Below are positions 1 through 58,760 of a DNA stretch of 58,760 bases, piece by piece (the first letter of the stretch is position 1; every line of letters begins with the position of its first letter). A program made the position numbers and the translations under genes. The stretch comes from Sphingomonadaceae bacterium (GTDB taxonomy: Bacteria; Chloroflexota; UBA6077): contig JBLNDL010000017.1 in assembly GCA_050261575.1 (NCBI GenBank), positions 1 to 58,760 on the forward strand, given 5' to 3'. The notes under the pieces were generated by a model. It ran no database searches. It was not told the origin of the DNA and saw only the letters and a program-made list of their open reading frames with translations.

Positions 1-20
1 CCCCCTCTCTGTCCCTGCCA

Positions 21-41
21 TCGGGGTTGAGACAACCCCGA
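21..41 (-). terminator. Stem-loop just downstream of the ABC binding-protein gene (terminator or mRNA-stabilising hairpin)
   Basis: TCGGGGTTG-AGA-CAACCCCGA, a perfect 9-bp stem 12 nt after the stop codon. No U-tract. Confidence 0.45.
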
Positions 42-53
42 CTGCTTGGGGCG

Positions 54-1688
54 CTACCCCTCGATGTACACCGACCTCATGGTGGAGCGTGCGAAGTCGG
101 GGTGCACCGCCAACCCCTTCACGTTGGGGGCAATCCCCACCACCGACTTCTCGAAGTATGGCACGATGATCGGGCCGCGTTCGATGAAGATCTGCTGGAT
201 CTTCTTGTACAGCTCGATCCGCTTCTGCTGGTCCATCTCCGAGGCTGCCTGCTCCGCCAGCGCGTCCAGCTCGGGGTCGGACCAGTGGGTCTCGTTCCAC
301 TTCGCCCCCGTCACGTAGGCCAATTGCAGGTAGGGCTGCGGCGTCGCCCTCGATCCCCAGTCGGTGATGCCGTAGTCCACCTCCAGCCACCCGTCGTCCT
401 GGAAGTAGGTGTCCACCGGCACCACGTTGATGTCCACCGTCACTCCAGCCTCGGCCAACTGCTCCTTCCACACCACGGCGATCTTCGGCACGTCGAAGCT
501 GTTCTGGGCAGTCAACGTGATCTTCAGGTTCTCGTAGCCCGCCTCCTTCAATAGCTCCTTCGCCTTCGCCACGTCCCTCTTGAAGTCCGGCACCTGCAGG
601 TAGTAGTCGCCGAAGGCGGGTCCGATCGGCGTGTCGTGGCCGACCACCCCGTACCCCATCCGCGCCGCCTGGAGGATCGCGGCGCGATCGGTGGCCAGCT
701 TCAGTGCCTGCCGCACCCGCGGATCCTTCGCCGCGCCCCGATCGCAACGCATCCGGATCGCGAAGTGCATGTTGGTGTTCCCCTCCAGCAGGTTCGTCTT
801 ACCCTCCCGCTTCAGGGTCTCGGCCAGCTCCGCCGGCAGCCCCATCACCATATGGATCTCGCCGGCCCTCAACGCCTCCACGTGGGAGTTGAGCTGCGGG
901 GCGTAGATGTCCTGGATCCCATCCAGATAGGGCATCCCGGACATCCAGTAGTTCGGGTTGCGTTTGAAGGTGGACCGGTCCTCGGACGAGAACTTCTCGA
1001 GGATGAAGGGACCGGTCCCGTTGAAGGTTGTCTTGAAGTCCTTCTGATCCGAGGCCACGATCGCCGCGTGGTAGTCCCCCAGGTCCGCCGGCAGATCGGG
1101 ATTGGGCTTTGCAAGGACGAACTGGACGTGGGAGGCGTCCAACGCCTTGATCTCGCTGATGTTGGCGTAGAGGGCCACCGTGCCAGCCCCAACCGACTTG
1201 TCCCGCAGCCGATTGAAGGTGAAGATCACGTCGTCGGTCGTCAAGTCCTTCCCGTTGTGGAAGGTGACACCCTTGCGCAACTCGAAGGTCCACACCTTGC
1301 CGTCCGGGCTGTGCTCCCAGCCCGTCGCCAGGGCGGGCGCCGGCTGGTTCTTCTCGTCGATCCAGACGAACCAGTCGTAAACCTGGGCCACGGCGGCGAT
1401 CTCGTTCACGTTGGTCTGAAAGGCCGGGTCCAGAGTAGTGGGAGGCTGCCAGCCTCGCTTCAGGATCCCGCCCTTCTTGGGCCCGGAGGCCGCCGCGGGT
1501 GTGCCGCCGGATGCAGGTGTCGATCCCGTCGGGGCTTGAGTCTGGCTCGATCCGGAGCAACCGGCCAACGAGCCGGCCACCGCGCCGGAAGCACCCAGCA
1601 GAATCAGCGCCCGCACGAACTGGCGGCGGCTTATCTGCCCCGAGCGCAGCCGATTGAACAGCCTGTCGATCGCATCTTCGTTACTCAA
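54..1688 (-). CDS. ABC transporter substrate-binding lipoprotein, peptide/nickel family 5, Tat signal
   Basis: SRRQFV twin-arginine motif, LAGC lipobox, family-5 signature (PALATGWEHSPDGKVWTFELRKGVTFHNG), GTGPF motif. TTG start at 1688 after GGGGGTG. Confidence 0.92.
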   Translation of the reverse strand: MSNEDAIDRLFNRLRSGQISRRQFVRALILLGASGAVAGSLAGCSGSSQTQAPTGSTPASGGTPAAASGPKKGGILKRGWQPPTTLDPAFQTNVNEIAAVAQVYDWFVWIDEKNQPAPALATGWEHSPDGKVWTFELRKGVTFHNGKDLTTDDVIFTFNRLRDKSVGAGTVALYANISEIKALDASHVQFVLAKPNPDLPADLGDYHAAIVASDQKDFKTTFNGTGPFILEKFSSEDRSTFKRNPNYWMSGMPYLDGIQDIYAPQLNSHVEALRAGEIHMVMGLPAELAETLKREGKTNLLEGNTNMHFAIRMRCDRGAAKDPRVRQALKLATDRAAILQAARMGYGVVGHDTPIGPAFGDYYLQVPDFKRDVAKAKELLKEAGYENLKITLTAQNSFDVPKIAVVWKEQLAEAGVTVDINVVPVDTYFQDDGWLEVDYGITDWGSRATPQPYLQLAYVTGAKWNETHWSDPELDALAEQAASEMDQQKRIELYKKIQQIFIERGPIIVPYFEKSVVGIAPNVKGLAVHPDFARSTMRSVYIEG

Positions 1689-1931
1689 GTCAGCACCCCC
1701 ACAACTAAGTCCAGAATCACCAGCGTCGACCCAAGTCGGCCTGGGCAACACTCGGCAGATCCATCCGGCGGCCTGCCGCCACCATCAAGTATGTAAACGA
1801 CACATCGTCCGTCGAGACACCCAACCACGAAGCACCTGGACACGAAGGTTCACTGGAACTGCCTGGCCATCTCGGTGCATTCGTGGCCCAGTACCAAGGC
1901 GCTACTGCCGGAGAGGATAGCGCAGTATACC

Positions 1932-3383
1932 CTATTCCGGAGATGGATGGGCCGCCTTTCTCCGCCTCACGTACTCCAGCACCGCCTCCTCCAGCGCCGG
2001 ATCGATGGGGGGAGGCTGGTACTGGCGCAGCCACTCCTTCCAGAGAGCATTCGCCCTCTCCAGCACCGTCGGCGCGCCCTCCGCTTGCCACCCATCGTAG
2101 GGGCGGCTCTCCACCAGGGGCGAGATGCGGAGGGCGTCCCGATAGTTCGCCAGGGTATGATCCGACATCAGGAAGCTGCCACCCGGGCCCACCTGGGCCA
2201 CTGTGTCCAGGGCGAGGGATTCCCCATCCACGCGGATACCTTCGATGAATCGCTCCATGGAGGCAAGCATCTCCAGATCCAACGCGAACTGTTCGTAGCT
2301 GGCCGTCACCCCACCCTCCAGCCAACCTGCCGCATGGAGCAGCATGTGGGTGTTGCTGAGGGTCAGCCCCCACAGGCAGCTCATCTTCTCGATCGCGGCC
2401 TGGGCATCGCAGGTGGGAGAAGATGTCACCAACCCCATGCCGCGGTGGGGCAATCGGTAACGGCGAGCCAGTTGCCCTGCCGCGACCTCCATCTGCACAC
2501 CCTCTGGATTCCCAAAGAGCGGACTGCCCGAGCGCATGTCGCCACTGGAGCCGAAGGAGCCGTACAGTACGGGGGTGCCGGGGTTGACCAGCTCGGCGAG
2601 GGCGACGCCCGCCAGCACCTCGGCGTTCTGCTGGGCCAGCGACCCCGCCGAGGTGACGGGCGACATCACCCCCGTCAGGATAAACGGGGTGATCTTGAGG
2701 GGCTGGCCGGCACCGGCAAAGGCCACGATTGCCTCGAGGGTCTCCCTGCTGAAGCGCAGCGGGCTGTCCACGTTGACGCCGCCCAGCACCGCCGGCCGCC
2801 CGCGCAGGGCCACTTCGCCCCCCACCAGCAGCGCCGCCACCGCGAGGGCATCCTCGGCGCCGGCACCGTCGAGCCCCATCACCCCCAGCGGCTTGTCTGA
2901 GTAGCGGATGGCAGCGTACAGGAAGTCCAGGTGCCGCGTGGTGGCGGGGAGATCCAGGGCCTCCACGCAGCGGTAGGTCAGGTCCAGCAGCGGGCTCTGA
3001 TGGGTCAACTGGATGAAGCGGACCTGGTCTGCGTAGCTGCCGGGCCTGCGCCCCTCGTCCATGCTGGAGACCATCGATGGACCGCCCACCGGCACGAGCA
3101 CCATCCCATCCCCGCCCACCTCGACGCTCCGGTTGGGGTCCCGGCCGTGCAGGGTGAAGCGCTCCGGGGCTCGCGCGACCGCCTCCATCACCAGTTCCCG
3201 CGGCAGGCGAGCCCGACGAGCCGGCCAGTCCACCAAGGCCCCTTTGCCCTCCACCAGATCCAGCGCCCGGTCGTCCAGCATCTCCACCCCTACCTCCTCC
3301 AGCAGGCGTAGCGATGCCAGGTGTATCACCTCGACCTGATCCTCAGATAGGGCGGCCAGCGGACGGGATGGGATCTTCAACAT
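1932..3383 (-). CDS. Trimethylamine methyltransferase (MttB superfamily), non-pyrrolysine type
   Basis: IHLASLRLLEEVGV, NVDSPLRF, MSPVTSAGSLAQQNAEVLAG, DAQAAIEK, HAAGWLEGG, VGPGGSFL motifs. No in-frame TAG. Confidence 0.92.
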   Translation of the reverse strand: MLKIPSRPLAALSEDQVEVIHLASLRLLEEVGVEMLDDRALDLVEGKGALVDWPARRARLPRELVMEAVARAPERFTLHGRDPNRSVEVGGDGMVLVPVGGPSMVSSMDEGRRPGSYADQVRFIQLTHQSPLLDLTYRCVEALDLPATTRHLDFLYAAIRYSDKPLGVMGLDGAGAEDALAVAALLVGGEVALRGRPAVLGGVNVDSPLRFSRETLEAIVAFAGAGQPLKITPFILTGVMSPVTSAGSLAQQNAEVLAGVALAELVNPGTPVLYGSFGSSGDMRSGSPLFGNPEGVQMEVAAGQLARRYRLPHRGMGLVTSSPTCDAQAAIEKMSCLWGLTLSNTHMLLHAAGWLEGGVTASYEQFALDLEMLASMERFIEGIRVDGESLALDTVAQVGPGGSFLMSDHTLANYRDALRISPLVESRPYDGWQAEGAPTVLERANALWKEWLRQYQPPPIDPALEEAVLEYVRRRKAAHPSPE

Positions 3384-3419
3384 GCGGCGAGACCACCTTC
3401 TTCCCAAGAAACCTCGGCG

Positions 3420-3501
3420 GATCCGCAGCTATCGCAGATCGATGCAGAAACGCGTCCCCCGGTTCGGCATCTGTGAGCATCTGCGTGCATCTGCGGATAG
3501 G
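3420..3501. repeat. ATCTGCG/CGCAGAT-type imperfect inverted repeat element
   Basis: ATCCGCAG..CGCAGAT..GCAGA facing CATCTGTG-CATCTGCG-CATCTGCGGAT. A related copy lies at ~39485-39565. Confidence 0.65.
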
Positions 3502-3518
3502 CTCTGTTGGGCACTCCG

Positions 3519-3588
3519 AAGCAGGCATCTCTCGTTTATGTCAACTTCTCTGGCAGGAAACGTGTACCCTACCCAGAGATACCTGCTT
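3519..3588 (-). repeat. 70-bp TIR-bounded element, copy 1 (MITE-like)
   Basis: Ends AAGCAGGCATCTCT...AGAGATACCTGCTT. Its reverse complement aligns without gaps to 34828-34897, 39329-39398 and 39574-39643. Confidence 0.85.
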
Positions 3589-3740
3589 GGCCACGACTGC
3601 GAAGCAGGCGGCGCCGTGGAGAGATGAGCCCTTGGGGCGGGACCTCTTGTAGCACGGCCAACGCCGCCCTGTCAACCGAGGCCCTGCCCAACCTGCTACA
3701 ATGGCGCGGCACCCATTCTCACTCGTCGCAGGACAGCGCC

Positions 3741-4841
3741 ATGCCGACCATCGACACCAAGCCCCCATCCGGGATGCGCGACTTCCTTCCGGCGGAGTGC
3801 CGCCTCCGCCGAAAGCTCTTCTCCACCGCCGTGGAAGTCTTCGAGCGCTACGGCTACCTGCCCTTGGAGACTCCGGCCATGGAGCGGCTGGAGATCCTCG
3901 AGGGAAGCTACGCCGAGGAAGGTGCAAGGCAGATCTACAAGGTCTCGAAGCAGGGCGGCAAGTGCGTGAGCGGCCTCGGCCTTCGCTACAACTTCACCGT
4001 TCCACTCGCCCGTGTGGCGGCGGAGCACCAGGGCAAGCTGGGCACCCTCTTCAAGGTGTATCAGGCCGGCCCCGTGTGGAGAGGCGACCGGCCGGGGCAT
4101 GGGCGCTACCGGGAGTCCTACCACTGCGACGTGGATCTGGTGGGCAGCGCGTCCCCCCTGGCCGACGCCGAGGCCATCCTGGTACTGGCCGAAGCACTTC
4201 GGGCCATGGGCATAGGGGAGTACACGGTCAGGCTGAGCAGCCGAAGGCTGGTGGACTCACCGAAGAGCCAGGAGGGGCTGGCCGAGGTCGAGACGATCGT
4301 GGGGCTGATCGAGCCTCTGCTGGAGGGCGGCCGGATCGTCGTCGATCCGCGGCTGGCCCGCGGCCTGGACTACTACACCGGCTCAATCTTCGAGATCGAC
4401 GCGCCGGACGCCGCCGGAAGCCTCGCCCTGGGCGGGCGCTACGACGAGTTGATCGGCCTCTTCGCAGGAAGGCCGGTACCGGCCTGCGGCGGCTCGCTCT
4501 ACATGGATCGGGTCGCGCTGCTGCTCCAGGGGCAGAGCGGAGGGGCGACCTCCTCGGCCACGGCGATGGTGACCGTCTGGGACCCCGCGCACAGGCTCGA
4601 GAGCCTGCGACTGGCAGCCGAGCTGCGAAGGGAGGGGATCCCCACAGAGCTGTACGTTGGCGAGGGCGGACTGAGCAAGCAACTCCGATACGCATCCGAG
4701 AGAGGCATCCCCTTCTGCATCCTGCTTGGCCCCGACGAGGCCGCGAGGGGAGAGGTCGCGATCAAGGAGATGCGGACCGGAACCCAGCGCGCCCTGCCTC
4801 GCGATCGAGTGTCGGAGGCCCTGAGGGGCGCGCAGCCGTAG
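3741..4841 (+). CDS. Histidyl-tRNA synthetase-like protein (divergent paralog, 366 aa)
   Basis: GMRDFLP, ETPAME, LRYNFTVPLAR, VWRGDRPGHGRYRE, ARGLDYYTG, GGRYD and a C-terminal anticodon-binding domain (LSKQLRYA...LLGPDE). Several catalytic residues are altered. Confidence 0.85.
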   Translation: MPTIDTKPPSGMRDFLPAECRLRRKLFSTAVEVFERYGYLPLETPAMERLEILEGSYAEEGARQIYKVSKQGGKCVSGLGLRYNFTVPLARVAAEHQGKLGTLFKVYQAGPVWRGDRPGHGRYRESYHCDVDLVGSASPLADAEAILVLAEALRAMGIGEYTVRLSSRRLVDSPKSQEGLAEVETIVGLIEPLLEGGRIVVDPRLARGLDYYTGSIFEIDAPDAAGSLALGGRYDELIGLFAGRPVPACGGSLYMDRVALLLQGQSGGATSSATAMVTVWDPAHRLESLRLAAELRREGIPTELYVGEGGLSKQLRYASERGIPFCILLGPDEAARGEVAIKEMRTGTQRALPRDRVSEALRGAQP

Positions 4842-4852
4842 AGCCTGCCCCC

Positions 4853-4965
4853 GTAGGAGCCCAGCCCGGCGCGGGAGCGACCGCCGTGTCCGCCCTTCCG
4901 GTGCAGACGCTGGGCAAGGGCCCACCCAGGACGACGGGCGGGCGGATATGCATGTCCGCCCCTAC
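4853..4965. repeat. GTAG-family REP/REPIN-like element between convergent genes
   Basis: Starts GTAGGAGC and ends CCGCCCCTAC. Contains the hairpin GGGCGGATATGCATGTCCGCCC. Confidence 0.6.
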
Positions 4966-5005
4966 GATCGCCCGGGGGCACTGCATGCTCTGCGCGTAAG
5001 GCGCA

Positions 5006-6340
5006 TCAGGCCCCTTGTACCGCGGATCGACCGTAGAAGCCGGTAACCAGATCCGCGGGCGAGGACACCAGATCCATCAGCAGATTCACCAGGGAGAAAG
5101 CCGCGGGCCGGCTCGCCAGCAGCCTGGGCAACAGGTTGTGGTGGACGTAGCACTTCTCCACGGTCCGAATGCCCTCCCGCAGCTCCTCTGGTCCCACCTC
5201 CGTGCGGCCACCCGCCACAGCCAGCGCCACGGCGTACCATCGAACGAGCGCAAAGTAGGCCAGCAGATACTGCACACCCTTCCGCACCGTGGGCTGAGCC
5301 AGAAGCCCCTTCCGCCGAAGCCACTCGCAGAGGTAGCGGAGCATCATCGGCCGGAGACGCGGCGAGTCCTGGTCGAAACTCACCCGAGGCATCGCCTCCA
5401 GATCGATCTCGGTCGCCAGGGAGGGGAGGGACACCCTACCGCGACCCCGCGCGAGGCCCACCGCCTGCCCCAGAACCCCTCGCATCAGGCCGTCACCCCG
5501 CTCGGTGGCCACACTGGCCTCCACGAGGGCGATGAGCGGGGCGAGCGCTGACCGCTGCCGGCCGAAGCTCGGGACCTTCCCCAGCGGCTGCTGATACAGC
5601 CACTCTACCCCGCTGTCGCTCCACATCATGTGCTGCAGCCAGTTGGCGAAGGGCGCTGCGGCTTTGTCGCCCCGACCGTACTGGGCCACCGCCCCATCCA
5701 CCAGCCGGTGCACGGCCAGCAGACGGACCGCCATGGTGTGGGAGTTCTCCTCCAGGATCTCGATTATGGCCCTCTCCAGCGCCTCGTAGCTCCAAATGTC
5801 CAGCCCGATGTCGGCGGTGAGCACGATCCGGTCGGGGGTCGAGATCAGACCGCTAACCCGAACCCCGTCGGCCCGGACAGCATCCCAGAGTGGGTCGGCT
5901 CGCATCGACTCGATCCACTCCCTCTGCTGGGCCAGGGGCGTGCCCTCGCCCGCCGCGACCGACCTGCAGGCAAAGGAGGCCGAGGCGACCACCTCCGAGG
6001 GGGTCTCAACCAGCACCAGCGGGAAGAGGCGACAGATCAGGGGCTTCGCCTCGTAGCCCAACCGCTCGTGGATCAGGCAGCGGCCGTCCTCCTCCAGGAA
6101 GGCGCAGCCCACCCCCAGCTTGGCCAGCCGGAAGCGGGGAGAGGATTCGAGGCTAGGGCCCGGGTTCTCCACGAAGAGGATCTTGCCCGCCAGCCTGGGC
6201 GAGATCTCCCCCCAATCGATCCCCTCCAGCCTCGCCTTCTCCTCTGGAAGCAGGGGCACCATCAACCCACGGCAGCAGTCCCCGCACTGCTGGCAGGTGA
6301 AATGGACCTCCGGGCTTATCTCGAGTCGAATGCTATCCAT
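5006..6340 (-). CDS. YkgJ/FliB-like cysteine-cluster (putative Fe-S or Zn) protein with a long C-terminal domain
   Basis: FTCQQCGDCC, CAFLEEDGRCLIH, KPLICRLFP, followed by a further Cys (FACRS). Confidence 0.85.
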   Translation of the reverse strand: MDSIRLEISPEVHFTCQQCGDCCRGLMVPLLPEEKARLEGIDWGEISPRLAGKILFVENPGPSLESSPRFRLAKLGVGCAFLEEDGRCLIHERLGYEAKPLICRLFPLVLVETPSEVVASASFACRSVAAGEGTPLAQQREWIESMRADPLWDAVRADGVRVSGLISTPDRIVLTADIGLDIWSYEALERAIIEILEENSHTMAVRLLAVHRLVDGAVAQYGRGDKAAAPFANWLQHMMWSDSGVEWLYQQPLGKVPSFGRQRSALAPLIALVEASVATERGDGLMRGVLGQAVGLARGRGRVSLPSLATEIDLEAMPRVSFDQDSPRLRPMMLRYLCEWLRRKGLLAQPTVRKGVQYLLAYFALVRWYAVALAVAGGRTEVGPEELREGIRTVEKCYVHHNLLPRLLASRPAAFSLVNLLMDLVSSPADLVTGFYGRSAVQGA

Positions 6341-6749
6341 TTCGGTGGCGCGGCCTCTTTCTGATGGTTTGCGGCGTTTGCCGTCGCGGCTCCGGCGCCG
6401 CGGGCTCGGTTGCCTGCAATCGTAGGGCAGCCTCGGCCAGCAGGAACGACAAGAGGGTGATGCCCACCATGGCGACCACGGAGACCTCCCCCACGATCTG
6501 GCGGACGGCGCCGCTCACCACGGCCAGAACGCCCATTCCCAGGGTGAGCCGGCTCATGGGGATGTCCCGCAGGTATCTGGCACCGTTCAGTCCCAACAGT
6601 GTCAAACCGGCGCCGATGTACTGGTAGCTGCGCAGGTCGACCTGCATCGACCTCTCCGCGAGAGCCGTCAGGCCCCACATGGCGAAGAACACCACCCACG
6701 CGATGGTGGTAAGCCTCTTGTTCTGGGCGGACTTGTCCAGCGCCGTCAT
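6333..6749 (-). CDS. Hypothetical membrane protein (~4 TM helices)
   Basis: Hydrophobic segments. GGAGG upstream (alternative GTG start at 6761). Stop overlaps the start of the YkgJ-like gene. Confidence 0.75.
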   Translation of the reverse strand: MTALDKSAQNKRLTTIAWVVFFAMWGLTALAERSMQVDLRSYQYIGAGLTLLGLNGARYLRDIPMSRLTLGMGVLAVVSGAVRQIVGEVSVVAMVGITLLSFLLAEAALRLQATEPAAPEPRRQTPQTIRKRPRHRNG

Positions 6750-6815
6750 CTCTACTGCCACCACGCCTCCCCCTCGGAACGGTAATCCCGGGCACAGCGC
6801 GGCCCGGTGGCTGGC

Positions 6816-6844
6816 AGGATAAGACCGGGACCACCTTCTGTCAA
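6816..6844 (-). promoter_or_regulatory. Sigma70-type promoter for the membrane protein/YkgJ operon
   Basis: TTGACA-17 bp-TATCCT on the minus strand. Confidence 0.6.
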
Positions 6845-6858
6845 GAATGGCAGGGGAA

Positions 6859-6887
6859 TTGACACTCTCCGCCGGAGCCAATATGAT
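6859..6887 (+). promoter_or_regulatory. Sigma70-type promoter for the LysM gene (back-to-back with the previous promoter)
   Basis: TTGACA-17 bp-TATGAT. Confidence 0.7.
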
Positions 6888-6974
6888 GCGTGCGGTATCC
6901 ACGGGAAGCTTGTTCCCCGCCTCTGCATCGACGGCCCCCGGAAGGGACGCCACCTGCGAATTCAGGGGATTTCC

Positions 6975-7445
6975 ATGTCCAGCCAACCACCACGATCGAC
7001 CGGTCGGGTTTCCGCGCGAGCACCGGAGCCGGAGGAACTCTATCCGCACATTCCGGAGCCCAGGCAGAGCAGCACCGGCAGCCTGCTGGCCTTCGTGAGT
7101 GTGCTGGCGGTGTTGGGGTTCGGCTTCTGGACCGCGGTGGCGACGATCACCGACTCAGGCGATAAGCCGAGCGAGAGACCGACATCCACCCCTGCGGCGA
7201 CTCACACTACAGCCCCGGCCGCCACGGCGGCGCGGTCCGCACCGGCATCCGCTCCCACCGGCACTCCCGCCGCTTCGAGCACGGCCGCGCCCGGATCGGG
7301 AAGGGTGCACGTGGTTGGACAGGGCGACACCCTCACCAAGATCGCCCAGAGGTACGGGACCACCGTGGACGCCATCATGGCGGCCAACGGCATCACCGAC
7401 CGCGGCAAGATCCTCCACGTCGGCGATCGCCTCACCATTCCGTAG
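6975..7445 (+). CDS. Membrane-anchored LysM-domain protein
   Basis: One TM helix, P/T/A-rich linker, C-terminal LysM (HVVGQGDTLTKIAQRYGTTVDAIMAANGI...GDRLTIP). Confidence 0.88.
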   Translation: MSSQPPRSTGRVSARAPEPEELYPHIPEPRQSSTGSLLAFVSVLAVLGFGFWTAVATITDSGDKPSERPTSTPAATHTTAPAATAARSAPASAPTGTPAASSTAAPGSGRVHVVGQGDTLTKIAQRYGTTVDAIMAANGITDRGKILHVGDRLTIP

Positions 7446-7540
7446 GTCGGCTGCGCGGGGTAACCGCCGCAGTCGAGCCCGACTAGCCAGTAGCCGCACC
7501 CTCCACACGGGTGATGCGTATCGGCATCACCGTCCCATCA

Positions 7541-7612
7541 GTAGGGGCCGTGCCCGTGAGGCTGCGCTCGCTCGCCTCGCGGGCACGCTCGCGTCACGCT
7601 GCGCGTGCGCCC
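7541..7612. repeat. GTAG-family REP-like element
   Basis: Starts GTAGGGGCCGTGCCCG. Shares the 23-mer CGTGAGGCTGCGCTCGCTCGCCT with 10149-10171. Confidence 0.65.
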
Positions 7613-7627
7613 GGGATCGATGGACCA

Positions 7628-7750
7628 CTATCCGCCAAACTGGCTCATGAGCAGGAGCGCCACCAACCCCACGACGGAGAGCAGCACCCGCGCCACCATG
7701 CCACGCCGCCCCACGGCCGCCTTCTCGTCGCCCTCGGGCTCACCTTCCAT
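7628..7750 (-). CDS. Small membrane protein, 40 aa (absent from ORF track)
   Basis: GGAGGT SD, then ATG. Sequence MEGEPEGDEKAAVGRRGMVARVLLSVVGLVALLLMSQFGG has a single C-terminal hydrophobic helix. Confidence 0.55.
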   Translation of the reverse strand: MEGEPEGDEKAAVGRRGMVARVLLSVVGLVALLLMSQFGG

Positions 7751-7862
7751 GGCACTCAGACCTCCAGAAAGGGGGAAGGCACAGGGTATACCAAGAATGG
7801 AGCGAAGAGCAGTGAGTGATCAGTCACGGGCAGCGAGTGCAGAGGTAGGGCGCGCTCATCGC

Positions 7863-10022
7863 TCATTGCTTTTCGCGAAGCAGCCGCATCCCGTTCCCGA
7901 TCACCGCCAGGGAGGTGCCCATATCCGCCAGCACCGCCATCCAGAGGTTGGCGACGCCGAGGGAGGCCAGCCCCACGAAGATCAGCTTGACTAGGATGGA
8001 AAGGGCGACGTTCTGCTGGATAGTTGCCACTGTGCGTCTGCTCAGCCGGACCGCGTAGGGGATCTTGCTCAGATCGTCGCCCATCAGCGCCATGTCGGAC
8101 GTCTCCAGCGCCGTGTCGGAGCCGGCAGCCCCCATGGCTATCCCCACCGTCGCACGGGCGAGGGCCGGCGCATCGTTCACCCCGTCGCCCACCATCGCCA
8201 CACGACCGTACCGCTCCAGCAGCGCCTCCACTGCCCCCCTCTTGTCCTCCGGAAGCAACTCCGCCCGATACTCGTCGGCCCCTACCTCGGAGGCGATGGT
8301 GGCCGCGGTGCGGGGGTTGTCTCCGGTCAGCATCACCACCCGCTCGATCCCGCCCTCGTGCAGATCCTTGACGGCCTGGCGGCTCTCGGCCCGCAGCCGG
8401 TCCGCCGCGGCCACCATCCCGAGCAGGTGGTCCCCCTTGCCCAGCAGCACCACCGTCTTCCCCTCCTGCTGGAGCCCGTCCAGGGCCGCCGGAGGGTCCA
8501 GTGGGGCGCTGGCCCGCTGCTGAGCCAGCCGGAGGCTGCCCACGAAGTAGCTCTCCCCGCGCACCTGGCCCACGGCGCCGAGGCCCGGCACCGACCGGAA
8601 GCGCTGCACCCGCGGCACCTCCACCCCCTCTTCCGCAGCCCGCCGGAGGATCGCCTGGGCCAGAGGATGCTCGCTGCGGGCCTCCAGCGCCGCCGCCACG
8701 GATAGCACCTCCCGCCGATCGTAGCCGTTCAGGGTCACCACGTCGGTCACCTCGAGCCGGCCGCTGGTGAGGGTGCCCGTCTTGTCGAAAGCCACCACCG
8801 GTACACGCCCCATCGCCTCCAGGTAGGATCCACCCTTGAAGAGCACCCCACTTCGGGAGGCCGTGGCGATCGCAGCGGCGATGGACACGGGGGTGGAGAT
8901 CACCAGGGCGCAGGGGCAGGCGATGATCAGCAGCACCAGAGCCCGATAGAACCACACGTCGAACACCCCGCCGAAGATGAGGGGCGGCACCAGGGCGACC
9001 CCCGCGGCCAGGGCGATGACGGCCGGGGTGTAGTAGCGGGCGAAGCGATCCACGAACTGCTGTGTGGGGGCCTTTTGGGCCTGGGCCTCCTCCACCATGT
9101 GGATGATTCTGGACAGGGTGTTATCCCGGTGAGACCGGGTCGCCCTCACCTCCAGCGCACCATGCTGGTTGATGGTGCCGGCGAAGAGCTCGTCCCCCAC
9201 GCCCTTCTCCACCGGCACCGATTCCCCGGTGATGGGCGCCTGGTCTACGCTGGAGCTTCCATCGACGACGACCCCGTCAGTGGGGATCCGCTCGCCAGGC
9301 CTCACCAGCAGCAGGTCCCCCACGGCGACCTGCTCCACCGGCACCCTCACCTGGACGCCATCCCTCAGCAGGGTCACCTCCTTGGGGGCTAGGTCCAGCA
9401 GCGATCGGATGGAACGGCGGGTCCGATCCATCGTATAGGACTCGAGCGCGTTGGCCAGGGAGAAGAGGAAGACCACCGAGGCGGCCTCCGTCCACTCGCC
9501 GATCGCCGTCGCCCCGACGACGGCCGCCGTCATCAAGACGTTCATGTCGGTGAGGCCCGAGCGGAGCGCGAATAGGGCGCTCCTGGCGGTGTGGTACCCG
9601 CCCACGACGATGCCGGCGCCGAAGAGCAGTTGCGGCACAGGGGAGGGCACAGCCAGCAGGGTGAGCAGGAACCCCGAGGCGAGCAGGATGCCCGAAATGG
9701 CCGTGGCCGCACCCCTGGGGTGGTGCTTCAGGAACGAAGTGATGCCCGTCTCCTCCCCGCGGGCTTTCGGGGCTTCCTCCCGCACCCGATAGCCGGCATC
9801 CTGGACGCCGGACACGATCCGGTCACGCCCCATCAGGTGGGGGGCGTACTGTACCCAGAGCGTGGAGGATGTGTAGTTGAGGCGGGCGTTGACCACGCCC
9901 GGCATTCCCGCCACGGCCTTCTCTAGGGTTGCCGCGCAATCCGGGCAGTCGAGCCCCTCCAGGCACAGGGTCTCGCTGCGGAGTTCGCCTATCGAACCGG
10001 GCACCGTCGCCCCTTCTGTCAT
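7863..10022 (-). CDS. cadA: Heavy-metal translocating P1B-type ATPase (Zn/Cd/Pb, P1B-2 signature)
   Basis: N-terminal GLDCPDC metal-binding domain, TGES, CPC, DKTGTLT, SEHPLA, GDGVNDAP, TM Lys and ADMG. Confidence 0.95.
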   Translation of the reverse strand: MTEGATVPGSIGELRSETLCLEGLDCPDCAATLEKAVAGMPGVVNARLNYTSSTLWVQYAPHLMGRDRIVSGVQDAGYRVREEAPKARGEETGITSFLKHHPRGAATAISGILLASGFLLTLLAVPSPVPQLLFGAGIVVGGYHTARSALFALRSGLTDMNVLMTAAVVGATAIGEWTEAASVVFLFSLANALESYTMDRTRRSIRSLLDLAPKEVTLLRDGVQVRVPVEQVAVGDLLLVRPGERIPTDGVVVDGSSSVDQAPITGESVPVEKGVGDELFAGTINQHGALEVRATRSHRDNTLSRIIHMVEEAQAQKAPTQQFVDRFARYYTPAVIALAAGVALVPPLIFGGVFDVWFYRALVLLIIACPCALVISTPVSIAAAIATASRSGVLFKGGSYLEAMGRVPVVAFDKTGTLTSGRLEVTDVVTLNGYDRREVLSVAAALEARSEHPLAQAILRRAAEEGVEVPRVQRFRSVPGLGAVGQVRGESYFVGSLRLAQQRASAPLDPPAALDGLQQEGKTVVLLGKGDHLLGMVAAADRLRAESRQAVKDLHEGGIERVVMLTGDNPRTAATIASEVGADEYRAELLPEDKRGAVEALLERYGRVAMVGDGVNDAPALARATVGIAMGAAGSDTALETSDMALMGDDLSKIPYAVRLSRRTVATIQQNVALSILVKLIFVGLASLGVANLWMAVLADMGTSLAVIGNGMRLLREKQ

Positions 10023-10077
10023 ATCCTCTTTCCCTCCGATATCGGTTTCCTGGACAGGCTGTGGCCGCGGGCTCCAC

Positions 10078-10189
10078 GCCCACGCTGTGTGCGCGCCCTC
10101 GCTACCCAACCCCAGGTCGGGCGGACACGCAGGGTGATGCGAGCGGGTCGTGAGGCTGCGCTCGCTCGCCTGACGGGCACGGCCCCTAC
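10078..10189. repeat. GTAG-family REP-like element between the ArsR gene and cadA
   Basis: Ends CGGGCACGGCCCCTAC, the reverse complement of 7541-7556. Contains GGGCGGACACGCAG. Confidence 0.65.
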
Positions 10190-10261
10190 AACCACCCGCT
10201 TTCCCTGTTTGCGACATGCGCCGACGTGCACGACACCCATTGGGGTGCGGCCCCGCACTCC

Positions 10262-10660
10262 CTACTCCTCGGCCACGTGCTGGAGCCCCTGCAGGAAAAG
10301 GTTTCCGATGTGCTCGTCGTCCAGGGAGTAGTAGACCACCCGTCCCTCCCGCCGGTACTTGACCAACCGCATCGCCCTGAGGAGCCGAAGCTGGTGTGAC
10401 ACTGCCGACTGGCTGAGGTTGAGCAGTGCGGCGAGATCGCACACGCACAGCTCGACGTTCCTCAGGGCGGAAATCATCTTCACCCTGGTGGGATCGCCCA
10501 GGACACTGAAGGTCTCGGCCAACCGAACCGCGGCGTCGTCGGAGACCATGGCGGATCTGGCCCTGGCCACCTCTTCGGCGTCGATGCAGAACAGGTCGCA
10601 CGTGTCGGCAGCCTCCGTCGTAGGGATCTCCTCCGTCGCCTCCGCTTCCTTCCTGACCAT
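10262..10660 (-). CDS. ArsR/SmtB family metalloregulator (CadC/ZiaR-like)
   Basis: LGDPTRVKMI, ELCVCDLA, SQSAVSHQLRLLR, YSLDDEHI, N-terminal TCDLFC. Lies upstream of cadA. Confidence 0.95.
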   Translation of the reverse strand: MVRKEAEATEEIPTTEAADTCDLFCIDAEEVARARSAMVSDDAAVRLAETFSVLGDPTRVKMISALRNVELCVCDLAALLNLSQSAVSHQLRLLRAMRLVKYRREGRVVYYSLDDEHIGNLFLQGLQHVAEE

Positions 10661-10757
10661 TTCGCCCTCCCACCTGGTTTCCAGCGGCGGGCTACGGCGC
10701 CTCGCCGCCGGCATCGATCCTGGGAGGCGGGGTTGCCTCGACCCCGCCATCGATATC

Positions 10758-10789
10758 CAGCACGTATGAGCAGTTGCTCATACGTGCTG
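10758..10789. promoter_or_regulatory. ArsR/SmtB operator, perfect 15-2-15 palindrome
   Basis: CAGCACGTATGAGCA-GT-TGCTCATACGTGCTG resembles the SmtB/CadC 12-2-12 consensus and covers the expected transcription start. Confidence 0.85.
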
Positions 10790-10791
10790 CC

Positions 10792-10820
10792 ATTATAGCG
10801 AAAGGGCAAGTCCCGAGCAA
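10792..10820 (-). promoter_or_regulatory. Sigma70-type promoter of the ArsR-cadA operon
   Basis: TTGCTC-17 bp-TATAAT on the minus strand, 2 bp from the operator. Confidence 0.8.
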
Positions 10821-10887
10821 GCCCGCTGGCCCCCTTCCTGCTGTTTCGGGGGCGCCGAACGGAGACGAGCAGGGAGGCGACGGAGCT

Positions 10888-12045
10888 GTGGCAGAGGAAG
10901 AGCCAGTCTACCGCGTCGGCATCCTGGGTTCCTATGGGGGAATGAACTTGGGCGATGAGGCGATCCTGCAGTGCATGGTCCAGGAGTTGCGCCGATCGGT
11001 CCCCGTGGAGATCACTGTGTTCAGCCGCAACCCCGAGGACACCCTGGAACGCCACCGGGTAGAGCGGGCCATCCCGGTCCGCAGCCTCTCGAGACAGGAG
11101 ATAATGCCCGAGATCGAACGGCTCGACCTCTTCCTGTTCGGTGGGGGCGGCATCCTCTTCGATGCGGACATCAGAGGGTACCTTCGCGAGGTGATGCTGG
11201 CTCACGAGCTGGGCGTGCCGGTCATGGTGTACGCCATCGGGGCGGGGCCGCTGAGAGAGGCGCAATCCCAGGCGCTGGTGCGACAGGCGCTCAACCGCGC
11301 CGCTGTGGTCACCGTGCGCGATCGGGAGGCCCACAAGGTGCTGGAGGACGTCGGCGTGCATCGGGAGATCAAGGTAACGGCGGACCCGGCCTTCCTCCTC
11401 CAGCCGGAACCGCTACCCAGGTCCTCCCTCCACAAAGAGGGGATCACCAACACCCGCAGGCTGGTGGGTATCTCCGTGCGGGAGCCTGGGCCGGCGGCGC
11501 CGGACATCTCCGCGGAGCACTACCACTCACTGCTCGCCAACGCCGCGGACTACGTAGTCGACCGGCTGGACGCCGACCTGGTGTTCGTGCCTATGGAGCC
11601 TCAAACCCTGGATCTGCAGCACTCCCACGCCATTATCTCGAAAATGGCCTACGCCAGGCGCGCCACGGTGCTCAAGGGCGACTACAGCTCGGGCCAGATC
11701 CTCTCCCTGGTCGGCCGATTCAGGTTTGCCCTCGGGATGCGGCTGCACTTCCTGATGTTCGCCGCCATGCAGCACGTGCCCTTCGTAGCCCTGCCCTACG
11801 CCGGCAAGGTGCTCGGCTTCCTGGAGCAACTGGAGGCGCTCCAGCAGCCCTTCCATCGGCTGCCGCTCCAGCAGGTGAATACCGGCCAACTGATCGCCTA
11901 CATCGATCGATCCTGGGATCTGCGGCGGGAGCTGGAGGCCCGCATCAGCCAGTACCTCCCGCCCCTGCACGAGCGGGCACGAGAGACCAACCGCCTCGCG
12001 GTCAAGCTACTGCAAAGCAGGGCCGGCAGACGGAAGGCGGCGTAG
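10888..12045 (+). CDS. Polysaccharide pyruvyl transferase family protein (CsaB-like)
   Basis: GSYGGMNLGDEAIL, GGGGILFD, VTVRDRE, TADPAF, GMRLH motifs. Confidence 0.9.
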   Translation: MAEEEPVYRVGILGSYGGMNLGDEAILQCMVQELRRSVPVEITVFSRNPEDTLERHRVERAIPVRSLSRQEIMPEIERLDLFLFGGGGILFDADIRGYLREVMLAHELGVPVMVYAIGAGPLREAQSQALVRQALNRAAVVTVRDREAHKVLEDVGVHREIKVTADPAFLLQPEPLPRSSLHKEGITNTRRLVGISVREPGPAAPDISAEHYHSLLANAADYVVDRLDADLVFVPMEPQTLDLQHSHAIISKMAYARRATVLKGDYSSGQILSLVGRFRFALGMRLHFLMFAAMQHVPFVALPYAGKVLGFLEQLEALQQPFHRLPLQQVNTGQLIAYIDRSWDLRRELEARISQYLPPLHERARETNRLAVKLLQSRAGRRKAA

Positions 12046-12071
12046 GCACATGAACTTGGATGCCCTGCCCT

Positions 12072-12190
12072 CGTCACCTTCGCTTTCGCGGGGACCCAGG
12101 ACACCGCCACGGGGAAGCGCCTGCACGCCTGCTTCCGCGGGCTCGACGAGGGCCTGCGGACCGCCATTCCCGCTTGCGCCGGAATAATCC
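12072..12190. repeat. Degenerate CGTC-family REP-like palindromes
   Basis: CGTCACCTTCGCTTTCGCGGGGACCC, an inverted partner ending GACG (12148), and CGCCATTCCCGCTTGCGCCGGAAT. Confidence 0.5.
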
Positions 12191-12268
12191 ATGGCGGCCG
12201 CGGACATGCCGGTCCGGCTGTGCACCGATCTGGGAATCGATGTCTAGAGGGAGGACCTCTCACCCACC

Positions 12269-13675
12269 ATGCCGCCGATTCCACGTCCCCAGAATGGCAA
12301 GACTGTGCTGCTGCCCCGACGCAGGGCGCTGGTCGCCGCCGAGACCGACGTGCTGGTGGTCGGGGGCGGCCCGGCAGGGCTCGGCGCGGCGCTCGGCGCC
12401 GCCAGCGCTGGCGCCTCCGTAGTGCTGGCGGAGCGTTACGGCTTCCTGGGCGGCAACGCCACAGCCGCCCTGGTGATGCCGCTGGCCCTCAGCCACACTC
12501 AGAAAGGGCCACCAGTCCCCGGTAGGGTAAGGAACCTGATGCCCCGCGATCACGGGCCGGGCGACCCGGCCATCGCCGGTGCTTTCAAGACCCTGGTGGA
12601 ACGGTTGGTCGCGGCAGGCGGCGCCATACCCCCCTCGGAGGAGACGGGCTACGTAACCCCCTTCGACCCTGAGGCGTTCAAACTGGTCGCCACGGAGCTG
12701 CTGGACGAGGCGGGGGTCGCCTTCCTCCTGCACGCCCTCGCCAGCGGGACGATCGGCAACGGCCGGGTGGAGGGGGTGGTGTTCGAGACGAAGTCCGGGC
12801 CAGTCGTGGTCAGGGCGACGGCGGTCGTGGACTGCACCGGCGACGGCGACATAGCTGCACGGGCAGGGGCGCCCTTCCAGGTCGGCAGGCAGGAGGATGG
12901 GCTGGTCCAGCCGATGAGCCTGCTGTTCCGGATGCTCGAGTTCGAACGTGCCGCCTTCGAGGCATACGAGAGGGCCCATCCGGACCAGTGGTGCGGCGAC
13001 TACGGCCTGTGGGAGCTGATCGAGAGGGCGAAGGCGGCTGGAGAGCTGGATCTACCTCGGAATGAGTTGCTGATCTTCGGCACGCCCCACGAGCAGGAGG
13101 TCACCATCAACGGCACCCGGGTCACGAAAGTGCTGGGCACCGACGTATGGGACCTCACCTACGCGGAGTGGGAGAGCCGGAGGCAGATGCACCAGGTGGT
13201 GGCCTTTCTAAGGAAATACGTCCCCGGCTTCGCCCAGTCCTACCTGGGGCAGAGCGGCATGAACGTGGGGGTGCGGGAGAGCAGACGGATCCTCGGCGAG
13301 TACCGGCTAACGGCGGACGACGTGCTCTCCGCGCGCAAGTTCCCCGACGCCATAGCGCGGGGGACCTACCCCATCGACATCCACAACCCCACCGGCCCCG
13401 GCACCGTCCTGAAACGAGTTCCGCCGGGGGAGGCGTACGACATCCCCCTGCGCTGCCTGCTGCCAGTGGGGGTGGAGCAGTTGCTGGTCGCCGGCCGCTG
13501 CATCTCCGGCACTCACGAGGCCCACTCCTCCTATCGGGTGATGCCGATCTGCATGGCCACGGGGCAGGCCGCGGGGGTCTGCGCGGCGCTGGGGGTGCGA
13601 GCAGGCAGGCCACCCAGGCAGGTCCCGGCCGAGGAAGTGCGGCGAGAGCTGCTGCGGCAGGGGGCAATACTGTAG
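12269..13675 (+). CDS. FAD-dependent oxidoreductase (FAD_oxidored-type family), paralog 1
   Basis: DVLVVGGGPAG, VDCTGDGD, GVRESRRI, YDIPLRCL, LLVAGRCIS, MATGQAAG. Confidence 0.92.
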   Translation: MPPIPRPQNGKTVLLPRRRALVAAETDVLVVGGGPAGLGAALGAASAGASVVLAERYGFLGGNATAALVMPLALSHTQKGPPVPGRVRNLMPRDHGPGDPAIAGAFKTLVERLVAAGGAIPPSEETGYVTPFDPEAFKLVATELLDEAGVAFLLHALASGTIGNGRVEGVVFETKSGPVVVRATAVVDCTGDGDIAARAGAPFQVGRQEDGLVQPMSLLFRMLEFERAAFEAYERAHPDQWCGDYGLWELIERAKAAGELDLPRNELLIFGTPHEQEVTINGTRVTKVLGTDVWDLTYAEWESRRQMHQVVAFLRKYVPGFAQSYLGQSGMNVGVRESRRILGEYRLTADDVLSARKFPDAIARGTYPIDIHNPTGPGTVLKRVPPGEAYDIPLRCLLPVGVEQLLVAGRCISGTHEAHSSYRVMPICMATGQAAGVCAALGVRAGRPPRQVPAEEVRRELLRQGAIL

Positions 13676-13777
13676 AAACGGCGTAACGATGCGCCCGCTA
13701 GCGTTGCGCCGCCCGCGACCGGGTGGAGACCAGGGGCGGCCATCGGGAATAAGCCGGGAAAAGAGGGCAGGATCGAT

Positions 13778-14248
13778 ATGAGCGCACTCGAGCGCATGCA
13801 CGTAGACGAGAAGCAGTTGCTGAAAAGGCTGGACGCTCTGGACTGGACGGGCCCGCTCACAGCATCGGAGATCGCCACCCAGCTAGCCGGAGTCCCCGAG
13901 GAGCTGTTCGGGGATATACCAGAGGGAGCCATCTTCCACAGCCCAGAGGAGGTGGTTCGAGCGCTGCGAGGGGAAGTGCACGTCGATGCGGCGCACCTCC
14001 CCTCCGAAGGGGCGGAATCGATCGGCGGCCCGGCCGGGTATGGCGACTCCACCACGGGCCGGCTCGTGACGCCCCCCTCCACCTCGCACGGCATCGGCTC
14101 CGGGACCGATACCGGCGACACCGGCAGCGCCGACACCACGTCCACGGGCTGGGGACGGGCGGGCACGACGTTCGGGGAGGAAGCAGTCGAGGAGCGGATC
14201 GAGGAGGAGCTGGGCGGCGAAGAGGAGGAACTGCCCGAGAGAGGTTGA
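13778..14248 (+). CDS. Acidic hypothetical protein with a DUF2795-like N-terminus and disordered G/T/E-rich tail
   Basis: AGAGGG SD, coding-like sequence. LDALDWTGPLT...IPEGAIFHSPEEVVRAL resembles DUF2795 (by eye). Confidence 0.7.
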   Translation: MSALERMHVDEKQLLKRLDALDWTGPLTASEIATQLAGVPEELFGDIPEGAIFHSPEEVVRALRGEVHVDAAHLPSEGAESIGGPAGYGDSTTGRLVTPPSTSHGIGSGTDTGDTGSADTTSTGWGRAGTTFGEEAVEERIEEELGGEEEELPERG

Positions 14249-14383
14249 ACTGGCGACGGTATGCTGTCACGGTATCGTGAACCATCCCGCAGCGTTGGGG
14301 CCGAGGTATGGATCGTGCGCGCCTCCCCCGCGGTCGTCCACGAGGCGGGCATACAAGAGAGCGAAACCCGATGGGAGATGAGA

Positions 14384-15346
14384 ATGGATGAAGCTGTCTT
14401 CACCCGCTACGGTCGAGGGCCTTTGATCACACCAGATGACCTGCCCTTTCAACCCAATGCGGTTCTAAACCCGGGTGTCGCCGAGATGGATGGGGCGGTG
14501 GTCCTGCTGTTGCGCGTCGAGGACCGACAGGGTATCTCGCACATCTATGTGGCCAGGAGCGCCAACGGGGTCGACGGCTGGAGAATCGAAAGGCAGCCGC
14601 TGCTGGCAGCCGATCTCCCCGAATACCCATTTGAGGAGTGGGGGTGCGAAGACGCGCGGGTGACTCAGATCGAGCCCAGAAAGTGGGTGATCGCCTACAC
14701 AGCCTACTCTCGATACGGCCCAGCGGTGGCCCTCGCCACCACACAGGATTTCGAGACGGTGGACAGGCTGGGAACGGTGCTCTCTCCACCCAACAAGGAT
14801 GCCGCCCTGTTCCCGGCGCAGTTCGAAGGGCGCTGGATTCTGCTGCATCGCCCGGTGACCGGAGGGCAGGAACACATCTGGTACGCCTGTTCCGCGGAGG
14901 ATCTGCTCCACTGGACCCTCCCAGGGATCCTGCTGCCAGAGAGAGGTGGGCCCTGGTGGGACGGGCTTCGGGTTGGCGTTGGCGCCCCGCCGATTCGGAC
15001 GGATCAGGGATGGCTGCTCATCTACCACGGGGTGAAGGAGATGGGAGCTCGACCGGTTTACCGGCTCGGACTGAGCTTGCTGGATGGGAACAACCCACGA
15101 AAGATGCTTGCCCGGGCTTCTGAGTGGGTCTTTGCACCCGAGGTGGAGTACGAGCAGCGGGGTCTCGTGCCCAACGTGGTCTACAGTTGCGGAGCGCTCC
15201 ACCGGGGTGATGAGATCTGGATGTACTACGGGGCGGCAGACACGGTGATCGGGCTGGCAACGGCCAAACTCGCGGACCTCCAGTCGTTCGTCTGGAGGCA
15301 CGACTTTCTAAGCCGCGTGGGCAGGGAGAAGGGAATGGAGAGATGA
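14384..15346 (+). CDS. Glycoside hydrolase family 130 (beta-mannoside phosphorylase-like)
   Basis: AVLNPG, LLRVED, GCEDARVT, NKDAALFP, LHRP, WLLIYHGV, PNVVYSCG, YYGAADT. Confidence 0.92.
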   Translation: MDEAVFTRYGRGPLITPDDLPFQPNAVLNPGVAEMDGAVVLLLRVEDRQGISHIYVARSANGVDGWRIERQPLLAADLPEYPFEEWGCEDARVTQIEPRKWVIAYTAYSRYGPAVALATTQDFETVDRLGTVLSPPNKDAALFPAQFEGRWILLHRPVTGGQEHIWYACSAEDLLHWTLPGILLPERGGPWWDGLRVGVGAPPIRTDQGWLLIYHGVKEMGARPVYRLGLSLLDGNNPRKMLARASEWVFAPEVEYEQRGLVPNVVYSCGALHRGDEIWMYYGAADTVIGLATAKLADLQSFVWRHDFLSRVGREKGMER

Positions 15347-15365
15347 GACGCGAGCAGGCGCAGCG

Positions 15366-15860
15366 CTACGTTGCCGGCCCGGCGTCTCCCCCCCTTGTCG
15401 CATCAGCGCCCCGCACGATCAGCACCGGGCAGGGTGCATGGCGGGCCACGAAATCGCTCACGCTACCCAGCAGCAGGCTTTGAGAGGGATCGAGCCCCCG
15501 ACTCCCCATGACGATCAGATCGAACTTGCCCTGGAGCGCCGTCAGCACGATGACGTCCCCCGGCCGCCCCTCCCGTAGCTCGGTGGTGGCGGGGATACCC
15601 GCGTCGGTGAAGACCTTCTGGGTGAGCGAGAGGATGGCCTTCCCGGCCTCCATGAGCTGCTGCCGCATCTGGGATTCCGGTGCCTTCAGGAAGTACTCGG
15701 GGATGCGGGGCACCCCCACTACGTGCAGGATGGTCACCTCGGCCCCGAAGGCCCGAGCCATCTCGACCGCGTAGTCGGCGGCCGCCAGCGCCTCCGTAGA
15801 CCCGTCGGTAGGCACCAGTATCTTCTTGATCAGGGTCGGCTTCTTCTGCACCGTGGCCAA
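15366..15860 (-). CDS. Universal stress protein (single domain)
   Basis: KKILVPTDGS, DLIVMGSRG, LLGSVSDFVARHAPCPVLIVR. GGGAGG SD before TTG. Confidence 0.9.
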   Translation of the reverse strand: MATVQKKPTLIKKILVPTDGSTEALAAADYAVEMARAFGAEVTILHVVGVPRIPEYFLKAPESQMRQQLMEAGKAILSLTQKVFTDAGIPATTELREGRPGDVIVLTALQGKFDLIVMGSRGLDPSQSLLLGSVSDFVARHAPCPVLIVRGADATRGGDAGPAT

Positions 15861-15874
15861 CTGTTGGACCCTCC

Positions 15875-16755
15875 CTAACCTATCTTTGCCTGCTCGCCGG
15901 CCACCAGCACCGGGCGGCCCGCGCCCCTGAGAACCGCGTCGCTGACGCTCCCCAGGGCGAAACGAACGGGGCCGCTCACGCTGCGTCGACCCACCGCGAC
16001 GACGTCGTAGCCGCCGGTCTGCGCGCGCCGGGTTATCGCCTGAGCCGGTCGCCCCTCGACCAGGACCGAGTCGCACTCCACCCCCGCCGCCTCGCAACTG
16101 CAGGCCGCCGCCTCCAGGATCGCTTCACCTGCCCTGCCCAGGGTCAGCTTGAGATCCTGCCTCACACTCCTCTTGGGAACGGCCGCCAGCATGGTCAAGT
16201 CGACCACATACAGCAGGGTGATCCTGGCGCCGAAGGCTCGAGCCAGATCGACCGCCGCTGCCAGAGCGCGCTCCGAGTGCTGCGATCCGTCCGCCGCGAC
16301 CAGGATCCGCCCGATCGCCTCCGGAACGGTCCCCCTGACCACAAGCACGGGGCAGGGCGCAAGCTCGGCCGTCCGCTTCGCGACGCTCCCGAGGATGAGC
16401 CCCCGGATCCCCCCGAGGCCGCGATGGCCTGTCACCACCAGATCGTAACCTTCGGAGCCGGACAGATCGATGATCTTCTCGGCGGGGTCCCCAGGGCGAC
16501 AGGCCTGTCCGGCTCGAGTCCCAGCCCCCGCACCAGGTCCGCCCCCTCCTGGACGATGGGCAGGAAATCCTCCTCGTCCACGAGAGGGACGAAGAAGCCG
16601 CTCACGCCCGCGGTCACCGGAGGGATCTTCCCCACGGTGAGCACGGTGACCTCGGCGCCCGTGCGGCGAGCGATGTAGGCGGCCATCCGCGCCGGGGCTC
16701 GCGCCGGGTCCGAACCATCGCAGGCGACCAGCAGTCTCTTCACGGCCTCTGCCAT
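15875..16755 (-). pseudogene. Tandem-domain universal stress protein with a single frameshift (real or sequencing error)
   Basis: N-part (KRLLVACDGS...VALG) and C-part (DPAEKIID...GSVAKR...RILVAADGS...) are in different frames. Adding one G to the G4 run at 16489-16492 restores the ORF. Confidence 0.85.
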
Positions 16756-16840
16756 CCCCTCGCTGACTGAAGGATCGCCCGGCTGGTGGCACATATCGTT
16801 CCAGCGAAGCCCGCAGCCCTTCGTTTCCCCCTCAAACCCG

Positions 16841-16869
16841 TTGACAGGACACGATCGAAGTGATACCTT
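16841..16869 (+). promoter_or_regulatory. Sigma70-type promoter of the Lrp-led operon
   Basis: TTGACA-17 bp-TACCTT with an extended -10 TG. Confidence 0.65.
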
Positions 16870-16904
16870 CGTGCCGTCGAATTATTACATAGGTGAGCGT
16901 GAAG

Positions 16905-17429
16905 ATGTCGGAAATCGACGCCATCGACGCCGCTATCATCGCAGAGCTCCGAAGAGACGGTCGAGCCACCAACAGCGAGATCGCCCGAAGGATCGGCACC
17001 ACCGAGGCTATGGTCCGGCGAAGAATCGACCGGCTCATCAGCCGCAACATCCTCCGCATCGTGGCAGTCACCAACCCCTACCGCCAGGGCTTCTCCCTGG
17101 ATGCTCTCGTCAACGCGCAGGTGGACGTAGACAAGCTCGCAGAGGTCGCCGCGAGGGTCGCCGAAATCCCGGAGGTGCGCTACGCCTCCATCGTCTCCGG
17201 AGACTACAACCTCACCTTCAGGGTCCTGCTACGCTCCCACGGTGACTTCTACGACTTCGTCACCGAGAAGTTGGGCTCGATACCCGGCCTGCAGAAGGTG
17301 GAGACGGCCTACGTGCTGCGCGTCGTCAAGCGCACGTTCGACTGGGTCCCGGAGGAGACGGCCGGCCCCAGCCAGTTGGAGATCTCCCTGGACGGACAGC
17401 TATCGGGACAGAAAGAGTCCAAACCCTGA
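16905..17429 (+). CDS. Lrp/AsnC family transcriptional regulator
   Basis: IDAIDAAIIAELRRDGRATNSEIARRIG HTH, and a C-terminal domain with SGDYNL. Confidence 0.92.
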   Translation: MSEIDAIDAAIIAELRRDGRATNSEIARRIGTTEAMVRRRIDRLISRNILRIVAVTNPYRQGFSLDALVNAQVDVDKLAEVAARVAEIPEVRYASIVSGDYNLTFRVLLRSHGDFYDFVTEKLGSIPGLQKVETAYVLRVVKRTFDWVPEETAGPSQLEISLDGQLSGQKESKP

Positions 17430-17488
17430 CACAGATGGCAGCCGGGCGATTCGACGATCGCTGGGGTGAGCAGAAGGGATACTGAAGG

Positions 17489-18856
17489 ATGAGCACGAGA
17501 AGCGCTGACGTCGTCATAGTGGGCGGGGGAACGGCGGGGGTAGCCGCCGCCATTGCCGCCGCTCGCAACGGCGCCAAGACCCTAATCGTGGAGAAGAACG
17601 GATTCCTCGGGGGGACGGCTACCGCCGGTAACGTCTTCCACGGCTTCTTCGACTGCCGCGGGCGACAGGTCGTGAAGGGCATCGCCCAGGAGTTGGTGCA
17701 GCGCATGGTGGACGAGGGCGGGTCCCAGGGCCACCTCTGCGGCAGCAGGTGGGGCCCCGACGCCCCTGCGGATTTCGTCTACTGCCAGACCCCCTACGAC
17801 CTGGAGACGTTCAAGTACGTCGCCCTGAAGGTAGTGGAGGAGGCGGGGGTCGAGATGCTGCTCCACTCCTTCTTCGCCGGGTCCTATGTGGAGAACGACC
17901 GGCTGAGGCGGATCCAGATAGTGAACAAGTCGGGCCTCTCGGAGATCGAGGCCAAGGTGTTCGTCGACTGCAGCGGGGACGCGGACGTGGCCGCCGCGGC
18001 GGGGGTGCCGTACGAGTTCGGCCGGAGTGACGGGTTGGCCCAGAACGTCACGCTGCTGTTCACCGTTGCCGGCGTCGACTTCGACAGGGTGGTGGAGTAC
18101 TCGAAGGAGAACCTGCGCATCCGGACGTGGGGGGAGTGGCACAGCCGCGGTATGCGGGGTCGCAAGCTGGGCGAGGAGCAGGAGAGCTGGGTATCTCTGA
18201 GCGGGAAGATCAACGTAGAGCCCGACCCCAACAGCGGCAAGTTCCTCTCCTGCGGCTTCCGCTCGCTGAGGCCAGGCGAGCTACGGCTCAACGTCACCAG
18301 AACGGTGGGGATCGACGCCACCAGCGCAGAGGATCTAACCCGGGCGGAGGTTGAGGAGCGGAAGAACGTCTTCGAGATCGTGAAGAAGCTGCGACAGTTC
18401 GTGCCCGGCTTCGAGAAGGCATACCTGCACTCTACGGCCGTAGAGGTGGGCATAAGGGAAAGCCGAAGGATCCTCGGCGAGTACCAACTGACTGCGGAAG
18501 ATGTACTGGAAGGGAGGAGTTTTGAGGACGGAATAGCTAAGGGCGCCTACACCATGGATATCCACGATCCCAAGGGCGGGCACGTGGTGCACACCTTCAT
18601 CAAGGATGGCGGAAGCTACGACATCCCCTACAGATGTCTTGTCCCCCTGAAGGTGGACGGGCTTCTGGTCGCGGGTCGCTGCATCTCCGCCACTCACGAG
18701 GCCCTGGGATCGACTCGCCAGATGCCAACCTGTGTGGCCCTAGGCGAGGCTGCCGGCACCGCTGCCGCCCTGTCCGCCGCCGCGAAGGTCGAACCCAGGC
18801 GGCTGGACACTCGGCTGCTCAGGGAGACGCTCCTCCGCCAGGGAGCCTACGTCTAG
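17489..18856 (+). CDS. FAD-dependent oxidoreductase, paralog 2
   Basis: DVVIVGGGTAG, VDCSGDAD, GIRESRRI, YDIPYRCL, LLVAGRCIS. Confidence 0.92.
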   Translation: MSTRSADVVIVGGGTAGVAAAIAAARNGAKTLIVEKNGFLGGTATAGNVFHGFFDCRGRQVVKGIAQELVQRMVDEGGSQGHLCGSRWGPDAPADFVYCQTPYDLETFKYVALKVVEEAGVEMLLHSFFAGSYVENDRLRRIQIVNKSGLSEIEAKVFVDCSGDADVAAAAGVPYEFGRSDGLAQNVTLLFTVAGVDFDRVVEYSKENLRIRTWGEWHSRGMRGRKLGEEQESWVSLSGKINVEPDPNSGKFLSCGFRSLRPGELRLNVTRTVGIDATSAEDLTRAEVEERKNVFEIVKKLRQFVPGFEKAYLHSTAVEVGIRESRRILGEYQLTAEDVLEGRSFEDGIAKGAYTMDIHDPKGGHVVHTFIKDGGSYDIPYRCLVPLKVDGLLVAGRCISATHEALGSTRQMPTCVALGEAAGTAAALSAAAKVEPRRLDTRLLRETLLRQGAYV

Positions 18857-18975
18857 CCGGAGTTCGAACCGACCTGACGCCGGGGATTGTCGATCGCGCT
18901 CTCCCAATATGACGGGATCCATGCATCGCACGCACCCTTGGGACGGGTAATGATGGGAAATGAGGAGGTAGATCC

Positions 18976-19983
18976 GTGTTCCTTCCAAGATCTCTTGCAG
19001 GCCTGGGGAAGTCTCGCTCTCGGTCCGTCATCGTCCTCCTGCTCCTGGCAAGCCTGGCCGCCACCGTCCTGGTGGGATGTCAGACCGGGAGCAAACCCTA
19101 CCCCTCCAAGGAGATCAGCATAATCGTGCCCTTCGGCCCGGGTGGAACCAGCGACCTGACGGGCCGCTTCGTGGCAGATGCGCTCTCCAAGCAGTTGGGC
19201 CAGCCGGTTGTCGTGGTGAACAGGGAGGGCGCTGGCTCGGCCGTGGGCCTTCAGGAGCTGGCCTCCGCCAAGGCCGATGGATACACCATCGGTCTGGCTA
19301 CGTCCTCGCTGGTCACCAACAAGATCATCGGCCAGGCGAAGGTGGACTACACCCAACTGGCCCCGTTGGCGCAGATGCTCAACTCCCCGGGCTCCTTCGC
19401 CGTGAAGGCCGACTCCCCCTACAAGAACGTGAAGGAGCTCCTGGACGACGCCAAGGCCAGGCCGGACAAGGTGCGGGTGGGCAACACCGGCACCGGCGCC
19501 ACCTGGCACCTGATGTCCGTGATGATCGAGGACCTCACCGGCGCACAGCTACTGGACGTCCCATACGACGGCGGCTCCGCCATCGTGGCGGCGCTGCTGG
19601 GCGGGCACATCGAGGTCGGCGTACAGTCCGCCTCGGGCTTCGTCCCCAACGTGGAAGGCGGCAAGCTGCGATTCCTCGGGATCGCCGCGGACAAGCGCGA
19701 CCCCTCGATGCCCGACGTGCCGACCTTCAAGGAGCAGGGAGTGGATCTGTCCTACGGCCTGTGGAACGGGTTCTTCGCGCCGAAGGGAACCCCCGCCGAG
19801 GCGGTTAACAAGCTCTCCGAAGCGCTGGAGAAGATCGCGGAGAGTCCCGAGTTCGCGGACTTCGCCAAGAAGAACGGCTTCCAGTTGGACTACAAGAACC
19901 CCGACGGGTTCACCCAGTTGCTCAAGTCCGACACCGACCGGATCGAAAGCCTCGCGAAGAAGCATAACCTCACGACCAAGTAG
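18976..19983 (+). CDS. tctC: Tripartite tricarboxylate transporter substrate-binding lipoprotein
   Basis: LVGC lipobox, YPSKEISIIVPFGPGGTSD, ADGYTI, VPYDGG, PDVPTFKEQG. Confidence 0.93.
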   Translation: MFLPRSLAGLGKSRSRSVIVLLLLASLAATVLVGCQTGSKPYPSKEISIIVPFGPGGTSDLTGRFVADALSKQLGQPVVVVNREGAGSAVGLQELASAKADGYTIGLATSSLVTNKIIGQAKVDYTQLAPLAQMLNSPGSFAVKADSPYKNVKELLDDAKARPDKVRVGNTGTGATWHLMSVMIEDLTGAQLLDVPYDGGSAIVAALLGGHIEVGVQSASGFVPNVEGGKLRFLGIAADKRDPSMPDVPTFKEQGVDLSYGLWNGFFAPKGTPAEAVNKLSEALEKIAESPEFADFAKKNGFQLDYKNPDGFTQLLKSDTDRIESLAKKHNLTTK

Positions 19984-19989
19984 AGGCGT

Positions 19990-20015
19990 GGGCTCCGGGA
20001 TCGCTCCCGGAGCCC
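19990..20015 (+). terminator. Intercistronic stem-loop after tctC (likely stabiliser or partial terminator)
   Basis: GGGCTCCGGGA-TCGC-TCCCGGAGCCC, a perfect 11-bp stem with no U-tract. Confidence 0.55.
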
Positions 20016-20033
20016 CCAATTGGAGACGGTACC

Positions 20034-20486
20034 ATGTTCAGACGTGACCTGGCGCTCGGTGCCATCAGTCTGGCGATAGCCGCCGCGGTATGGTTGGAAA
20101 CCGCCGACTACCCCGTCCAGGCGGACATCAGTCGAGGGTTGGGCCCGGCGTTCTTCCCCCGACTGCTGGGTGCACTGATCGCCGTATTCGGCATAGTCAT
20201 CATCCTGAGTGCTCTTCGCGCTTCGAGGGATGCAGCCAGCCCGTTGCTGCCCAACGCCATGCCGGTTGCCCTGCTGGGGGTGATGGGAGCCTACAGCGTG
20301 CTGTTGGTACCGGTGGGCTTCGCCATCGCGACCCCTCTCTTCCTCCTGGCTGGCGCCACCATGCTGGGGCTTCGACTGCAGAAGGGGATACTCTTTGCCC
20401 TGGGGCTGACCGCGGCCACCTACTTGGTGTTCAAGGTGATGCTTGCGGTCCCGCTGCCGATGGGGGAACTGCTGGGAGGGCTGTGA
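20034..20486 (+). CDS. tctB: Tripartite tricarboxylate transporter small membrane subunit
   Basis: GPAFFP motif, 4-5 TM segments, C-terminal VFKVMLAVPLP. Lies between tctC and tctA. Confidence 0.9.
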   Translation: MFRRDLALGAISLAIAAAVWLETADYPVQADISRGLGPAFFPRLLGALIAVFGIVIILSALRASRDAASPLLPNAMPVALLGVMGAYSVLLVPVGFAIATPLFLLAGATMLGLRLQKGILFALGLTAATYLVFKVMLAVPLPMGELLGGL

Positions 20487-20487
20487 T

Positions 20488-22002
20488 ATGGAGATTCCCA
20501 GTCTCTACACCTCCGGCCTGCCCAGCGTGATGCAGCTTGAAGTGATCTTCATGCTGCTGCTCGGCACCGTCGTCGGCATCGTGATCGGTGCGCTGCCTGG
20601 GCTCACCGTCACCATGGGCGTCGCGCTGCTCACCCCGCTGACGTTCCGAATGGACACGACCGCCTCGTTCGCGCTGCTGCTGGGGGCCTACTGTGGAGGC
20701 ACGTACGGCGGATCCATCACCGCCATCCTGCTGAAGATCCCTGGGGCGCTACCGGCGGTGATGACAACCCTGGATGGGTACCCCATGGCCCAGCGTGGCG
20801 AGGCTGGCCGGGCCCTGGGGATAACCATAACCACCTCCGTGATCGGTGGGGTGATCAGCGCCCTCGTGCTGGCGCTGATGGCGCCCCCGCTCGCGGATCT
20901 GGCCGTTCGGTTCAGCGCCCAGGAGTACCTGGCTGTCGCGTTCTTCGCCCTGAGCGTCATCGCCTACATCAGCCAGGAACACATGGTCAAGGGATTCCTG
21001 GCCGGCGCCCTCGGGCTGCTGCTCTCGACCATCGGCACGGACCCCAACGCAGGCTACCCACGCTTCACCGCGGACATCTCGGAGCTGGTGAGCGGCGTCC
21101 AGTTGGTGCCGTTGATGATCGGCCTCTTCGGGCTGGCCGAGGTGCTCACAAGCGTGGAGAAGCCGATATCCGAGATTCAGGTGATCAAGCAGCTCGGCAA
21201 GATCCTGCCTAGCTGGAAGGAGCTCCGGTCGCTGGCCCCCAGCATCGTACGCGGCTCCATAATCGGCGTATTCATCGGTATCCTGCCCGCAGCCGGCTCC
21301 TCCATCGCATCTATCGTCTCCTACGGCGTGGAGAAGAGGGTGTCCAAGCACCCCGAGAAGTTCGGAACCGGCATCCCAGAGGGGATCGCCGCGCCCGAAA
21401 CCGCCAACAACGCCTCCACCGGCGGCGACATGGTGCCGACCCTCTCCCTGGGCATCCCGGGTAGCTCCTCCACGGCCATCCTGATGGGGGCGCTGCTTCT
21501 TCACGGCCTGCAGCCGGGCCCAACCCTCTTCACCGAGCACGAGGAGGTGGTCTCAGCTATCTTCATCCTGATGCTGCTTGCCAATCTCTCCTTCTTCTTC
21601 CTGGGGCTGATCGGGGCCAACGTCTTCACCAAGGCGATCGACGCACCGCCCCCCATGCTCATCCCGGCCATCGGAATGCTGTGCATTATCGGCTCCTATG
21701 CCATCCGGAACAGCCTGTTCGACGTTGTGGTGATGATCGCCGCCGGGGTCCTCGGCTACTTCATGCGGAAGGTGAGAGTACCGAGCGCGCCCCTGGTGCT
21801 GGGTCTGATCCTTGGCCCCATGGTGGAAAGCAACCTGCAGCGGGTGATGATGCTCTCCTACGGGGACGTCGGATCGATGTTCAACCGCCCCATCAGCGCT
21901 GGCTTCCTCGCCGTGACGGTCATCTTCCTGATCAGCCCCTGGCTGGTGGGCAAGCTGGTCAACCGACAGCAGCGGGAGCAGTTCGCCAACGACGATGATT
22001 AA
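20488..22002 (+). CDS. tctA: Tripartite tricarboxylate transporter large permease subunit
   Basis: GALPGL, YGGSITAILLKIPG, TTLDGYPMA, APETANNA, PTLSLGIPGS. Confidence 0.95.
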   Translation: MEIPSLYTSGLPSVMQLEVIFMLLLGTVVGIVIGALPGLTVTMGVALLTPLTFRMDTTASFALLLGAYCGGTYGGSITAILLKIPGALPAVMTTLDGYPMAQRGEAGRALGITITTSVIGGVISALVLALMAPPLADLAVRFSAQEYLAVAFFALSVIAYISQEHMVKGFLAGALGLLLSTIGTDPNAGYPRFTADISELVSGVQLVPLMIGLFGLAEVLTSVEKPISEIQVIKQLGKILPSWKELRSLAPSIVRGSIIGVFIGILPAAGSSIASIVSYGVEKRVSKHPEKFGTGIPEGIAAPETANNASTGGDMVPTLSLGIPGSSSTAILMGALLLHGLQPGPTLFTEHEEVVSAIFILMLLANLSFFFLGLIGANVFTKAIDAPPPMLIPAIGMLCIIGSYAIRNSLFDVVVMIAAGVLGYFMRKVRVPSAPLVLGLILGPMVESNLQRVMMLSYGDVGSMFNRPISAGFLAVTVIFLISPWLVGKLVNRQQREQFANDDD

Positions 22003-22041
22003 GGCAACCCTCACATAGGTTTCTATGAAGGAGGCCCTACC

Positions 22042-23496
22042 TTGCGCGGAACCGTCCTGACAGATGGAACGATCGTAGAGGAACGTCGAGAACTGCCTGT
22101 TACCCGAGAGGTCGACGTCCTCGTGGCCGGTGGAGGCACTGCCGGTCTAGTAGCCGCCGTCGCTGCCGCCCGCCGCGGCGCCCGCACCCTGCTGGTGGAG
22201 CGAAACGGCTTCATGGGCGGCGCCATCACCGCGGCCATGATGGCGCAGATCTCGGCCGGCGCCGTGGCGATCACCGGCATCGGCCGGGAGATCGTGGACA
22301 GGCTCAACGCCATGGGCGGCGTGGAGGGCAGCTTCCTCATTCCCATCGACCCGGAGGCGTTCAAGCTGATCGCTCTGGAGATGCTGAACGAGGTGGGGGC
22401 CGAGACGCTGCTGTACACCTCGGTGGTCGGCACCCTGCTCCAGGGCAACCGGGTCCATGGGGTGATCGTGGAGAACAAGTCGGGTAGGCAGGCCATTCGG
22501 GCCAAGGTGACCATAGACGCCACCGGGGACGGTGACGTATGCGCCTGGGCGGGCGCCCCGATCGTCAAGGGGCGGGAGTCCGACGGCAAGATGCGGCCCG
22601 TCAGCATCATATTCAAGATGGCGGGGGTAGATATCCCCGGCATGGTCCGATACGCCCGGGAGCACCCGGAGCAGTTCGCTCCCGATCCCAAGTACCACAT
22701 CGTGGACCTGGAGCACGGGCTGGTTCGGATGGTGGGGTACTTCGACCTGGTGGAGAAGGCGAAGCAGAACGGGGAGCTGTTCCCCGATTGCCACTACATC
22801 CGGGTCGAGGGCGTCATCGTGGAGCGTGGGACAGTGCTGATCAACGCCACGCGGGTCTACGGAGTGGATGCCACGGATGCCGCCCAGATCTCCAGGGCAG
22901 AACTGGAAGCCCGCCGACAGGCGTTTCAGGTGGCGGCCTTCATGCGAAACTACGTCCCTGGCTTCGAGAAAGCCTATCTCGCCGAGACGGCCAGCTCCCT
23001 GGGGATAAGGGAGACGCGGCACGTCATCGGTGACTACCTCCTCGCCGAAGAGGACATCCTGAACGACGTGTCCTTCCCGGACGCCGTGGTGCGCAGCTTC
23101 AAACGGCAGCTCCCGGGGGAGCCTTCCCACAGCCCGGACGCCGGCGAGGGCGCGGCCACCGACCCCAGCGCCCGCTCCGCCATCGCCCCGGTCCTGGGCT
23201 TCAGCATCCCCTACCGAAGCTTCCTGCCCAGGGGGCTGGAAGGGATCCTGGTGACGGGGCGGTGCATCTCACAGACCCACAAGGCGGACGGCTACACCCG
23301 CCTCCAGTCAACCGTCTGGGCGATGGGCGAGGCGGTGGGGGTGGCCGCCGCCCTGGCAGTCCGCGAGGGGGCATCGCCCCGCCAGATGCTGGACAGGGTC
23401 TCGTCGATTCGGGAAGCCCTCGCCTCCCAGGGTTTCGGACTGACTGACGAAGACTTCCCGAAGGTCATGGCAGCTAGGAAGGCAGGGATCGCATGA
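22042..23496 (+). CDS. FAD-dependent oxidoreductase, paralog 3
   Basis: DVLVAGGGTAG, IDATGDGD, GIRETRHV, IPYRSF, LVTGRCIS. GAAGGAGG SD before TTG. Confidence 0.92.
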   Translation: MRGTVLTDGTIVEERRELPVTREVDVLVAGGGTAGLVAAVAAARRGARTLLVERNGFMGGAITAAMMAQISAGAVAITGIGREIVDRLNAMGGVEGSFLIPIDPEAFKLIALEMLNEVGAETLLYTSVVGTLLQGNRVHGVIVENKSGRQAIRAKVTIDATGDGDVCAWAGAPIVKGRESDGKMRPVSIIFKMAGVDIPGMVRYAREHPEQFAPDPKYHIVDLEHGLVRMVGYFDLVEKAKQNGELFPDCHYIRVEGVIVERGTVLINATRVYGVDATDAAQISRAELEARRQAFQVAAFMRNYVPGFEKAYLAETASSLGIRETRHVIGDYLLAEEDILNDVSFPDAVVRSFKRQLPGEPSHSPDAGEGAATDPSARSAIAPVLGFSIPYRSFLPRGLEGILVTGRCISQTHKADGYTRLQSTVWAMGEAVGVAAALAVREGASPRQMLDRVSSIREALASQGFGLTDEDFPKVMAARKAGIA

Positions 23497-24377
23497 GACT
23501 GGGGTTCGTGGGGCTCGGGGCGATGGGTGAGCCGATGTCCCGAAACCTCCTGAGGGCCGGACACGAGCTCACCGTGTACAACAGATCCACCCCAGCGCGG
23601 GAACGGGCTCGTGAGGCAGGGGCGATAGTGGTGGAGACGCCGCAAGCGGTGGCGGAGGCCAGCGAGGTAGTGTTCAGTTGTATCGCCACGCCCTCTGCGG
23701 TGGAGGAGGTCTATCTGGGACCGAAGGGGCTGAGGGCGGGGAGCCGACCCGGCCATCTGTTCGTGGATCTGAGCAGCATCACCCCATCCCTGGCCCGAGA
23801 GCTCTCAGACCGGCTGAAGGAGACGGGCGCCTCGTTCGTGGATGCTCCCGTCAGCGGAGGCACCCACGGCGCCCGGGCGGGCACCCTCACTATCATGGCG
23901 GGGGCGGACCCCGCCGACCTTCAGCGGGCTGAGCCACTGCTGAGAGCGATAGGACGCAAGATCTACCACGTCGGCCCGGTGGGGGCCGGCAGCACCGCCA
24001 AGATCCTGAACCAGTTGCTGGTCGGGGTGAACACCCTGGCAGCCATGGAGATGGCGCTGCTGAGTCAGCGCTCAGGGGTTGACCCCTCGATGCTGGAGGA
24101 GATCATCACCAACAGCACCGGGTACAGCCGCGTCTTCGAGAGCCGCTTCCCCAAGGCGATGGCCCGGGACTACTCCCTCGGCTTCGCCGTCGATCTCATG
24201 AGCAAGGATCTCAGGCTGGTGAAGGCCATGGCAGAGGATCTGGGGGTGGCGACACCCCTGGCATCGCTGGCCCTGTCGGTTTACGAGAGCGCCAGCGCCC
24301 TCGGCTTCGGCCGAAAGGACACCACCGCCGCCATCGAGGCGCTGGAACGGCAGTCACCCTTCAAAGGCTCGTCGTAG
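23493..24377 (+). CDS. Beta-hydroxyacid dehydrogenase (3-hydroxyisobutyrate dehydrogenase/GarR family)
   Basis: GFVGLGAMG, FVDAPVSGG, GSTAKILNQ, KDLRL. ATGA overlap with the upstream gene. Confidence 0.93.
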   Translation: MRLGFVGLGAMGEPMSRNLLRAGHELTVYNRSTPARERAREAGAIVVETPQAVAEASEVVFSCIATPSAVEEVYLGPKGLRAGSRPGHLFVDLSSITPSLARELSDRLKETGASFVDAPVSGGTHGARAGTLTIMAGADPADLQRAEPLLRAIGRKIYHVGPVGAGSTAKILNQLLVGVNTLAAMEMALLSQRSGVDPSMLEEIITNSTGYSRVFESRFPKAMARDYSLGFAVDLMSKDLRLVKAMAEDLGVATPLASLALSVYESASALGFGRKDTTAAIEALERQSPFKGSS

Positions 24378-24385
24378 GGCCGACC

Positions 24386-24470
24386 CTGGGAGCGCGGACG
24401 ACATACTCCCTCTCCCAGAGGGAGAGGGTCGGGGTGAGGGTCCTCTGGGAGCGCGGGCGTCTCGCCCGCC
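24386..24470. repeat. CCCTCACCCC/CCCTCTCCC palindromic element nested between two CTGGGAGCGCGG copies
   Basis: ACTCCCTCTCCC-AGA-GGGAGAGGGTCGGGGTGAGGG at 24405-24440. The 12-mer CTGGGAGCGCGG is at 24386 and 24445. Confidence 0.75.
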
Positions 24471-24547
24471 CGGTCCCCGGCGACAGGCGAGCCTCTCGCC
24501 CGTCGCCCGCTAACCGCCGCTACCCTGCTCAATCTCAGGAGGTCAAG

Positions 24548-25006
24548 ATGCATCTGATTGTCGCCGCCGACCACTCGGGATTCCATCTCAAGGATCCGAT
24601 CATCCACGCCCTGCGCTCCTGGGGCCACGAGGTGCTCGACGTGGGCACCTTCGCCCCCCAGCCCCGCGTGGACTTCCCCGACCTGGCGGAGAAGGTGTGC
24701 CCCCCGATACTCTCGGGCGAGGTAGATCGAGGGATCATGGTGTGCGGCTCGGGCATCGGGGCCTGCATCGCCGCGAACAAGTTTGCCGGCATTCGGGCCG
24801 GGGTGTGCCACGACATCTACTCCGCCCACCAGAGCGTGGAGCACGACAACGCCAACGTCCTCTGCCTGGGGGCCCAGATCGTGGGGGAGAAGCTCGCCTA
24901 CGAACTGCTCAGGGCGTTCGTCGACGCCCGCTTCACCGAGGAGGAGTACTTCCGGCAACGCGACGCGAAGTTGGCGGCGCTGGAGAGGCGGCTGCTGGAA
25001 AGATGA
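24548..25006 (+). CDS. rpiB: Ribose-5-phosphate isomerase B family protein
   Basis: AADHSGF, VDFPD, CGSGIG, AANKFAGIRA, HDNANVLCLG. Confidence 0.93.
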   Translation: MHLIVAADHSGFHLKDPIIHALRSWGHEVLDVGTFAPQPRVDFPDLAEKVCPPILSGEVDRGIMVCGSGIGACIAANKFAGIRAGVCHDIYSAHQSVEHDNANVLCLGAQIVGEKLAYELLRAFVDARFTEEEYFRQRDAKLAALERRLLER

Positions 25007-25124
25007 TCGCTTACAGCCATCCAGCGTTGCCGGGACGCCATTCGATGGAAACGGCGCCGAAACGTCTGTCTCGGCGCCCTGTAGGAAACCGGTCGATTCT
25101 CTTCCCGAGGCCGGATCGCGCCTC

Positions 25125-26675
25125 TCAGTGCTTGAAGTGCCGCCGGTAGGTGAAGATCATCGCCATCTGGGCCGCGTTGGCCGCCCGGATCACGTCCTGG
25201 TCGCGGACCGAACCGCCAGGCTGGATCACCGCCGTCACCCCGGCGTCCGCGGCCGCCTCTATGCCGTCGGGGAAGGGGAAGAAGGCGTCCGAGGCCATCA
25301 CGCTCCCCTTAGCCCGCTCTCCTGCCTTCTTGATCGCCAGCTCCACGGAGTCCACCCGGCTCATCTGCCCCGCGCCGACGCCCACCACCGAGAGCTTCCT
25401 CGCCAGCACGATGGCGTTCGATCGGACGTGCTTGACCGCGTGCCAGGCGAACAGCAGATCGGTCAGCTCCTCCAGCGTGGGCTCGCGCTTGGTCACCACG
25501 TCGCGGGGGAAAGAGTCCTCCCCGTTGCGATCCCTCTCCTGCGCGAGGAAGCCGCCCAGGATCCGCTTGAAGTCCAGGGCAGGTATGCCGGCCACCTCCT
25601 GGCGCCTCGCGTCCCAGTTCTCCCCTACGGCCATCACCCGCAGGTCGCGTCGGGACCGCAGGATCTCCAGCGCCCCCTCGGTGTAGCCGGGCGCGATCAG
25701 ATCCTCGAAGAACACCTGGGAGATCTCCTGGGCCGTGGCCTCGTCCACTATCCGGTTCACCCCCACGGCGCCACCGAAGGCCGACTTGGGATCGGTGGCC
25801 AGCGCCCGACGGAACGCCTCGCTCACCGTTCCAGCGCAGGCGAGCCCGCAGGGGTTGCCGTGCTTCACGATCGTCACGGCCGGGGCGGTGAAATCGGTCA
25901 CGATGGACCACGCCGCGTCCAGATCGAAGCTGTTGTTGAAGGAGAGCTGCTTCCCGTGCAACTGTCTGGCCGTGGCGACCCCGGGGGGCAGGGTACGACT
26001 GGTGGCATCCACGTAGAAGGCCGCCGCCTGGTGGGGGTTCTCACCGTAGCGCAGCTCCTGCACCAGCTTCAGCGGAACAGTCAACTCCTCAGGGAAGAGC
26101 ACCCCCTCGGGGCGGAGGTAGTTGGCGATCTGGGAATCGTAGAACGCGGTGTGCTCGAATGCCTTCGCGGCGAGCCTTCGCCTGGTGACCCCGGACACCC
26201 CGGCCTCGCCGCGCAACTCGCTCAGCACGCCCGGGTAATCCGCCGGATCCACCACCACCACGACGTCCTCGTAGTTCTTCGCCGCCGCCCGGAGGAGCGT
26301 AGGGCCTCCGATGTCGATCATCTCCAGCACTTCGTCCAGCCGGCCGGTCCGGCGGGCCGTCTCGGCGAACGGGTAGAGGTTGACCACCACCATATCCACC
26401 GGCTGGATGTTGTGCCGCCTCAGCTCCTCCATGTGCAGAGGGACGCTTCGCCGCGCCAGAATCCCGCCGTGGATCGCCGGATGGAGCGTCTTGACCCGCC
26501 CTTCGAGGATCTCGGGCGACCCCGTCACGTCGCTCACGGCGGTGACCGGCACGCCGGCATCGGAGAGGACGGCCTGGGTGCCGCCGGTGGACAGGATCTC
26601 CACTCCCAAGGCGTTCAGGGCGCGGGCAAAGTCCACTATCCCTGTCTTGTCGTATACACTGATGATGGCTCGCAC
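25125..26675 (-). CDS. purH: Bifunctional AICAR formyltransferase/IMP cyclohydrolase
   Basis: AIISVYDKTG, GRVKTLHP, IDIGGP, LRYGENPHQ, KHGNPCG, SDAFFPF, RHFKH. Confidence 0.98.
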   Translation of the reverse strand: MRAIISVYDKTGIVDFARALNALGVEILSTGGTQAVLSDAGVPVTAVSDVTGSPEILEGRVKTLHPAIHGGILARRSVPLHMEELRRHNIQPVDMVVVNLYPFAETARRTGRLDEVLEMIDIGGPTLLRAAAKNYEDVVVVVDPADYPGVLSELRGEAGVSGVTRRRLAAKAFEHTAFYDSQIANYLRPEGVLFPEELTVPLKLVQELRYGENPHQAAAFYVDATSRTLPPGVATARQLHGKQLSFNNSFDLDAAWSIVTDFTAPAVTIVKHGNPCGLACAGTVSEAFRRALATDPKSAFGGAVGVNRIVDEATAQEISQVFFEDLIAPGYTEGALEILRSRRDLRVMAVGENWDARRQEVAGIPALDFKRILGGFLAQERDRNGEDSFPRDVVTKREPTLEELTDLLFAWHAVKHVRSNAIVLARKLSVVGVGAGQMSRVDSVELAIKKAGERAKGSVMASDAFFPFPDGIEAAADAGVTAVIQPGGSVRDQDVIRAANAAQMAMIFTYRRHFKH

Positions 26676-26688
26676 GGATTCCTCCTCC

Positions 26689-26740
26689 GAGGGGTTAAGG
26701 GCTGGAGGTGAGCGGGCTCACCTCCAGCCCTTAACCCCTC
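26689..26740. repeat. Perfect 25-bp inverted repeat directly upstream of the purH SD
   Basis: GAGGGGTTAAGGGCTGGAGGTGAGC-GG-GCTCACCTCCAGCCCTTAACCCCTC. Confidence 0.9.
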
Positions 26741-27285
26741 GCATCAACGTTTAGCAGTCCGTCCTCCGCCAGCTTCCTGAGCATCCGATAGGCCGGCAGG
26801 CCGCCACCCGCCCTCTGAGCAAGCACCAACACGGTCTGGAGGACAGTCAAAGAGGTCAGCAGCTTCCACTCGGCTCGGCCGATCTCCACGCGCTCCACGC
26901 CGATCGGCAGATCGCCAGCCAGCCGAACGATGGCACTGGCGCCGTGGAGCACCTGCCAGATCTCCCGCCACTCCGCCTGCGCCTCCCTCGCGTCCTCCAC
27001 CAGGGAGGCAATGGGGCTATCCAGGTTCTCTCGGGGTGTGGTGGCGCCGTGGTGGTAGGAGAAGCTGCCGCAATCCCAGGAGCAGAGCAACTCCAGCGCC
27101 TCCTTGCCCACCGTACCCTCCGTCTCCGCCCCCACGAGCTGGCCATCGCGGAAGTACAGGGCGCCCCCCTGCGTGATCCCGCCTCGACCGCGGGTGAATC
27201 GTACCACACCCGTCTTGGCCGAGAAGTTCAGGAGAAGCAGAACGTCGACTACCGTGAAGTCCGGAAGGCTACCCTGCAACGGCAT
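26731..27285 (-). CDS. DUF4388-like domain protein
   Basis: LQGSLPDFTVVDVLLLL..KTG..GALYFRDGQLVGA..W..GSFSY pattern, with a C-terminal winged-helix-like segment. Confidence 0.82.
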   Translation of the reverse strand: MPLQGSLPDFTVVDVLLLLNFSAKTGVVRFTRGRGGITQGGALYFRDGQLVGAETEGTVGKEALELLCSWDCGSFSYHHGATTPRENLDSPIASLVEDAREAQAEWREIWQVLHGASAIVRLAGDLPIGVERVEIGRAEWKLLTSLTVLQTVLVLAQRAGGGLPAYRMLRKLAEDGLLNVDARG

Positions 27286-27904
27286 CGAGGTCCTCTTCGA
27301 CGATTCTCACCCGTCGACCCTCCACGCTCAGTCTCCCCTCGGCAAACAACTGAATGGCCCGCGGGTAGATCCGGTGCTCCTGCTCCAGTATCCGGGCGGC
27401 GAGGCTCTCCGGCGTGTCGCTCTCCAGCACGGGAACGGCCGCCTGAAGGATGATGGGGCCCGCGTCCACGTCGCCCTCCTCGACGAAGTGGACGGTGCAG
27501 CCGGAGACCTTCACGCCGTACTCCAGCGCCTCCGCCTGGGCATGGAGCGTTCCGGCAAAGGCAGGCAGCAGGGAGGGATGGATGTTCACGATCCGCCCCG
27601 GAAACGCCTCGAAGAGGGGGCGGCTGATCAGCCGGTCGTAGCCGGCCATCACCACCAGCTCCACCCCCGCCTCGACCATCCGGCGCGCCATTGCGGCGTC
27701 CCGAGCCTCCCGCGAGGGGTAGTCCCCCCGCTCGAAGACGGCAGTGGGGAGTCCCCTCTCTCGGGCCCAGGCGAGCCCCGCTGCTCCTTCGTGATTGCAC
27801 ACCACCAACACCACCCGCGCGTCCAGCCTTCCCGCCTCGATGCTGCGGACGATGGCCTGCATGTTGCTGCCCCGGCCGGAGATCATGATCCCGAGTCTAA
27901 CCAC
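27269..27904 (-). CDS. purN: Phosphoribosylglycinamide formyltransferase
   Basis: ISGRGSN, NIHPSLLP, GCTVHFV, DAGPII, EHRIYP. Confidence 0.98.
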   Translation of the reverse strand: MVRLGIMISGRGSNMQAIVRSIEAGRLDARVVLVVCNHEGAAGLAWARERGLPTAVFERGDYPSREARDAAMARRMVEAGVELVVMAGYDRLISRPLFEAFPGRIVNIHPSLLPAFAGTLHAQAEALEYGVKVSGCTVHFVEEGDVDAGPIILQAAVPVLESDTPESLAARILEQEHRIYPRAIQLFAEGRLSVEGRRVRIVEEDLDAVAG

Positions 27905-29030
27905 CGACCACCTCTACCCGGTCCCCACCCTCGGAGGCCACGATCTCGCCCACCAGCAGCGCCTCCGGCACCAGGTCGGCCACCTTCTCGCGGTCCTCGG
28001 CCGGGCAGATCACCACGTAGCCCAGCCCCAGGTTGAACACCCGCAGCATCTCGTCCTGCGCTATCCGGCCGCGCCGCTGCAGCATCTGGAAGATGGGATG
28101 CACGGGCCAACTGCCCCACCAGAAGACGGCCTTCTGGCCCTCGGGGACGACGCGGCTCACGTTGCCGGGGATGCCGCCGCCGGTGATGTGGGCCATCCCC
28201 TTCACGTCCACTGCACTCCCCCTCCCTTTGGGAGTGGCGTGAAGGTGCCCCGGGGCACCTTCACGGGGTGAGGGCTGAAGCAATCGCCTTACGGGCTCCA
28301 GGTAGCAGCGGTGAGGCTCCAGCAGCTCCTCCCCCAGAGTCCGCCCCAGCTCCGGCCAGTGGCGATCCAACGGTTCCCCCTCCAGCAGCTTCCTCACCAG
28401 GGAGTAGCCGTTGGTGTGCAGCCCGCTGGAGGGCAGGCCCCAGATCAGGTCCCCGGGGCCGATCCGGCTGCCGTCCACCACCCCGTCCCGCTCAACAGCC
28501 CCGACGATGAAGCCTGCCAGGTCGTAGTCCTCCCCAGAGTAGATCCCCGGCATCTCCGCGGTCTCGCCGCCCACCAGGGCGCAGCCCGTCGCTCGGCAGG
28601 CATCGGCCAGGCCACCGACGATCTGGGCGACCTTCTCCGGCACCAGCTTACCCATGGCCACGTAGTCCAGGAAGAAGAGAGGGGTTGCGCCGCAGGTCAG
28701 GATGTCGTTGACGCAGTGGTTCACCAGGTCCACCCCGATGGTGTCGTGGCGATCCGCGGCGATGGCGACCCTCAGCTTCGTCCCCACCCCATCGGCGCTG
28801 GCCACCAGCACCGGCTCCCGGTAGCCATCGAAGGCGAAGAGCGAGCCGAAGCCGCCGATACCCGTCAGCACCTGCGGGCCGAAGGTGGATCGCACCTTCG
28901 CCTTGATCAGATCGACTGCGCGATTGCCGGCGTCGATGTCGACGCCAGCGGCCCTGTAGGCACTCTCCCCCCCTGGGAAAGATCCGCCCAGACCCTCTCC
29001 CGATGGGAGAGGGTCTGGATGAGGGCTCAT
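27897..29030 (-). CDS. purM: Phosphoribosylformylglycinamidine cyclo-ligase (AIR synthase)
   Basis: YRAAGVDI, DGVGTKL, PLFFLDY, GGETAEMPG, SSGLHTNGYSL, HITGGG. Carries two repeat-derived insertions. Confidence 0.97.
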   Translation of the reverse strand: MSPHPDPLPSGEGLGGSFPGGESAYRAAGVDIDAGNRAVDLIKAKVRSTFGPQVLTGIGGFGSLFAFDGYREPVLVASADGVGTKLRVAIAADRHDTIGVDLVNHCVNDILTCGATPLFFLDYVAMGKLVPEKVAQIVGGLADACRATGCALVGGETAEMPGIYSGEDYDLAGFIVGAVERDGVVDGSRIGPGDLIWGLPSSGLHTNGYSLVRKLLEGEPLDRHWPELGRTLGEELLEPHRCYLEPVRRLLQPSPREGAPGHLHATPKGRGSAVDVKGMAHITGGGIPGNVSRVVPEGQKAVFWWGSWPVHPIFQMLQRRGRIAQDEMLRVFNLGLGYVVICPAEDREKVADLVPEALLVGEIVASEGGDRVEVVGG

Positions 29031-29056
29031 CTTAGGCTCTCCCTCCAAAGAACTCA

Positions 29057-30448
29057 CTAGACCTCCAGGATCAGCTTGTCCATCTCGAGCTGGATGGGAA
29101 CGGGATAGTTGCCGGTGAAGCAGGCCCGGCAGAAATGGCTCGTGCGCTTCCCCACCGAGTCCAGCAGCCCCTCGAGGCTCAGATAGCCGAGGGAGTCGGC
29201 ACCGATGTGCCGGCGGATCTCCTCCACACTCATCCGAGCGGCTATCAGTTCCGATTGGCGGGCCGTGTCGACGCCCAGGTAGCAGGGGAAGCGCATCGGC
29301 GGGGCGCAGATCCGCATGTGGACCTCCTTGGCCCCCGCCTTTCGCAGCAGGCCGATGACCGGCGGGGTGGTGGTGCCTCGCACGATGCTGTCGTCCACCA
29401 CTACCACCCGCTTGCCCGAGAGCATCTCCGGCAATGGGTTGAACTTCAGCCGAACACCCACCTGCCGGAGCCGCTGGTCCGGCTGGATGAAGGTGCGGCC
29501 GATGTAGCGGTTCTTGATCAGCCCCTCGCCGAAGTGGATGCCCGATTCCTGCGCGTAGCCCGTGGCCGCCGGGATGGCGGAGTCGGGCACAGGGATCACC
29601 AGGTCGGCATCCACCGGATACTCCCTCGCCAGGTGCCGCCCCATCTCCTGCCGGGCCTGGTAGACCAACTGGCCGTCGATGGTGCTGTCCGGGCGGGCGA
29701 AGTATATGAACTCGAAGATGCACAGGGCGCGTCGCTGGCTCTCGATCGCCGGGACGCTGCGCACACCCCCAGCGTCGATCACGAGCAACTCCCCGGGCTC
29801 CACCTCCCGTACGAATGTGGCGCCCACGGTGTCCAGCGCGCAGGTCTCCGAGGCTACCACCCAGCCGCCGTTCATCTCGCCCAGGCATAGAGGGCGCACC
29901 CCCAGGGGATCCCTAGCCGCGAAGAGGGTGTCGGGGCTAGCCATCACCAGGCTGTAGGCTCCCTGGAAGCGGGGGAGGGTGTGCAGGATGCGAGACTCCC
30001 AGTCGAGGCCCGGGGCGGAGGAGATCATCTTCGCGATCAGCTCGGAATCCGTGGAGGTATCCAGCCGCTGGCCCATCTCCAGCAGTTGCTCGGCGAGGGA
30101 GGCGGTGTTCACCAGGTTCCCGTTGTGGCCCAGCGCCAGTTGTCCGATCTCCGAGTCCACCACTATCGGCTGGGCGTTGCACACCTTGCTGCCACCGGTG
30201 GTGGAGTAGCGGGTGTGCCCTATTGCCACGTGGCCCTTGAGAAAGCCGAGCTCCTCCTCGTTGAACACCTGCACCACCAAGCCCATGGACTTGAAGGTGC
30301 GGAGCTCCTTGCCGTCCCCGGTGGTTATGCCCGCGCTCTCCTGCCCCCGGTGTTGAAGGGCGTACAGGCCGAAAAAGGTGATCCGGGCGACGTCGACGCC
30401 CGGAGCGAAGATCCCAAATACACCGCAGGCTTCGTGCAGTTCAGCCAT
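29057..30448 (-). CDS. purF: Amidophosphoribosyltransferase
   Basis: Propeptide followed by CGVFG, LQHRGQE, GHTRYST, CIFEFIYFARPDS, VDDSIVRGTT, Fe-S Cys (CRAC). Confidence 0.98.
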   Translation of the reverse strand: MAELHEACGVFGIFAPGVDVARITFFGLYALQHRGQESAGITTGDGKELRTFKSMGLVVQVFNEEELGFLKGHVAIGHTRYSTTGGSKVCNAQPIVVDSEIGQLALGHNGNLVNTASLAEQLLEMGQRLDTSTDSELIAKMISSAPGLDWESRILHTLPRFQGAYSLVMASPDTLFAARDPLGVRPLCLGEMNGGWVVASETCALDTVGATFVREVEPGELLVIDAGGVRSVPAIESQRRALCIFEFIYFARPDSTIDGQLVYQARQEMGRHLAREYPVDADLVIPVPDSAIPAATGYAQESGIHFGEGLIKNRYIGRTFIQPDQRLRQVGVRLKFNPLPEMLSGKRVVVVDDSIVRGTTTPPVIGLLRKAGAKEVHMRICAPPMRFPCYLGVDTARQSELIAARMSVEEIRRHIGADSLGYLSLEGLLDSVGKRTSHFCRACFTGNYPVPIQLEMDKLILEV

Positions 30449-30490
30449 TCCCACCCCCAGCCGCCGTTCGGCACGTCGCCATTGACGTGA

Positions 30491-30632
30491 AGCAACGAGC
30501 TATCAGCAACGAAGTATCAGCTACCCCAGCAGTACCGAGGGCCGAGGACCCGGCAGGTAGGGGCGACCGGTAGAACTGTAGCCGCGGGCTAAAGCCTGCG
30601 CGTAGCCCACGCACTCTAGAGGGCGCAACTAC
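30491..30632. repeat. Heptamer tract plus GTAG-type REP-like element between purL and purF
   Basis: AGCAACG/AGCTATC/AGCAACG/AAGTATC/AGCTACC heptamers, then GTAGGGGCG...GCAACTAC. Confidence 0.5.
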
Positions 30633-30643
30633 ACAGACTGCCC

Positions 30644-32965
30644 TCAGTCCTCGCTCCCGAGCACCCGCTCGAGGGCCCCATCCCAGACATCCCGCATGAT
30701 CTCCACACGGAGGTCGATCCATCTGCCCAAGCGGAAACGGGGCTCATCCCCGCGCCCCCGCGCCCCCGCGTCTCGGCCCTCACCCCGACCCTCTCCCAGA
30801 GGGAGAGGGAGTCCATGCGTCTCCGCGCCCCCGCGTCCGGTAACGGTGCCCAACACGGCCACCGGCACTCCGGCGTCGGCGGCCAGCCGCTCGACCTCGG
30901 GAAGCCTCTCCGGAGGGACCGATAGCACGATGCGCGACTGGCTTTCCCCGAAGAGCAGCCCATCGGGCCGGCATCCATCACGCCTCAGCAGCCTGTCCAG
31001 AGGCTCGTCGTCCGCCTCCATCCCCAGGCCGCCGGCCATGCAGCACTCGGCCAGGGCGACGGCCAGGCCGCCATCGCCGCAGTCGTGGGCGGACCGAACC
31101 AGTCCAGCGCGGATGGCCGCCAGAGCGCACCTCTGCACCGCGGCCTCCATCTCCAGGTCTATCCGAGGAGGTCTTCCGGCGATCTGTCCGGTCACCAGCT
31201 TCAGGTACTCGGTGCCGCCCAGATCGTCGAAGCTGCGTCCCAGCAGCACCACCAGGTCGCCAGGCTGCCGGAAGGCCATCCCTACAGCCTGGCTCACGTC
31301 CTCCAGCAGGCCAACCATCCCCACCACTGGGGTCGGGAAGATGGCCGATCCGTTGTTCTCGTTGTAGAGGCTGACGTTGCCGCTGATCACCGGCGTGCCC
31401 AGGGCCGAGCACGCCTCGGCCATCCCCGCCACGCTCTCCCGCAACGTGTAGAACACCTCGGGCTTCTCGGGGTTTCCGTAGTTCAGGCAGTCGGTGACTG
31501 CCAGCGGCTCCGCGCCGGTACAGACCAGATTCCGCGCCGCTTCAGCCACCGCGATCATGCCACCCCAGCGCGGCTCAAGGTAGCAGTAACGGCCGTTGCC
31601 GTCGGTGGTGACGGCTATACCCTTTCGGGTTCCCTTCACCCGAAGCACCGCGGCGTCCGCCTCCCCGGGCAGCAGCACCGTGTTCGTCTGCACCATGTGG
31701 TCGTACTGCTGGTAGATGGGCCGGCGGCTGCACAGATTGGACGAGGCCAGTAGGTCGAGCAGGGTCCGGGCGTAATCTCGCTGCACGGGCAGTGAGGCCG
31801 GATCGAACCGGTGGGCCTCGTCGATCCAAGCGGGCCGCACCCCCCCCCGGTGGTAGACCGGAGTCTCGTCGGTAAGCAGCCGGGCCGGGATCTCCGCCAC
31901 CACGCGGTCCCCCTCCCGGACGCGCACGATGCCGTCGTCGGTGACCATGCCGATCAGGTCGGAGTGGAGCCCCCAGCGCGCGAACAGCTCCTGCACCTTG
32001 GCCTCGCACCCCTTGCGGGCAACCACCAGCATCCGCTCCTGCGACTCGGAGAGCATCAACTCGTAGGGGGTCATCCCCTTCTCGCGCCTGGAGACCTGGA
32101 GCAGGTCTATGTCGATGCCGCAACCCCCTCTGCCGGCCATCTCCACCGAGGAGCTGGTCAGGCCCGCGGCCCCCAGATCCTGCATCCCGACCACGTAGTC
32201 GGTCTGCAGCAGCTCCAGGCATGCCTCGATCAGCAGCTTCTCCAGGAAGGGGTTCCCCACCTGCACCGCCGGACGACGCTCCTCCGAGCGCTCGTTCAAC
32301 TCCACCGACGCGAAGGTGGCGCCGTGGATCCCATCGCGGCCGGTATCGGCCCCCACCAGGATCACCGGATTGCCGGCGCCGCTCGCCTTGGCCCGCACGA
32401 TCTGGTCGGTCCTCACCAGTCCCACGCACATGGCGTTGACCAGGGGATTGCCGGTGTAGCTATCCTCGAAGTAGACCTCGCCAGCCACGGTGGGCACGCC
32501 GAGGCAGTTGCCGTAGCCCGCGATGCCGCCTACGACGCCGGAGACCAGGTACTGGTTCCTCCGTTCCGAGGGGGGGCCGAAGCGAAGGGAGTCCAGCAGG
32601 GCCATGGGGCGGGCGCCCATCGTGAAAATGTCGCGGACGATGCCGCCGACTCCCGTGGCAGCCCCCTGATAGGGCTCAACTGCGCTGGGGTGGTTGTGGG
32701 ACTCGATCTTGAACACCACCGCCAACCCGTCCCCGATGTCCACCGCACCGGCGTTCTCGCCCGGCCCCTGGAGCACCCTCGGGCCCTTGGTGGGGAACAG
32801 CCGCAGGACCGGCCGGGAGTTCTTGTAGCCGCAGTGCTCGCTCCACATGGCGCCGAACATGCCCAACTCGACCATGTTCGGCTCCCGGCCGAGCTTGGCC
32901 ACGATCAGATCGTACTCCTCGGGGGTGAGGGCCACTTCCTCCAACAGTTCGCGAGTGACGGGCAT
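30644..32965 (-). CDS. purL: Phosphoribosylformylglycinamidine synthase large subunit (small-type PurL)
   Basis: [47 protein letters not shown]. Confidence 0.98.
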
Positions 32966-33735
32966 CAGCGGGTCTCCTGGGGCCAGGACTGAGAACTAAG
33001 GGCTGAGGACTGGGTGGCTCCCCGAGGGCTCGATCCTGGGCCCTCAGTCCTCAGTCCTCCCAGTATCGATCGGAAGATATACGCCCCATCGGTGCCGCCG
33101 AGGATCTCCTCGCAGCACCGCTCGGGATGCGGCATGAGGCCGAAGACGTTGCGGCCCTCGTTGCAGATACCGGCCACGTTCCTCAGGGAGCCGTTCGGAT
33201 TGGACTCCCTGGTGATCTGCCCGCTGGGGTCGCAATACCGAAGAAGGATCTGGGAGTGACGTTCGAGCCGCTCCAGCAGATCCTCCGGCGCGTAGTAGCT
33301 TCCCTCCTGGTGGGCTATCGGTAGCTTGAGCACCTGCCCTCGCTCGCAGGCCGAGGTGAAGGGGGAGTCCGTGGACTCCACCCGCACGTGGACCCAGGAG
33401 CAGCGGAATTGAAGGTGGTCGTTGCGCAGCATGGCGCCGGGAAGCAACCCCGCCTCCAGCAGGACCTGGAAGCCGTTGCAGATACCCAGCACCGGACGAT
33501 CGCTGCGCGCGAACCGCTCGACGGAGCGCATGACGGGGGAGAAGCGCGCGATGGCTCCTGCGCGCAAGTAGTCCCCGTAGGCGAAGCCACCCGGGAGGAT
33601 GATGCAGTCGTAGGAGGAGAGGTCCGTGTCCTGGTGCCAGATGTACTCCACCGGCTGGCCGAAGACACGGTCTATCACGTGGTAGGTGTCCCCGTCGCAG
33701 TTGGTGCCGGGGAACACTATCACGCCGAATTTCAA
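32965..33735 (-). CDS. purQ: FGAM synthase glutaminase subunit
   Basis: [37 protein letters not shown]. Confidence 0.98.
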
Positions 33736-33810
33736 GGGTGCCTCCTCGGCGCTAGACGCTTTTCTGATAGACCTTATTCTAGCATAGGGTCTGGCCGGCC
33801 GCTAGGAGTG

Positions 33811-34563
33811 TCAGATCAGCAGGTCGCCCACTCGCACGGCCTGCAGCGAGCCGTCCGTGAGCCTGAGCAGCAGCGCCCCGTCCTCGGCGACGTCCTCGAA
33901 GACACCCTCCAACTGCTGGCCGCCCTCGGCGACCGTCACCTTCTGCCGGCGACGCCACAGACGGGAGGCCCACCGTTCCCGCACGACGGACTCCAGCCGA
34001 GCGGGGTCCAACGCTAGCAGGGCGTCCAGGTGCAGAAGGATCTGGTACAACAACTGCTGTCGCGAGATTCGCCGTCCCGTCTCGCGCAGCAGACTGGTGG
34101 CGCTGTCGGGGATGCCCCCTGCGGCTGCGGGATCGAAGTTGACGTTGATGCCCATCCCGACCACCGCGAAGTGGTTGCCCGGCGACCAGCTCACCTCCGT
34201 GAGCACGCCCCCCAGCTTCCTGCCGTTCAGCATCAGGTCGTTCGGCCACTTGATCTCCGCTCGCACGGGGGCCAGCTCCTCGGTCGCCTGGCACGCCGCC
34301 ACAGAGCAGATCTGGGTGAGGAGAAACGACTGGGACTGGTGGCGGCGGAATAGTATGGAGAAAAGAAGGCCGCCCCCCGGTACCTCCAGCCAGCTCCTGC
34401 CACGCCGCCCCCGCCCCCCGGTCTGGTGATCGGTAACGAAGATGGTTCTCTCGGGGGCGCCGTCCTCACCGGCCTCTTTGGCCAGATCGTTGGTCGACCC
34501 CGTCTCTGTCAAGTGGTGCACCACCCAGCCGGGCGGCGCCAGGAACACCTCTCCTTGAGACAC
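33811..34563 (-). CDS. birA: Biotin--[acetyl-CoA carboxylase] ligase (no N-terminal HTH)
   Basis: STND, QTGGRGRRGRSW, KWPND, KLGGVL, GMGINV. Confidence 0.95.
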   Translation of the reverse strand: MSQGEVFLAPPGWVVHHLTETGSTNDLAKEAGEDGAPERTIFVTDHQTGGRGRRGRSWLEVPGGGLLFSILFRRHQSQSFLLTQICSVAACQATEELAPVRAEIKWPNDLMLNGRKLGGVLTEVSWSPGNHFAVVGMGINVNFDPAAAGGIPDSATSLLRETGRRISRQQLLYQILLHLDALLALDPARLESVVRERWASRLWRRRQKVTVAEGGQQLEGVFEDVAEDGALLLRLTDGSLQAVRVGDLLI

Positions 34564-34576
34564 GGCTTCACCCTCT

Positions 34577-34617
34577 AGATAAACGGATAGCCAGAGGGGC
34601 CAACCCCTCTGGCTATC
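34577..34617 (-). terminator. Intrinsic terminator-like hairpin of the short transcript upstream of birA
   Basis: Perfect 14-bp stem GATAGCCAGAGGGG/CCCCTCTGGCTATC (34586-34617) followed by CGTTTATCT on the minus strand. Confidence 0.65.
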
Positions 34618-34683
34618 TCCCCCTAAGCGCGACGCGCTTAGGATTCGGTCTCTGCAATCCCCGGGGACGAGAAGCGGGCGCTG

Positions 34684-34755
34684 CTAGCGTCCGACCTCCA
34701 ACCCTCGAGGCGTGCGAACCGGGTGCGCCGTCGCGCTAGGACTGTCACAACCCAT
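34684..34755 (-). other. Candidate 23-aa small ORF within a ~200-nt structured transcript (small protein, leader or sRNA)
   Basis: AGAAAGGAGGTGAT SD, then ATG. Encodes MGCDSPSATAHPVRTPRGLEVGR. Has its own promoter and terminator. Confidence 0.5.
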
Positions 34756-34784
34756 CCGCATCACCTCCTTTCTTGGCTGGTCGA

Positions 34785-34813
34785 ATACTAACAGGGCCTC
34801 CGGGATACGTCAA
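34785..34813 (-). promoter_or_regulatory. Sigma70-type promoter of the short transcript
   Basis: TTGACG-17 bp-TAGTAT on the minus strand. Confidence 0.7.
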
Positions 34814-34827
34814 GCCTTCGGGACGCC

Positions 34828-34897
34828 AAGCAGGTATCGCTGGATAAGGCATACGTTTCCCGCTAGAGAAGTTGACGTGAACTAGAGATACCTGCTT
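34828..34897 (+). repeat. 70-bp TIR-bounded element, copy 2
   Basis: AAGCAGGTATCGCTGG...CTAGAGATACCTGCTT. Confidence 0.85.
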
Positions 34898-35075
34898 AGC
34901 CGCCAGCGCTCAGCCATCTGCCGGCACACGACCACAACGGCCTCGATGGGTAGGTGCACCGGCGACATCAATGAAAACGGGGGCGATAGCTCACCCCCTG
35001 TTCCCGTTTCCGTCGTCGTAGCGGCTCTTCGAGATGGCCGTGGAAAGCCGGCAACTGACCGATACCGGCTATCGC

Positions 35076-35891
35076 CTACTCCTCCGGCAGCTCGGCCTCC
35101 TCGATCACGTCGGGCTCCTCGGCCCCCAGTTCGGACTCGCCAACCCCCTCGAAACCCTCATCGGAGTCCTCGAGCAGGTCCTCCTCGTCGTCCAGGTCGT
35201 ACTTGAGCACGCTGTCCTTGATGTATCCGCGGAAGACTTCCACCGGAGCCTTCGAGGGGAAGGATACCTTGCCGGCCATCTGCGGGCTGCGGTACACCTC
35301 TCGGATGATCACCTTCACCGTCTGGTCGTCGACACTGGTGACCGCCGTCTGATAGCGGTTGCCGCTCCCCAGCAGGGTCAGCAGCCGCTTGGCCAGCTTG
35401 GGCTCGATCTGTCCCACCGTCTCCCCTGTGGCGGTCACAACGCGGATCTTATGATCAACGGGCTGAAGCTCCAGCAGGTCGCCGGCGGTCATCTTCGCCA
35501 GCACCTCGGGACCGGCCGGGTTCAGCAGAGTCGTGATGACGGTCTTGCCGCTCTCCTCTATGAAGAGCGAGGGATCCACGCGAGTCGGCGCCGCCGGCGC
35601 GGCCGGCTCGGCGGCAAGCTTGGCCAACCGCTGTAGATTCTTCATGGCGATGACGTTCGTGGGATCCATCGCGGCGGCGCGACTGTACGCCTCCCTAGCC
35701 TCATCGACCCGACCGAGTTCCGTCAGCGCCTTCCCCAGCCTGTTGTGCGCGTCGACGTCTTCCGGAAACAGGACCAATAGCTCGCGGTTCACCTCCGCGG
35801 CTTCCTCCCAACGGCTAGCCATGGCGAGTGCGATGGCGCGCTCGGTCAGTTGCCGTTTCGCTCTGAGTCTCTCCTCAGGGAAGGTTGCCAT
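35076..35891 (-). CDS. Tetratricopeptide-repeat protein with a beta-rich middle domain and acidic tail
   Basis: TPR pattern (AHNRLGKALTELGRVDEAREAYSRA..DPTN), FIEESGKT, D/E-rich C-terminus. AAGGAGG SD. Confidence 0.88.
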   Translation of the reverse strand: MATFPEERLRAKRQLTERAIALAMASRWEEAAEVNRELLVLFPEDVDAHNRLGKALTELGRVDEAREAYSRAAAMDPTNVIAMKNLQRLAKLAAEPAAPAAPTRVDPSLFIEESGKTVITTLLNPAGPEVLAKMTAGDLLELQPVDHKIRVVTATGETVGQIEPKLAKRLLTLLGSGNRYQTAVTSVDDQTVKVIIREVYRSPQMAGKVSFPSKAPVEVFRGYIKDSVLKYDLDDEEDLLEDSDEGFEGVGESELGAEEPDVIEEAELPEE

Positions 35892-35941
35892 TCTGGTCCG
35901 TTCCTCCTTAACTATGAGCCCATCAGCCTCAGGGCTGGCGC

Positions 35942-35970
35942 ATTTTACCGTAAGCCCTCCACCGATTCAA
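35942..35970 (-). promoter_or_regulatory. Sigma70-type promoter of the TPR gene
   Basis: TTGAAT-17 bp-TAAAAT on the minus strand. Confidence 0.6.
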
Positions 35971-36038
35971 CAGGGGGCGCCGACGCTCCGCAAGCTACGC
36001 GCCACGAGCGGTTTCCCCACGCTGGATGCCGCGAATCG

Positions 36039-36062
36039 AAAAGGGGCTGGTTGTCCAGCCCC
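36039..36062 (-). terminator. Intrinsic terminator
   Basis: GGGGCTGG-ACAA-CCAGCCCC-TTTT on the minus strand, downstream of the 62-aa gene. Confidence 0.75.
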
Positions 36063-36108
36063 GAGGATTGCCCGAAGCCCGAGCGGTCCGGCCCGACCGT
36101 TTCGCCCG

Positions 36109-36297
36109 TCACCGGACCCCATCGTGGGGGTGAAGACGGTCCAGCTTCTCGTTCAGCTCCCTCATCCTGGCCTCCACCTCGGCCAGGCTGTGAACCCCTA
36201 GCTCCTCCATCTCTTCCTTGAGAGATTCGAGCTGCTCTAGCTCCATCATCAGGTCGTACTCTTCCTCGCTGGGCTCTTCCATCTCAGCTTCGCTCAC
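36109..36297 (-). CDS. Small acidic coiled-coil protein (62 aa)
   Basis: AAAGGAGGG SD, GTG start, E-rich helical sequence, terminator downstream. Confidence 0.8.
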   Translation of the reverse strand: MSEAEMEEPSEEEYDLMMELEQLESLKEEMEELGVHSLAEVEARMRELNEKLDRLHPHDGVR

Positions 36298-36370
36298 GCA
36301 GACACCCTCCTTTCCCGTGGAGTGCGGCGGACGACGGGAGCGACGACCGCCCCCGCAGCCGATCCCACCC

Positions 36371-37123
36371 TCAGATCACCGCCCACAGGATGACCAGGAA
36401 ACCGGCCACTCCCACGGTCCCGTACTCAGCCAGCACGCGCCTCTCCAGGGCCCCCTCCTGGAGCGCGAGCAGTAGACCGGCGAACACGTAGAAGGTGAGC
36501 AGCAGCACGGCACCGCCGATCAGCCCGCTGACGGGCCAGTAGTTGAGCGCCCACGTGGTCTCAGCTACCACCAGCGCCCCGATGGCAGCGAGTCTCCACC
36601 CGGCGCCCCTCACCCCCGGACCCGAACGGAGCGCCTCCAGGGCGGCCAGCAGGGCCACCAGGCCCGTGGCGGTGGCCGTGAGCAGGCTCCGCTCCTTGGT
36701 GTGGTATATGAGGGCAAAGAGGAGGAAGCAGAGCAGGTAGAGGATCAGGCTGCCGACGAAACGACCGATCCGGTAGTAGCGTCCGCCGGTCGTCAGGCCT
36801 GCCCTAAGCCCCAGCAGCAGGGCGGCCATGGTCGCCCCCCCGGCCACCGCTACCAGCGGCCGGGATTCGGCGGGGATCACCTGGATCAGCCACAGCCCCG
36901 CCACGAGCAGCAGCCCCGGAGCCACCCACAGGTTGAACGCCTGGTACTGGTCTCCTGCCTCCAGGGAGGAGGGTTGCCCCAGGAAGCTCTCCACGGAGAG
37001 ACCCACCAGTCCGATCAAGCCGGCACCGAAAAGCCATGCCTGGAAGGAGCCCAGGCCGTCCGAGAGCCACAGCCCGCCACCCACCAGACCGACTGCCAGC
37101 AGAAAGGCTACGATCCCCTTCAC
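36371..37123 (-). CDS. Multi-pass hypothetical membrane protein
   Basis: About 8-9 hydrophobic segments, ETTWALNYWP motif, SD-like GGAGG/GAGG upstream. Confidence 0.85.
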   Translation of the reverse strand: MKGIVAFLLAVGLVGGGLWLSDGLGSFQAWLFGAGLIGLVGLSVESFLGQPSSLEAGDQYQAFNLWVAPGLLLVAGLWLIQVIPAESRPLVAVAGGATMAALLLGLRAGLTTGGRYYRIGRFVGSLILYLLCFLLFALIYHTKERSLLTATATGLVALLAALEALRSGPGVRGAGWRLAAIGALVVAETTWALNYWPVSGLIGGAVLLLTFYVFAGLLLALQEGALERRVLAEYGTVGVAGFLVILWAVI

Positions 37124-37235
37124 CCTCTACCCTCCACTTGCTCGGAGTCAGCGGAATTCTACATCGCGCCCCAGCGTACGTCAAAGTGAAGCAACCTGTG
37201 ATATCATGCGACAAACAGGCTTGAGGCAGCGAATC

Positions 37236-37955
37236 GTGACCATCAACACCGTCTTCCTGGATCTCTACCACACCCTCGTCTACTTCCACCCTGAGAGAGA
37301 GCAACGACAGTCCGAGGCAATGAGGGAATTCGGCTTCCACGTGGATCCGGCGGACCTCCGCAGGGCCTACCTGGCCGCCGACCACTACTACACCCTCGCG
37401 GGCATGGAGACCCCCCTCCACCTGCTGGATCCGGCGGCAAGGGATCGGGTGTACCTCCGTTACCAAGAGGTGGTGATGGAGGAGGTGGGGCTGGGCCACG
37501 CCATCCACCTGGCCGAAGAGATTCGGCGCCGCTACTGGGAACAACCCCGCGAGCTGCGGCTGTTCCCGGATGTGGAGGCGGCTCTGGCCAACCTGAAAAG
37601 CTCGGGGTACCGGCTTGGGCTGATCACGAACGTGACCGACGACCCGACGGCCGACCTGGAGAGAACGGGGCTGAGGAATTGGTTCGACGTGGTAGTGGCC
37701 TCCTGCCTGGTCGGGATCGACAAGCCCGATCCCCGCATCTTCCACTTCGCCATGGAGCGGCTGGGCGTCGCCCCCGAGGAGGGAATTCACGTGGGGGACC
37801 AGTTCCTGGCCGACGTCGAAGGCGCCAGCTCGGCCGGCCTCGAGGCCGTCCTTCTGGACCGCTACGACCTCCAGGAGGGCCGCCATCCCCTCCGCATCCG
37901 CAGCCTGCTGGATCTGGCACCACTATTGCGGAACCGCAACCACGAGGGAGTCTGA
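37236..37955 (+). CDS. HAD-superfamily hydrolase
   Basis: VFLDLYHTL (motif I variant), ITN, KPDPRIF, HVGDQFLADVEGA. Confidence 0.9.
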   Translation: MTINTVFLDLYHTLVYFHPEREQRQSEAMREFGFHVDPADLRRAYLAADHYYTLAGMETPLHLLDPAARDRVYLRYQEVVMEEVGLGHAIHLAEEIRRRYWEQPRELRLFPDVEAALANLKSSGYRLGLITNVTDDPTADLERTGLRNWFDVVVASCLVGIDKPDPRIFHFAMERLGVAPEEGIHVGDQFLADVEGASSAGLEAVLLDRYDLQEGRHPLRIRSLLDLAPLLRNRNHEGV

Positions 37956-37959
37956 GGGC

Positions 37960-38781
37960 ATGCGTACCGACCTGGCCGACTACCACGTGCACACCTCCCG
38001 CTGCGGCCACGCCGAGGGGACCATGGAGGAGTACGTCGAGCAGGCCCTGGCGCTGGGGCTGGCCGAGATCGGCTTCTCCGATCACCTACACCTCTACTGG
38101 ATTCCACAGGAGGAGAGGGACCCCGGCCTGGCCATGGCCGAGGAGGAACTGCCGCGCTACGTGGAGAGCGTTCTCCGGCTGCGCGAGCGCTATCCACAGA
38201 TCCCCATCCGGCTGGGGCTGGAAGCGGACTACATCCCTGGCAAGGAGGAGACACTCCGGCGGATCCTCACCCCCTATCCGTGGGACTACGTCTACGGCTC
38301 CATCCACTTCATCGGCGAGTGGGGGTTCGACGACCCCAGGTACATGGAGCGTTACAACCGGTGGGACGTCGACGAGCTATACCGCCATTACTTCGGCCTG
38401 GTGAAGGACGCCGCAGCCACTGGCCTCTTCGACATCATGGGACACCTGGACGTGGTGAAGAAGTTCGGCCACCGGCCTGCAGGGGATGCCACAGAGCTGT
38501 ATCGGGAAGTGGCGTCCGCGCTGAAGGCCGCGGGGGTGGCCATCGAGGTCAGCACCGCCGGGTTGCGAAAGCCGGTCGGCGAGATCTACCCCGCCCCGGC
38601 CCTGCTGGCCGAGTGCGCCCGCCAGGGCATCCCCGCCGGCCTCGGATCGGACTCACACAGGCCGGCGGAGGTGGGGATACACTTCGACCGCGCCCTGGAG
38701 GCGCTTCGGGCCGCCGGTTACCGGGAAACGGTCCGCTTCGAGGCCCGCCGGCGGCGTCCAGTCCCCCTCCCCTTCCTCTAA
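37960..38781 (+). CDS. Histidinol-phosphatase, PHP (HisJ/HisK) family
   Basis: DYHVHT..CGHA, GFSDH, GLEADY, GSIHF, GHLD, GSDSH. Confidence 0.92.
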   Translation: MRTDLADYHVHTSRCGHAEGTMEEYVEQALALGLAEIGFSDHLHLYWIPQEERDPGLAMAEEELPRYVESVLRLRERYPQIPIRLGLEADYIPGKEETLRRILTPYPWDYVYGSIHFIGEWGFDDPRYMERYNRWDVDELYRHYFGLVKDAAATGLFDIMGHLDVVKKFGHRPAGDATELYREVASALKAAGVAIEVSTAGLRKPVGEIYPAPALLAECARQGIPAGLGSDSHRPAEVGIHFDRALEALRAAGYRETVRFEARRRRPVPLPFL

Positions 38782-38850
38782 GGATTCCATGTAGTCCGGC
38801 CGGGTTCAGCTCACCCGCCGCGCCCCCTCCCCTTCCTTTAAGGATTCCAT
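38763..38850 (+). repeat. 28-bp direct repeat (1 mismatch) duplicating the 3' end of the PHP gene
   Basis: CCCCCTCCCCTTCCT(C/T)TAAGGATTCCAT at 38763-38790 and 38823-38850. Confidence 0.85.
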
Positions 38851-38861
38851 ACAATCGGACC

Positions 38862-38889
38862 TTGCGCCAATCGATTCGCCATGTATAAT
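38862..38889 (+). promoter_or_regulatory. Sigma70-type promoter of the second LysM gene
   Basis: TTGCGC-16 bp-TATAAT. Confidence 0.65.
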
Positions 38890-38928
38890 GTTGCGGTAGC
38901 GCCGCCTTCTCATCACAAGGAGGTGCCG

Positions 38929-39330
38929 ATGCGAAGCCGTGACCTCGTGCAGCGACGTCCCCAGAAGCCGAAGCTACTGGAGCTTTTGCGCCAGCACTCC
39001 TCGCTCCAGGTGATCGTGGGAGCCATGGCCATCGCGGCCATCGTCCTCGCGTTCGCCTCTCGATCCGGCGAGGCCCCGCAGGCGGCCGGCGCCGTCCCTG
39101 GCCCCACCCTGGCCACGGCCGCGATGGCCGCCCCCCCGACAGCGGTGCCAAGCCCTTCCCCACAGCAGGAGCGGATCCACGTGGTGGCCTCGGGCGACAC
39201 CCTCACCGGTCTCGCCCAGAAGTACTACTCGGACGCCTCCAAGTGGGAGAAGATCTTCGAGGCAAACCGCGACGTCCTGCCCAGCGCCAACGCCCTCCAG
39301 GTTGGGCAGAAGCTCAAGATTCCCGACTGA
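38929..39330 (+). CDS. Membrane-anchored LysM-domain protein
   Basis: AAGGAGGT SD, TM helix, P/A/T linker, LysM (HVVASGDTLTGLAQKYY..WEKIFEAN..LQVGQKLKIP). Confidence 0.9.
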   Translation: MRSRDLVQRRPQKPKLLELLRQHSSLQVIVGAMAIAAIVLAFASRSGEAPQAAGAVPGPTLATAAMAAPPTAVPSPSPQQERIHVVASGDTLTGLAQKYYSDASKWEKIFEANRDVLPSANALQVGQKLKIPD

Positions 39331-39398
39331 GCAGGTATCTCTGGATAGAGTGCACGTTTCCCACCACAAGAGTTGGCATGAACTAGAGATGCCCGCTT
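39329..39398 (+). repeat. 70-bp TIR-bounded element, copy 3 (overlaps LysM stop)
   Basis: GAGCAGGTATCTCTGG...CTAGAGATGCCCGCTT. Confidence 0.85.
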
Positions 39399-39484
39399 GG
39401 AGTGGGGACACGCGAAATGACGCGGGGGCGGGTCTGTAGACCCGCCCCCACTGGTCAGGACTCCCTCCGGTTCGAGACGGCCAA

Positions 39485-39565
39485 CGCAGCCGATCCGCAC
39501 ACGTGCGCAGATGCGGACCCGCTTCATCCATCTGCGTCGATCTGCGACATCTGCGGATCGGCTTA
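39485..39565. repeat. ATCTGCG/CGCAGAT-type inverted repeat element
   Basis: AGCCGATCCGCA..CGCAGATG facing CATCTGCG-GATCTGCG-CATCTGCGGATCGGCT. Confidence 0.65.
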
Positions 39566-39573
39566 GGTTTCCT

Positions 39574-39641
39574 AAGCCGGTATCTCTAGCTAGAGTACGC
39601 GCTTTCCGCCGGAGAGATCGACGTGACCTAGAGACACCTGT

Positions 39642-39643
<2 letters not shown>
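39574..39643 (+). repeat. 70-bp TIR-bounded element, copy 4 (overlaps groEL stop)
   Basis: AAGCCGGTATCTCTAG...CTAGAGACACCTGTTT. Confidence 0.8.
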
Positions 39644-41270
<1,627 letters not shown>

Positions 41271-41373
41271 TCGTACCTCCCGCACCGAATTCAATGGGGT
41301 ATATGACCGCAATTGCCCCGATATACTCCGCCCGAGCCGTAAGAATGGCGGTGGAACCGTGTAAGATTCCCGT

Positions 41374-41394
41374 AAGAAAAGGGCGGCCTCGCCC
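41374..41394 (-). terminator. Intrinsic terminator after lon
   Basis: GGGCG-AGGC-CGCCC-TTTTCTT on the minus strand. Confidence 0.6.
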
Positions 41395-43838
41395 TACGAG
41401 GCCGCCTCCACCTGTTGCCTCACCTCGACCCCGGCCACCGGGACCAGCGCCCTGTCGAGCACCTCGTCTATGCTCTCGACCGGCACGAACTCCATCCGCT
41501 CCCGCAGCTCCGGCGGCAGATCCTCCAGGTCGGCCTCGTTCCGCTTCGGCAGGATGATGGTGGTGATCCCAGCCCGGTGGGCGCCTAGCACCTTCTCCTT
41601 CAACCCGCCGATGGGCAGCACCTTGCCCAACAGTGTGATCTCGCCGGTCATCGCCACGTCGTGTCGCACCGACCGCCCAGTGACGATGGAGGCCAACGCC
41701 GTGGCCATGGTCACGCCGGCCGAGGGCCCGTCCTTCGGCTGGGCACCGGCAGGCACGTGGATGTGAACCTCGTGCTTGTCGAAGAAATCCGCCGGGACCC
41801 CGAGCTGCGCAACCCTGGAGCGGACACAGCTATAGGCGGCCTCCGCGGACTCCTTCATCACGTCTCCTAGCTGGCCCGTCAGCCTCAACCCCTTGTTGCC
41901 GGGCATGGCGACGGCCTCGACGAACACGATCTCGCCGCCCACCGGGGTCCACACCAGGCCGGTGACCACACCGGGCCGGTCGACGCGCTCCGCCACCTCG
42001 GCGAAGTGCCTGGGCCGACCCAGATACTCCCGCACCTTTTCCGGGGTGACAACCACGGCCGCGGCTACCCCCTCGGCGATCTCCCTCGCCGCCTTCCGGT
42101 ATACGGTGGCCACCTCACGCTCCAGGTTCCGGACTCCCGCCTCCCGGGTGTAGTCGCGAACGATGGTCCGCAGCGCCTCGTCCTCGATCGTCACCTCGTC
42201 GATCTTCAGGCCGTGGGCCTTCATCTGCTTGGCCACGATGTAGCGCTTGGCGATCTGGACCTTCTCCTCCTCGGTGTAGCCGGAGAGCTGGAGGATCTCC
42301 ATCCGGTCCCGCAGGGGAGGGGGGATCGTCTCCAGGGTGTTGGCCGTAGTGATGAACATCACCTTTGAGAGATCGAAAGGCACGTCGACGTAGTGGTCCC
42401 GGAAGTCCTTGTTCTGCTCGGGATCCAGAACCTCCAGCAGGGCCGAGGAAGGATCACCCCGCCAGTCCGCTCCGATCTTGTCCACCTCGTCCATCATGAA
42501 GACGGGATCGTTGGACTCGGCCCGGCGGATCGCCTGGAGGATCCGGCCCGGCATCGCCCCGATGTAGGTGCGCCGGTGGCCGCGGATCTCCGCCTCGTCC
42601 CGCACGCCGCCCAGCGACTGCCGTATGAACTTCCGGCCCATGGCCCTGGCGATGGACTGCCCCAGGGAGGTCTTCCCCACGCCGGGGGGGCCAACGAAGC
42701 AGAGGATTGGCTCCTTCATCGCGGCGGCGTCCACACCGTCCTCGCCCTGGCGCTCCTCCCTCAGCTTGCGAACGGCCAGGTACTCCAGGATCCTGTCCTT
42801 CACCTTCTCCAGGTCGTAGTGGTCCTCGTCGAGGATCCGGCGGGCCTCTGCGACGTCGATGGTCTTGCCGGTGCTGACTGTCCAGGGCAGGGCAGTGAGC
42901 CAGTCCAGGTAGTTGCGGATAACCCCGTGCTCGGGCGAGGCCGAGGGGATCTTCTCCAGCCTGGAGAGCTCCCGCTCCGCCTCCCTGCGGGCCTCCTCCG
43001 GCATGCCGGACTTCTCCACCTTCTCCCGCAGGTCCCGGATCTCGGCTTCCTCCGGGCTCTCCTCGCCCAACTGCTTCTGGATGGCCTTCAACTGCTCGCG
43101 CAGGTAGTAGTCCCGCTGCGCCTTGGTCATCTGCTCCTGGGCCTCGCTCTGGATCTTCCGGCCAAGCTCCAGCACCTCCAGCTCCTTGTTCAGGTAGGTG
43201 GTGAGGATTCGGAGCTTCTGGGCCACCGAGTCGATCTCCAGGAACTCTTGCCGCTGCTCCAGCTCCAGCCGCAGGTTCATCGCCACAAAGTAGGCTAGCT
43301 GCCGCGGGCCCTCCACGTTCATGGCGGCGGCCACCAGCTCGTCGGGCAGGTAGGGCGAGAGGTTCACCAACTGCTGGAAGAGGGACACGACGTTCCTCGC
43401 CATGGCCTCTACCTCGACGTTGTCCTCCTCGCTCTCCGGCATGGCCTGCACCTTGGCGGCCAGGTAGGGCTGCTCCTGCGTGTACTCCAGGATGCGGATC
43501 CGCTGGAGCCCCTGCATCACCAGCCGGATGGTTCCGTCCGGCATCTTCAAGAGCTGGTGAATCTTCCCGAGGGTCCCCACCTCAAACACGTCTCCAGGCC
43601 CGGCCAGTTGCGTCTCGGCCTGGCGCTGGGCCACGAGGCCGATCAGCCGGTCGCGGGCCGCGACATCGTCCACCAGCCTGAGGGATCGCTCCTGCCCGAC
43701 ACCTAGAGGAACGACGGTGAGGGGGTATACGACGGTATCCTTCAAAGGCAAGACGGGAACGTCGAAGGGCTGGTCCGCTCGATCACGAACATCTTCGTCG
43801 ACGGGCTCTTGCTCAGATGCGACGTCGTCAACCGTCAT
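41394..43838 (-). CDS. lon: ATP-dependent Lon protease
   Basis: Lon N-domain, GPPGVGKTS, RRTYIGAMPG, PKDGPSAG (catalytic Ser), GGLKEK. Confidence 0.98.
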   Translation of the reverse strand: MTVDDVASEQEPVDEDVRDRADQPFDVPVLPLKDTVVYPLTVVPLGVGQERSLRLVDDVAARDRLIGLVAQRQAETQLAGPGDVFEVGTLGKIHQLLKMPDGTIRLVMQGLQRIRILEYTQEQPYLAAKVQAMPESEEDNVEVEAMARNVVSLFQQLVNLSPYLPDELVAAAMNVEGPRQLAYFVAMNLRLELEQRQEFLEIDSVAQKLRILTTYLNKELEVLELGRKIQSEAQEQMTKAQRDYYLREQLKAIQKQLGEESPEEAEIRDLREKVEKSGMPEEARREAERELSRLEKIPSASPEHGVIRNYLDWLTALPWTVSTGKTIDVAEARRILDEDHYDLEKVKDRILEYLAVRKLREERQGEDGVDAAAMKEPILCFVGPPGVGKTSLGQSIARAMGRKFIRQSLGGVRDEAEIRGHRRTYIGAMPGRILQAIRRAESNDPVFMMDEVDKIGADWRGDPSSALLEVLDPEQNKDFRDHYVDVPFDLSKVMFITTANTLETIPPPLRDRMEILQLSGYTEEEKVQIAKRYIVAKQMKAHGLKIDEVTIEDEALRTIVRDYTREAGVRNLEREVATVYRKAAREIAEGVAAAVVVTPEKVREYLGRPRHFAEVAERVDRPGVVTGLVWTPVGGEIVFVEAVAMPGNKGLRLTGQLGDVMKESAEAAYSCVRSRVAQLGVPADFFDKHEVHIHVPAGAQPKDGPSAGVTMATALASIVTGRSVRHDVAMTGEITLLGKVLPIGGLKEKVLGAHRAGITTIILPKRNEADLEDLPPELRERMEFVPVESIDEVLDRALVPVAGVEVRQQVEAAS

Positions 43839-43870
43839 CGCTATGTCCTCCTAAGCTCTTCCTGGGAGTC

Positions 43871-44284
43871 CTACGGTTGGCAGCTCTTCTGCAGCGATAT
43901 CGTGAGGAAGCCGTTCTCGTAGAGGGCGTCGACACAATCGGGGTTGACCCGAATGGGCAGGTACACCTCGCTGCGGAAACGGCCGAAGTTGATGCCCATC
44001 TCGTGGTAGAGAACCCTCTCCGGGCGAAGGGCATCCTGCCGGCTGCCGGACACGACCAGGATGTCGTTGAATATCGTGACCTCGATGTCGTCTTCCTTGA
44101 CCCCTGCCAGCTCCATCATCACAACGATGTGGGTGTCGGTTTCGTAGACGTCGGTAGGAGGTCTCCATACCCCCTCCCGCGCATATGGCATGGGGAAGAA
44201 CCGGCTCCAGCCCGTTCGCTGCGCCCTTTCGGCCTGAGCCGGCCATCCGTACTCCACCGATACGAAGCGATAGCGTAACCGCAT
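43871..44284 (-). CDS. Hsp20/alpha-crystallin small heat-shock protein
   Basis: WRPPTDVYET, ELAGVK, FGRFRSEVYLP, ALYENGFLTISL. Confidence 0.92.
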   Translation of the reverse strand: MRLRYRFVSVEYGWPAQAERAQRTGWSRFFPMPYAREGVWRPPTDVYETDTHIVVMMELAGVKEDDIEVTIFNDILVVSGSRQDALRPERVLYHEMGINFGRFRSEVYLPIRVNPDCVDALYENGFLTISLQKSCQP

Positions 44285-44559
44285 TGTCTTCCTCCCCTTC
44301 ACCGTCGAGCCGGCGGCACGTTCAACTAACTTGCAAGTTGCCGGCCACTCACCGGTACCGAGGCCGACAGACGGGTGCTCTGACAATGATTGTAGCAAAC
44401 AACCGCAATCGAGGTGGGGATGCGGGGGACGGAACGCGCAGCCGTGTGCGACCGGTAGCCGGCAATCCCACCGTACGCGCGGACCCTCGCCGCTGCAGGC
44501 AAGCTCGACGGCACGGCAGGCAAGCCCGACGCCCAGACGGACGACCGGCCGGTACTCTC

Positions 44560-46359
44560 CTACTCAGTTGCCTGCCCCACCGCTAACCTCGCCGCCTCCA
44601 TCACCCGGTCTACAGTCTGGGCAAAGCGCTCGGAGGTCCAGCCCGGCTCCAGCATCACGATGGTGGCGGCATCCCCCTGCTTCTCCAGCCACAGGGAGAT
44701 GATGTTCACCTGGTCCAGCTTTTCGGCGTCGATCCGCAGGTCCGGGCAGCTCTCGGCACCGGCCCACTTCTCGGCCACCGACTCCAGCAGACTTACCACA
44801 GCGGAGCGGCCGGCACCGTCCCCGCCGGAGTATACCCGGGCCCTGGCGGTGAGCCTCCCATGGCCGAAGACGAACAACTCCGCCCACCCGACGTGGATGG
44901 ATGGGCAGACCGCCAGCACGTTCAGATCCTTCACCGCCGGGTCGAGCAGCCTCTTGCGAGTCTGGGCGTTGCCGATGGCGTCCAGGCCGTCCCTGTACAG
45001 CGCCGCCGTCTCGAAATCCAACCGGTCCGCGGCGGCGTCGCGCCGGCGGACCAGCTCCACCTCCAGCGCCTCGGGCGCCGTCTCCAGCAAATGGCATACC
45101 TCCTCCAGCGCTCGACGGTGCCTGGCCTGCTGCTCAGGGCCGAGGCAGGGCCCCAGGCACCGATCCATCTGCAGGTAAAGGCAGGAGGCCCCTCGAGATC
45201 GAGCAGGGCAGCGATCGTCGTAGAGCCTGAAGCAGCGGACGAGTATCTCCACAGCCTGCTCCGTCTCCCGCACCCTGGAGAAGGGCCCGAAGTAGCGGGA
45301 CCCATCGTCGTGCAGCTCCCGCGTGACGACCAGGCGGGGGTAGCGCCCGCTCTCGTCCACCTTGATGAAGGGGAAGTCCTGGTAGGTCCGGAGAAGGATG
45401 TTGTACGGAGGCTGGTAGTGCTTGATGAGTCTGGATTCCTCCAACAGCGCCTCCAGCTCCGAGCCCAACTGCCTGTGCTCGATGCACTCCACCTCCCGCA
45501 GCAACCGCTTCGTCCTGGTGGGAACGCTACCGTTGAAGTACGAGGCGAGCCGCTTCCGGAGCGACACCGCCTTCCCGACGTACAGCACCCGTCCGGACGA
45601 CGAGCGCATTATGTAAACGCCAGGGGCGTCTGGCAAGGTGCGGCAGCGCTCCGCCAGCACCGCCACCCGAGACGCCCGCTCCCCCTTGCGAGGACCGTTT
45701 CTCGGCTGCCTCTCAGGGTCTCCGGAGGCGATGAAGGCCATCAACTGCGCGTCGGTCTCGATCCCGCGCTCCCGACAGAGAGAGAGCAGCCGAAGCAGCA
45801 GCTCCGCGGTGGCCTCGGCGTCGCCCGAAGCCCGGTGCCGATCCTGGACGGAGATCCCCAGGTGACAGGTGACGGCGTCCAGATTCGCCCTCGGCAGGTC
45901 CGGCAGCAGCCTGCGGGCCAGCCGGCAGGTGTCCACCACAGGGTTGTGGAGGCTGCGGCGACCGTTGCAGTAGAGTGCGTAGTTGAGGAAGGAGAGATCG
46001 AAGGGGGCGTTGTGCGCGACCAGCACCGAGTCCCCCAGAAACTCCAGCAGTTGCGGGAGGATCTCCCCGAACCTGGGTGCATCCCGCACCATATCGTCGC
46101 TGATGCCGGTCATCGTCTCGATGAAGGGGGGGATCGGTCTGCCCGGATTGACCAGGGTGGTGAAGCGATCCACCACCCGCCCGCCGACGAGCCGCAGGCA
46201 GCACACCTCGGTTATCCCGTTGCCCTGCGGCTTCAGGCCGGTGGTCTCCAGGTCGACGATGGTGTAGGTGAGTTCCTCCAGGGGCAGGCTCCCCGAGCCG
46301 ACGCTGCCCGCGGTATCCCCCTCCAGTGGCGCCCAACCACTCGGGTTCGATGGGTCCAA
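44560..46359 (-). CDS. DEDDh (DnaQ-like) exonuclease fused to a UvrC-like GIY-YIG endonuclease
   Basis: VDLETTG, VAHNAPFD, HRASGDA; GVYIM..LYVGKA..LRKR, ALLEE, PPYN; Cys cluster CLY..CLGPC; UVR motif (LDFETAALYRD). Confidence 0.93.
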   Translation of the reverse strand: MDPSNPSGWAPLEGDTAGSVGSGSLPLEELTYTIVDLETTGLKPQGNGITEVCCLRLVGGRVVDRFTTLVNPGRPIPPFIETMTGISDDMVRDAPRFGEILPQLLEFLGDSVLVAHNAPFDLSFLNYALYCNGRRSLHNPVVDTCRLARRLLPDLPRANLDAVTCHLGISVQDRHRASGDAEATAELLLRLLSLCRERGIETDAQLMAFIASGDPERQPRNGPRKGERASRVAVLAERCRTLPDAPGVYIMRSSSGRVLYVGKAVSLRKRLASYFNGSVPTRTKRLLREVECIEHRQLGSELEALLEESRLIKHYQPPYNILLRTYQDFPFIKVDESGRYPRLVVTRELHDDGSRYFGPFSRVRETEQAVEILVRCFRLYDDRCPARSRGASCLYLQMDRCLGPCLGPEQQARHRRALEEVCHLLETAPEALEVELVRRRDAAADRLDFETAALYRDGLDAIGNAQTRKRLLDPAVKDLNVLAVCPSIHVGWAELFVFGHGRLTARARVYSGGDGAGRSAVVSLLESVAEKWAGAESCPDLRIDAEKLDQVNIISLWLEKQGDAATIVMLEPGWTSERFAQTVDRVMEAARLAVGQATE

Positions 46360-46419
46360 CCGATGAGTCCCCTCCTAGAACAGATAAGCTTGCGCAAAGT
46401 CGGTTAAGCCGCCTGCTGC

Positions 46420-46448
46420 AGTCTAGGATGGGGGACTGTCGAGGTCAA
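46420..46448 (-). promoter_or_regulatory. Sigma70-type promoter of the exonuclease gene
   Basis: TTGACC-17 bp-TAGACT on the minus strand. Confidence 0.6.
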
Positions 46449-46479
46449 GGAGTGTTCGCTCGACCCTAGGGCTGCTCAT

Positions 46480-46571
46480 CGCCACCCTGAGCTGCCGGCG
46501 AAGGGTCTCCACATGGCAGCGCAGGTGTGCCTCCCCTCGAGTGGAGATGCTTCGCTACGCTCAGCACGACA
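46480..46571. repeat. REP-like inverted pair (CTGAGC..GCGAAG / CTTCGC..GCTCAG type)
   Basis: CGCCACCCTGAGCTGCCGGCGAAGGGTCTCC ... GGAGATGCTTCGCTACGCTCAGCACGACA. Confidence 0.6.
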
Positions 46572-46717
46572 GGCGTAGGGTGGCTCGGCGAGGGCCACGC
46601 GATGCTCGGCACGACGGTCTGGGCGGCTTCGAGACGGCCAGACGTGCCCGCAAACACTTGACCGTGGCAACCAACTCGACGACAATTGCATCCATCCGCT
46701 ACGATGCCACTGGGGAG

Positions 46718-47242
46718 ATAGGCACCATCGAAACACTGCTGCCCCCTCCGCCCGAGCCCAAGGCCCCGTACATATTGCGGCCCCACCGCCCCGGCGACAT
46801 GGGATGGGTCGTCCACCGCCACGGCGTGCTCTACTTCCAGGAGTACGGCTACGACGAGCGATTCGAGGCCCTGGTCGCGAGCATCGTAGCGGAGTTCATC
46901 CAGAACTTCGACCCGACGGCGGAGAGGTGCTGGATCGCCGAGAGGGACGGCCAGGCCGTCGGCTCCATCTTTCTCGTCAGGAAGACGGACACGGTGGCCA
47001 AGCTGCGGCTGTTCCTGGTCGAACCTGAGGCGCGGGGGTTGGGAATAGGCACTCGACTGGTGGACGAGTGCGTCCGGTTTGCCAGGGCCACCGGCTACCG
47101 CCAGATCGTTCTGTGGACCCAGAGCGAGTTGATCGCTGCCCGCCGGATCTACGAGAGGGCCGGCTTCCGCAAGACCGCCGAGGAACCCCACCAGAGCTGG
47201 GGCCGCGACCTCGTCGCCGAGACCTGGCAGTTGGAGTTGTGA
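46718..47242 (+). CDS. GNAT N-acetyltransferase, resembling the C-terminal half of MarR-GNAT fusions; start codon uncertain, possibly truncated
   Basis: LRPHRPGDMGWVVHRHG, ERCWIAE, AKLRLFLVEPEARGLGIG, LWTQSEL, IYERAGF. Confidence 0.8.
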   Translation: MGTIETLLPPPPEPKAPYILRPHRPGDMGWVVHRHGVLYFQEYGYDERFEALVASIVAEFIQNFDPTAERCWIAERDGQAVGSIFLVRKTDTVAKLRLFLVEPEARGLGIGTRLVDECVRFARATGYRQIVLWTQSELIAARRIYERAGFRKTAEEPHQSWGRDLVAETWQLEL

Positions 47243-47260
47243 TCCCAGGCGGCCGCCTCA

Positions 47261-47289
47261 TTGTCCTGTCGTAGCCGTTCTGTTATGCT
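47261..47289 (+). promoter_or_regulatory. Sigma70-type promoter implying a leaderless Crp/Fnr mRNA
   Basis: TTGTCC-17 bp-TATGCT, ATG 6 nt downstream, no SD. Confidence 0.55.
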
Positions 47290-47295
47290 CCAAGC

Positions 47296-47961
47296 ATGAG
47301 CGTTCCCCTCGAGTTCTTGAGATCGATACCCTACTTCGCCGGGTTGCCCGACCCCGAGCTGGAGCGGATCCGGCCGCTGGTCCGCCAGCGGAGCTTCGAG
47401 CGCGGGGATATCGTGATCCTGGAGGGCGAGCCATGCGAGGCTATCTACTTCGTCGGGACAGGTGGGGTGAAGGTGTTCAAGACCTCACCCGAGGGGAAGG
47501 AGCAGGTCCTCCGGATCATGAAGCCTGGAGACACCTTCAACGAAGTCCCGGTCTTCGACTGTGGGACCAATCCCGCCAGCGTCGAGGCGCTGGACTCCAC
47601 CACTCTCTACCTCCTCCGCAGTGAGGATCTGCAGCGGCTGATGCGCGAGGTGCCGGGCATCTCCCGCAACGTGATCCGCATCCTCGCGTCCCGGCTTCGC
47701 CACATGGTGGAGCTGGTGGAAGACCTCTCGTTCCGCCACGTCACCGGGCGGGTGGCCAAGATCCTGCTCCAGCACGCCCACGACTCGGGATCGGGCGACG
47801 GCAGGGGCAGACTGACCCAGCAGCAGATGGCGACCATGGCGGGCACCGCTCGTGAGATGGTGGGTCGGGCCCTGAAGGGGTTGGAGCAAGCCGGGGCCAT
47901 CAAGGTGGAGAGAGGGCGGATCGTCGTTCTCAACCGCGATCTGCTGGAGAGACTCACCTAG
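47296..47961 (+). CDS. Crp/Fnr family transcriptional regulator
   Basis: cNMP-binding fold (EGEP..IYFV..G.VKVFK..EGKEQVL..GDTFNE) and HTH (LTQQQMATMAGTAREMVGRAL). Confidence 0.94.
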   Translation: MSVPLEFLRSIPYFAGLPDPELERIRPLVRQRSFERGDIVILEGEPCEAIYFVGTGGVKVFKTSPEGKEQVLRIMKPGDTFNEVPVFDCGTNPASVEALDSTTLYLLRSEDLQRLMREVPGISRNVIRILASRLRHMVELVEDLSFRHVTGRVAKILLQHAHDSGSGDGRGRLTQQQMATMAGTAREMVGRALKGLEQAGAIKVERGRIVVLNRDLLERLT

Positions 47962-48020
47962 GAGATCCTTCGCGATCGCCCAGGATAACCGACAGAACGC
48001 TCAGGGCGGCAGCTATCCGC

Positions 48021-49820
48021 TCACTGCTTCTGCGGGGGTTGCGTGGGCTGGGAGGCTACGGGCCGCCGCACGGCGATGTACACCGTGGTCCCCTTCTCCA
48101 CCATCGTGTCGGGCTTCGGTTCCTGGCTCAGCACGTGGCCGGGGGGCACGAAGTCGTAGTCCTGGTAGTTGACCCAGGTCTTCGTCAGGCCGGCCTTCTC
48201 GATCGCCTCCTGCGCCTCCGCCTCGGGCTTCCCCACCAGGTTCGGAACCCGCACCTTCTCTCTCCCCGAGCTGACCCGAAGCAACACCTCGGTGCCCTTC
48301 TCCGCCGACACGCCCGGCGCCGGGGTCTGGGACATCACCACCCCGGCGGGCGTCTGCTCGCTGGTCTCCTCCGACACACGCCACTTGAAGCCCGCGGCGC
48401 GCAGCTTCTCCTGGGCCACCGCAAGGGTGTTCTCCACCACCCTGGGGACGGTTCCCATCTCCTTACCCTGGCTCACCACCACCTCGATCTTGGCCCCCTT
48501 CTCCGCCGGGGTATCGGGCTCGGGCCGCTGGCGGATCACGTAGGTGGCGGGATACTGCGAGTCGTAGGCAACCTCGGCGATCACCACGTCCAGCCCGCTT
48601 GACTCGGCCATCTGTTGGGCGTTGGGAAGGGGCATGCCCACCAGATTCGGCACCTTGAGCGGGACGAGCGTGGCGGTGGACACCGGCGAGGCGGCCTGGG
48701 TAGGTGCTGTGGTCGGCGCGGTCGGGGACGCATCGGAGGCCCGGGGCGATGTCGGAGACAAGGCAGGAATCCATTCGGCCAGGCTGCCGTTCGAGAAGGC
48801 CAGGATCCCCAGGGGTATGGAGCCGAGGGTGCAGAGAAAGGCCGCGAAGACCACGACCAGCACCATCCAGCCGCCCGGGCCCTGCCGCCGGCCCTGCCGC
48901 GAAGCAACCGGCTCCGCCACAGCCGGTCGAGCCGGTCCGGTTCGCCCCACGGCCGGTCCCTTGGACGGTACGGCCACCTGATGGGGCTGAGTCGCCTCCA
49001 TGCTGGCTCGGACACAGGCCGCCAGAGCCTCGGCCATCTCAGCGCCGGATGCGAACCGTTCGGTCGATGTCTTCGCCATGGCCCGCAATATGACCGACTG
49101 CAGCGACTCGGGTATCCGGGGGTTCTGCTGGCGCGGGGGAACGGGATCCTCCTGAATCTGCTTGAGCGCCACCACCACCGAGGTCTCGCCCTCGAATGGA
49201 AGGCGTCCGGTGGCCATCTCGTACAGGGTCACGCCGGTGGAGTAGAGGTCGGAGAGGGCGGTGCTGGGTTCTCCCTTGGCCTGCTCCGGCGAGATGTACT
49301 GGGCGGAGCCCACGACGTAGCCCGATTGGGTGAGGGAGCTGGCGCCCAGCGCAACCGCGATCCCGAAGTCGGCGATCTTGGCTCGGCCGTCCCGCGTTAC
49401 CAGGATGTTGTGGGGCTTCACGTCCCGATGCACGATCCCCTGCTGGTGCGCGTACTCCAGCCCCTCGCAGATCTGCCTTCCCAGCTCGATGATCCGGGCA
49501 GTGCCCAGCGGCGCCTCCTTCTCGATGACCTCCTTCAGGGTCCGGCCGGGCACCAACTCCATGACGATGTACTGCGTGCCGGCATCGGAGCCCACGTCGT
49601 AGACCGCCACTATGTTGGGGTGAGAGAGGCTCGCCGCCGCCCTGGCCTCCCGCTGGAAGCGAGCCAGGAAGCCGGCGTCGGAGGCAAACTGCTCCCTCAG
49701 CACCTTGATGGCAACCTTTCGGCCGAGCAGCAGGTCCTTCGCCTCGTAGACCACAGCCATGCCACCCTCTCCCAAGAGGGCGGTCAACTGGTATCGAGAA
49801 TTGAGCACCCTACCTATCAT
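48021..49820 (-). CDS. pknB: Stk1/PknB family Ser/Thr kinase with three PASTA domains
   Basis: LGEGGMAVVY, VAIK, HRDVKPHN, DFG, YISPEQ; TM helix; three VP(N/R)(L/V)V PASTA repeats. Confidence 0.95.
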   Translation of the reverse strand: MIGRVLNSRYQLTALLGEGGMAVVYEAKDLLLGRKVAIKVLREQFASDAGFLARFQREARAAASLSHPNIVAVYDVGSDAGTQYIVMELVPGRTLKEVIEKEAPLGTARIIELGRQICEGLEYAHQQGIVHRDVKPHNILVTRDGRAKIADFGIAVALGASSLTQSGYVVGSAQYISPEQAKGEPSTALSDLYSTGVTLYEMATGRLPFEGETSVVVALKQIQEDPVPPRQQNPRIPESLQSVILRAMAKTSTERFASGAEMAEALAACVRASMEATQPHQVAVPSKGPAVGRTGPARPAVAEPVASRQGRRQGPGGWMVLVVVFAAFLCTLGSIPLGILAFSNGSLAEWIPALSPTSPRASDASPTAPTTAPTQAASPVSTATLVPLKVPNLVGMPLPNAQQMAESSGLDVVIAEVAYDSQYPATYVIRQRPEPDTPAEKGAKIEVVVSQGKEMGTVPRVVENTLAVAQEKLRAAGFKWRVSEETSEQTPAGVVMSQTPAPGVSAEKGTEVLLRVSSGREKVRVPNLVGKPEAEAQEAIEKAGLTKTWVNYQDYDFVPPGHVLSQEPKPDTMVEKGTTVYIAVRRPVASQPTQPPQKQ

Positions 49821-50085
49821 GCGGCGCTTTCAGGGGAGGATAAAGGTAAGAACTCTTGGCAACCGGCGACAAAAGCCCGAGGGGATTCTACACAATGATC
49901 CGCGCGGGGTCCATAGAACGGGACCCTCTGCTATGATAGTGGGTGGCATCACCGTGGATGCTGGGATCGCACGCGACGGCCACGATCTTGCAGCATCTGC
50001 CCGGACGAGGGCGAAGGCTAGGGAGGGCTTCGCTCAGTCCTCGAGCCCGCGTCCTCAGTCCTTGGCACAGTGGGAGGCCCCGGCT

Positions 50086-50661
50086 GTGGAGACGGGTCAG
50101 CCGGCGAGCAGAATCGAAGAAAAGCCCACACCGAGCCGAGAGCCGCCGGCCCTCATCGTGATGGTGGGTCCGCCGGGAACGGGGAAGTCGCACCTGGTTC
50201 GGCTGCTGGCACAGCAGGTACCCCTGAAGGTGGTGGAGACCGACGAGATCCGGAGGCGGCTCACGCCACACCCCGAGTACTCCATCCAGGAGAACCGCAG
50301 GGTCTTCGCCATCGCCCACCGCACGATCGACCGCTTCCTCCGGCAAGGCAAGGACGTGGTGTTCGACGCCACCAACATCTACGAGTGGGGCAGGCGTATC
50401 CTGCACCGGATCGCCGAGAGGAACGGTGCAAGGCTGCTGATCATCCGAACGGTGGCTCCCGACGAGGTGGTAAAGAAGAGGCTGAGCGGACGGATGGCGG
50501 GATTCGATCCCGCCGACCGGTCGGAGGCCGACTGGGAGATCTACCTCCGAATGAAGAGGGAGTTCGAGGAGATCGGGCGTCCGCACATGGTCGTGGATAC
50601 GTCACGAGACCTCGATCGGGCGGTCGCGGAAGTGGTGGCGTTCATCCGAGGCAAGAAGTGA
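50086..50661 (+). CDS. P-loop kinase (AAA_33-like)
   Basis: GPPGTGKS, ETDEIRR, VVFDATN, SEADW. GGGAGG SD before GTG. Confidence 0.85.
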   Translation: METGQPASRIEEKPTPSREPPALIVMVGPPGTGKSHLVRLLAQQVPLKVVETDEIRRRLTPHPEYSIQENRRVFAIAHRTIDRFLRQGKDVVFDATNIYEWGRRILHRIAERNGARLLIIRTVAPDEVVKKRLSGRMAGFDPADRSEADWEIYLRMKREFEEIGRPHMVVDTSRDLDRAVAEVVAFIRGKK

Positions 50662-51590
50662 AGGCGCTGCTGATCTACAACGAGCAGTCGGGGCAGCGAG
50701 ATCGAAAGGGAGAGATACTCACCGCCATCGAGCGCCTCTCCACGGCCGGCTGGTCCGTGGAGATGGTCTCCTCCCCCTCCGTGAGAGAACTGGAGAAGGC
50801 TGCCCGGACGGCGGTGGCAGCAGGAGCCGATGCAGTCATCGCCGCCGGAGGCGACGGGACGGTGAACGCAGCCATCCAGTCCCTGGCCCACCAGCGGGCC
50901 GTCTTGGGTGTGCTGCCGACCGGCACGACCAACGTGTGGGCCAGGGAGATGCGGATACCGCTGGACGTCCGGAGGGCGGCCGGGGTGCTGCTGGACGGCC
51001 TGGTGGCCAGGGTCGATCTGGGCATCGCCGACGGACGCTACTTCCTCTTCGTGGCCGGCGTGGGGTTCGACGCCTCGGTCACGAGAGACATCGATATCAG
51101 GACCAAGCGGCGTCTGGGAATGCTGGCGTACGTGATCGCGGCGATCGTGGAGGCGCTCAGGCTCAGGGGCGTCGACGCGACCATCGTGTCGGACAGGTGG
51201 ATATCGCGGGAGCGGCTGCTGATGCTGGTGGCCAGCAATACCCGACTGTACGGCGGGGTGCTCACCATTGCCCCCGAAGCCTTCGCCGACGACGGGCTGC
51301 TGGACGTGCGGGTGTTCCCGGGACGTGGGGTGGGAGCCGCAATCGTCCACGCCGTGAGCGTCCTGCTGGGCCGCCACTCGCTGGACCCGGGGGCGAGGCT
51401 CTACCGCTGCTCGACGCTCTCGATCTCCGCCAGACCTCCCCTTCCGGTGCAGATCGACGGAGACTACGTGGGCACCACGCCCGTGACCCTGCGCGTGGCA
51501 CACCGAGCCCTGCGAGTCCTGGTGCCAACTGGACCCCATCCCATGTTCCTGCAACCGCCCGAGAGGGTCCTGAGTGCCGGGCACGAGTGA
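50658..51590 (+). CDS. Diacylglycerol/lipid kinase family protein (YegS/DgkB-like)
   Basis: AGGDGT, PTGTTN, GVGFDA, YGG, DDGLLDV, QIDGD. GTGA overlap. Confidence 0.92.
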   Translation: MKALLIYNEQSGQRDRKGEILTAIERLSTAGWSVEMVSSPSVRELEKAARTAVAAGADAVIAAGGDGTVNAAIQSLAHQRAVLGVLPTGTTNVWAREMRIPLDVRRAAGVLLDGLVARVDLGIADGRYFLFVAGVGFDASVTRDIDIRTKRRLGMLAYVIAAIVEALRLRGVDATIVSDRWISRERLLMLVASNTRLYGGVLTIAPEAFADDGLLDVRVFPGRGVGAAIVHAVSVLLGRHSLDPGARLYRCSTLSISARPPLPVQIDGDYVGTTPVTLRVAHRALRVLVPTGPHPMFLQPPERVLSAGHE

Positions 51591-51670
51591 TCCTGGGTGC
51601 CGAGTAGTCCCCGGCTCTGGGTTCTGAGTGCCGAGTGCCGTGTGGGTCTGGAGACTGAGTCCTCAGTCTC
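51566..51670. repeat. Heptamer tract (TGAGTGC/GGTCCTG type) upstream of pyk
   Basis: Recurring GTCCTGA/GTGCCGA/GTTCTGA units, ending in the GAGACTGAG-TC-CTCAGTCTC hairpin. Confidence 0.6.
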
Positions 51671-51686
51671 GATAGCTGGAGGAACG

Positions 51687-53111
51687 ATGCGCCGCACCAA
51701 GATCGTATGTACCCTGGGGCCGGCTTCGGCCCCCGAGGCCACCTTGCGCGCCATGATCCGAGCGGGGATGGATGTTGCCCGCCTCAACTTCTCCCACGGA
51801 ACCCACGAAAGCCACGCGGCGCTCATCGCCTTGGTGCGAAAGGTGGCAGCCGAGGAGGGTCGGGTGGTGGCCATCCTCCAGGATCTCCAGGGGCCGCGAA
51901 TCCGGATCGGGGAGATGGCCGGCGGCAAGGCGACTCTCACAGCCGGCAGCCACTTCGTGCTGACCACCGACGAGGTGGCCGGCAGCGACGAGCGGGCCAC
52001 GGTTCGGGGAGCGCCGCTGCCGAGAGACGTGCAACCTGGCGACCGGATCCTGCTGGACGACGGTGCGCTGGAGCTGCTGGTGGTGGGCACCAGCCGCACC
52101 GAGGTCGACTGCACCGTCGTCTTCGGCGGCGTGCTGAAGTCGCACAAGGGGATCAACGTTCCGGGGCGCACCCTCAGCGTTCCCTCCATCACCGAGAAGG
52201 ATCGGGCCGACCTGGCTTTCGGGATCCAGCAGGGGGTGGACTTCGTCGCCATGTCCTTCGTGCGGTCGGCGGAGGACGTGCGTCAGTTGCGGAGGCTGAT
52301 GGCAGAGCAGGGGGCCCAGATACCCATCGTGGCGAAGATCGAGAAGCACGAGGCGGTAGGCTGCTTCGACGAGATCCTGGAGGCCACCGACGGCATCATG
52401 GTGGCCCGCGGGGACCTCGGCATAGAGGTGGCAGCCGAACAGGTGCCCCTGCTGCAAAAGATGATCATCGCTAAGTGCAACGAGAAGGGTAAGCCGGTGG
52501 TGACGGCAACCCAGATGCTAGACTCCATGATCCGCAACCCAAGGCCGACCCGGGCGGAGGTGAACGACGTCGCCAACGCCATCCTGGACGGAAGCGACGC
52601 CACCATGCTGTCGGGGGAGACGGCGGCAGGGGCCTACCCCGTGCGAGCGGTCGAGACGATGGCCCGCATCGCGGAGACGACCGACGAGGCGCTGCCCTAC
52701 GACGACCTGATGCGTCGCACGGCGATGGCCAAGATGCATAGCATCACCGACGGGATCGGCCAGGCGACCTGCGAGATGAGCTACGAACTGGGAGCCAGGG
52801 CGATCATCACCTCCACCGAATCTGGCTACACCGCTCGGATGATCGCCCGCCACCGCCCTCGTGCCCGCATCATCGCCCCGACTCCTTCCGAGTCTACCTT
52901 GCGGCAGTTGGCGCTGGTTTGGGGAGTCCACCCCTATCTCACCCCTCGGTACCGCGATACCGAGGAGATGATCAGGCGGGTCGTGGAGGTCGCTCAGGAG
53001 AACGGCCACGTGCAGGAGGGCGACCTGGTGATCATCACGGCCGGGCTGCCCCTGCCGGTCCACGGGCGCACCAACCTGCTGAAGGCCCACGTGGTGGGGG
53101 AGCCCGTGTGA
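51687..53111 (+). CDS. pyk: Pyruvate kinase
   Basis: RRTKIVCTLGP, RLNFSHG, AKIEK, MVARGDLG, TATQMLDSM, PTRAE, MLSGETA. Confidence 0.98.
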   Translation: MRRTKIVCTLGPASAPEATLRAMIRAGMDVARLNFSHGTHESHAALIALVRKVAAEEGRVVAILQDLQGPRIRIGEMAGGKATLTAGSHFVLTTDEVAGSDERATVRGAPLPRDVQPGDRILLDDGALELLVVGTSRTEVDCTVVFGGVLKSHKGINVPGRTLSVPSITEKDRADLAFGIQQGVDFVAMSFVRSAEDVRQLRRLMAEQGAQIPIVAKIEKHEAVGCFDEILEATDGIMVARGDLGIEVAAEQVPLLQKMIIAKCNEKGKPVVTATQMLDSMIRNPRPTRAEVNDVANAILDGSDATMLSGETAAGAYPVRAVETMARIAETTDEALPYDDLMRRTAMAKMHSITDGIGQATCEMSYELGARAIITSTESGYTARMIARHRPRARIIAPTPSESTLRQLALVWGVHPYLTPRYRDTEEMIRRVVEVAQENGHVQEGDLVIITAGLPLPVHGRTNLLKAHVVGEPV

Positions 53112-53172
53112 GGTCCTGGGTCCTGGGAGAATGACGACCCATCCCCATTACCCAGCACCCAGGCCTCAGCCT

Positions 53173-54378
53173 TCATAGGTAGGCATCCAGCGCCGAGAGG
53201 AAGTTGCGATAGACCATCTGCAGCTCCCAGATGATCCCGCCCGGCCCCAACTCCCACCACTCGTCCGGCGTGAAGTACGCCGAGACCTCCGCCTCGGACC
53301 CTCCTCTGCCGAACCATTGGATCAGGTGCAGGTTGTCCGACTGGAGCAGCCAGAGCGCCAGATCCAGGATCTTCGGGTTGCCGGTGAGCACCGCCTTGTT
53401 GTAGACGTGCAGCATCAGTTGGAATATCGCCTGCTGCGCCGCGTTGCCCAGGAAGAACTCCATCCCGCCGGAGCCCGCCCACGTGCTGGGGAAGGCGGTC
53501 AGCGGGAGATCGTAGCTGCGCTCCCGGTACTTGTCGATCGCCTCGCTGGGAGTGAGGAAGCCCATGTCCCGCCTGCGAACCTCGCCCGGCAGCCACCGCA
53601 GAAACTCGAATATGCCCGTGTCTTTGGAGTGATGCTCGCCGAAAGTCTCGTAGTCCCAGGCCAGGAAGACGAAGTCCCCCCTGGCCTCCCTCAGCCAGTG
53701 CCCGTAGGTGTCGGCCGAGAGGGGCCACCCCGACCAGGTACGGTTGGAGAAGCGGTAGCCCACGTCGTCGCTCAACTCGTAGTGGCGGGTCAGCAGCTTC
53801 ACGTTGCGCCCGTGGTGGTAGAGGTGGGTGGCATCGCGCCACTCCATCACCCACGGCCTGCCGTCCAGGACCGCCCCCTCGAACCCCGCCCTGTCCAGAG
53901 CGTGGTATATGGAGTCCGACATGCACATCTCGGTAGTGTCGGTCACCACCGGACGCTTGCCGAACAGCCGCTCCAGATAGGCTACGCCCCAGTGCATCCG
54001 CTCGATGAACCGCTCCAGGTCGATCAACAGGATGAAGCTGTGGTACGGCTCCACCCCCACAAGCTCGACGTTCTCGTGCCGCACCAGCCTCTGGAAGAGC
54101 GCCAGCAGCTCTTGATCCCATCGCTCCGCCTGCCGCAGGAAGGAGACCGAGAAGCCGATGGAGAACTTGAAGCCCTCCTCCACCAACTCGAGGAAGGTGC
54201 GCGTGGCAGGGTAGTAGCACCACCTGGCCACCTTCCTGAAGTACCGCTCGTTCATCCGCTCGTCGAAGAGGCATCGCTCGATGTCCTCGGGCACAGCGCC
54301 CCGCGGGATGGGCTGGGCGGGCAGCTTGAGCCGCCTGGGTTGGTGAACGACGGCGTAGACGACCAGGTCATTGGCCAT
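53173..54378 (-). CDS. Glycoside hydrolase family 57 protein
   Basis: HQPRRL, CYYPA, YHS, DTTE, SDDVGYRFS, DYETFGEH. Confidence 0.92.
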   Translation of the reverse strand: MANDLVVYAVVHQPRRLKLPAQPIPRGAVPEDIERCLFDERMNERYFRKVARWCYYPATRTFLELVEEGFKFSIGFSVSFLRQAERWDQELLALFQRLVRHENVELVGVEPYHSFILLIDLERFIERMHWGVAYLERLFGKRPVVTDTTEMCMSDSIYHALDRAGFEGAVLDGRPWVMEWRDATHLYHHGRNVKLLTRHYELSDDVGYRFSNRTWSGWPLSADTYGHWLREARGDFVFLAWDYETFGEHHSKDTGIFEFLRWLPGEVRRRDMGFLTPSEAIDKYRERSYDLPLTAFPSTWAGSGGMEFFLGNAAQQAIFQLMLHVYNKAVLTGNPKILDLALWLLQSDNLHLIQWFGRGGSEAEVSAYFTPDEWWELGPGGIIWELQMVYRNFLSALDAYL

Positions 54379-55705
54379 TTCTGCCTCCGGCCATCACGGG
54401 AAGCCTCTCCACGGCCGCCAGGACCCCCTGGTTCCGGGCGATGTACTCGAGCTTGCTGATCAGGTTCTCCAGCACCCTGCTCCAGACGAAGGTGGCTGCG
54501 GTCCGCCTTGCCCCCTGCCGAATCGCCTCCTTCTCCTGCGGATGGTTCTCCAGATGGGCCACGTATCCCACGATCTCGCCCGGATCGGACGTATCCAGCA
54601 CCATGGCGTTCTCGAAGGGGATGGCGTAGTCCTCGCCGGTGGCGCCCGTGAAGGCCACACCCCCGGCCCCCATCACCTCCAGCCCCACCAGCCCAAAGGG
54701 CTCGTGCCCGCTGTTGGCGAGCACGGCGTCGGCAGCCCGGTACATGATCCGCACGAACTCGTCCGGCAGGAAGAAACGGAGGTCCAGGATGTCCGCCTTC
54801 GGCGCCCCCTCCAGCGCCCGAATGCAGTCCGCCACGCTCCGCCCCTCCGCGGTCACCTCCGCGACGGACAGCCCCAACGCCCTGGCGTTGCCGAGCACCT
54901 CTTGGCCATGGGGCTCGATGCCACCACGGATGACGAAGAGCGGAGCCATCCCCATCCCCTTCATCCGCGCCACGGACTCCACTGCCATATTCCAGCGCTT
55001 GTCGGGGTCGAAGCGACCGATCTTGAACAGGAGCGGGTTCCCGCCCAGCACCTGCCGCACACGGGCAACCGCCTGCTCGTCTACGGGATCCAGCGCCCGC
55101 GACGGGATCCCGTTCGGGATCACCAAGGGATTCGTACCCACTCCCCACATGATGTGCTTCATGTACCGGCTCACGGTGGTGATCGTATTCGTGTAGGCTA
55201 GCCGCCCCCAGTTGATCCGATTGAACGACATCGTGTTGTTGGCGTTCCAGAACTGCACAGCGTTCTTCCGCAGGCCGTTGTGGTACAGCACGTCGCTCAC
55301 CCGACACATGGCCTCGGCCGTGTGCCACTCCTCTCCCAGGATGGCCGCGATCTTCCCCTGCTCCGCCGCCGGCCTCACGATCCGATCCATGATGTACCAG
55401 GGAACCGACTCGTTGAAGTCGTACAGCTTCTCGTTCTCCCCCTGGTACACGCCTTCCGGATAGTACTTGCTCACCCACTGGCTCCACCTGTGCAGATGGA
55501 GCCTCCCATCGCCACGGGTCTCCTCTGCCGGCAGGTTGGGGTCGCCCACGAAGATCACGTGCGTCTCGAACCCCTCCCCCGCCAGCCCCTCCGCCAGCTC
55601 GGTGACCCGAACCCCCAAGCCCCCGGCCCTGGAGTACCGATCAGGCCCCTCGAACGCTACTATCGCGAAAACGGTATTCGCCCCAGAGATCACATTCGGC
55701 TTCAC
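54368..55705 (-). CDS. Glycosyltransferase, GT-B fold (GT4/glycogen-synthase-like)
   Basis: AGGLG, IPNGIP, GRFDPDKR, NSGHEPFGLVGLEVM. Overlaps the GH57 start. Confidence 0.9.
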   Translation of the reverse strand: MKPNVISGANTVFAIVAFEGPDRYSRAGGLGVRVTELAEGLAGEGFETHVIFVGDPNLPAEETRGDGRLHLHRWSQWVSKYYPEGVYQGENEKLYDFNESVPWYIMDRIVRPAAEQGKIAAILGEEWHTAEAMCRVSDVLYHNGLRKNAVQFWNANNTMSFNRINWGRLAYTNTITTVSRYMKHIMWGVGTNPLVIPNGIPSRALDPVDEQAVARVRQVLGGNPLLFKIGRFDPDKRWNMAVESVARMKGMGMAPLFVIRGGIEPHGQEVLGNARALGLSVAEVTAEGRSVADCIRALEGAPKADILDLRFFLPDEFVRIMYRAADAVLANSGHEPFGLVGLEVMGAGGVAFTGATGEDYAIPFENAMVLDTSDPGEIVGYVAHLENHPQEKEAIRQGARRTAATFVWSRVLENLISKLEYIARNQGVLAAVERLPVMAGGRNGQ

Positions 55706-56028
55706 CCGCACCTCCTCGTCGCACTCACGACCAAGCACCCTCCGCCCTAGGTCCGCGCGGACCGCCAGACCGCCGGCTCCCTGGAAGAGGCGCCTAGCGC
55801 CACAGGACACACAGAACGCTAGCTTACTGCTCCAAGCTGGTATCCCCTAGCAGGCAACCCTCGAACCCCGAAGCCTCTTCTGCGGGGAGTGCTTACTCGG
55901 TCCAGACTGGTCAACACGGCATACTGGGGGCTCATCCACTTCGTACACCAGCAAGCTTCGGGCCAGCATCCCGCCCCGCACGCACCGCACCGCGCACCCC
56001 CTTAGCGCGTCGCGACCGCCCAACCCTG

Positions 56029-56057
56029 TTGACGCCAACCCGCCGACCCCCTACACT
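56029..56057 (+). promoter_or_regulatory. Sigma70-type promoter of the MerR-like HTH gene
   Basis: TTGACG-17 bp-TACACT. Confidence 0.65.
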
Positions 56058-56223
56058 ATCGCGAAGCACCGCCAACGAAGCGCCGACGGCCCCGACGCCA
56101 CCGCTCGCCACTCTCGCGAACCCGCCAACCGCGCGTCGGCGCCACCGGCCGCCATCCTTCGCGCTAGCACTGGCGCTATAGCGCCTTCGCGCTTCGTCGG
56201 CGCCACTCGCAAGGGGGTGAGTC

Positions 56224-56766
56224 ATGGCGTACAGGCCAAAGGAAGTGGCCGATCGGTTGGGCATCTCCCCGTCGACCCTGCGGCTCTGGAGCACCCACTT
56301 CGCCTCCCAGCTCAGCGAACAGGCGAACAAGCTCGCACCCGAGGGACCCGGCCATGCTGCCCAACGTCGCTACACTGACGACGACATCGACACCCTCACC
56401 ACGGTCAAGCAGCTCCTCGCCCAAGGACTGACCTACGAAGAGGCCAAGGCCAAGCTGCGACGGCGGCCTCAGCAGCAGGCGGATTCCCGCCCAGAGGCGC
56501 CGCTGCCCACCACTCCGGCGGAGATCGACGCCTCACTTGCGTCGATGCGCGAGGCGCTCGAAGCCAAGGACAAGGCTATCGCCGCCCTCAAGGAATCCCT
56601 GGCATTCATGGACATCTATCTGAGGACCGTGCTTCAAGAGAGGGAGGACGCACGCGCCCGCGAGGGGCACCTGCAGAGGGAGCTCGCCCAACTGCGAGCC
56701 CAGATTCGAGAGACCGATCAAGTGCCGGCTCGACCCTGGTGGAAGCGGCTCCTGGCGCTTCCCTGA
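56224..56766 (+). CDS. MerR-like HTH protein with coiled coil and C-terminal amphipathic helix (RacA-like architecture)
   Basis: KEVADRLGISPSTLRLW...RRYTDDDI, heptad-rich middle, terminal RPWWKRLL. Confidence 0.88.
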   Translation: MAYRPKEVADRLGISPSTLRLWSTHFASQLSEQANKLAPEGPGHAAQRRYTDDDIDTLTTVKQLLAQGLTYEEAKAKLRRRPQQQADSRPEAPLPTTPAEIDASLASMREALEAKDKAIAALKESLAFMDIYLRTVLQEREDARAREGHLQRELAQLRAQIRETDQVPARPWWKRLLALP

Positions 56767-56784
56767 GCGGCCAGCCGCTTGGCG

Positions 56785-58461
56785 CTATGGCGTTTCTGGC
56801 GCCGTCTCAACCGCCATCGCGCTAACGGCGGTCTTGTCTTCGCCGCTCACTGGCTGCTGCGCGCCGCCCTTTCCGCTGTCCCGCACCAACACAGGCGTTC
56901 CCAGCGAAGCCCACTCCCACAGCCACTTCGAGTCCTCCAGATCCAACCCGAGGCAACCGCGGCTTCCGGCGAAACCGAACGTCTCCAGCCAGTAGTTGTA
57001 GTGCAATGCCGCGCCGTCATTGGTGAAGTACTGCGTGTACAGTACGTTCTTCAGCAGGTACCCCTTCTCGCTATCGCGCGGGATACCGATACTCTCGCTG
57101 TCCATGGTCTCGTTCTCGACCCGCCGCTCGATGCGGAAGCTGCCCAGAGACGTCGGCGACCCGTCGACGCCCCTGATGGTTAGCATCGTCCTAACCACCT
57201 TCGATCCCTCGTACGCCGTCACCATGCTAGGCTCGGCCAGGTCGGCGTCGATCCATTTCCCGTTTCTCTGCACCACTGTCTCGATGGGGCGAGGCAACCG
57301 CACCTCACTGGCGAGGATGTACTCTCCGTCCCCCACCTCGTACCACTCGACTCCATCCGGCGTCACCACCGCTCGCCGCACGTGCAGTGGGGTGTTGTTC
57401 GGCGCAGGGCGCAACTCGGTCTCCGCATCCAGCACGGGCATACTCCGCACATAGGCCATCGCCGGCACCGAGATCGCCCGCCCTGGCAAGTCAATCTCCC
57501 TCACCACTCGCATTGCCCTGGGCTGTACCCACACCGAAGGTCCGGCCGGCCCCACAGCCGATGCGTTCACGTACCCGATCAGGTCTTTCTCGGGACTCCA
57601 CACTCGCAGCCGGTCGCCCTTCTGCGGCTCAAGCACCATGAACCGCCGGAACTGCGCAAACCTCCCCAGACTGGGGGCCTCCTTCCCCGGGCCGGCCCAC
57701 AACTCCGTCTCGACGAAGTTTGCGACCCACCATGGCTGATAGCCGGGCGCCACAGCGGGCGGCGTCCTTCCGCCCTCCTTCACCGGTACACTCGCAGGCG
57801 CGGGCCGGCTCGACGGGGGCGGCCCGCTCGGCCCAACCGCGGACGCGTCGATGTAGGCGTAGTTGCTCGTCACAGGGTTCCACACGTACAGCCGCGTCCC
57901 CTGCTGCGGCAGGACCACCCTGAAGTAGCCCCACTGGTCCACTGGCCCGAACGAAATCGCCTTCCCGTCCAGCCCCGACCACAGTTCGGCAACCCGGTGG
58001 TTCTGCACCCACCACGGCTTGAAGCCAGCCGCTCCGCCACCGCCGCCATCTCCGCCGACGGGGGTGGCGGAGCCACCCCGTGCCGTCACCGGAGCCGCGG
58101 CCACGGGAGCGAGGGACAAACCAGCCACCTCCCTCGGAGGCTCGCTGGCAACCACCTCGGTAGCGTCGATGTACGCATAGTTCTTGGTCACCGGATTGTA
58201 GACGAACAGCCTGCCCCCCTTCTCCGGCCCCACAGCCAGGAAGTAGCTGCCGGCCGGCATGCGCCCAAAGGAGACGGCCAACTCGTCCGAGCCGGACCAG
58301 AGTTCGGTCTCCCGTTCGCTTCGCACCCAGCCCCCGCCCTCGGCCCGAGCGAGGGGGGCGAAAGCGAGAACCCCCGCCACGGCCACCAGAGCGGCCAGCA
58401 GGACCGTCTCCACCTTGAGAGCGATCCATCTCCGCCCAAAAGCACACACGGAAGAGAACAT
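56785..58461 (-). CDS. Secreted L,D-transpeptidase family protein with three N-terminal ~65-aa repeats
   Basis: Signal peptide ending ARA. YkuD-like domain KWIDADL...ALHYNYW..FGFAGSRGC. Internal repeats. Confidence 0.88.
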   Translation of the reverse strand: MFSSVCAFGRRWIALKVETVLLAALVAVAGVLAFAPLARAEGGGWVRSERETELWSGSDELAVSFGRMPAGSYFLAVGPEKGGRLFVYNPVTKNYAYIDATEVVASEPPREVAGLSLAPVAAAPVTARGGSATPVGGDGGGGGAAGFKPWWVQNHRVAELWSGLDGKAISFGPVDQWGYFRVVLPQQGTRLYVWNPVTSNYAYIDASAVGPSGPPPSSRPAPASVPVKEGGRTPPAVAPGYQPWWVANFVETELWAGPGKEAPSLGRFAQFRRFMVLEPQKGDRLRVWSPEKDLIGYVNASAVGPAGPSVWVQPRAMRVVREIDLPGRAISVPAMAYVRSMPVLDAETELRPAPNNTPLHVRRAVVTPDGVEWYEVGDGEYILASEVRLPRPIETVVQRNGKWIDADLAEPSMVTAYEGSKVVRTMLTIRGVDGSPTSLGSFRIERRVENETMDSESIGIPRDSEKGYLLKNVLYTQYFTNDGAALHYNYWLETFGFAGSRGCLGLDLEDSKWLWEWASLGTPVLVRDSGKGGAQQPVSGEDKTAVSAMAVETAPETP

Positions 58462-58760
58462 GGAGATGCCACCTCCACAGGCAACTGAAAAGCTCCGCAG
58501 ACCCAATACGACGACGAACAGCGCGAGGCACCCCGGTTGCGCTGGCCCGCATCAATCCTGGGAAAAGAGAAGAGAGTCCGAGTGGACTCACGGTCTATTG
58601 TTGCATCTTCCAACTGGCACGTCAATACGCCAGCGTAGAGCCCTAATCCGTGGATTCGGATAGGGGCAGGGCGTGGGGATGGTGAAATGAGGGGTCTGAA
58701 GACTGAGTCGCGGTGTGTGAGGGGGAGAGCAGGCGGAAAGCAACGGCGAAGGGGCAGGCA

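Follow-up and report, generated by a model that had tools for sequence, protein, structure and literature searches.

A histidyl-tRNA synthetase paralogue with fixed active-site substitutions and a lost insertion domain in an uncultured Chloroflexota genome

The gene at positions 3741 to 4841 of the window (the whole stretch of DNA that was analysed, 58,760 nucleotides long) encodes P0001, a second protein of the histidyl-tRNA synthetase (HisRS) type, of the eukaryote/archaea-like subtype, which is carried alongside an ordinary bacterial-type hisS in the genome of an uncultured Chloroflexota. A handful of near-universal active-site residues appears to have been replaced once and then held fixed across a clade of five proteins, and in a later step, in the species of P0001 only, the insertion domain, the clamp for the acceptor stem, would have been cleanly excised. 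The reading that we tentatively prefer, at somewhat less than even confidence, is that P0001 is a maintained, neofunctionalised HisRS paralogue in which the α-amine and adenine sub-sites have been rebuilt; its job is probably different from that of canonical HisRS.

The Gene, Its Product and the Predicted Fold

The frame is translated without an internal stop into 366 aa plus the stop codon (Table 1), and the start at ATG 3741, with AGGA (3730-3733) 7 nt ahead of it, is consistent with the N-termini of the homologues in alignment A1. Pfam recognises tRNA-synt_His (PF13393, 1.6e-41) in two stretches and HGTP_anticodon (PF03129, 1.1e-14) at residues 283-362, in agreement with the preliminary description, in which the anticodon domain was called intact. 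On TIGR00442, the hisS equivalog profile, P0001 scores 313 bits, above the curated cut-off of 286.75, and the match is split into profile positions 2-167 and 227-405. The open frame was found in three assemblies, each differing by one residue, either in the 366-aa form or with the N-terminus called longer; since the deletion is seen in all three, it is not an assembly artefact. GC3 of the gene is 0.864, compared with 0.869 for hisS and a genome median of 0.813, and its codon index lies at the 89th percentile, that is, host-like and above average.

Table 1. Features of the P0001 gene and of the region directly upstream (positions in the window).
Feature	Positions	Strand	Basis or remark
HisRS-like paralogue P0001, 366 aa + stop	3741..4841	+	Translation; Pfam PF13393 and PF03129; TIGR00442; alignment
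N-terminal part of the class II catalytic domain, residues 1-168 (motif 1, LRYNFT strand, motif 2)	3741..4244	+	
N84-F85 in LRYNFT	3990..3995	+	D (99%) and L (94%) in ordinary HisRS
S126-Y127-H128, end of motif 2	4116..4124	+	F (98%) and Q (100%) in ordinary HisRS
Junction left by the insertion-domain loss, residues 169-179 (RLVDSPKSQEG)	4245..4277	+	Alignment; gap in the TIGR00442 match
RGLDYY, R207-Y212, kept	4359..4376	+	Invariant in alignments A1 and A2
Motif 3 GGSLYMDR, G250-R257	4488..4511	+	Y254 in place of Gly; R257 kept
HGTP-type anticodon-binding domain, residues 283-362	4587..4826	+	PF03129
Candidate expression signals (TACAAT 3697-3702, AGGA 3730-3733)	3697..3740	+	Read by eye; weak, sequence-only

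Structure modelling, which had been proposed as a check, returned a compact HisRS fold from AF2, with a mean pLDDT of 93.5 and a pTM of 0.89. The strands 104-113, 125-134 and 161-167 are predicted at pLDDT 90-99, and across the junction the blocks 161-170, 171-180 and 181-190 reach 96, 87 and 98, respectively. All the PDB matches listed by Foldseek are HisRS (TMq 0.77-0.87), and the ESM Atlas model gives a TM of 0.94 over 363 of the 366 residues.

Active-Site Substitutions

The comparison set consisted of 269 aligned HisRS-type proteins, namely the five clade members and 264 ordinary HisRS. All the strings quoted in the preliminary description are present in the 366-aa translation: LRYNFT (L81-R-Y-N84-F85-T86), RYRESYH (R122-Y-R-E-S126-Y-H128), SLALGGRYD (S227-L-A-L230-G-G-R233-Y-D), GGSLYMDR (G250-G-S-L-Y254-M-D256-R257) and RGLDYY (R207-G-L-D-Y-Y212), and so is the stretch S167-R-R-L-V-D-S-P-K-S-Q-E-G179. 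Compared with ordinary HisRS, the strand that would bind the α-amine carries D84N and L85F, motif 2 ends with F126S and Q128H, motif 3 has G254Y, and G58A and R106A/V come in addition, all at columns that are 90-100% conserved in the 264 proteins (Q128 and G254 at 100%, D84 at 99% and F126 at 98%). N84, F85, S126, H128, L230 and Y254 are carried by 5 of the 269 aligned proteins, and N84, S126 or Y254 occurs in none of the 264 other HisRS in the alignment. That is to say, the acidic residue for the α-amine (LRP-E-GT or LRY-D-LT) is absent from P0001, which has N84 instead, and the motif-2 Phe and the following Gln are absent as well, their places being taken by S126 and H128.

The earlier view that SLALGGRYD and GGSLYMDR are deviant stands for L230 and Y254 but not for residue 229 or D256: at 229-230 only L230 is unusual in the 269-protein alignment, since ordinary HisRS have A, S, G or T at 229, and E256D is also within normal variation, the ending 'DR' being common there. 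Nor does the word 'eroded', which was applied to the ATP/His sites, describe what was found, since R114, R122, R124, R207, R233 and R257 are all retained, the switches are fixed and shared, and conservation is otherwise held. As judged from the alignment, the active-site changes are not erosion; at a small set of near-invariant positions, all five clade members have taken on identical new residues.

R114, D116, R117, R122, R124, E125, D132, R207, Y211, Y212, E218, R233 and R257 are clade-invariant, and the HisRS-specific RGLDYY and GGRYD (G231-D235) are invariant. We take RGLDYY of P0001 to be the HisRS-specific catalytic arginine together with the tyrosines of the imidazole pocket, and by motif equivalence the conserved columns that are kept presumably cover the phosphate-binding arginines, the imidazole pocket and the acceptor-end contacts. 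Position 84 is likewise taken to be the α-amine-binding carboxylate, equivalent to Glu83 of E. coli, and the motif-2 Phe at position 126 is presumed to stack on adenine. In the available part of PMC8558854, Glu83 is among nine charge-conserved HisRS residues, and computation there ranks its equivalent first among the electrostatic contributions to each of the two half-reactions; when these nine are mapped by motif, eight keep their charge and only the Glu83 equivalent has lost it. The residues lost are precisely the ones on which canonical chemistry depends most (the α-amine carboxylate, the adenine-stacking Phe and the motif-3 Gly), which weighs against the main reading. G254Y could also plug the ATP site instead of rebuilding it, and this would favour a non-catalytic binder.

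Loss of the Insertion Domain

Between residues 166 and 182, P0001 has 16 residues compared with 83 in its four nearest relatives, P0002-P0005, so that about 67 are missing, and the same region has at least 50 residues in all the other aligned HisRS of the 269-protein set except P0173, which has 21. P0173 was rejected as a short-insertion comparator, being a 308-aa fragment that is also without core strands. TIGR00442 positions 168-226, which correspond to the helical insertion region between motifs 2 and 3, are unmatched in P0001, and the domain is cut to a few residues, as had been described. Homologues sharing the deletion, whose collection had been suggested, were looked for and none was found: only the species of P0001 is without the insertion domain. 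The deletion is private to that species, and the active-site remodelling is older than it and common to the clade.

The idea that the insertion domain is decaying across the clade was upheld only in part. DKLDK, the family signature of the domain, is already lost in the four full-length clade members, and 1 of the 11 signature columns is kept by all of P0002-P0005. However, identity in the domain is near ordinary (0.38 within the clade versus 0.31 for ordinary HisRS pairs), and the AF2 model of P0002 shows a helical insertion domain at pLDDT 91-96 over residues 171-240; therefore, the domain is not simply decaying in the clade, which counts against the main reading.

The Clade and Its Conservation

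P0002-P0005 are four metagenomic proteins of 427-440 aa, 61-65% identical to P0001, and they share with it D84N, L85F, F126S, Q128H, G254Y and G58A. The clade P0001-P0005 is recovered with an ultrafast bootstrap of 100 and an SH-aLRT of 99 on a stem of length 0.47, and both the tree and phmmer place P0001 inside the eukaryote/archaea-like HisRS and not with HisZ. It is a very rare clade: of about 5.8 billion clusters at 90% identity, five belong to it, with seven sequences in all. A P0001-type gene is present in 1 of the 41 related genomes searched and in none of the other 40 (a count that takes in the unpublished genome G037), where the best match, 51% identical over half the protein, is the canonical sole HisRS of G039. 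Scanning 185,579 species genomes for the motif gave 23 pattern matches, none of them in a HisRS relative; a metagenome scan gave 70, none related, and a second one gave 10 loci, all only 26-28% identical.

As for constraint, conservation among the 264 ordinary HisRS reaches 90% or more in 67 columns, of which 63 are clade-invariant and 57 hold the same residue; canonical conservation and within-clade identity are correlated over 344 columns (Spearman 0.58), a conservation like that of purifying selection, for which the sample is five protein sequences only. Fixed switches at such columns number 6 in the clade and were seen in 0 of 120 control quintets of ordinary HisRS of similar divergence. 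The tip branch of P0001 (0.51) is no longer than that of P0002 (0.58). Private changes at conserved columns amount to 6 in P0001 and to 3, 1, 0 and 1 in the other four members, and the six in P0001, a point against the main reading, may mean that constraint was somewhat relaxed once the domain had been deleted, as far as the alignment goes.

Genomic Context

The preliminary description recommended checking for a canonical hisS elsewhere, and a bacterial-type one was indeed found on another contig (G000:C39:14307-15506), scoring 487.2 bits over TIGR00442 positions 1-401; its product of 419 aa has LRPEGT, RFREFHQ, GGGGRYD, RGLDYY and GFATGIER. One tRNA-His(GTG), with G-1 and C73, is among the 51 tRNAs of the genome. 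The P0001 gene itself is monocistronic and lies in a housekeeping region, flanked by two opposite-strand genes for an MttB-family and a CxxCxxCC protein; neither hisG nor a kinase or regulator gene adjoins it, and there is no biosynthetic cluster nearby. Synteny was uninformative, the matches of the flanking genes in same-family genomes being only 29-38% identical. A consensus promoter/terminator scan (for promoters over 3300-5100) found none, and with E relaxed to 1 Rfam still matched nothing in the window or upstream of the gene. Folding of the upstream RNA gave a z of -0.38, and no tRNA was found in the window. Gene context gives no functional hint, which also tells against the main reading.

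Interpretation and Alternatives

In the neofunctionalised reading, P0001 would still be a folded, dimeric, ligand-binding class II enzyme in which the rest of HisRS conservation is kept, that is, by motif equivalence, the phosphate arginines, the imidazole pocket, the contacts with the CCA end of the tRNA, the dimer-forming core and the anticodon-binding domain. Its substrate may be an imidazole-bearing acid whose α-substituent is not a protonated amine or is differently positioned. The nucleotide would be bound in an altered way, and in the spatial reading of the F126S/G254Y pair, which we infer from sequence, the aromatic platform would have shifted from motif 2 to motif 3. An acyl-adenylate would then be formed, and the acyl group would be passed to tRNA-His or another acceptor. 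A more specific proposal, which we consider possible but doubtful, is that the five proteins are a new HisRS-derived family with a motif-3 aromatic nucleotide site, activating an imidazole acid without the normal protonated α-amine (such as a histidine derivative that is deaminated, hydroxy, N-modified or isomeric) and handing the acyl group to tRNA-His or a non-tRNA acceptor. If so, the Chloroflexota protein would demonstrate that such chemistry can proceed in the absence of the insertion domain.

It is rather unlikely, though the closest alternative, that P0001 is a non-catalytic pseudo-synthetase, i.e., a sensor or regulator which binds a histidine-like ligand and/or uncharged tRNA-His through the imidazole pocket, the motif-2 loop and the anticodon-binding domain, with Y254 filling the adenine pocket, similar to HisZ or the HisRS-like domain of GCN2. 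Such a role would fit the loss of the charged α-amine ligand (D84N), whose Glu83 equivalent heads the electrostatic contributors in the part of PMC8558854 cited above, the loss of the adenine-stacking Phe (F126S) and of the 100%-conserved motif-3 Gly (G254Y), the absence of the acceptor-stem clamp from P0001, and the strong conservation of the anticodon-binding domain, which keeps 88% of the canonical-conserved columns in P0002-P0005. However, all the arginines for phosphate binding and catalysis, and the acidic residues of the transfer step, are clade-invariant, and a pure binder need not keep them; the switches go to specific fixed residues and not to variable ones, and no partner gene adjoins.

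A genuine second HisRS, making His-tRNA-His as a divergent isoform for stress or for resistance to a natural inhibitor, seems improbable. P0001 does pass the NCBI hisS equivalog cut-off and retains the anticodon-binding domain, the acceptor-end contacts, the imidazole pocket and the catalytic arginines, and for other amino acids, synthetase duplicates that are resistant or specific to stress have been described (PMC9437257, in the part available); but the table of that review, in the same part, has no such HisRS duplicate, no biosynthetic cluster lies near the gene, the insertion domain is absent, and four switches at Q128, G254, D84 and F126, conserved at 98-100%, are hard to square with normal histidine activation.

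That the gene is a decaying duplicate, a pseudogene left open by chance, is less credible again, although it has lost an entire domain and differs at key catalytic residues, private changes at conserved columns are most numerous in P0001, and the gene turned up in only one of the 41 related genomes. Against this stand the open frame in three assemblies, the switches fixed in five proteins of which four are only 61-65% identical to P0001, the invariance of 63 of the 67 columns, the control result of 0/120, a tip branch that is not elongated, host-like codon usage above the average, and a confidently predicted fold across the junction. The preference for maintained function over decay, already expressed in the preliminary description, is therefore borne out by the constraint, the control and the codon usage. 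As had also been pointed out, P0001 has no hisG neighbour, and a HisZ-type regulatory subunit of ATP phosphoribosyltransferase is highly implausible: it is a HisRS paralogue without the full set of HisRS residues, but its partial match to the hisZ profile TIGR00443 (167.9 bits) is below the cut-off of 271.65, which no gene in the genome exceeds, P0001 clusters within the eukaryote/archaea-like HisRS, and hisG lies on another contig (C71) in the long form with its own regulatory HisG_C (PF08029, 2e-25) and therefore needs no HisZ.

Significance and Comparison with Known Systems

According to the available part of PMC9437257, the one paralogue family of HisRS that is recognised in bacteria is HisZ, and a functional duplicate is not recognised. 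The clade of P0001 differs from both, combining retained phosphate arginines, acceptor-end contacts and anticodon domain with fixed replacements of residues that are 98-100% conserved. If active, it would represent a natural re-specification of a class II synthetase pocket at the α-amine and adenine sub-sites, and P0001 a HisRS scaffold that nature has pared to a minimum by dropping the insertion domain, which all working HisRS keep, and both would be relevant to synthetase evolution and engineering. If inactive, P0001 would correspond, as a free-standing bacterial protein, to the HisRS-like module with which GCN2 senses tRNA. Since the clade is tiny, its biological reach may be small.

Among known systems, the class IIa HisRS of the eukaryote/archaea-like subtype (6nhi of Elizabethkingia, 3net of Nostoc, 4phc/4g84 of human) have the same fold as P0001 (Foldseek TMq 0.83-0.87; phmmer 1.8e-59 for 6nhi) and the same domain order, with the HGTP anticodon-binding domain C-terminal to the catalytic core. 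P0001 keeps their RGLDYY, GGRYD, motif-2 WRxDRP...GRxRE loop and motif-3 arginine and differs from them in its residue switches, the deleted insertion domain and its coexistence with a canonical hisS. HisZ, the regulatory subunit of short-form ATP phosphoribosyltransferase, whose HisG is devoid of the C-terminal regulatory domain and is usually encoded next to it, likewise descends from HisRS and deviates from the canonical catalytic residues, but P0001 falls below the TIGR00443 cut-off and keeps the anticodon-binding domain, and the hisG of the host is long-form and unlinked; HisZ lacks adenylation activity (PMC9437257 and PMC5388404, in the parts available), whereas the phosphate-binding arginines are all kept in P0001. 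The HisRS-like domain of GCN2 is also a HisRS-derived module that keeps tRNA-binding elements and departs from HisRS catalysis, but GCN2 is eukaryotic and kinase-fused, its sequence similarity to P0001 is weak (9f58, E 3.6e-6), and P0001, a stand-alone bacterial ORF of 366 aa, is far closer to real HisRS.

EpmA/PoxA is a LysRS paralogue that uses β-lysine, in which adenylation is kept, the amino-acid pocket is reshaped and the acceptor is new. Its likeness to P0001, and that of the other neofunctionalised paralogues in the available part of PMC9437257, is an analogy only, and EpmA/PoxA is LysRS-derived and without an anticodon-binding domain. Finally, same-order Chloroflexota (L040 and L042) carry a HisZ-like long paralogue of 509-541 aa, which is also a second HisRS-type gene beside a canonical hisS and has an anticodon-binding-like C-terminus. 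It is not in the genome of P0001, to which it is only 29-43% identical, and, unlike P0001, it is bacterial-type, its insertion region is enlarged and not deleted, and the glutamate of LRPE(F/L)T is kept; its score of 263.6 bits is just under the hisZ cut-off.

A second HisRS-type protein in the genome

The 366-aa HisRS-like paralogue P0001 is encoded at 3741–4841(+) by an open reading frame whose 366 codons are unbroken in translation, and the aligned N-termini of its homologues agree with the start ATG 3741. By sequence it is of the eukaryote/archaea-like HisRS subtype, its best solved relatives being 6nhi (1.8e-59), 3net and human HisRS. Against the NCBIfam hisS equivalog it scores 313 bits (cut-off 286.75); the match is split in two, with profile positions 168–226 left uncovered. 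The motif strings quoted in the preliminary description (LRYNFT, RYRESYH, SLALGGRYD, GGSLYMDR, RGLDYY and the short SRRLVDSPKSQEG linker) are all present in the protein. A consensus promoter/terminator scan and Rfam gave no match for the gene. Its GC3 is 0.864 (0.869 for the host hisS) and its codon index 0.770, the 89th percentile of 1518 long ORFs (hisS 0.758); since both values resemble those of the host and its hisS, the gene has long been resident.

The canonical hisS to be sought elsewhere does exist: the assembly (3.72 Mb, 100% complete by markers) carries a bacterial-type hisS on contig C39, so that P0001 is not the only hisS and its identity as sole HisRS is excluded. The 419-aa product scores 487.2 bits over profile positions 1–401 and has the motifs LRPEGT, RFREFHQ, GGGGRYD, RGLDYY and GFATGIER. 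There is a single tRNA-His(GTG) among the 51 tRNAs of the genome, and its encoded G-1 faces C73. The absence of a hisG neighbour was likewise borne out, hisG lying on a third contig. Its product has the HisG_C regulatory domain, that is, the long form, and long-form HisG does not use HisZ. P0001 is excluded as HisZ (the HisRS-derived regulatory subunit of ATP phosphoribosyltransferase) by this long-form hisG and by its hisZ score of 167.9 bits, far below the cut-off of 271.65, which no gene of the genome reaches. ARAGORN also detects tRNA-Trp(CCA) in three copies and a single tRNA-SeC, most other tRNAs being single-copy; the extra copies might stem from the 4.76% estimated contamination of the assembly.

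A rare clade of HisRS paralogues

When about 5.8 billion protein clusters were searched by word index, the four nearest proteins among the best 120 of 8000 scored candidates are P0002–P0005 (427–440 aa, 446–493 bits), all metagenomic and without taxon, after which the scores in that set drop to 409 bits. A profile built from these four and P0001 recovers the same five proteins and none further; P0002–P0005 score 794–820 bits and P0001 673, ahead of the next protein at 571. In an exhaustive HMMER search of 1.84 billion 50%-identity representatives, P0001 represents itself, and the next protein reaches 337.8 bits at 49% identity. Scanning 185,579 species genomes for the motif pattern brought up no additional member, and an orthologue occurs in 0 of 40 related genomes, a set including the unpublished G037, which was used for that count alone. 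Three same-family genomes with a match have one HisRS gene apiece, and a fourth (64% complete) has no match.

A table in a 2022 review (PMC9437257) contains no HisRS duplicate and has HisZ as the sole HisRS-like protein; in a 2017 survey covering over 2500 prokaryotic genomes (PMC5388404), the passages naming HisRS or HisZ mention only HisZ. No description of such a HisRS-paralogue clade stood among the listed matches of full-text searches of open-access literature. Most same-order relatives have a different second HisRS-type gene of 509–541 aa, which is absent from the genome studied here. In the two loci tabulated below (L042 and L040), the insertion region of this gene is enlarged and its C-terminus resembles an anticodon-binding domain. 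The gene exceeds the hisS cut-off, at 341 and 319 bits, and scores just below that of hisZ in a single stretch (263.6 and 262.1 bits); it may be a HisZ-like protein with the anticodon domain retained.

Active-site changes fixed in the clade

P0001–P0005 form a clade (ultrafast bootstrap 100, SH-aLRT 99, stem 0.47) whose sister group is not settled by a careful tree. Its tip lengths (0.16–0.58) lie inside the range of ordinary HisRS, that is, the other 264 of the 269 aligned proteins, and the tip of P0001 (0.51) is not longer than that of P0002 (0.58). Residues N84, F85, S126, H128, L230 and Y254 occur together in exactly these five of the 269 proteins, and N84, S126 and Y254 in none of the remaining 264.

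Over the 344 columns common to all five, within-clade identity follows conservation in the reference set of 264 ordinary HisRS (Spearman 0.58); at columns at least 90% conserved in the latter, 63 of 67 are clade-invariant and 57 of 67 carry the ordinary residue. Six switches are fixed at such columns (G58A, D84N, L85F, F126S, Q128H and G254Y), versus none in any of 120 control quintets of ordinary HisRS. These quintets were built to a similar divergence, although on average they diverge slightly less than the clade (mean pairwise identity 0.71 against 0.63; quintet range 0.54–0.78). In addition, all five have A or V in place of R106, the K56 position varies within the clade, and L64Q and N166S belong to P0001 alone.

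Clade-invariant residues comprise R114, D116, R117, R122, R124 and E125 of motif 2 and its loop, E60, T86, D132, R207, the G-L-D triplet, Y211, Y212, E218, G231, G232, R233, Y234, D235 and R257 of motif 3. Residues of E. coli HisRS were mapped by equivalent motifs, using the canonical HisS of this genome as the bridge, and the mapping is approximate. In a study of 12 HisRS structures, nine residues are charge-conserved (E. coli D13, E47, E83, R113, E131, D141, R259, E270 and R287), E83 being the computed largest electrostatic contributor to both half-reactions (PMC8558854); on this approximate mapping P0001 keeps the charge at eight of nine, the lost one being the E83 equivalent, N84. For Thermus HisRS, Tian et al. 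2015 (PMC4357726) give Glu64 and Glu114 as essential for aminoacylation, Arg120 as reading C74, Arg115, Arg122 and the insertion domain as clamping the acceptor end, and Thr83, Glu130 and Gly304/Phe305 as lining the imidazole pocket. By motif position the equivalents E60, D116, R122, R117/R124, T86, D132 and G250 are all kept, and the pattern of change is therefore selective: the predicted imidazole pocket, phosphate-binding residues and tRNA-end residues are kept, and the putative alpha-amine and adenine sub-sites are rebuilt.

These data are consistent with purifying selection on a neofunctionalised paralogue. The reading ranked first is an active enzyme that would form adenylates on an altered, imidazole-type substrate, because every phosphate-binding and transfer-step residue is invariant and each switch is to a specific residue. 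Ranked second is a non-catalytic regulator binding a ligand or tRNA; the lost residues are the ones that count most in canonical chemistry, and the adenine site might be filled by Y254. Third is a second HisRS that is ordinary or resistant to an inhibitor. Neutral decay of P0001 is unlikely on these data, in line with the maintained function favoured at the outset; its surplus of private changes at conserved columns (6; the other members have 3, 1, 0 and 1) hints at some relaxation, in numbers too small to weigh.

Loss of the insertion domain

About 67 residues are gone between "...RLSSR" and "RLVDSP...", both flanks being alignable. That homologues would share this deletion did not hold: in the clade the helical insertion domain is missing from P0001 alone, together with its 90% cluster (three members from separate assemblies, with one-residue differences), and the other four proteins are full-length. 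The shortened protein is modelled as a sound fold, with an AF2 mean pLDDT of 93.5, a pTM of 0.89 and pLDDT of 96, 87 and 98 over the junction blocks. Among the Foldseek PDB matches listed all are HisRS (TMq 0.77–0.87), and the ESM Atlas model (pLDDT 0.86) aligns to full-length HisRS clusters with TM 0.94 over 363 of 366 residues.

In P0002–P0005 the domain lacks the family signature: of 11 columns whose conservation in ordinary HisRS reaches 70% or more, only 1 is kept by all four, compared with 75% and 80% of columns in the two catalytic halves and 88% in the anticodon-binding domain. Where ordinary HisRS always has the D of DKLDK, the four carry G, V, A and A. That the domain is simply decaying is countered by its confident AF2 helices in P0002 (pLDDT 91–96, residues 171–240, from an alignment dominated by ordinary HisRS) and by its within-clade identity of 0.38, which is close to the 0.31 of random ordinary pairs. 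We conclude that the canonical role of the domain was already altered in the clade ancestor and that the P0001 lineage later dropped it. The metagenomic 308-aa P0173 has canonical active-site residues and lacks both the insertion domain and the core strands before it; its gene is probably disrupted or wrongly assembled.

Gene surroundings

The P0001 gene is a lone + strand gene, with a − strand gene on either side. The remaining ~330 residues of the CxxCxxCC protein match no Pfam family, and its homologues in same-family genomes are 32–38% identical.

Features of the P0001 gene, its neighbours and the second HisRS-type genes of relatives
Feature	Position	Strand	Remarks
Family-5 solute-binding protein	54–1751	−	adjoins MttB-family gene
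MttB-family methyltransferase PF06253	1932–3407	−	Pfam 2.9e-152; divergent from P0001 gene; no in-frame stop, therefore a non-pyrrolysine member
TACAAT	3697–3702		read from sequence
AGGA	7 nt upstream of ATG 3741		read from sequence
HisRS catalytic family PF13393	P0001, two stretches		Pfam 1.6e-41
HGTP anticodon-binding domain PF03129	P0001 residues 283–362		Pfam 1.1e-14
CxxCxxCC-domain protein PF03692, 444 aa	5006–6340	−	zinc- or iron-chelating domain, N-terminal only
Second HisRS-type gene, L042	497–2026	+	G021:C1
Second HisRS-type gene, L040	793–2418	+	G009:C65

Elsewhere the window carries chromosomal housekeeping genes (for purine synthesis, birA, chaperonin, Lon and pyruvate kinase). It has neither a biosynthetic cluster nor a mobile element, tRNA or riboswitch, and the context therefore gives no functional lead. 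The sequence neighbours of the Lon protease are in Chloroflexota (Thermomicrobiales, Ktedonobacterales; 62–67% identity). The stretch 12269–24374(+), with three paralogous FAD_oxidored (PF12831) genes, an AsnC-type regulator, a TctCBA tripartite tricarboxylate transporter and a 3-hydroxyisobutyrate-dehydrogenase-like gene, looks like a catabolic cluster.
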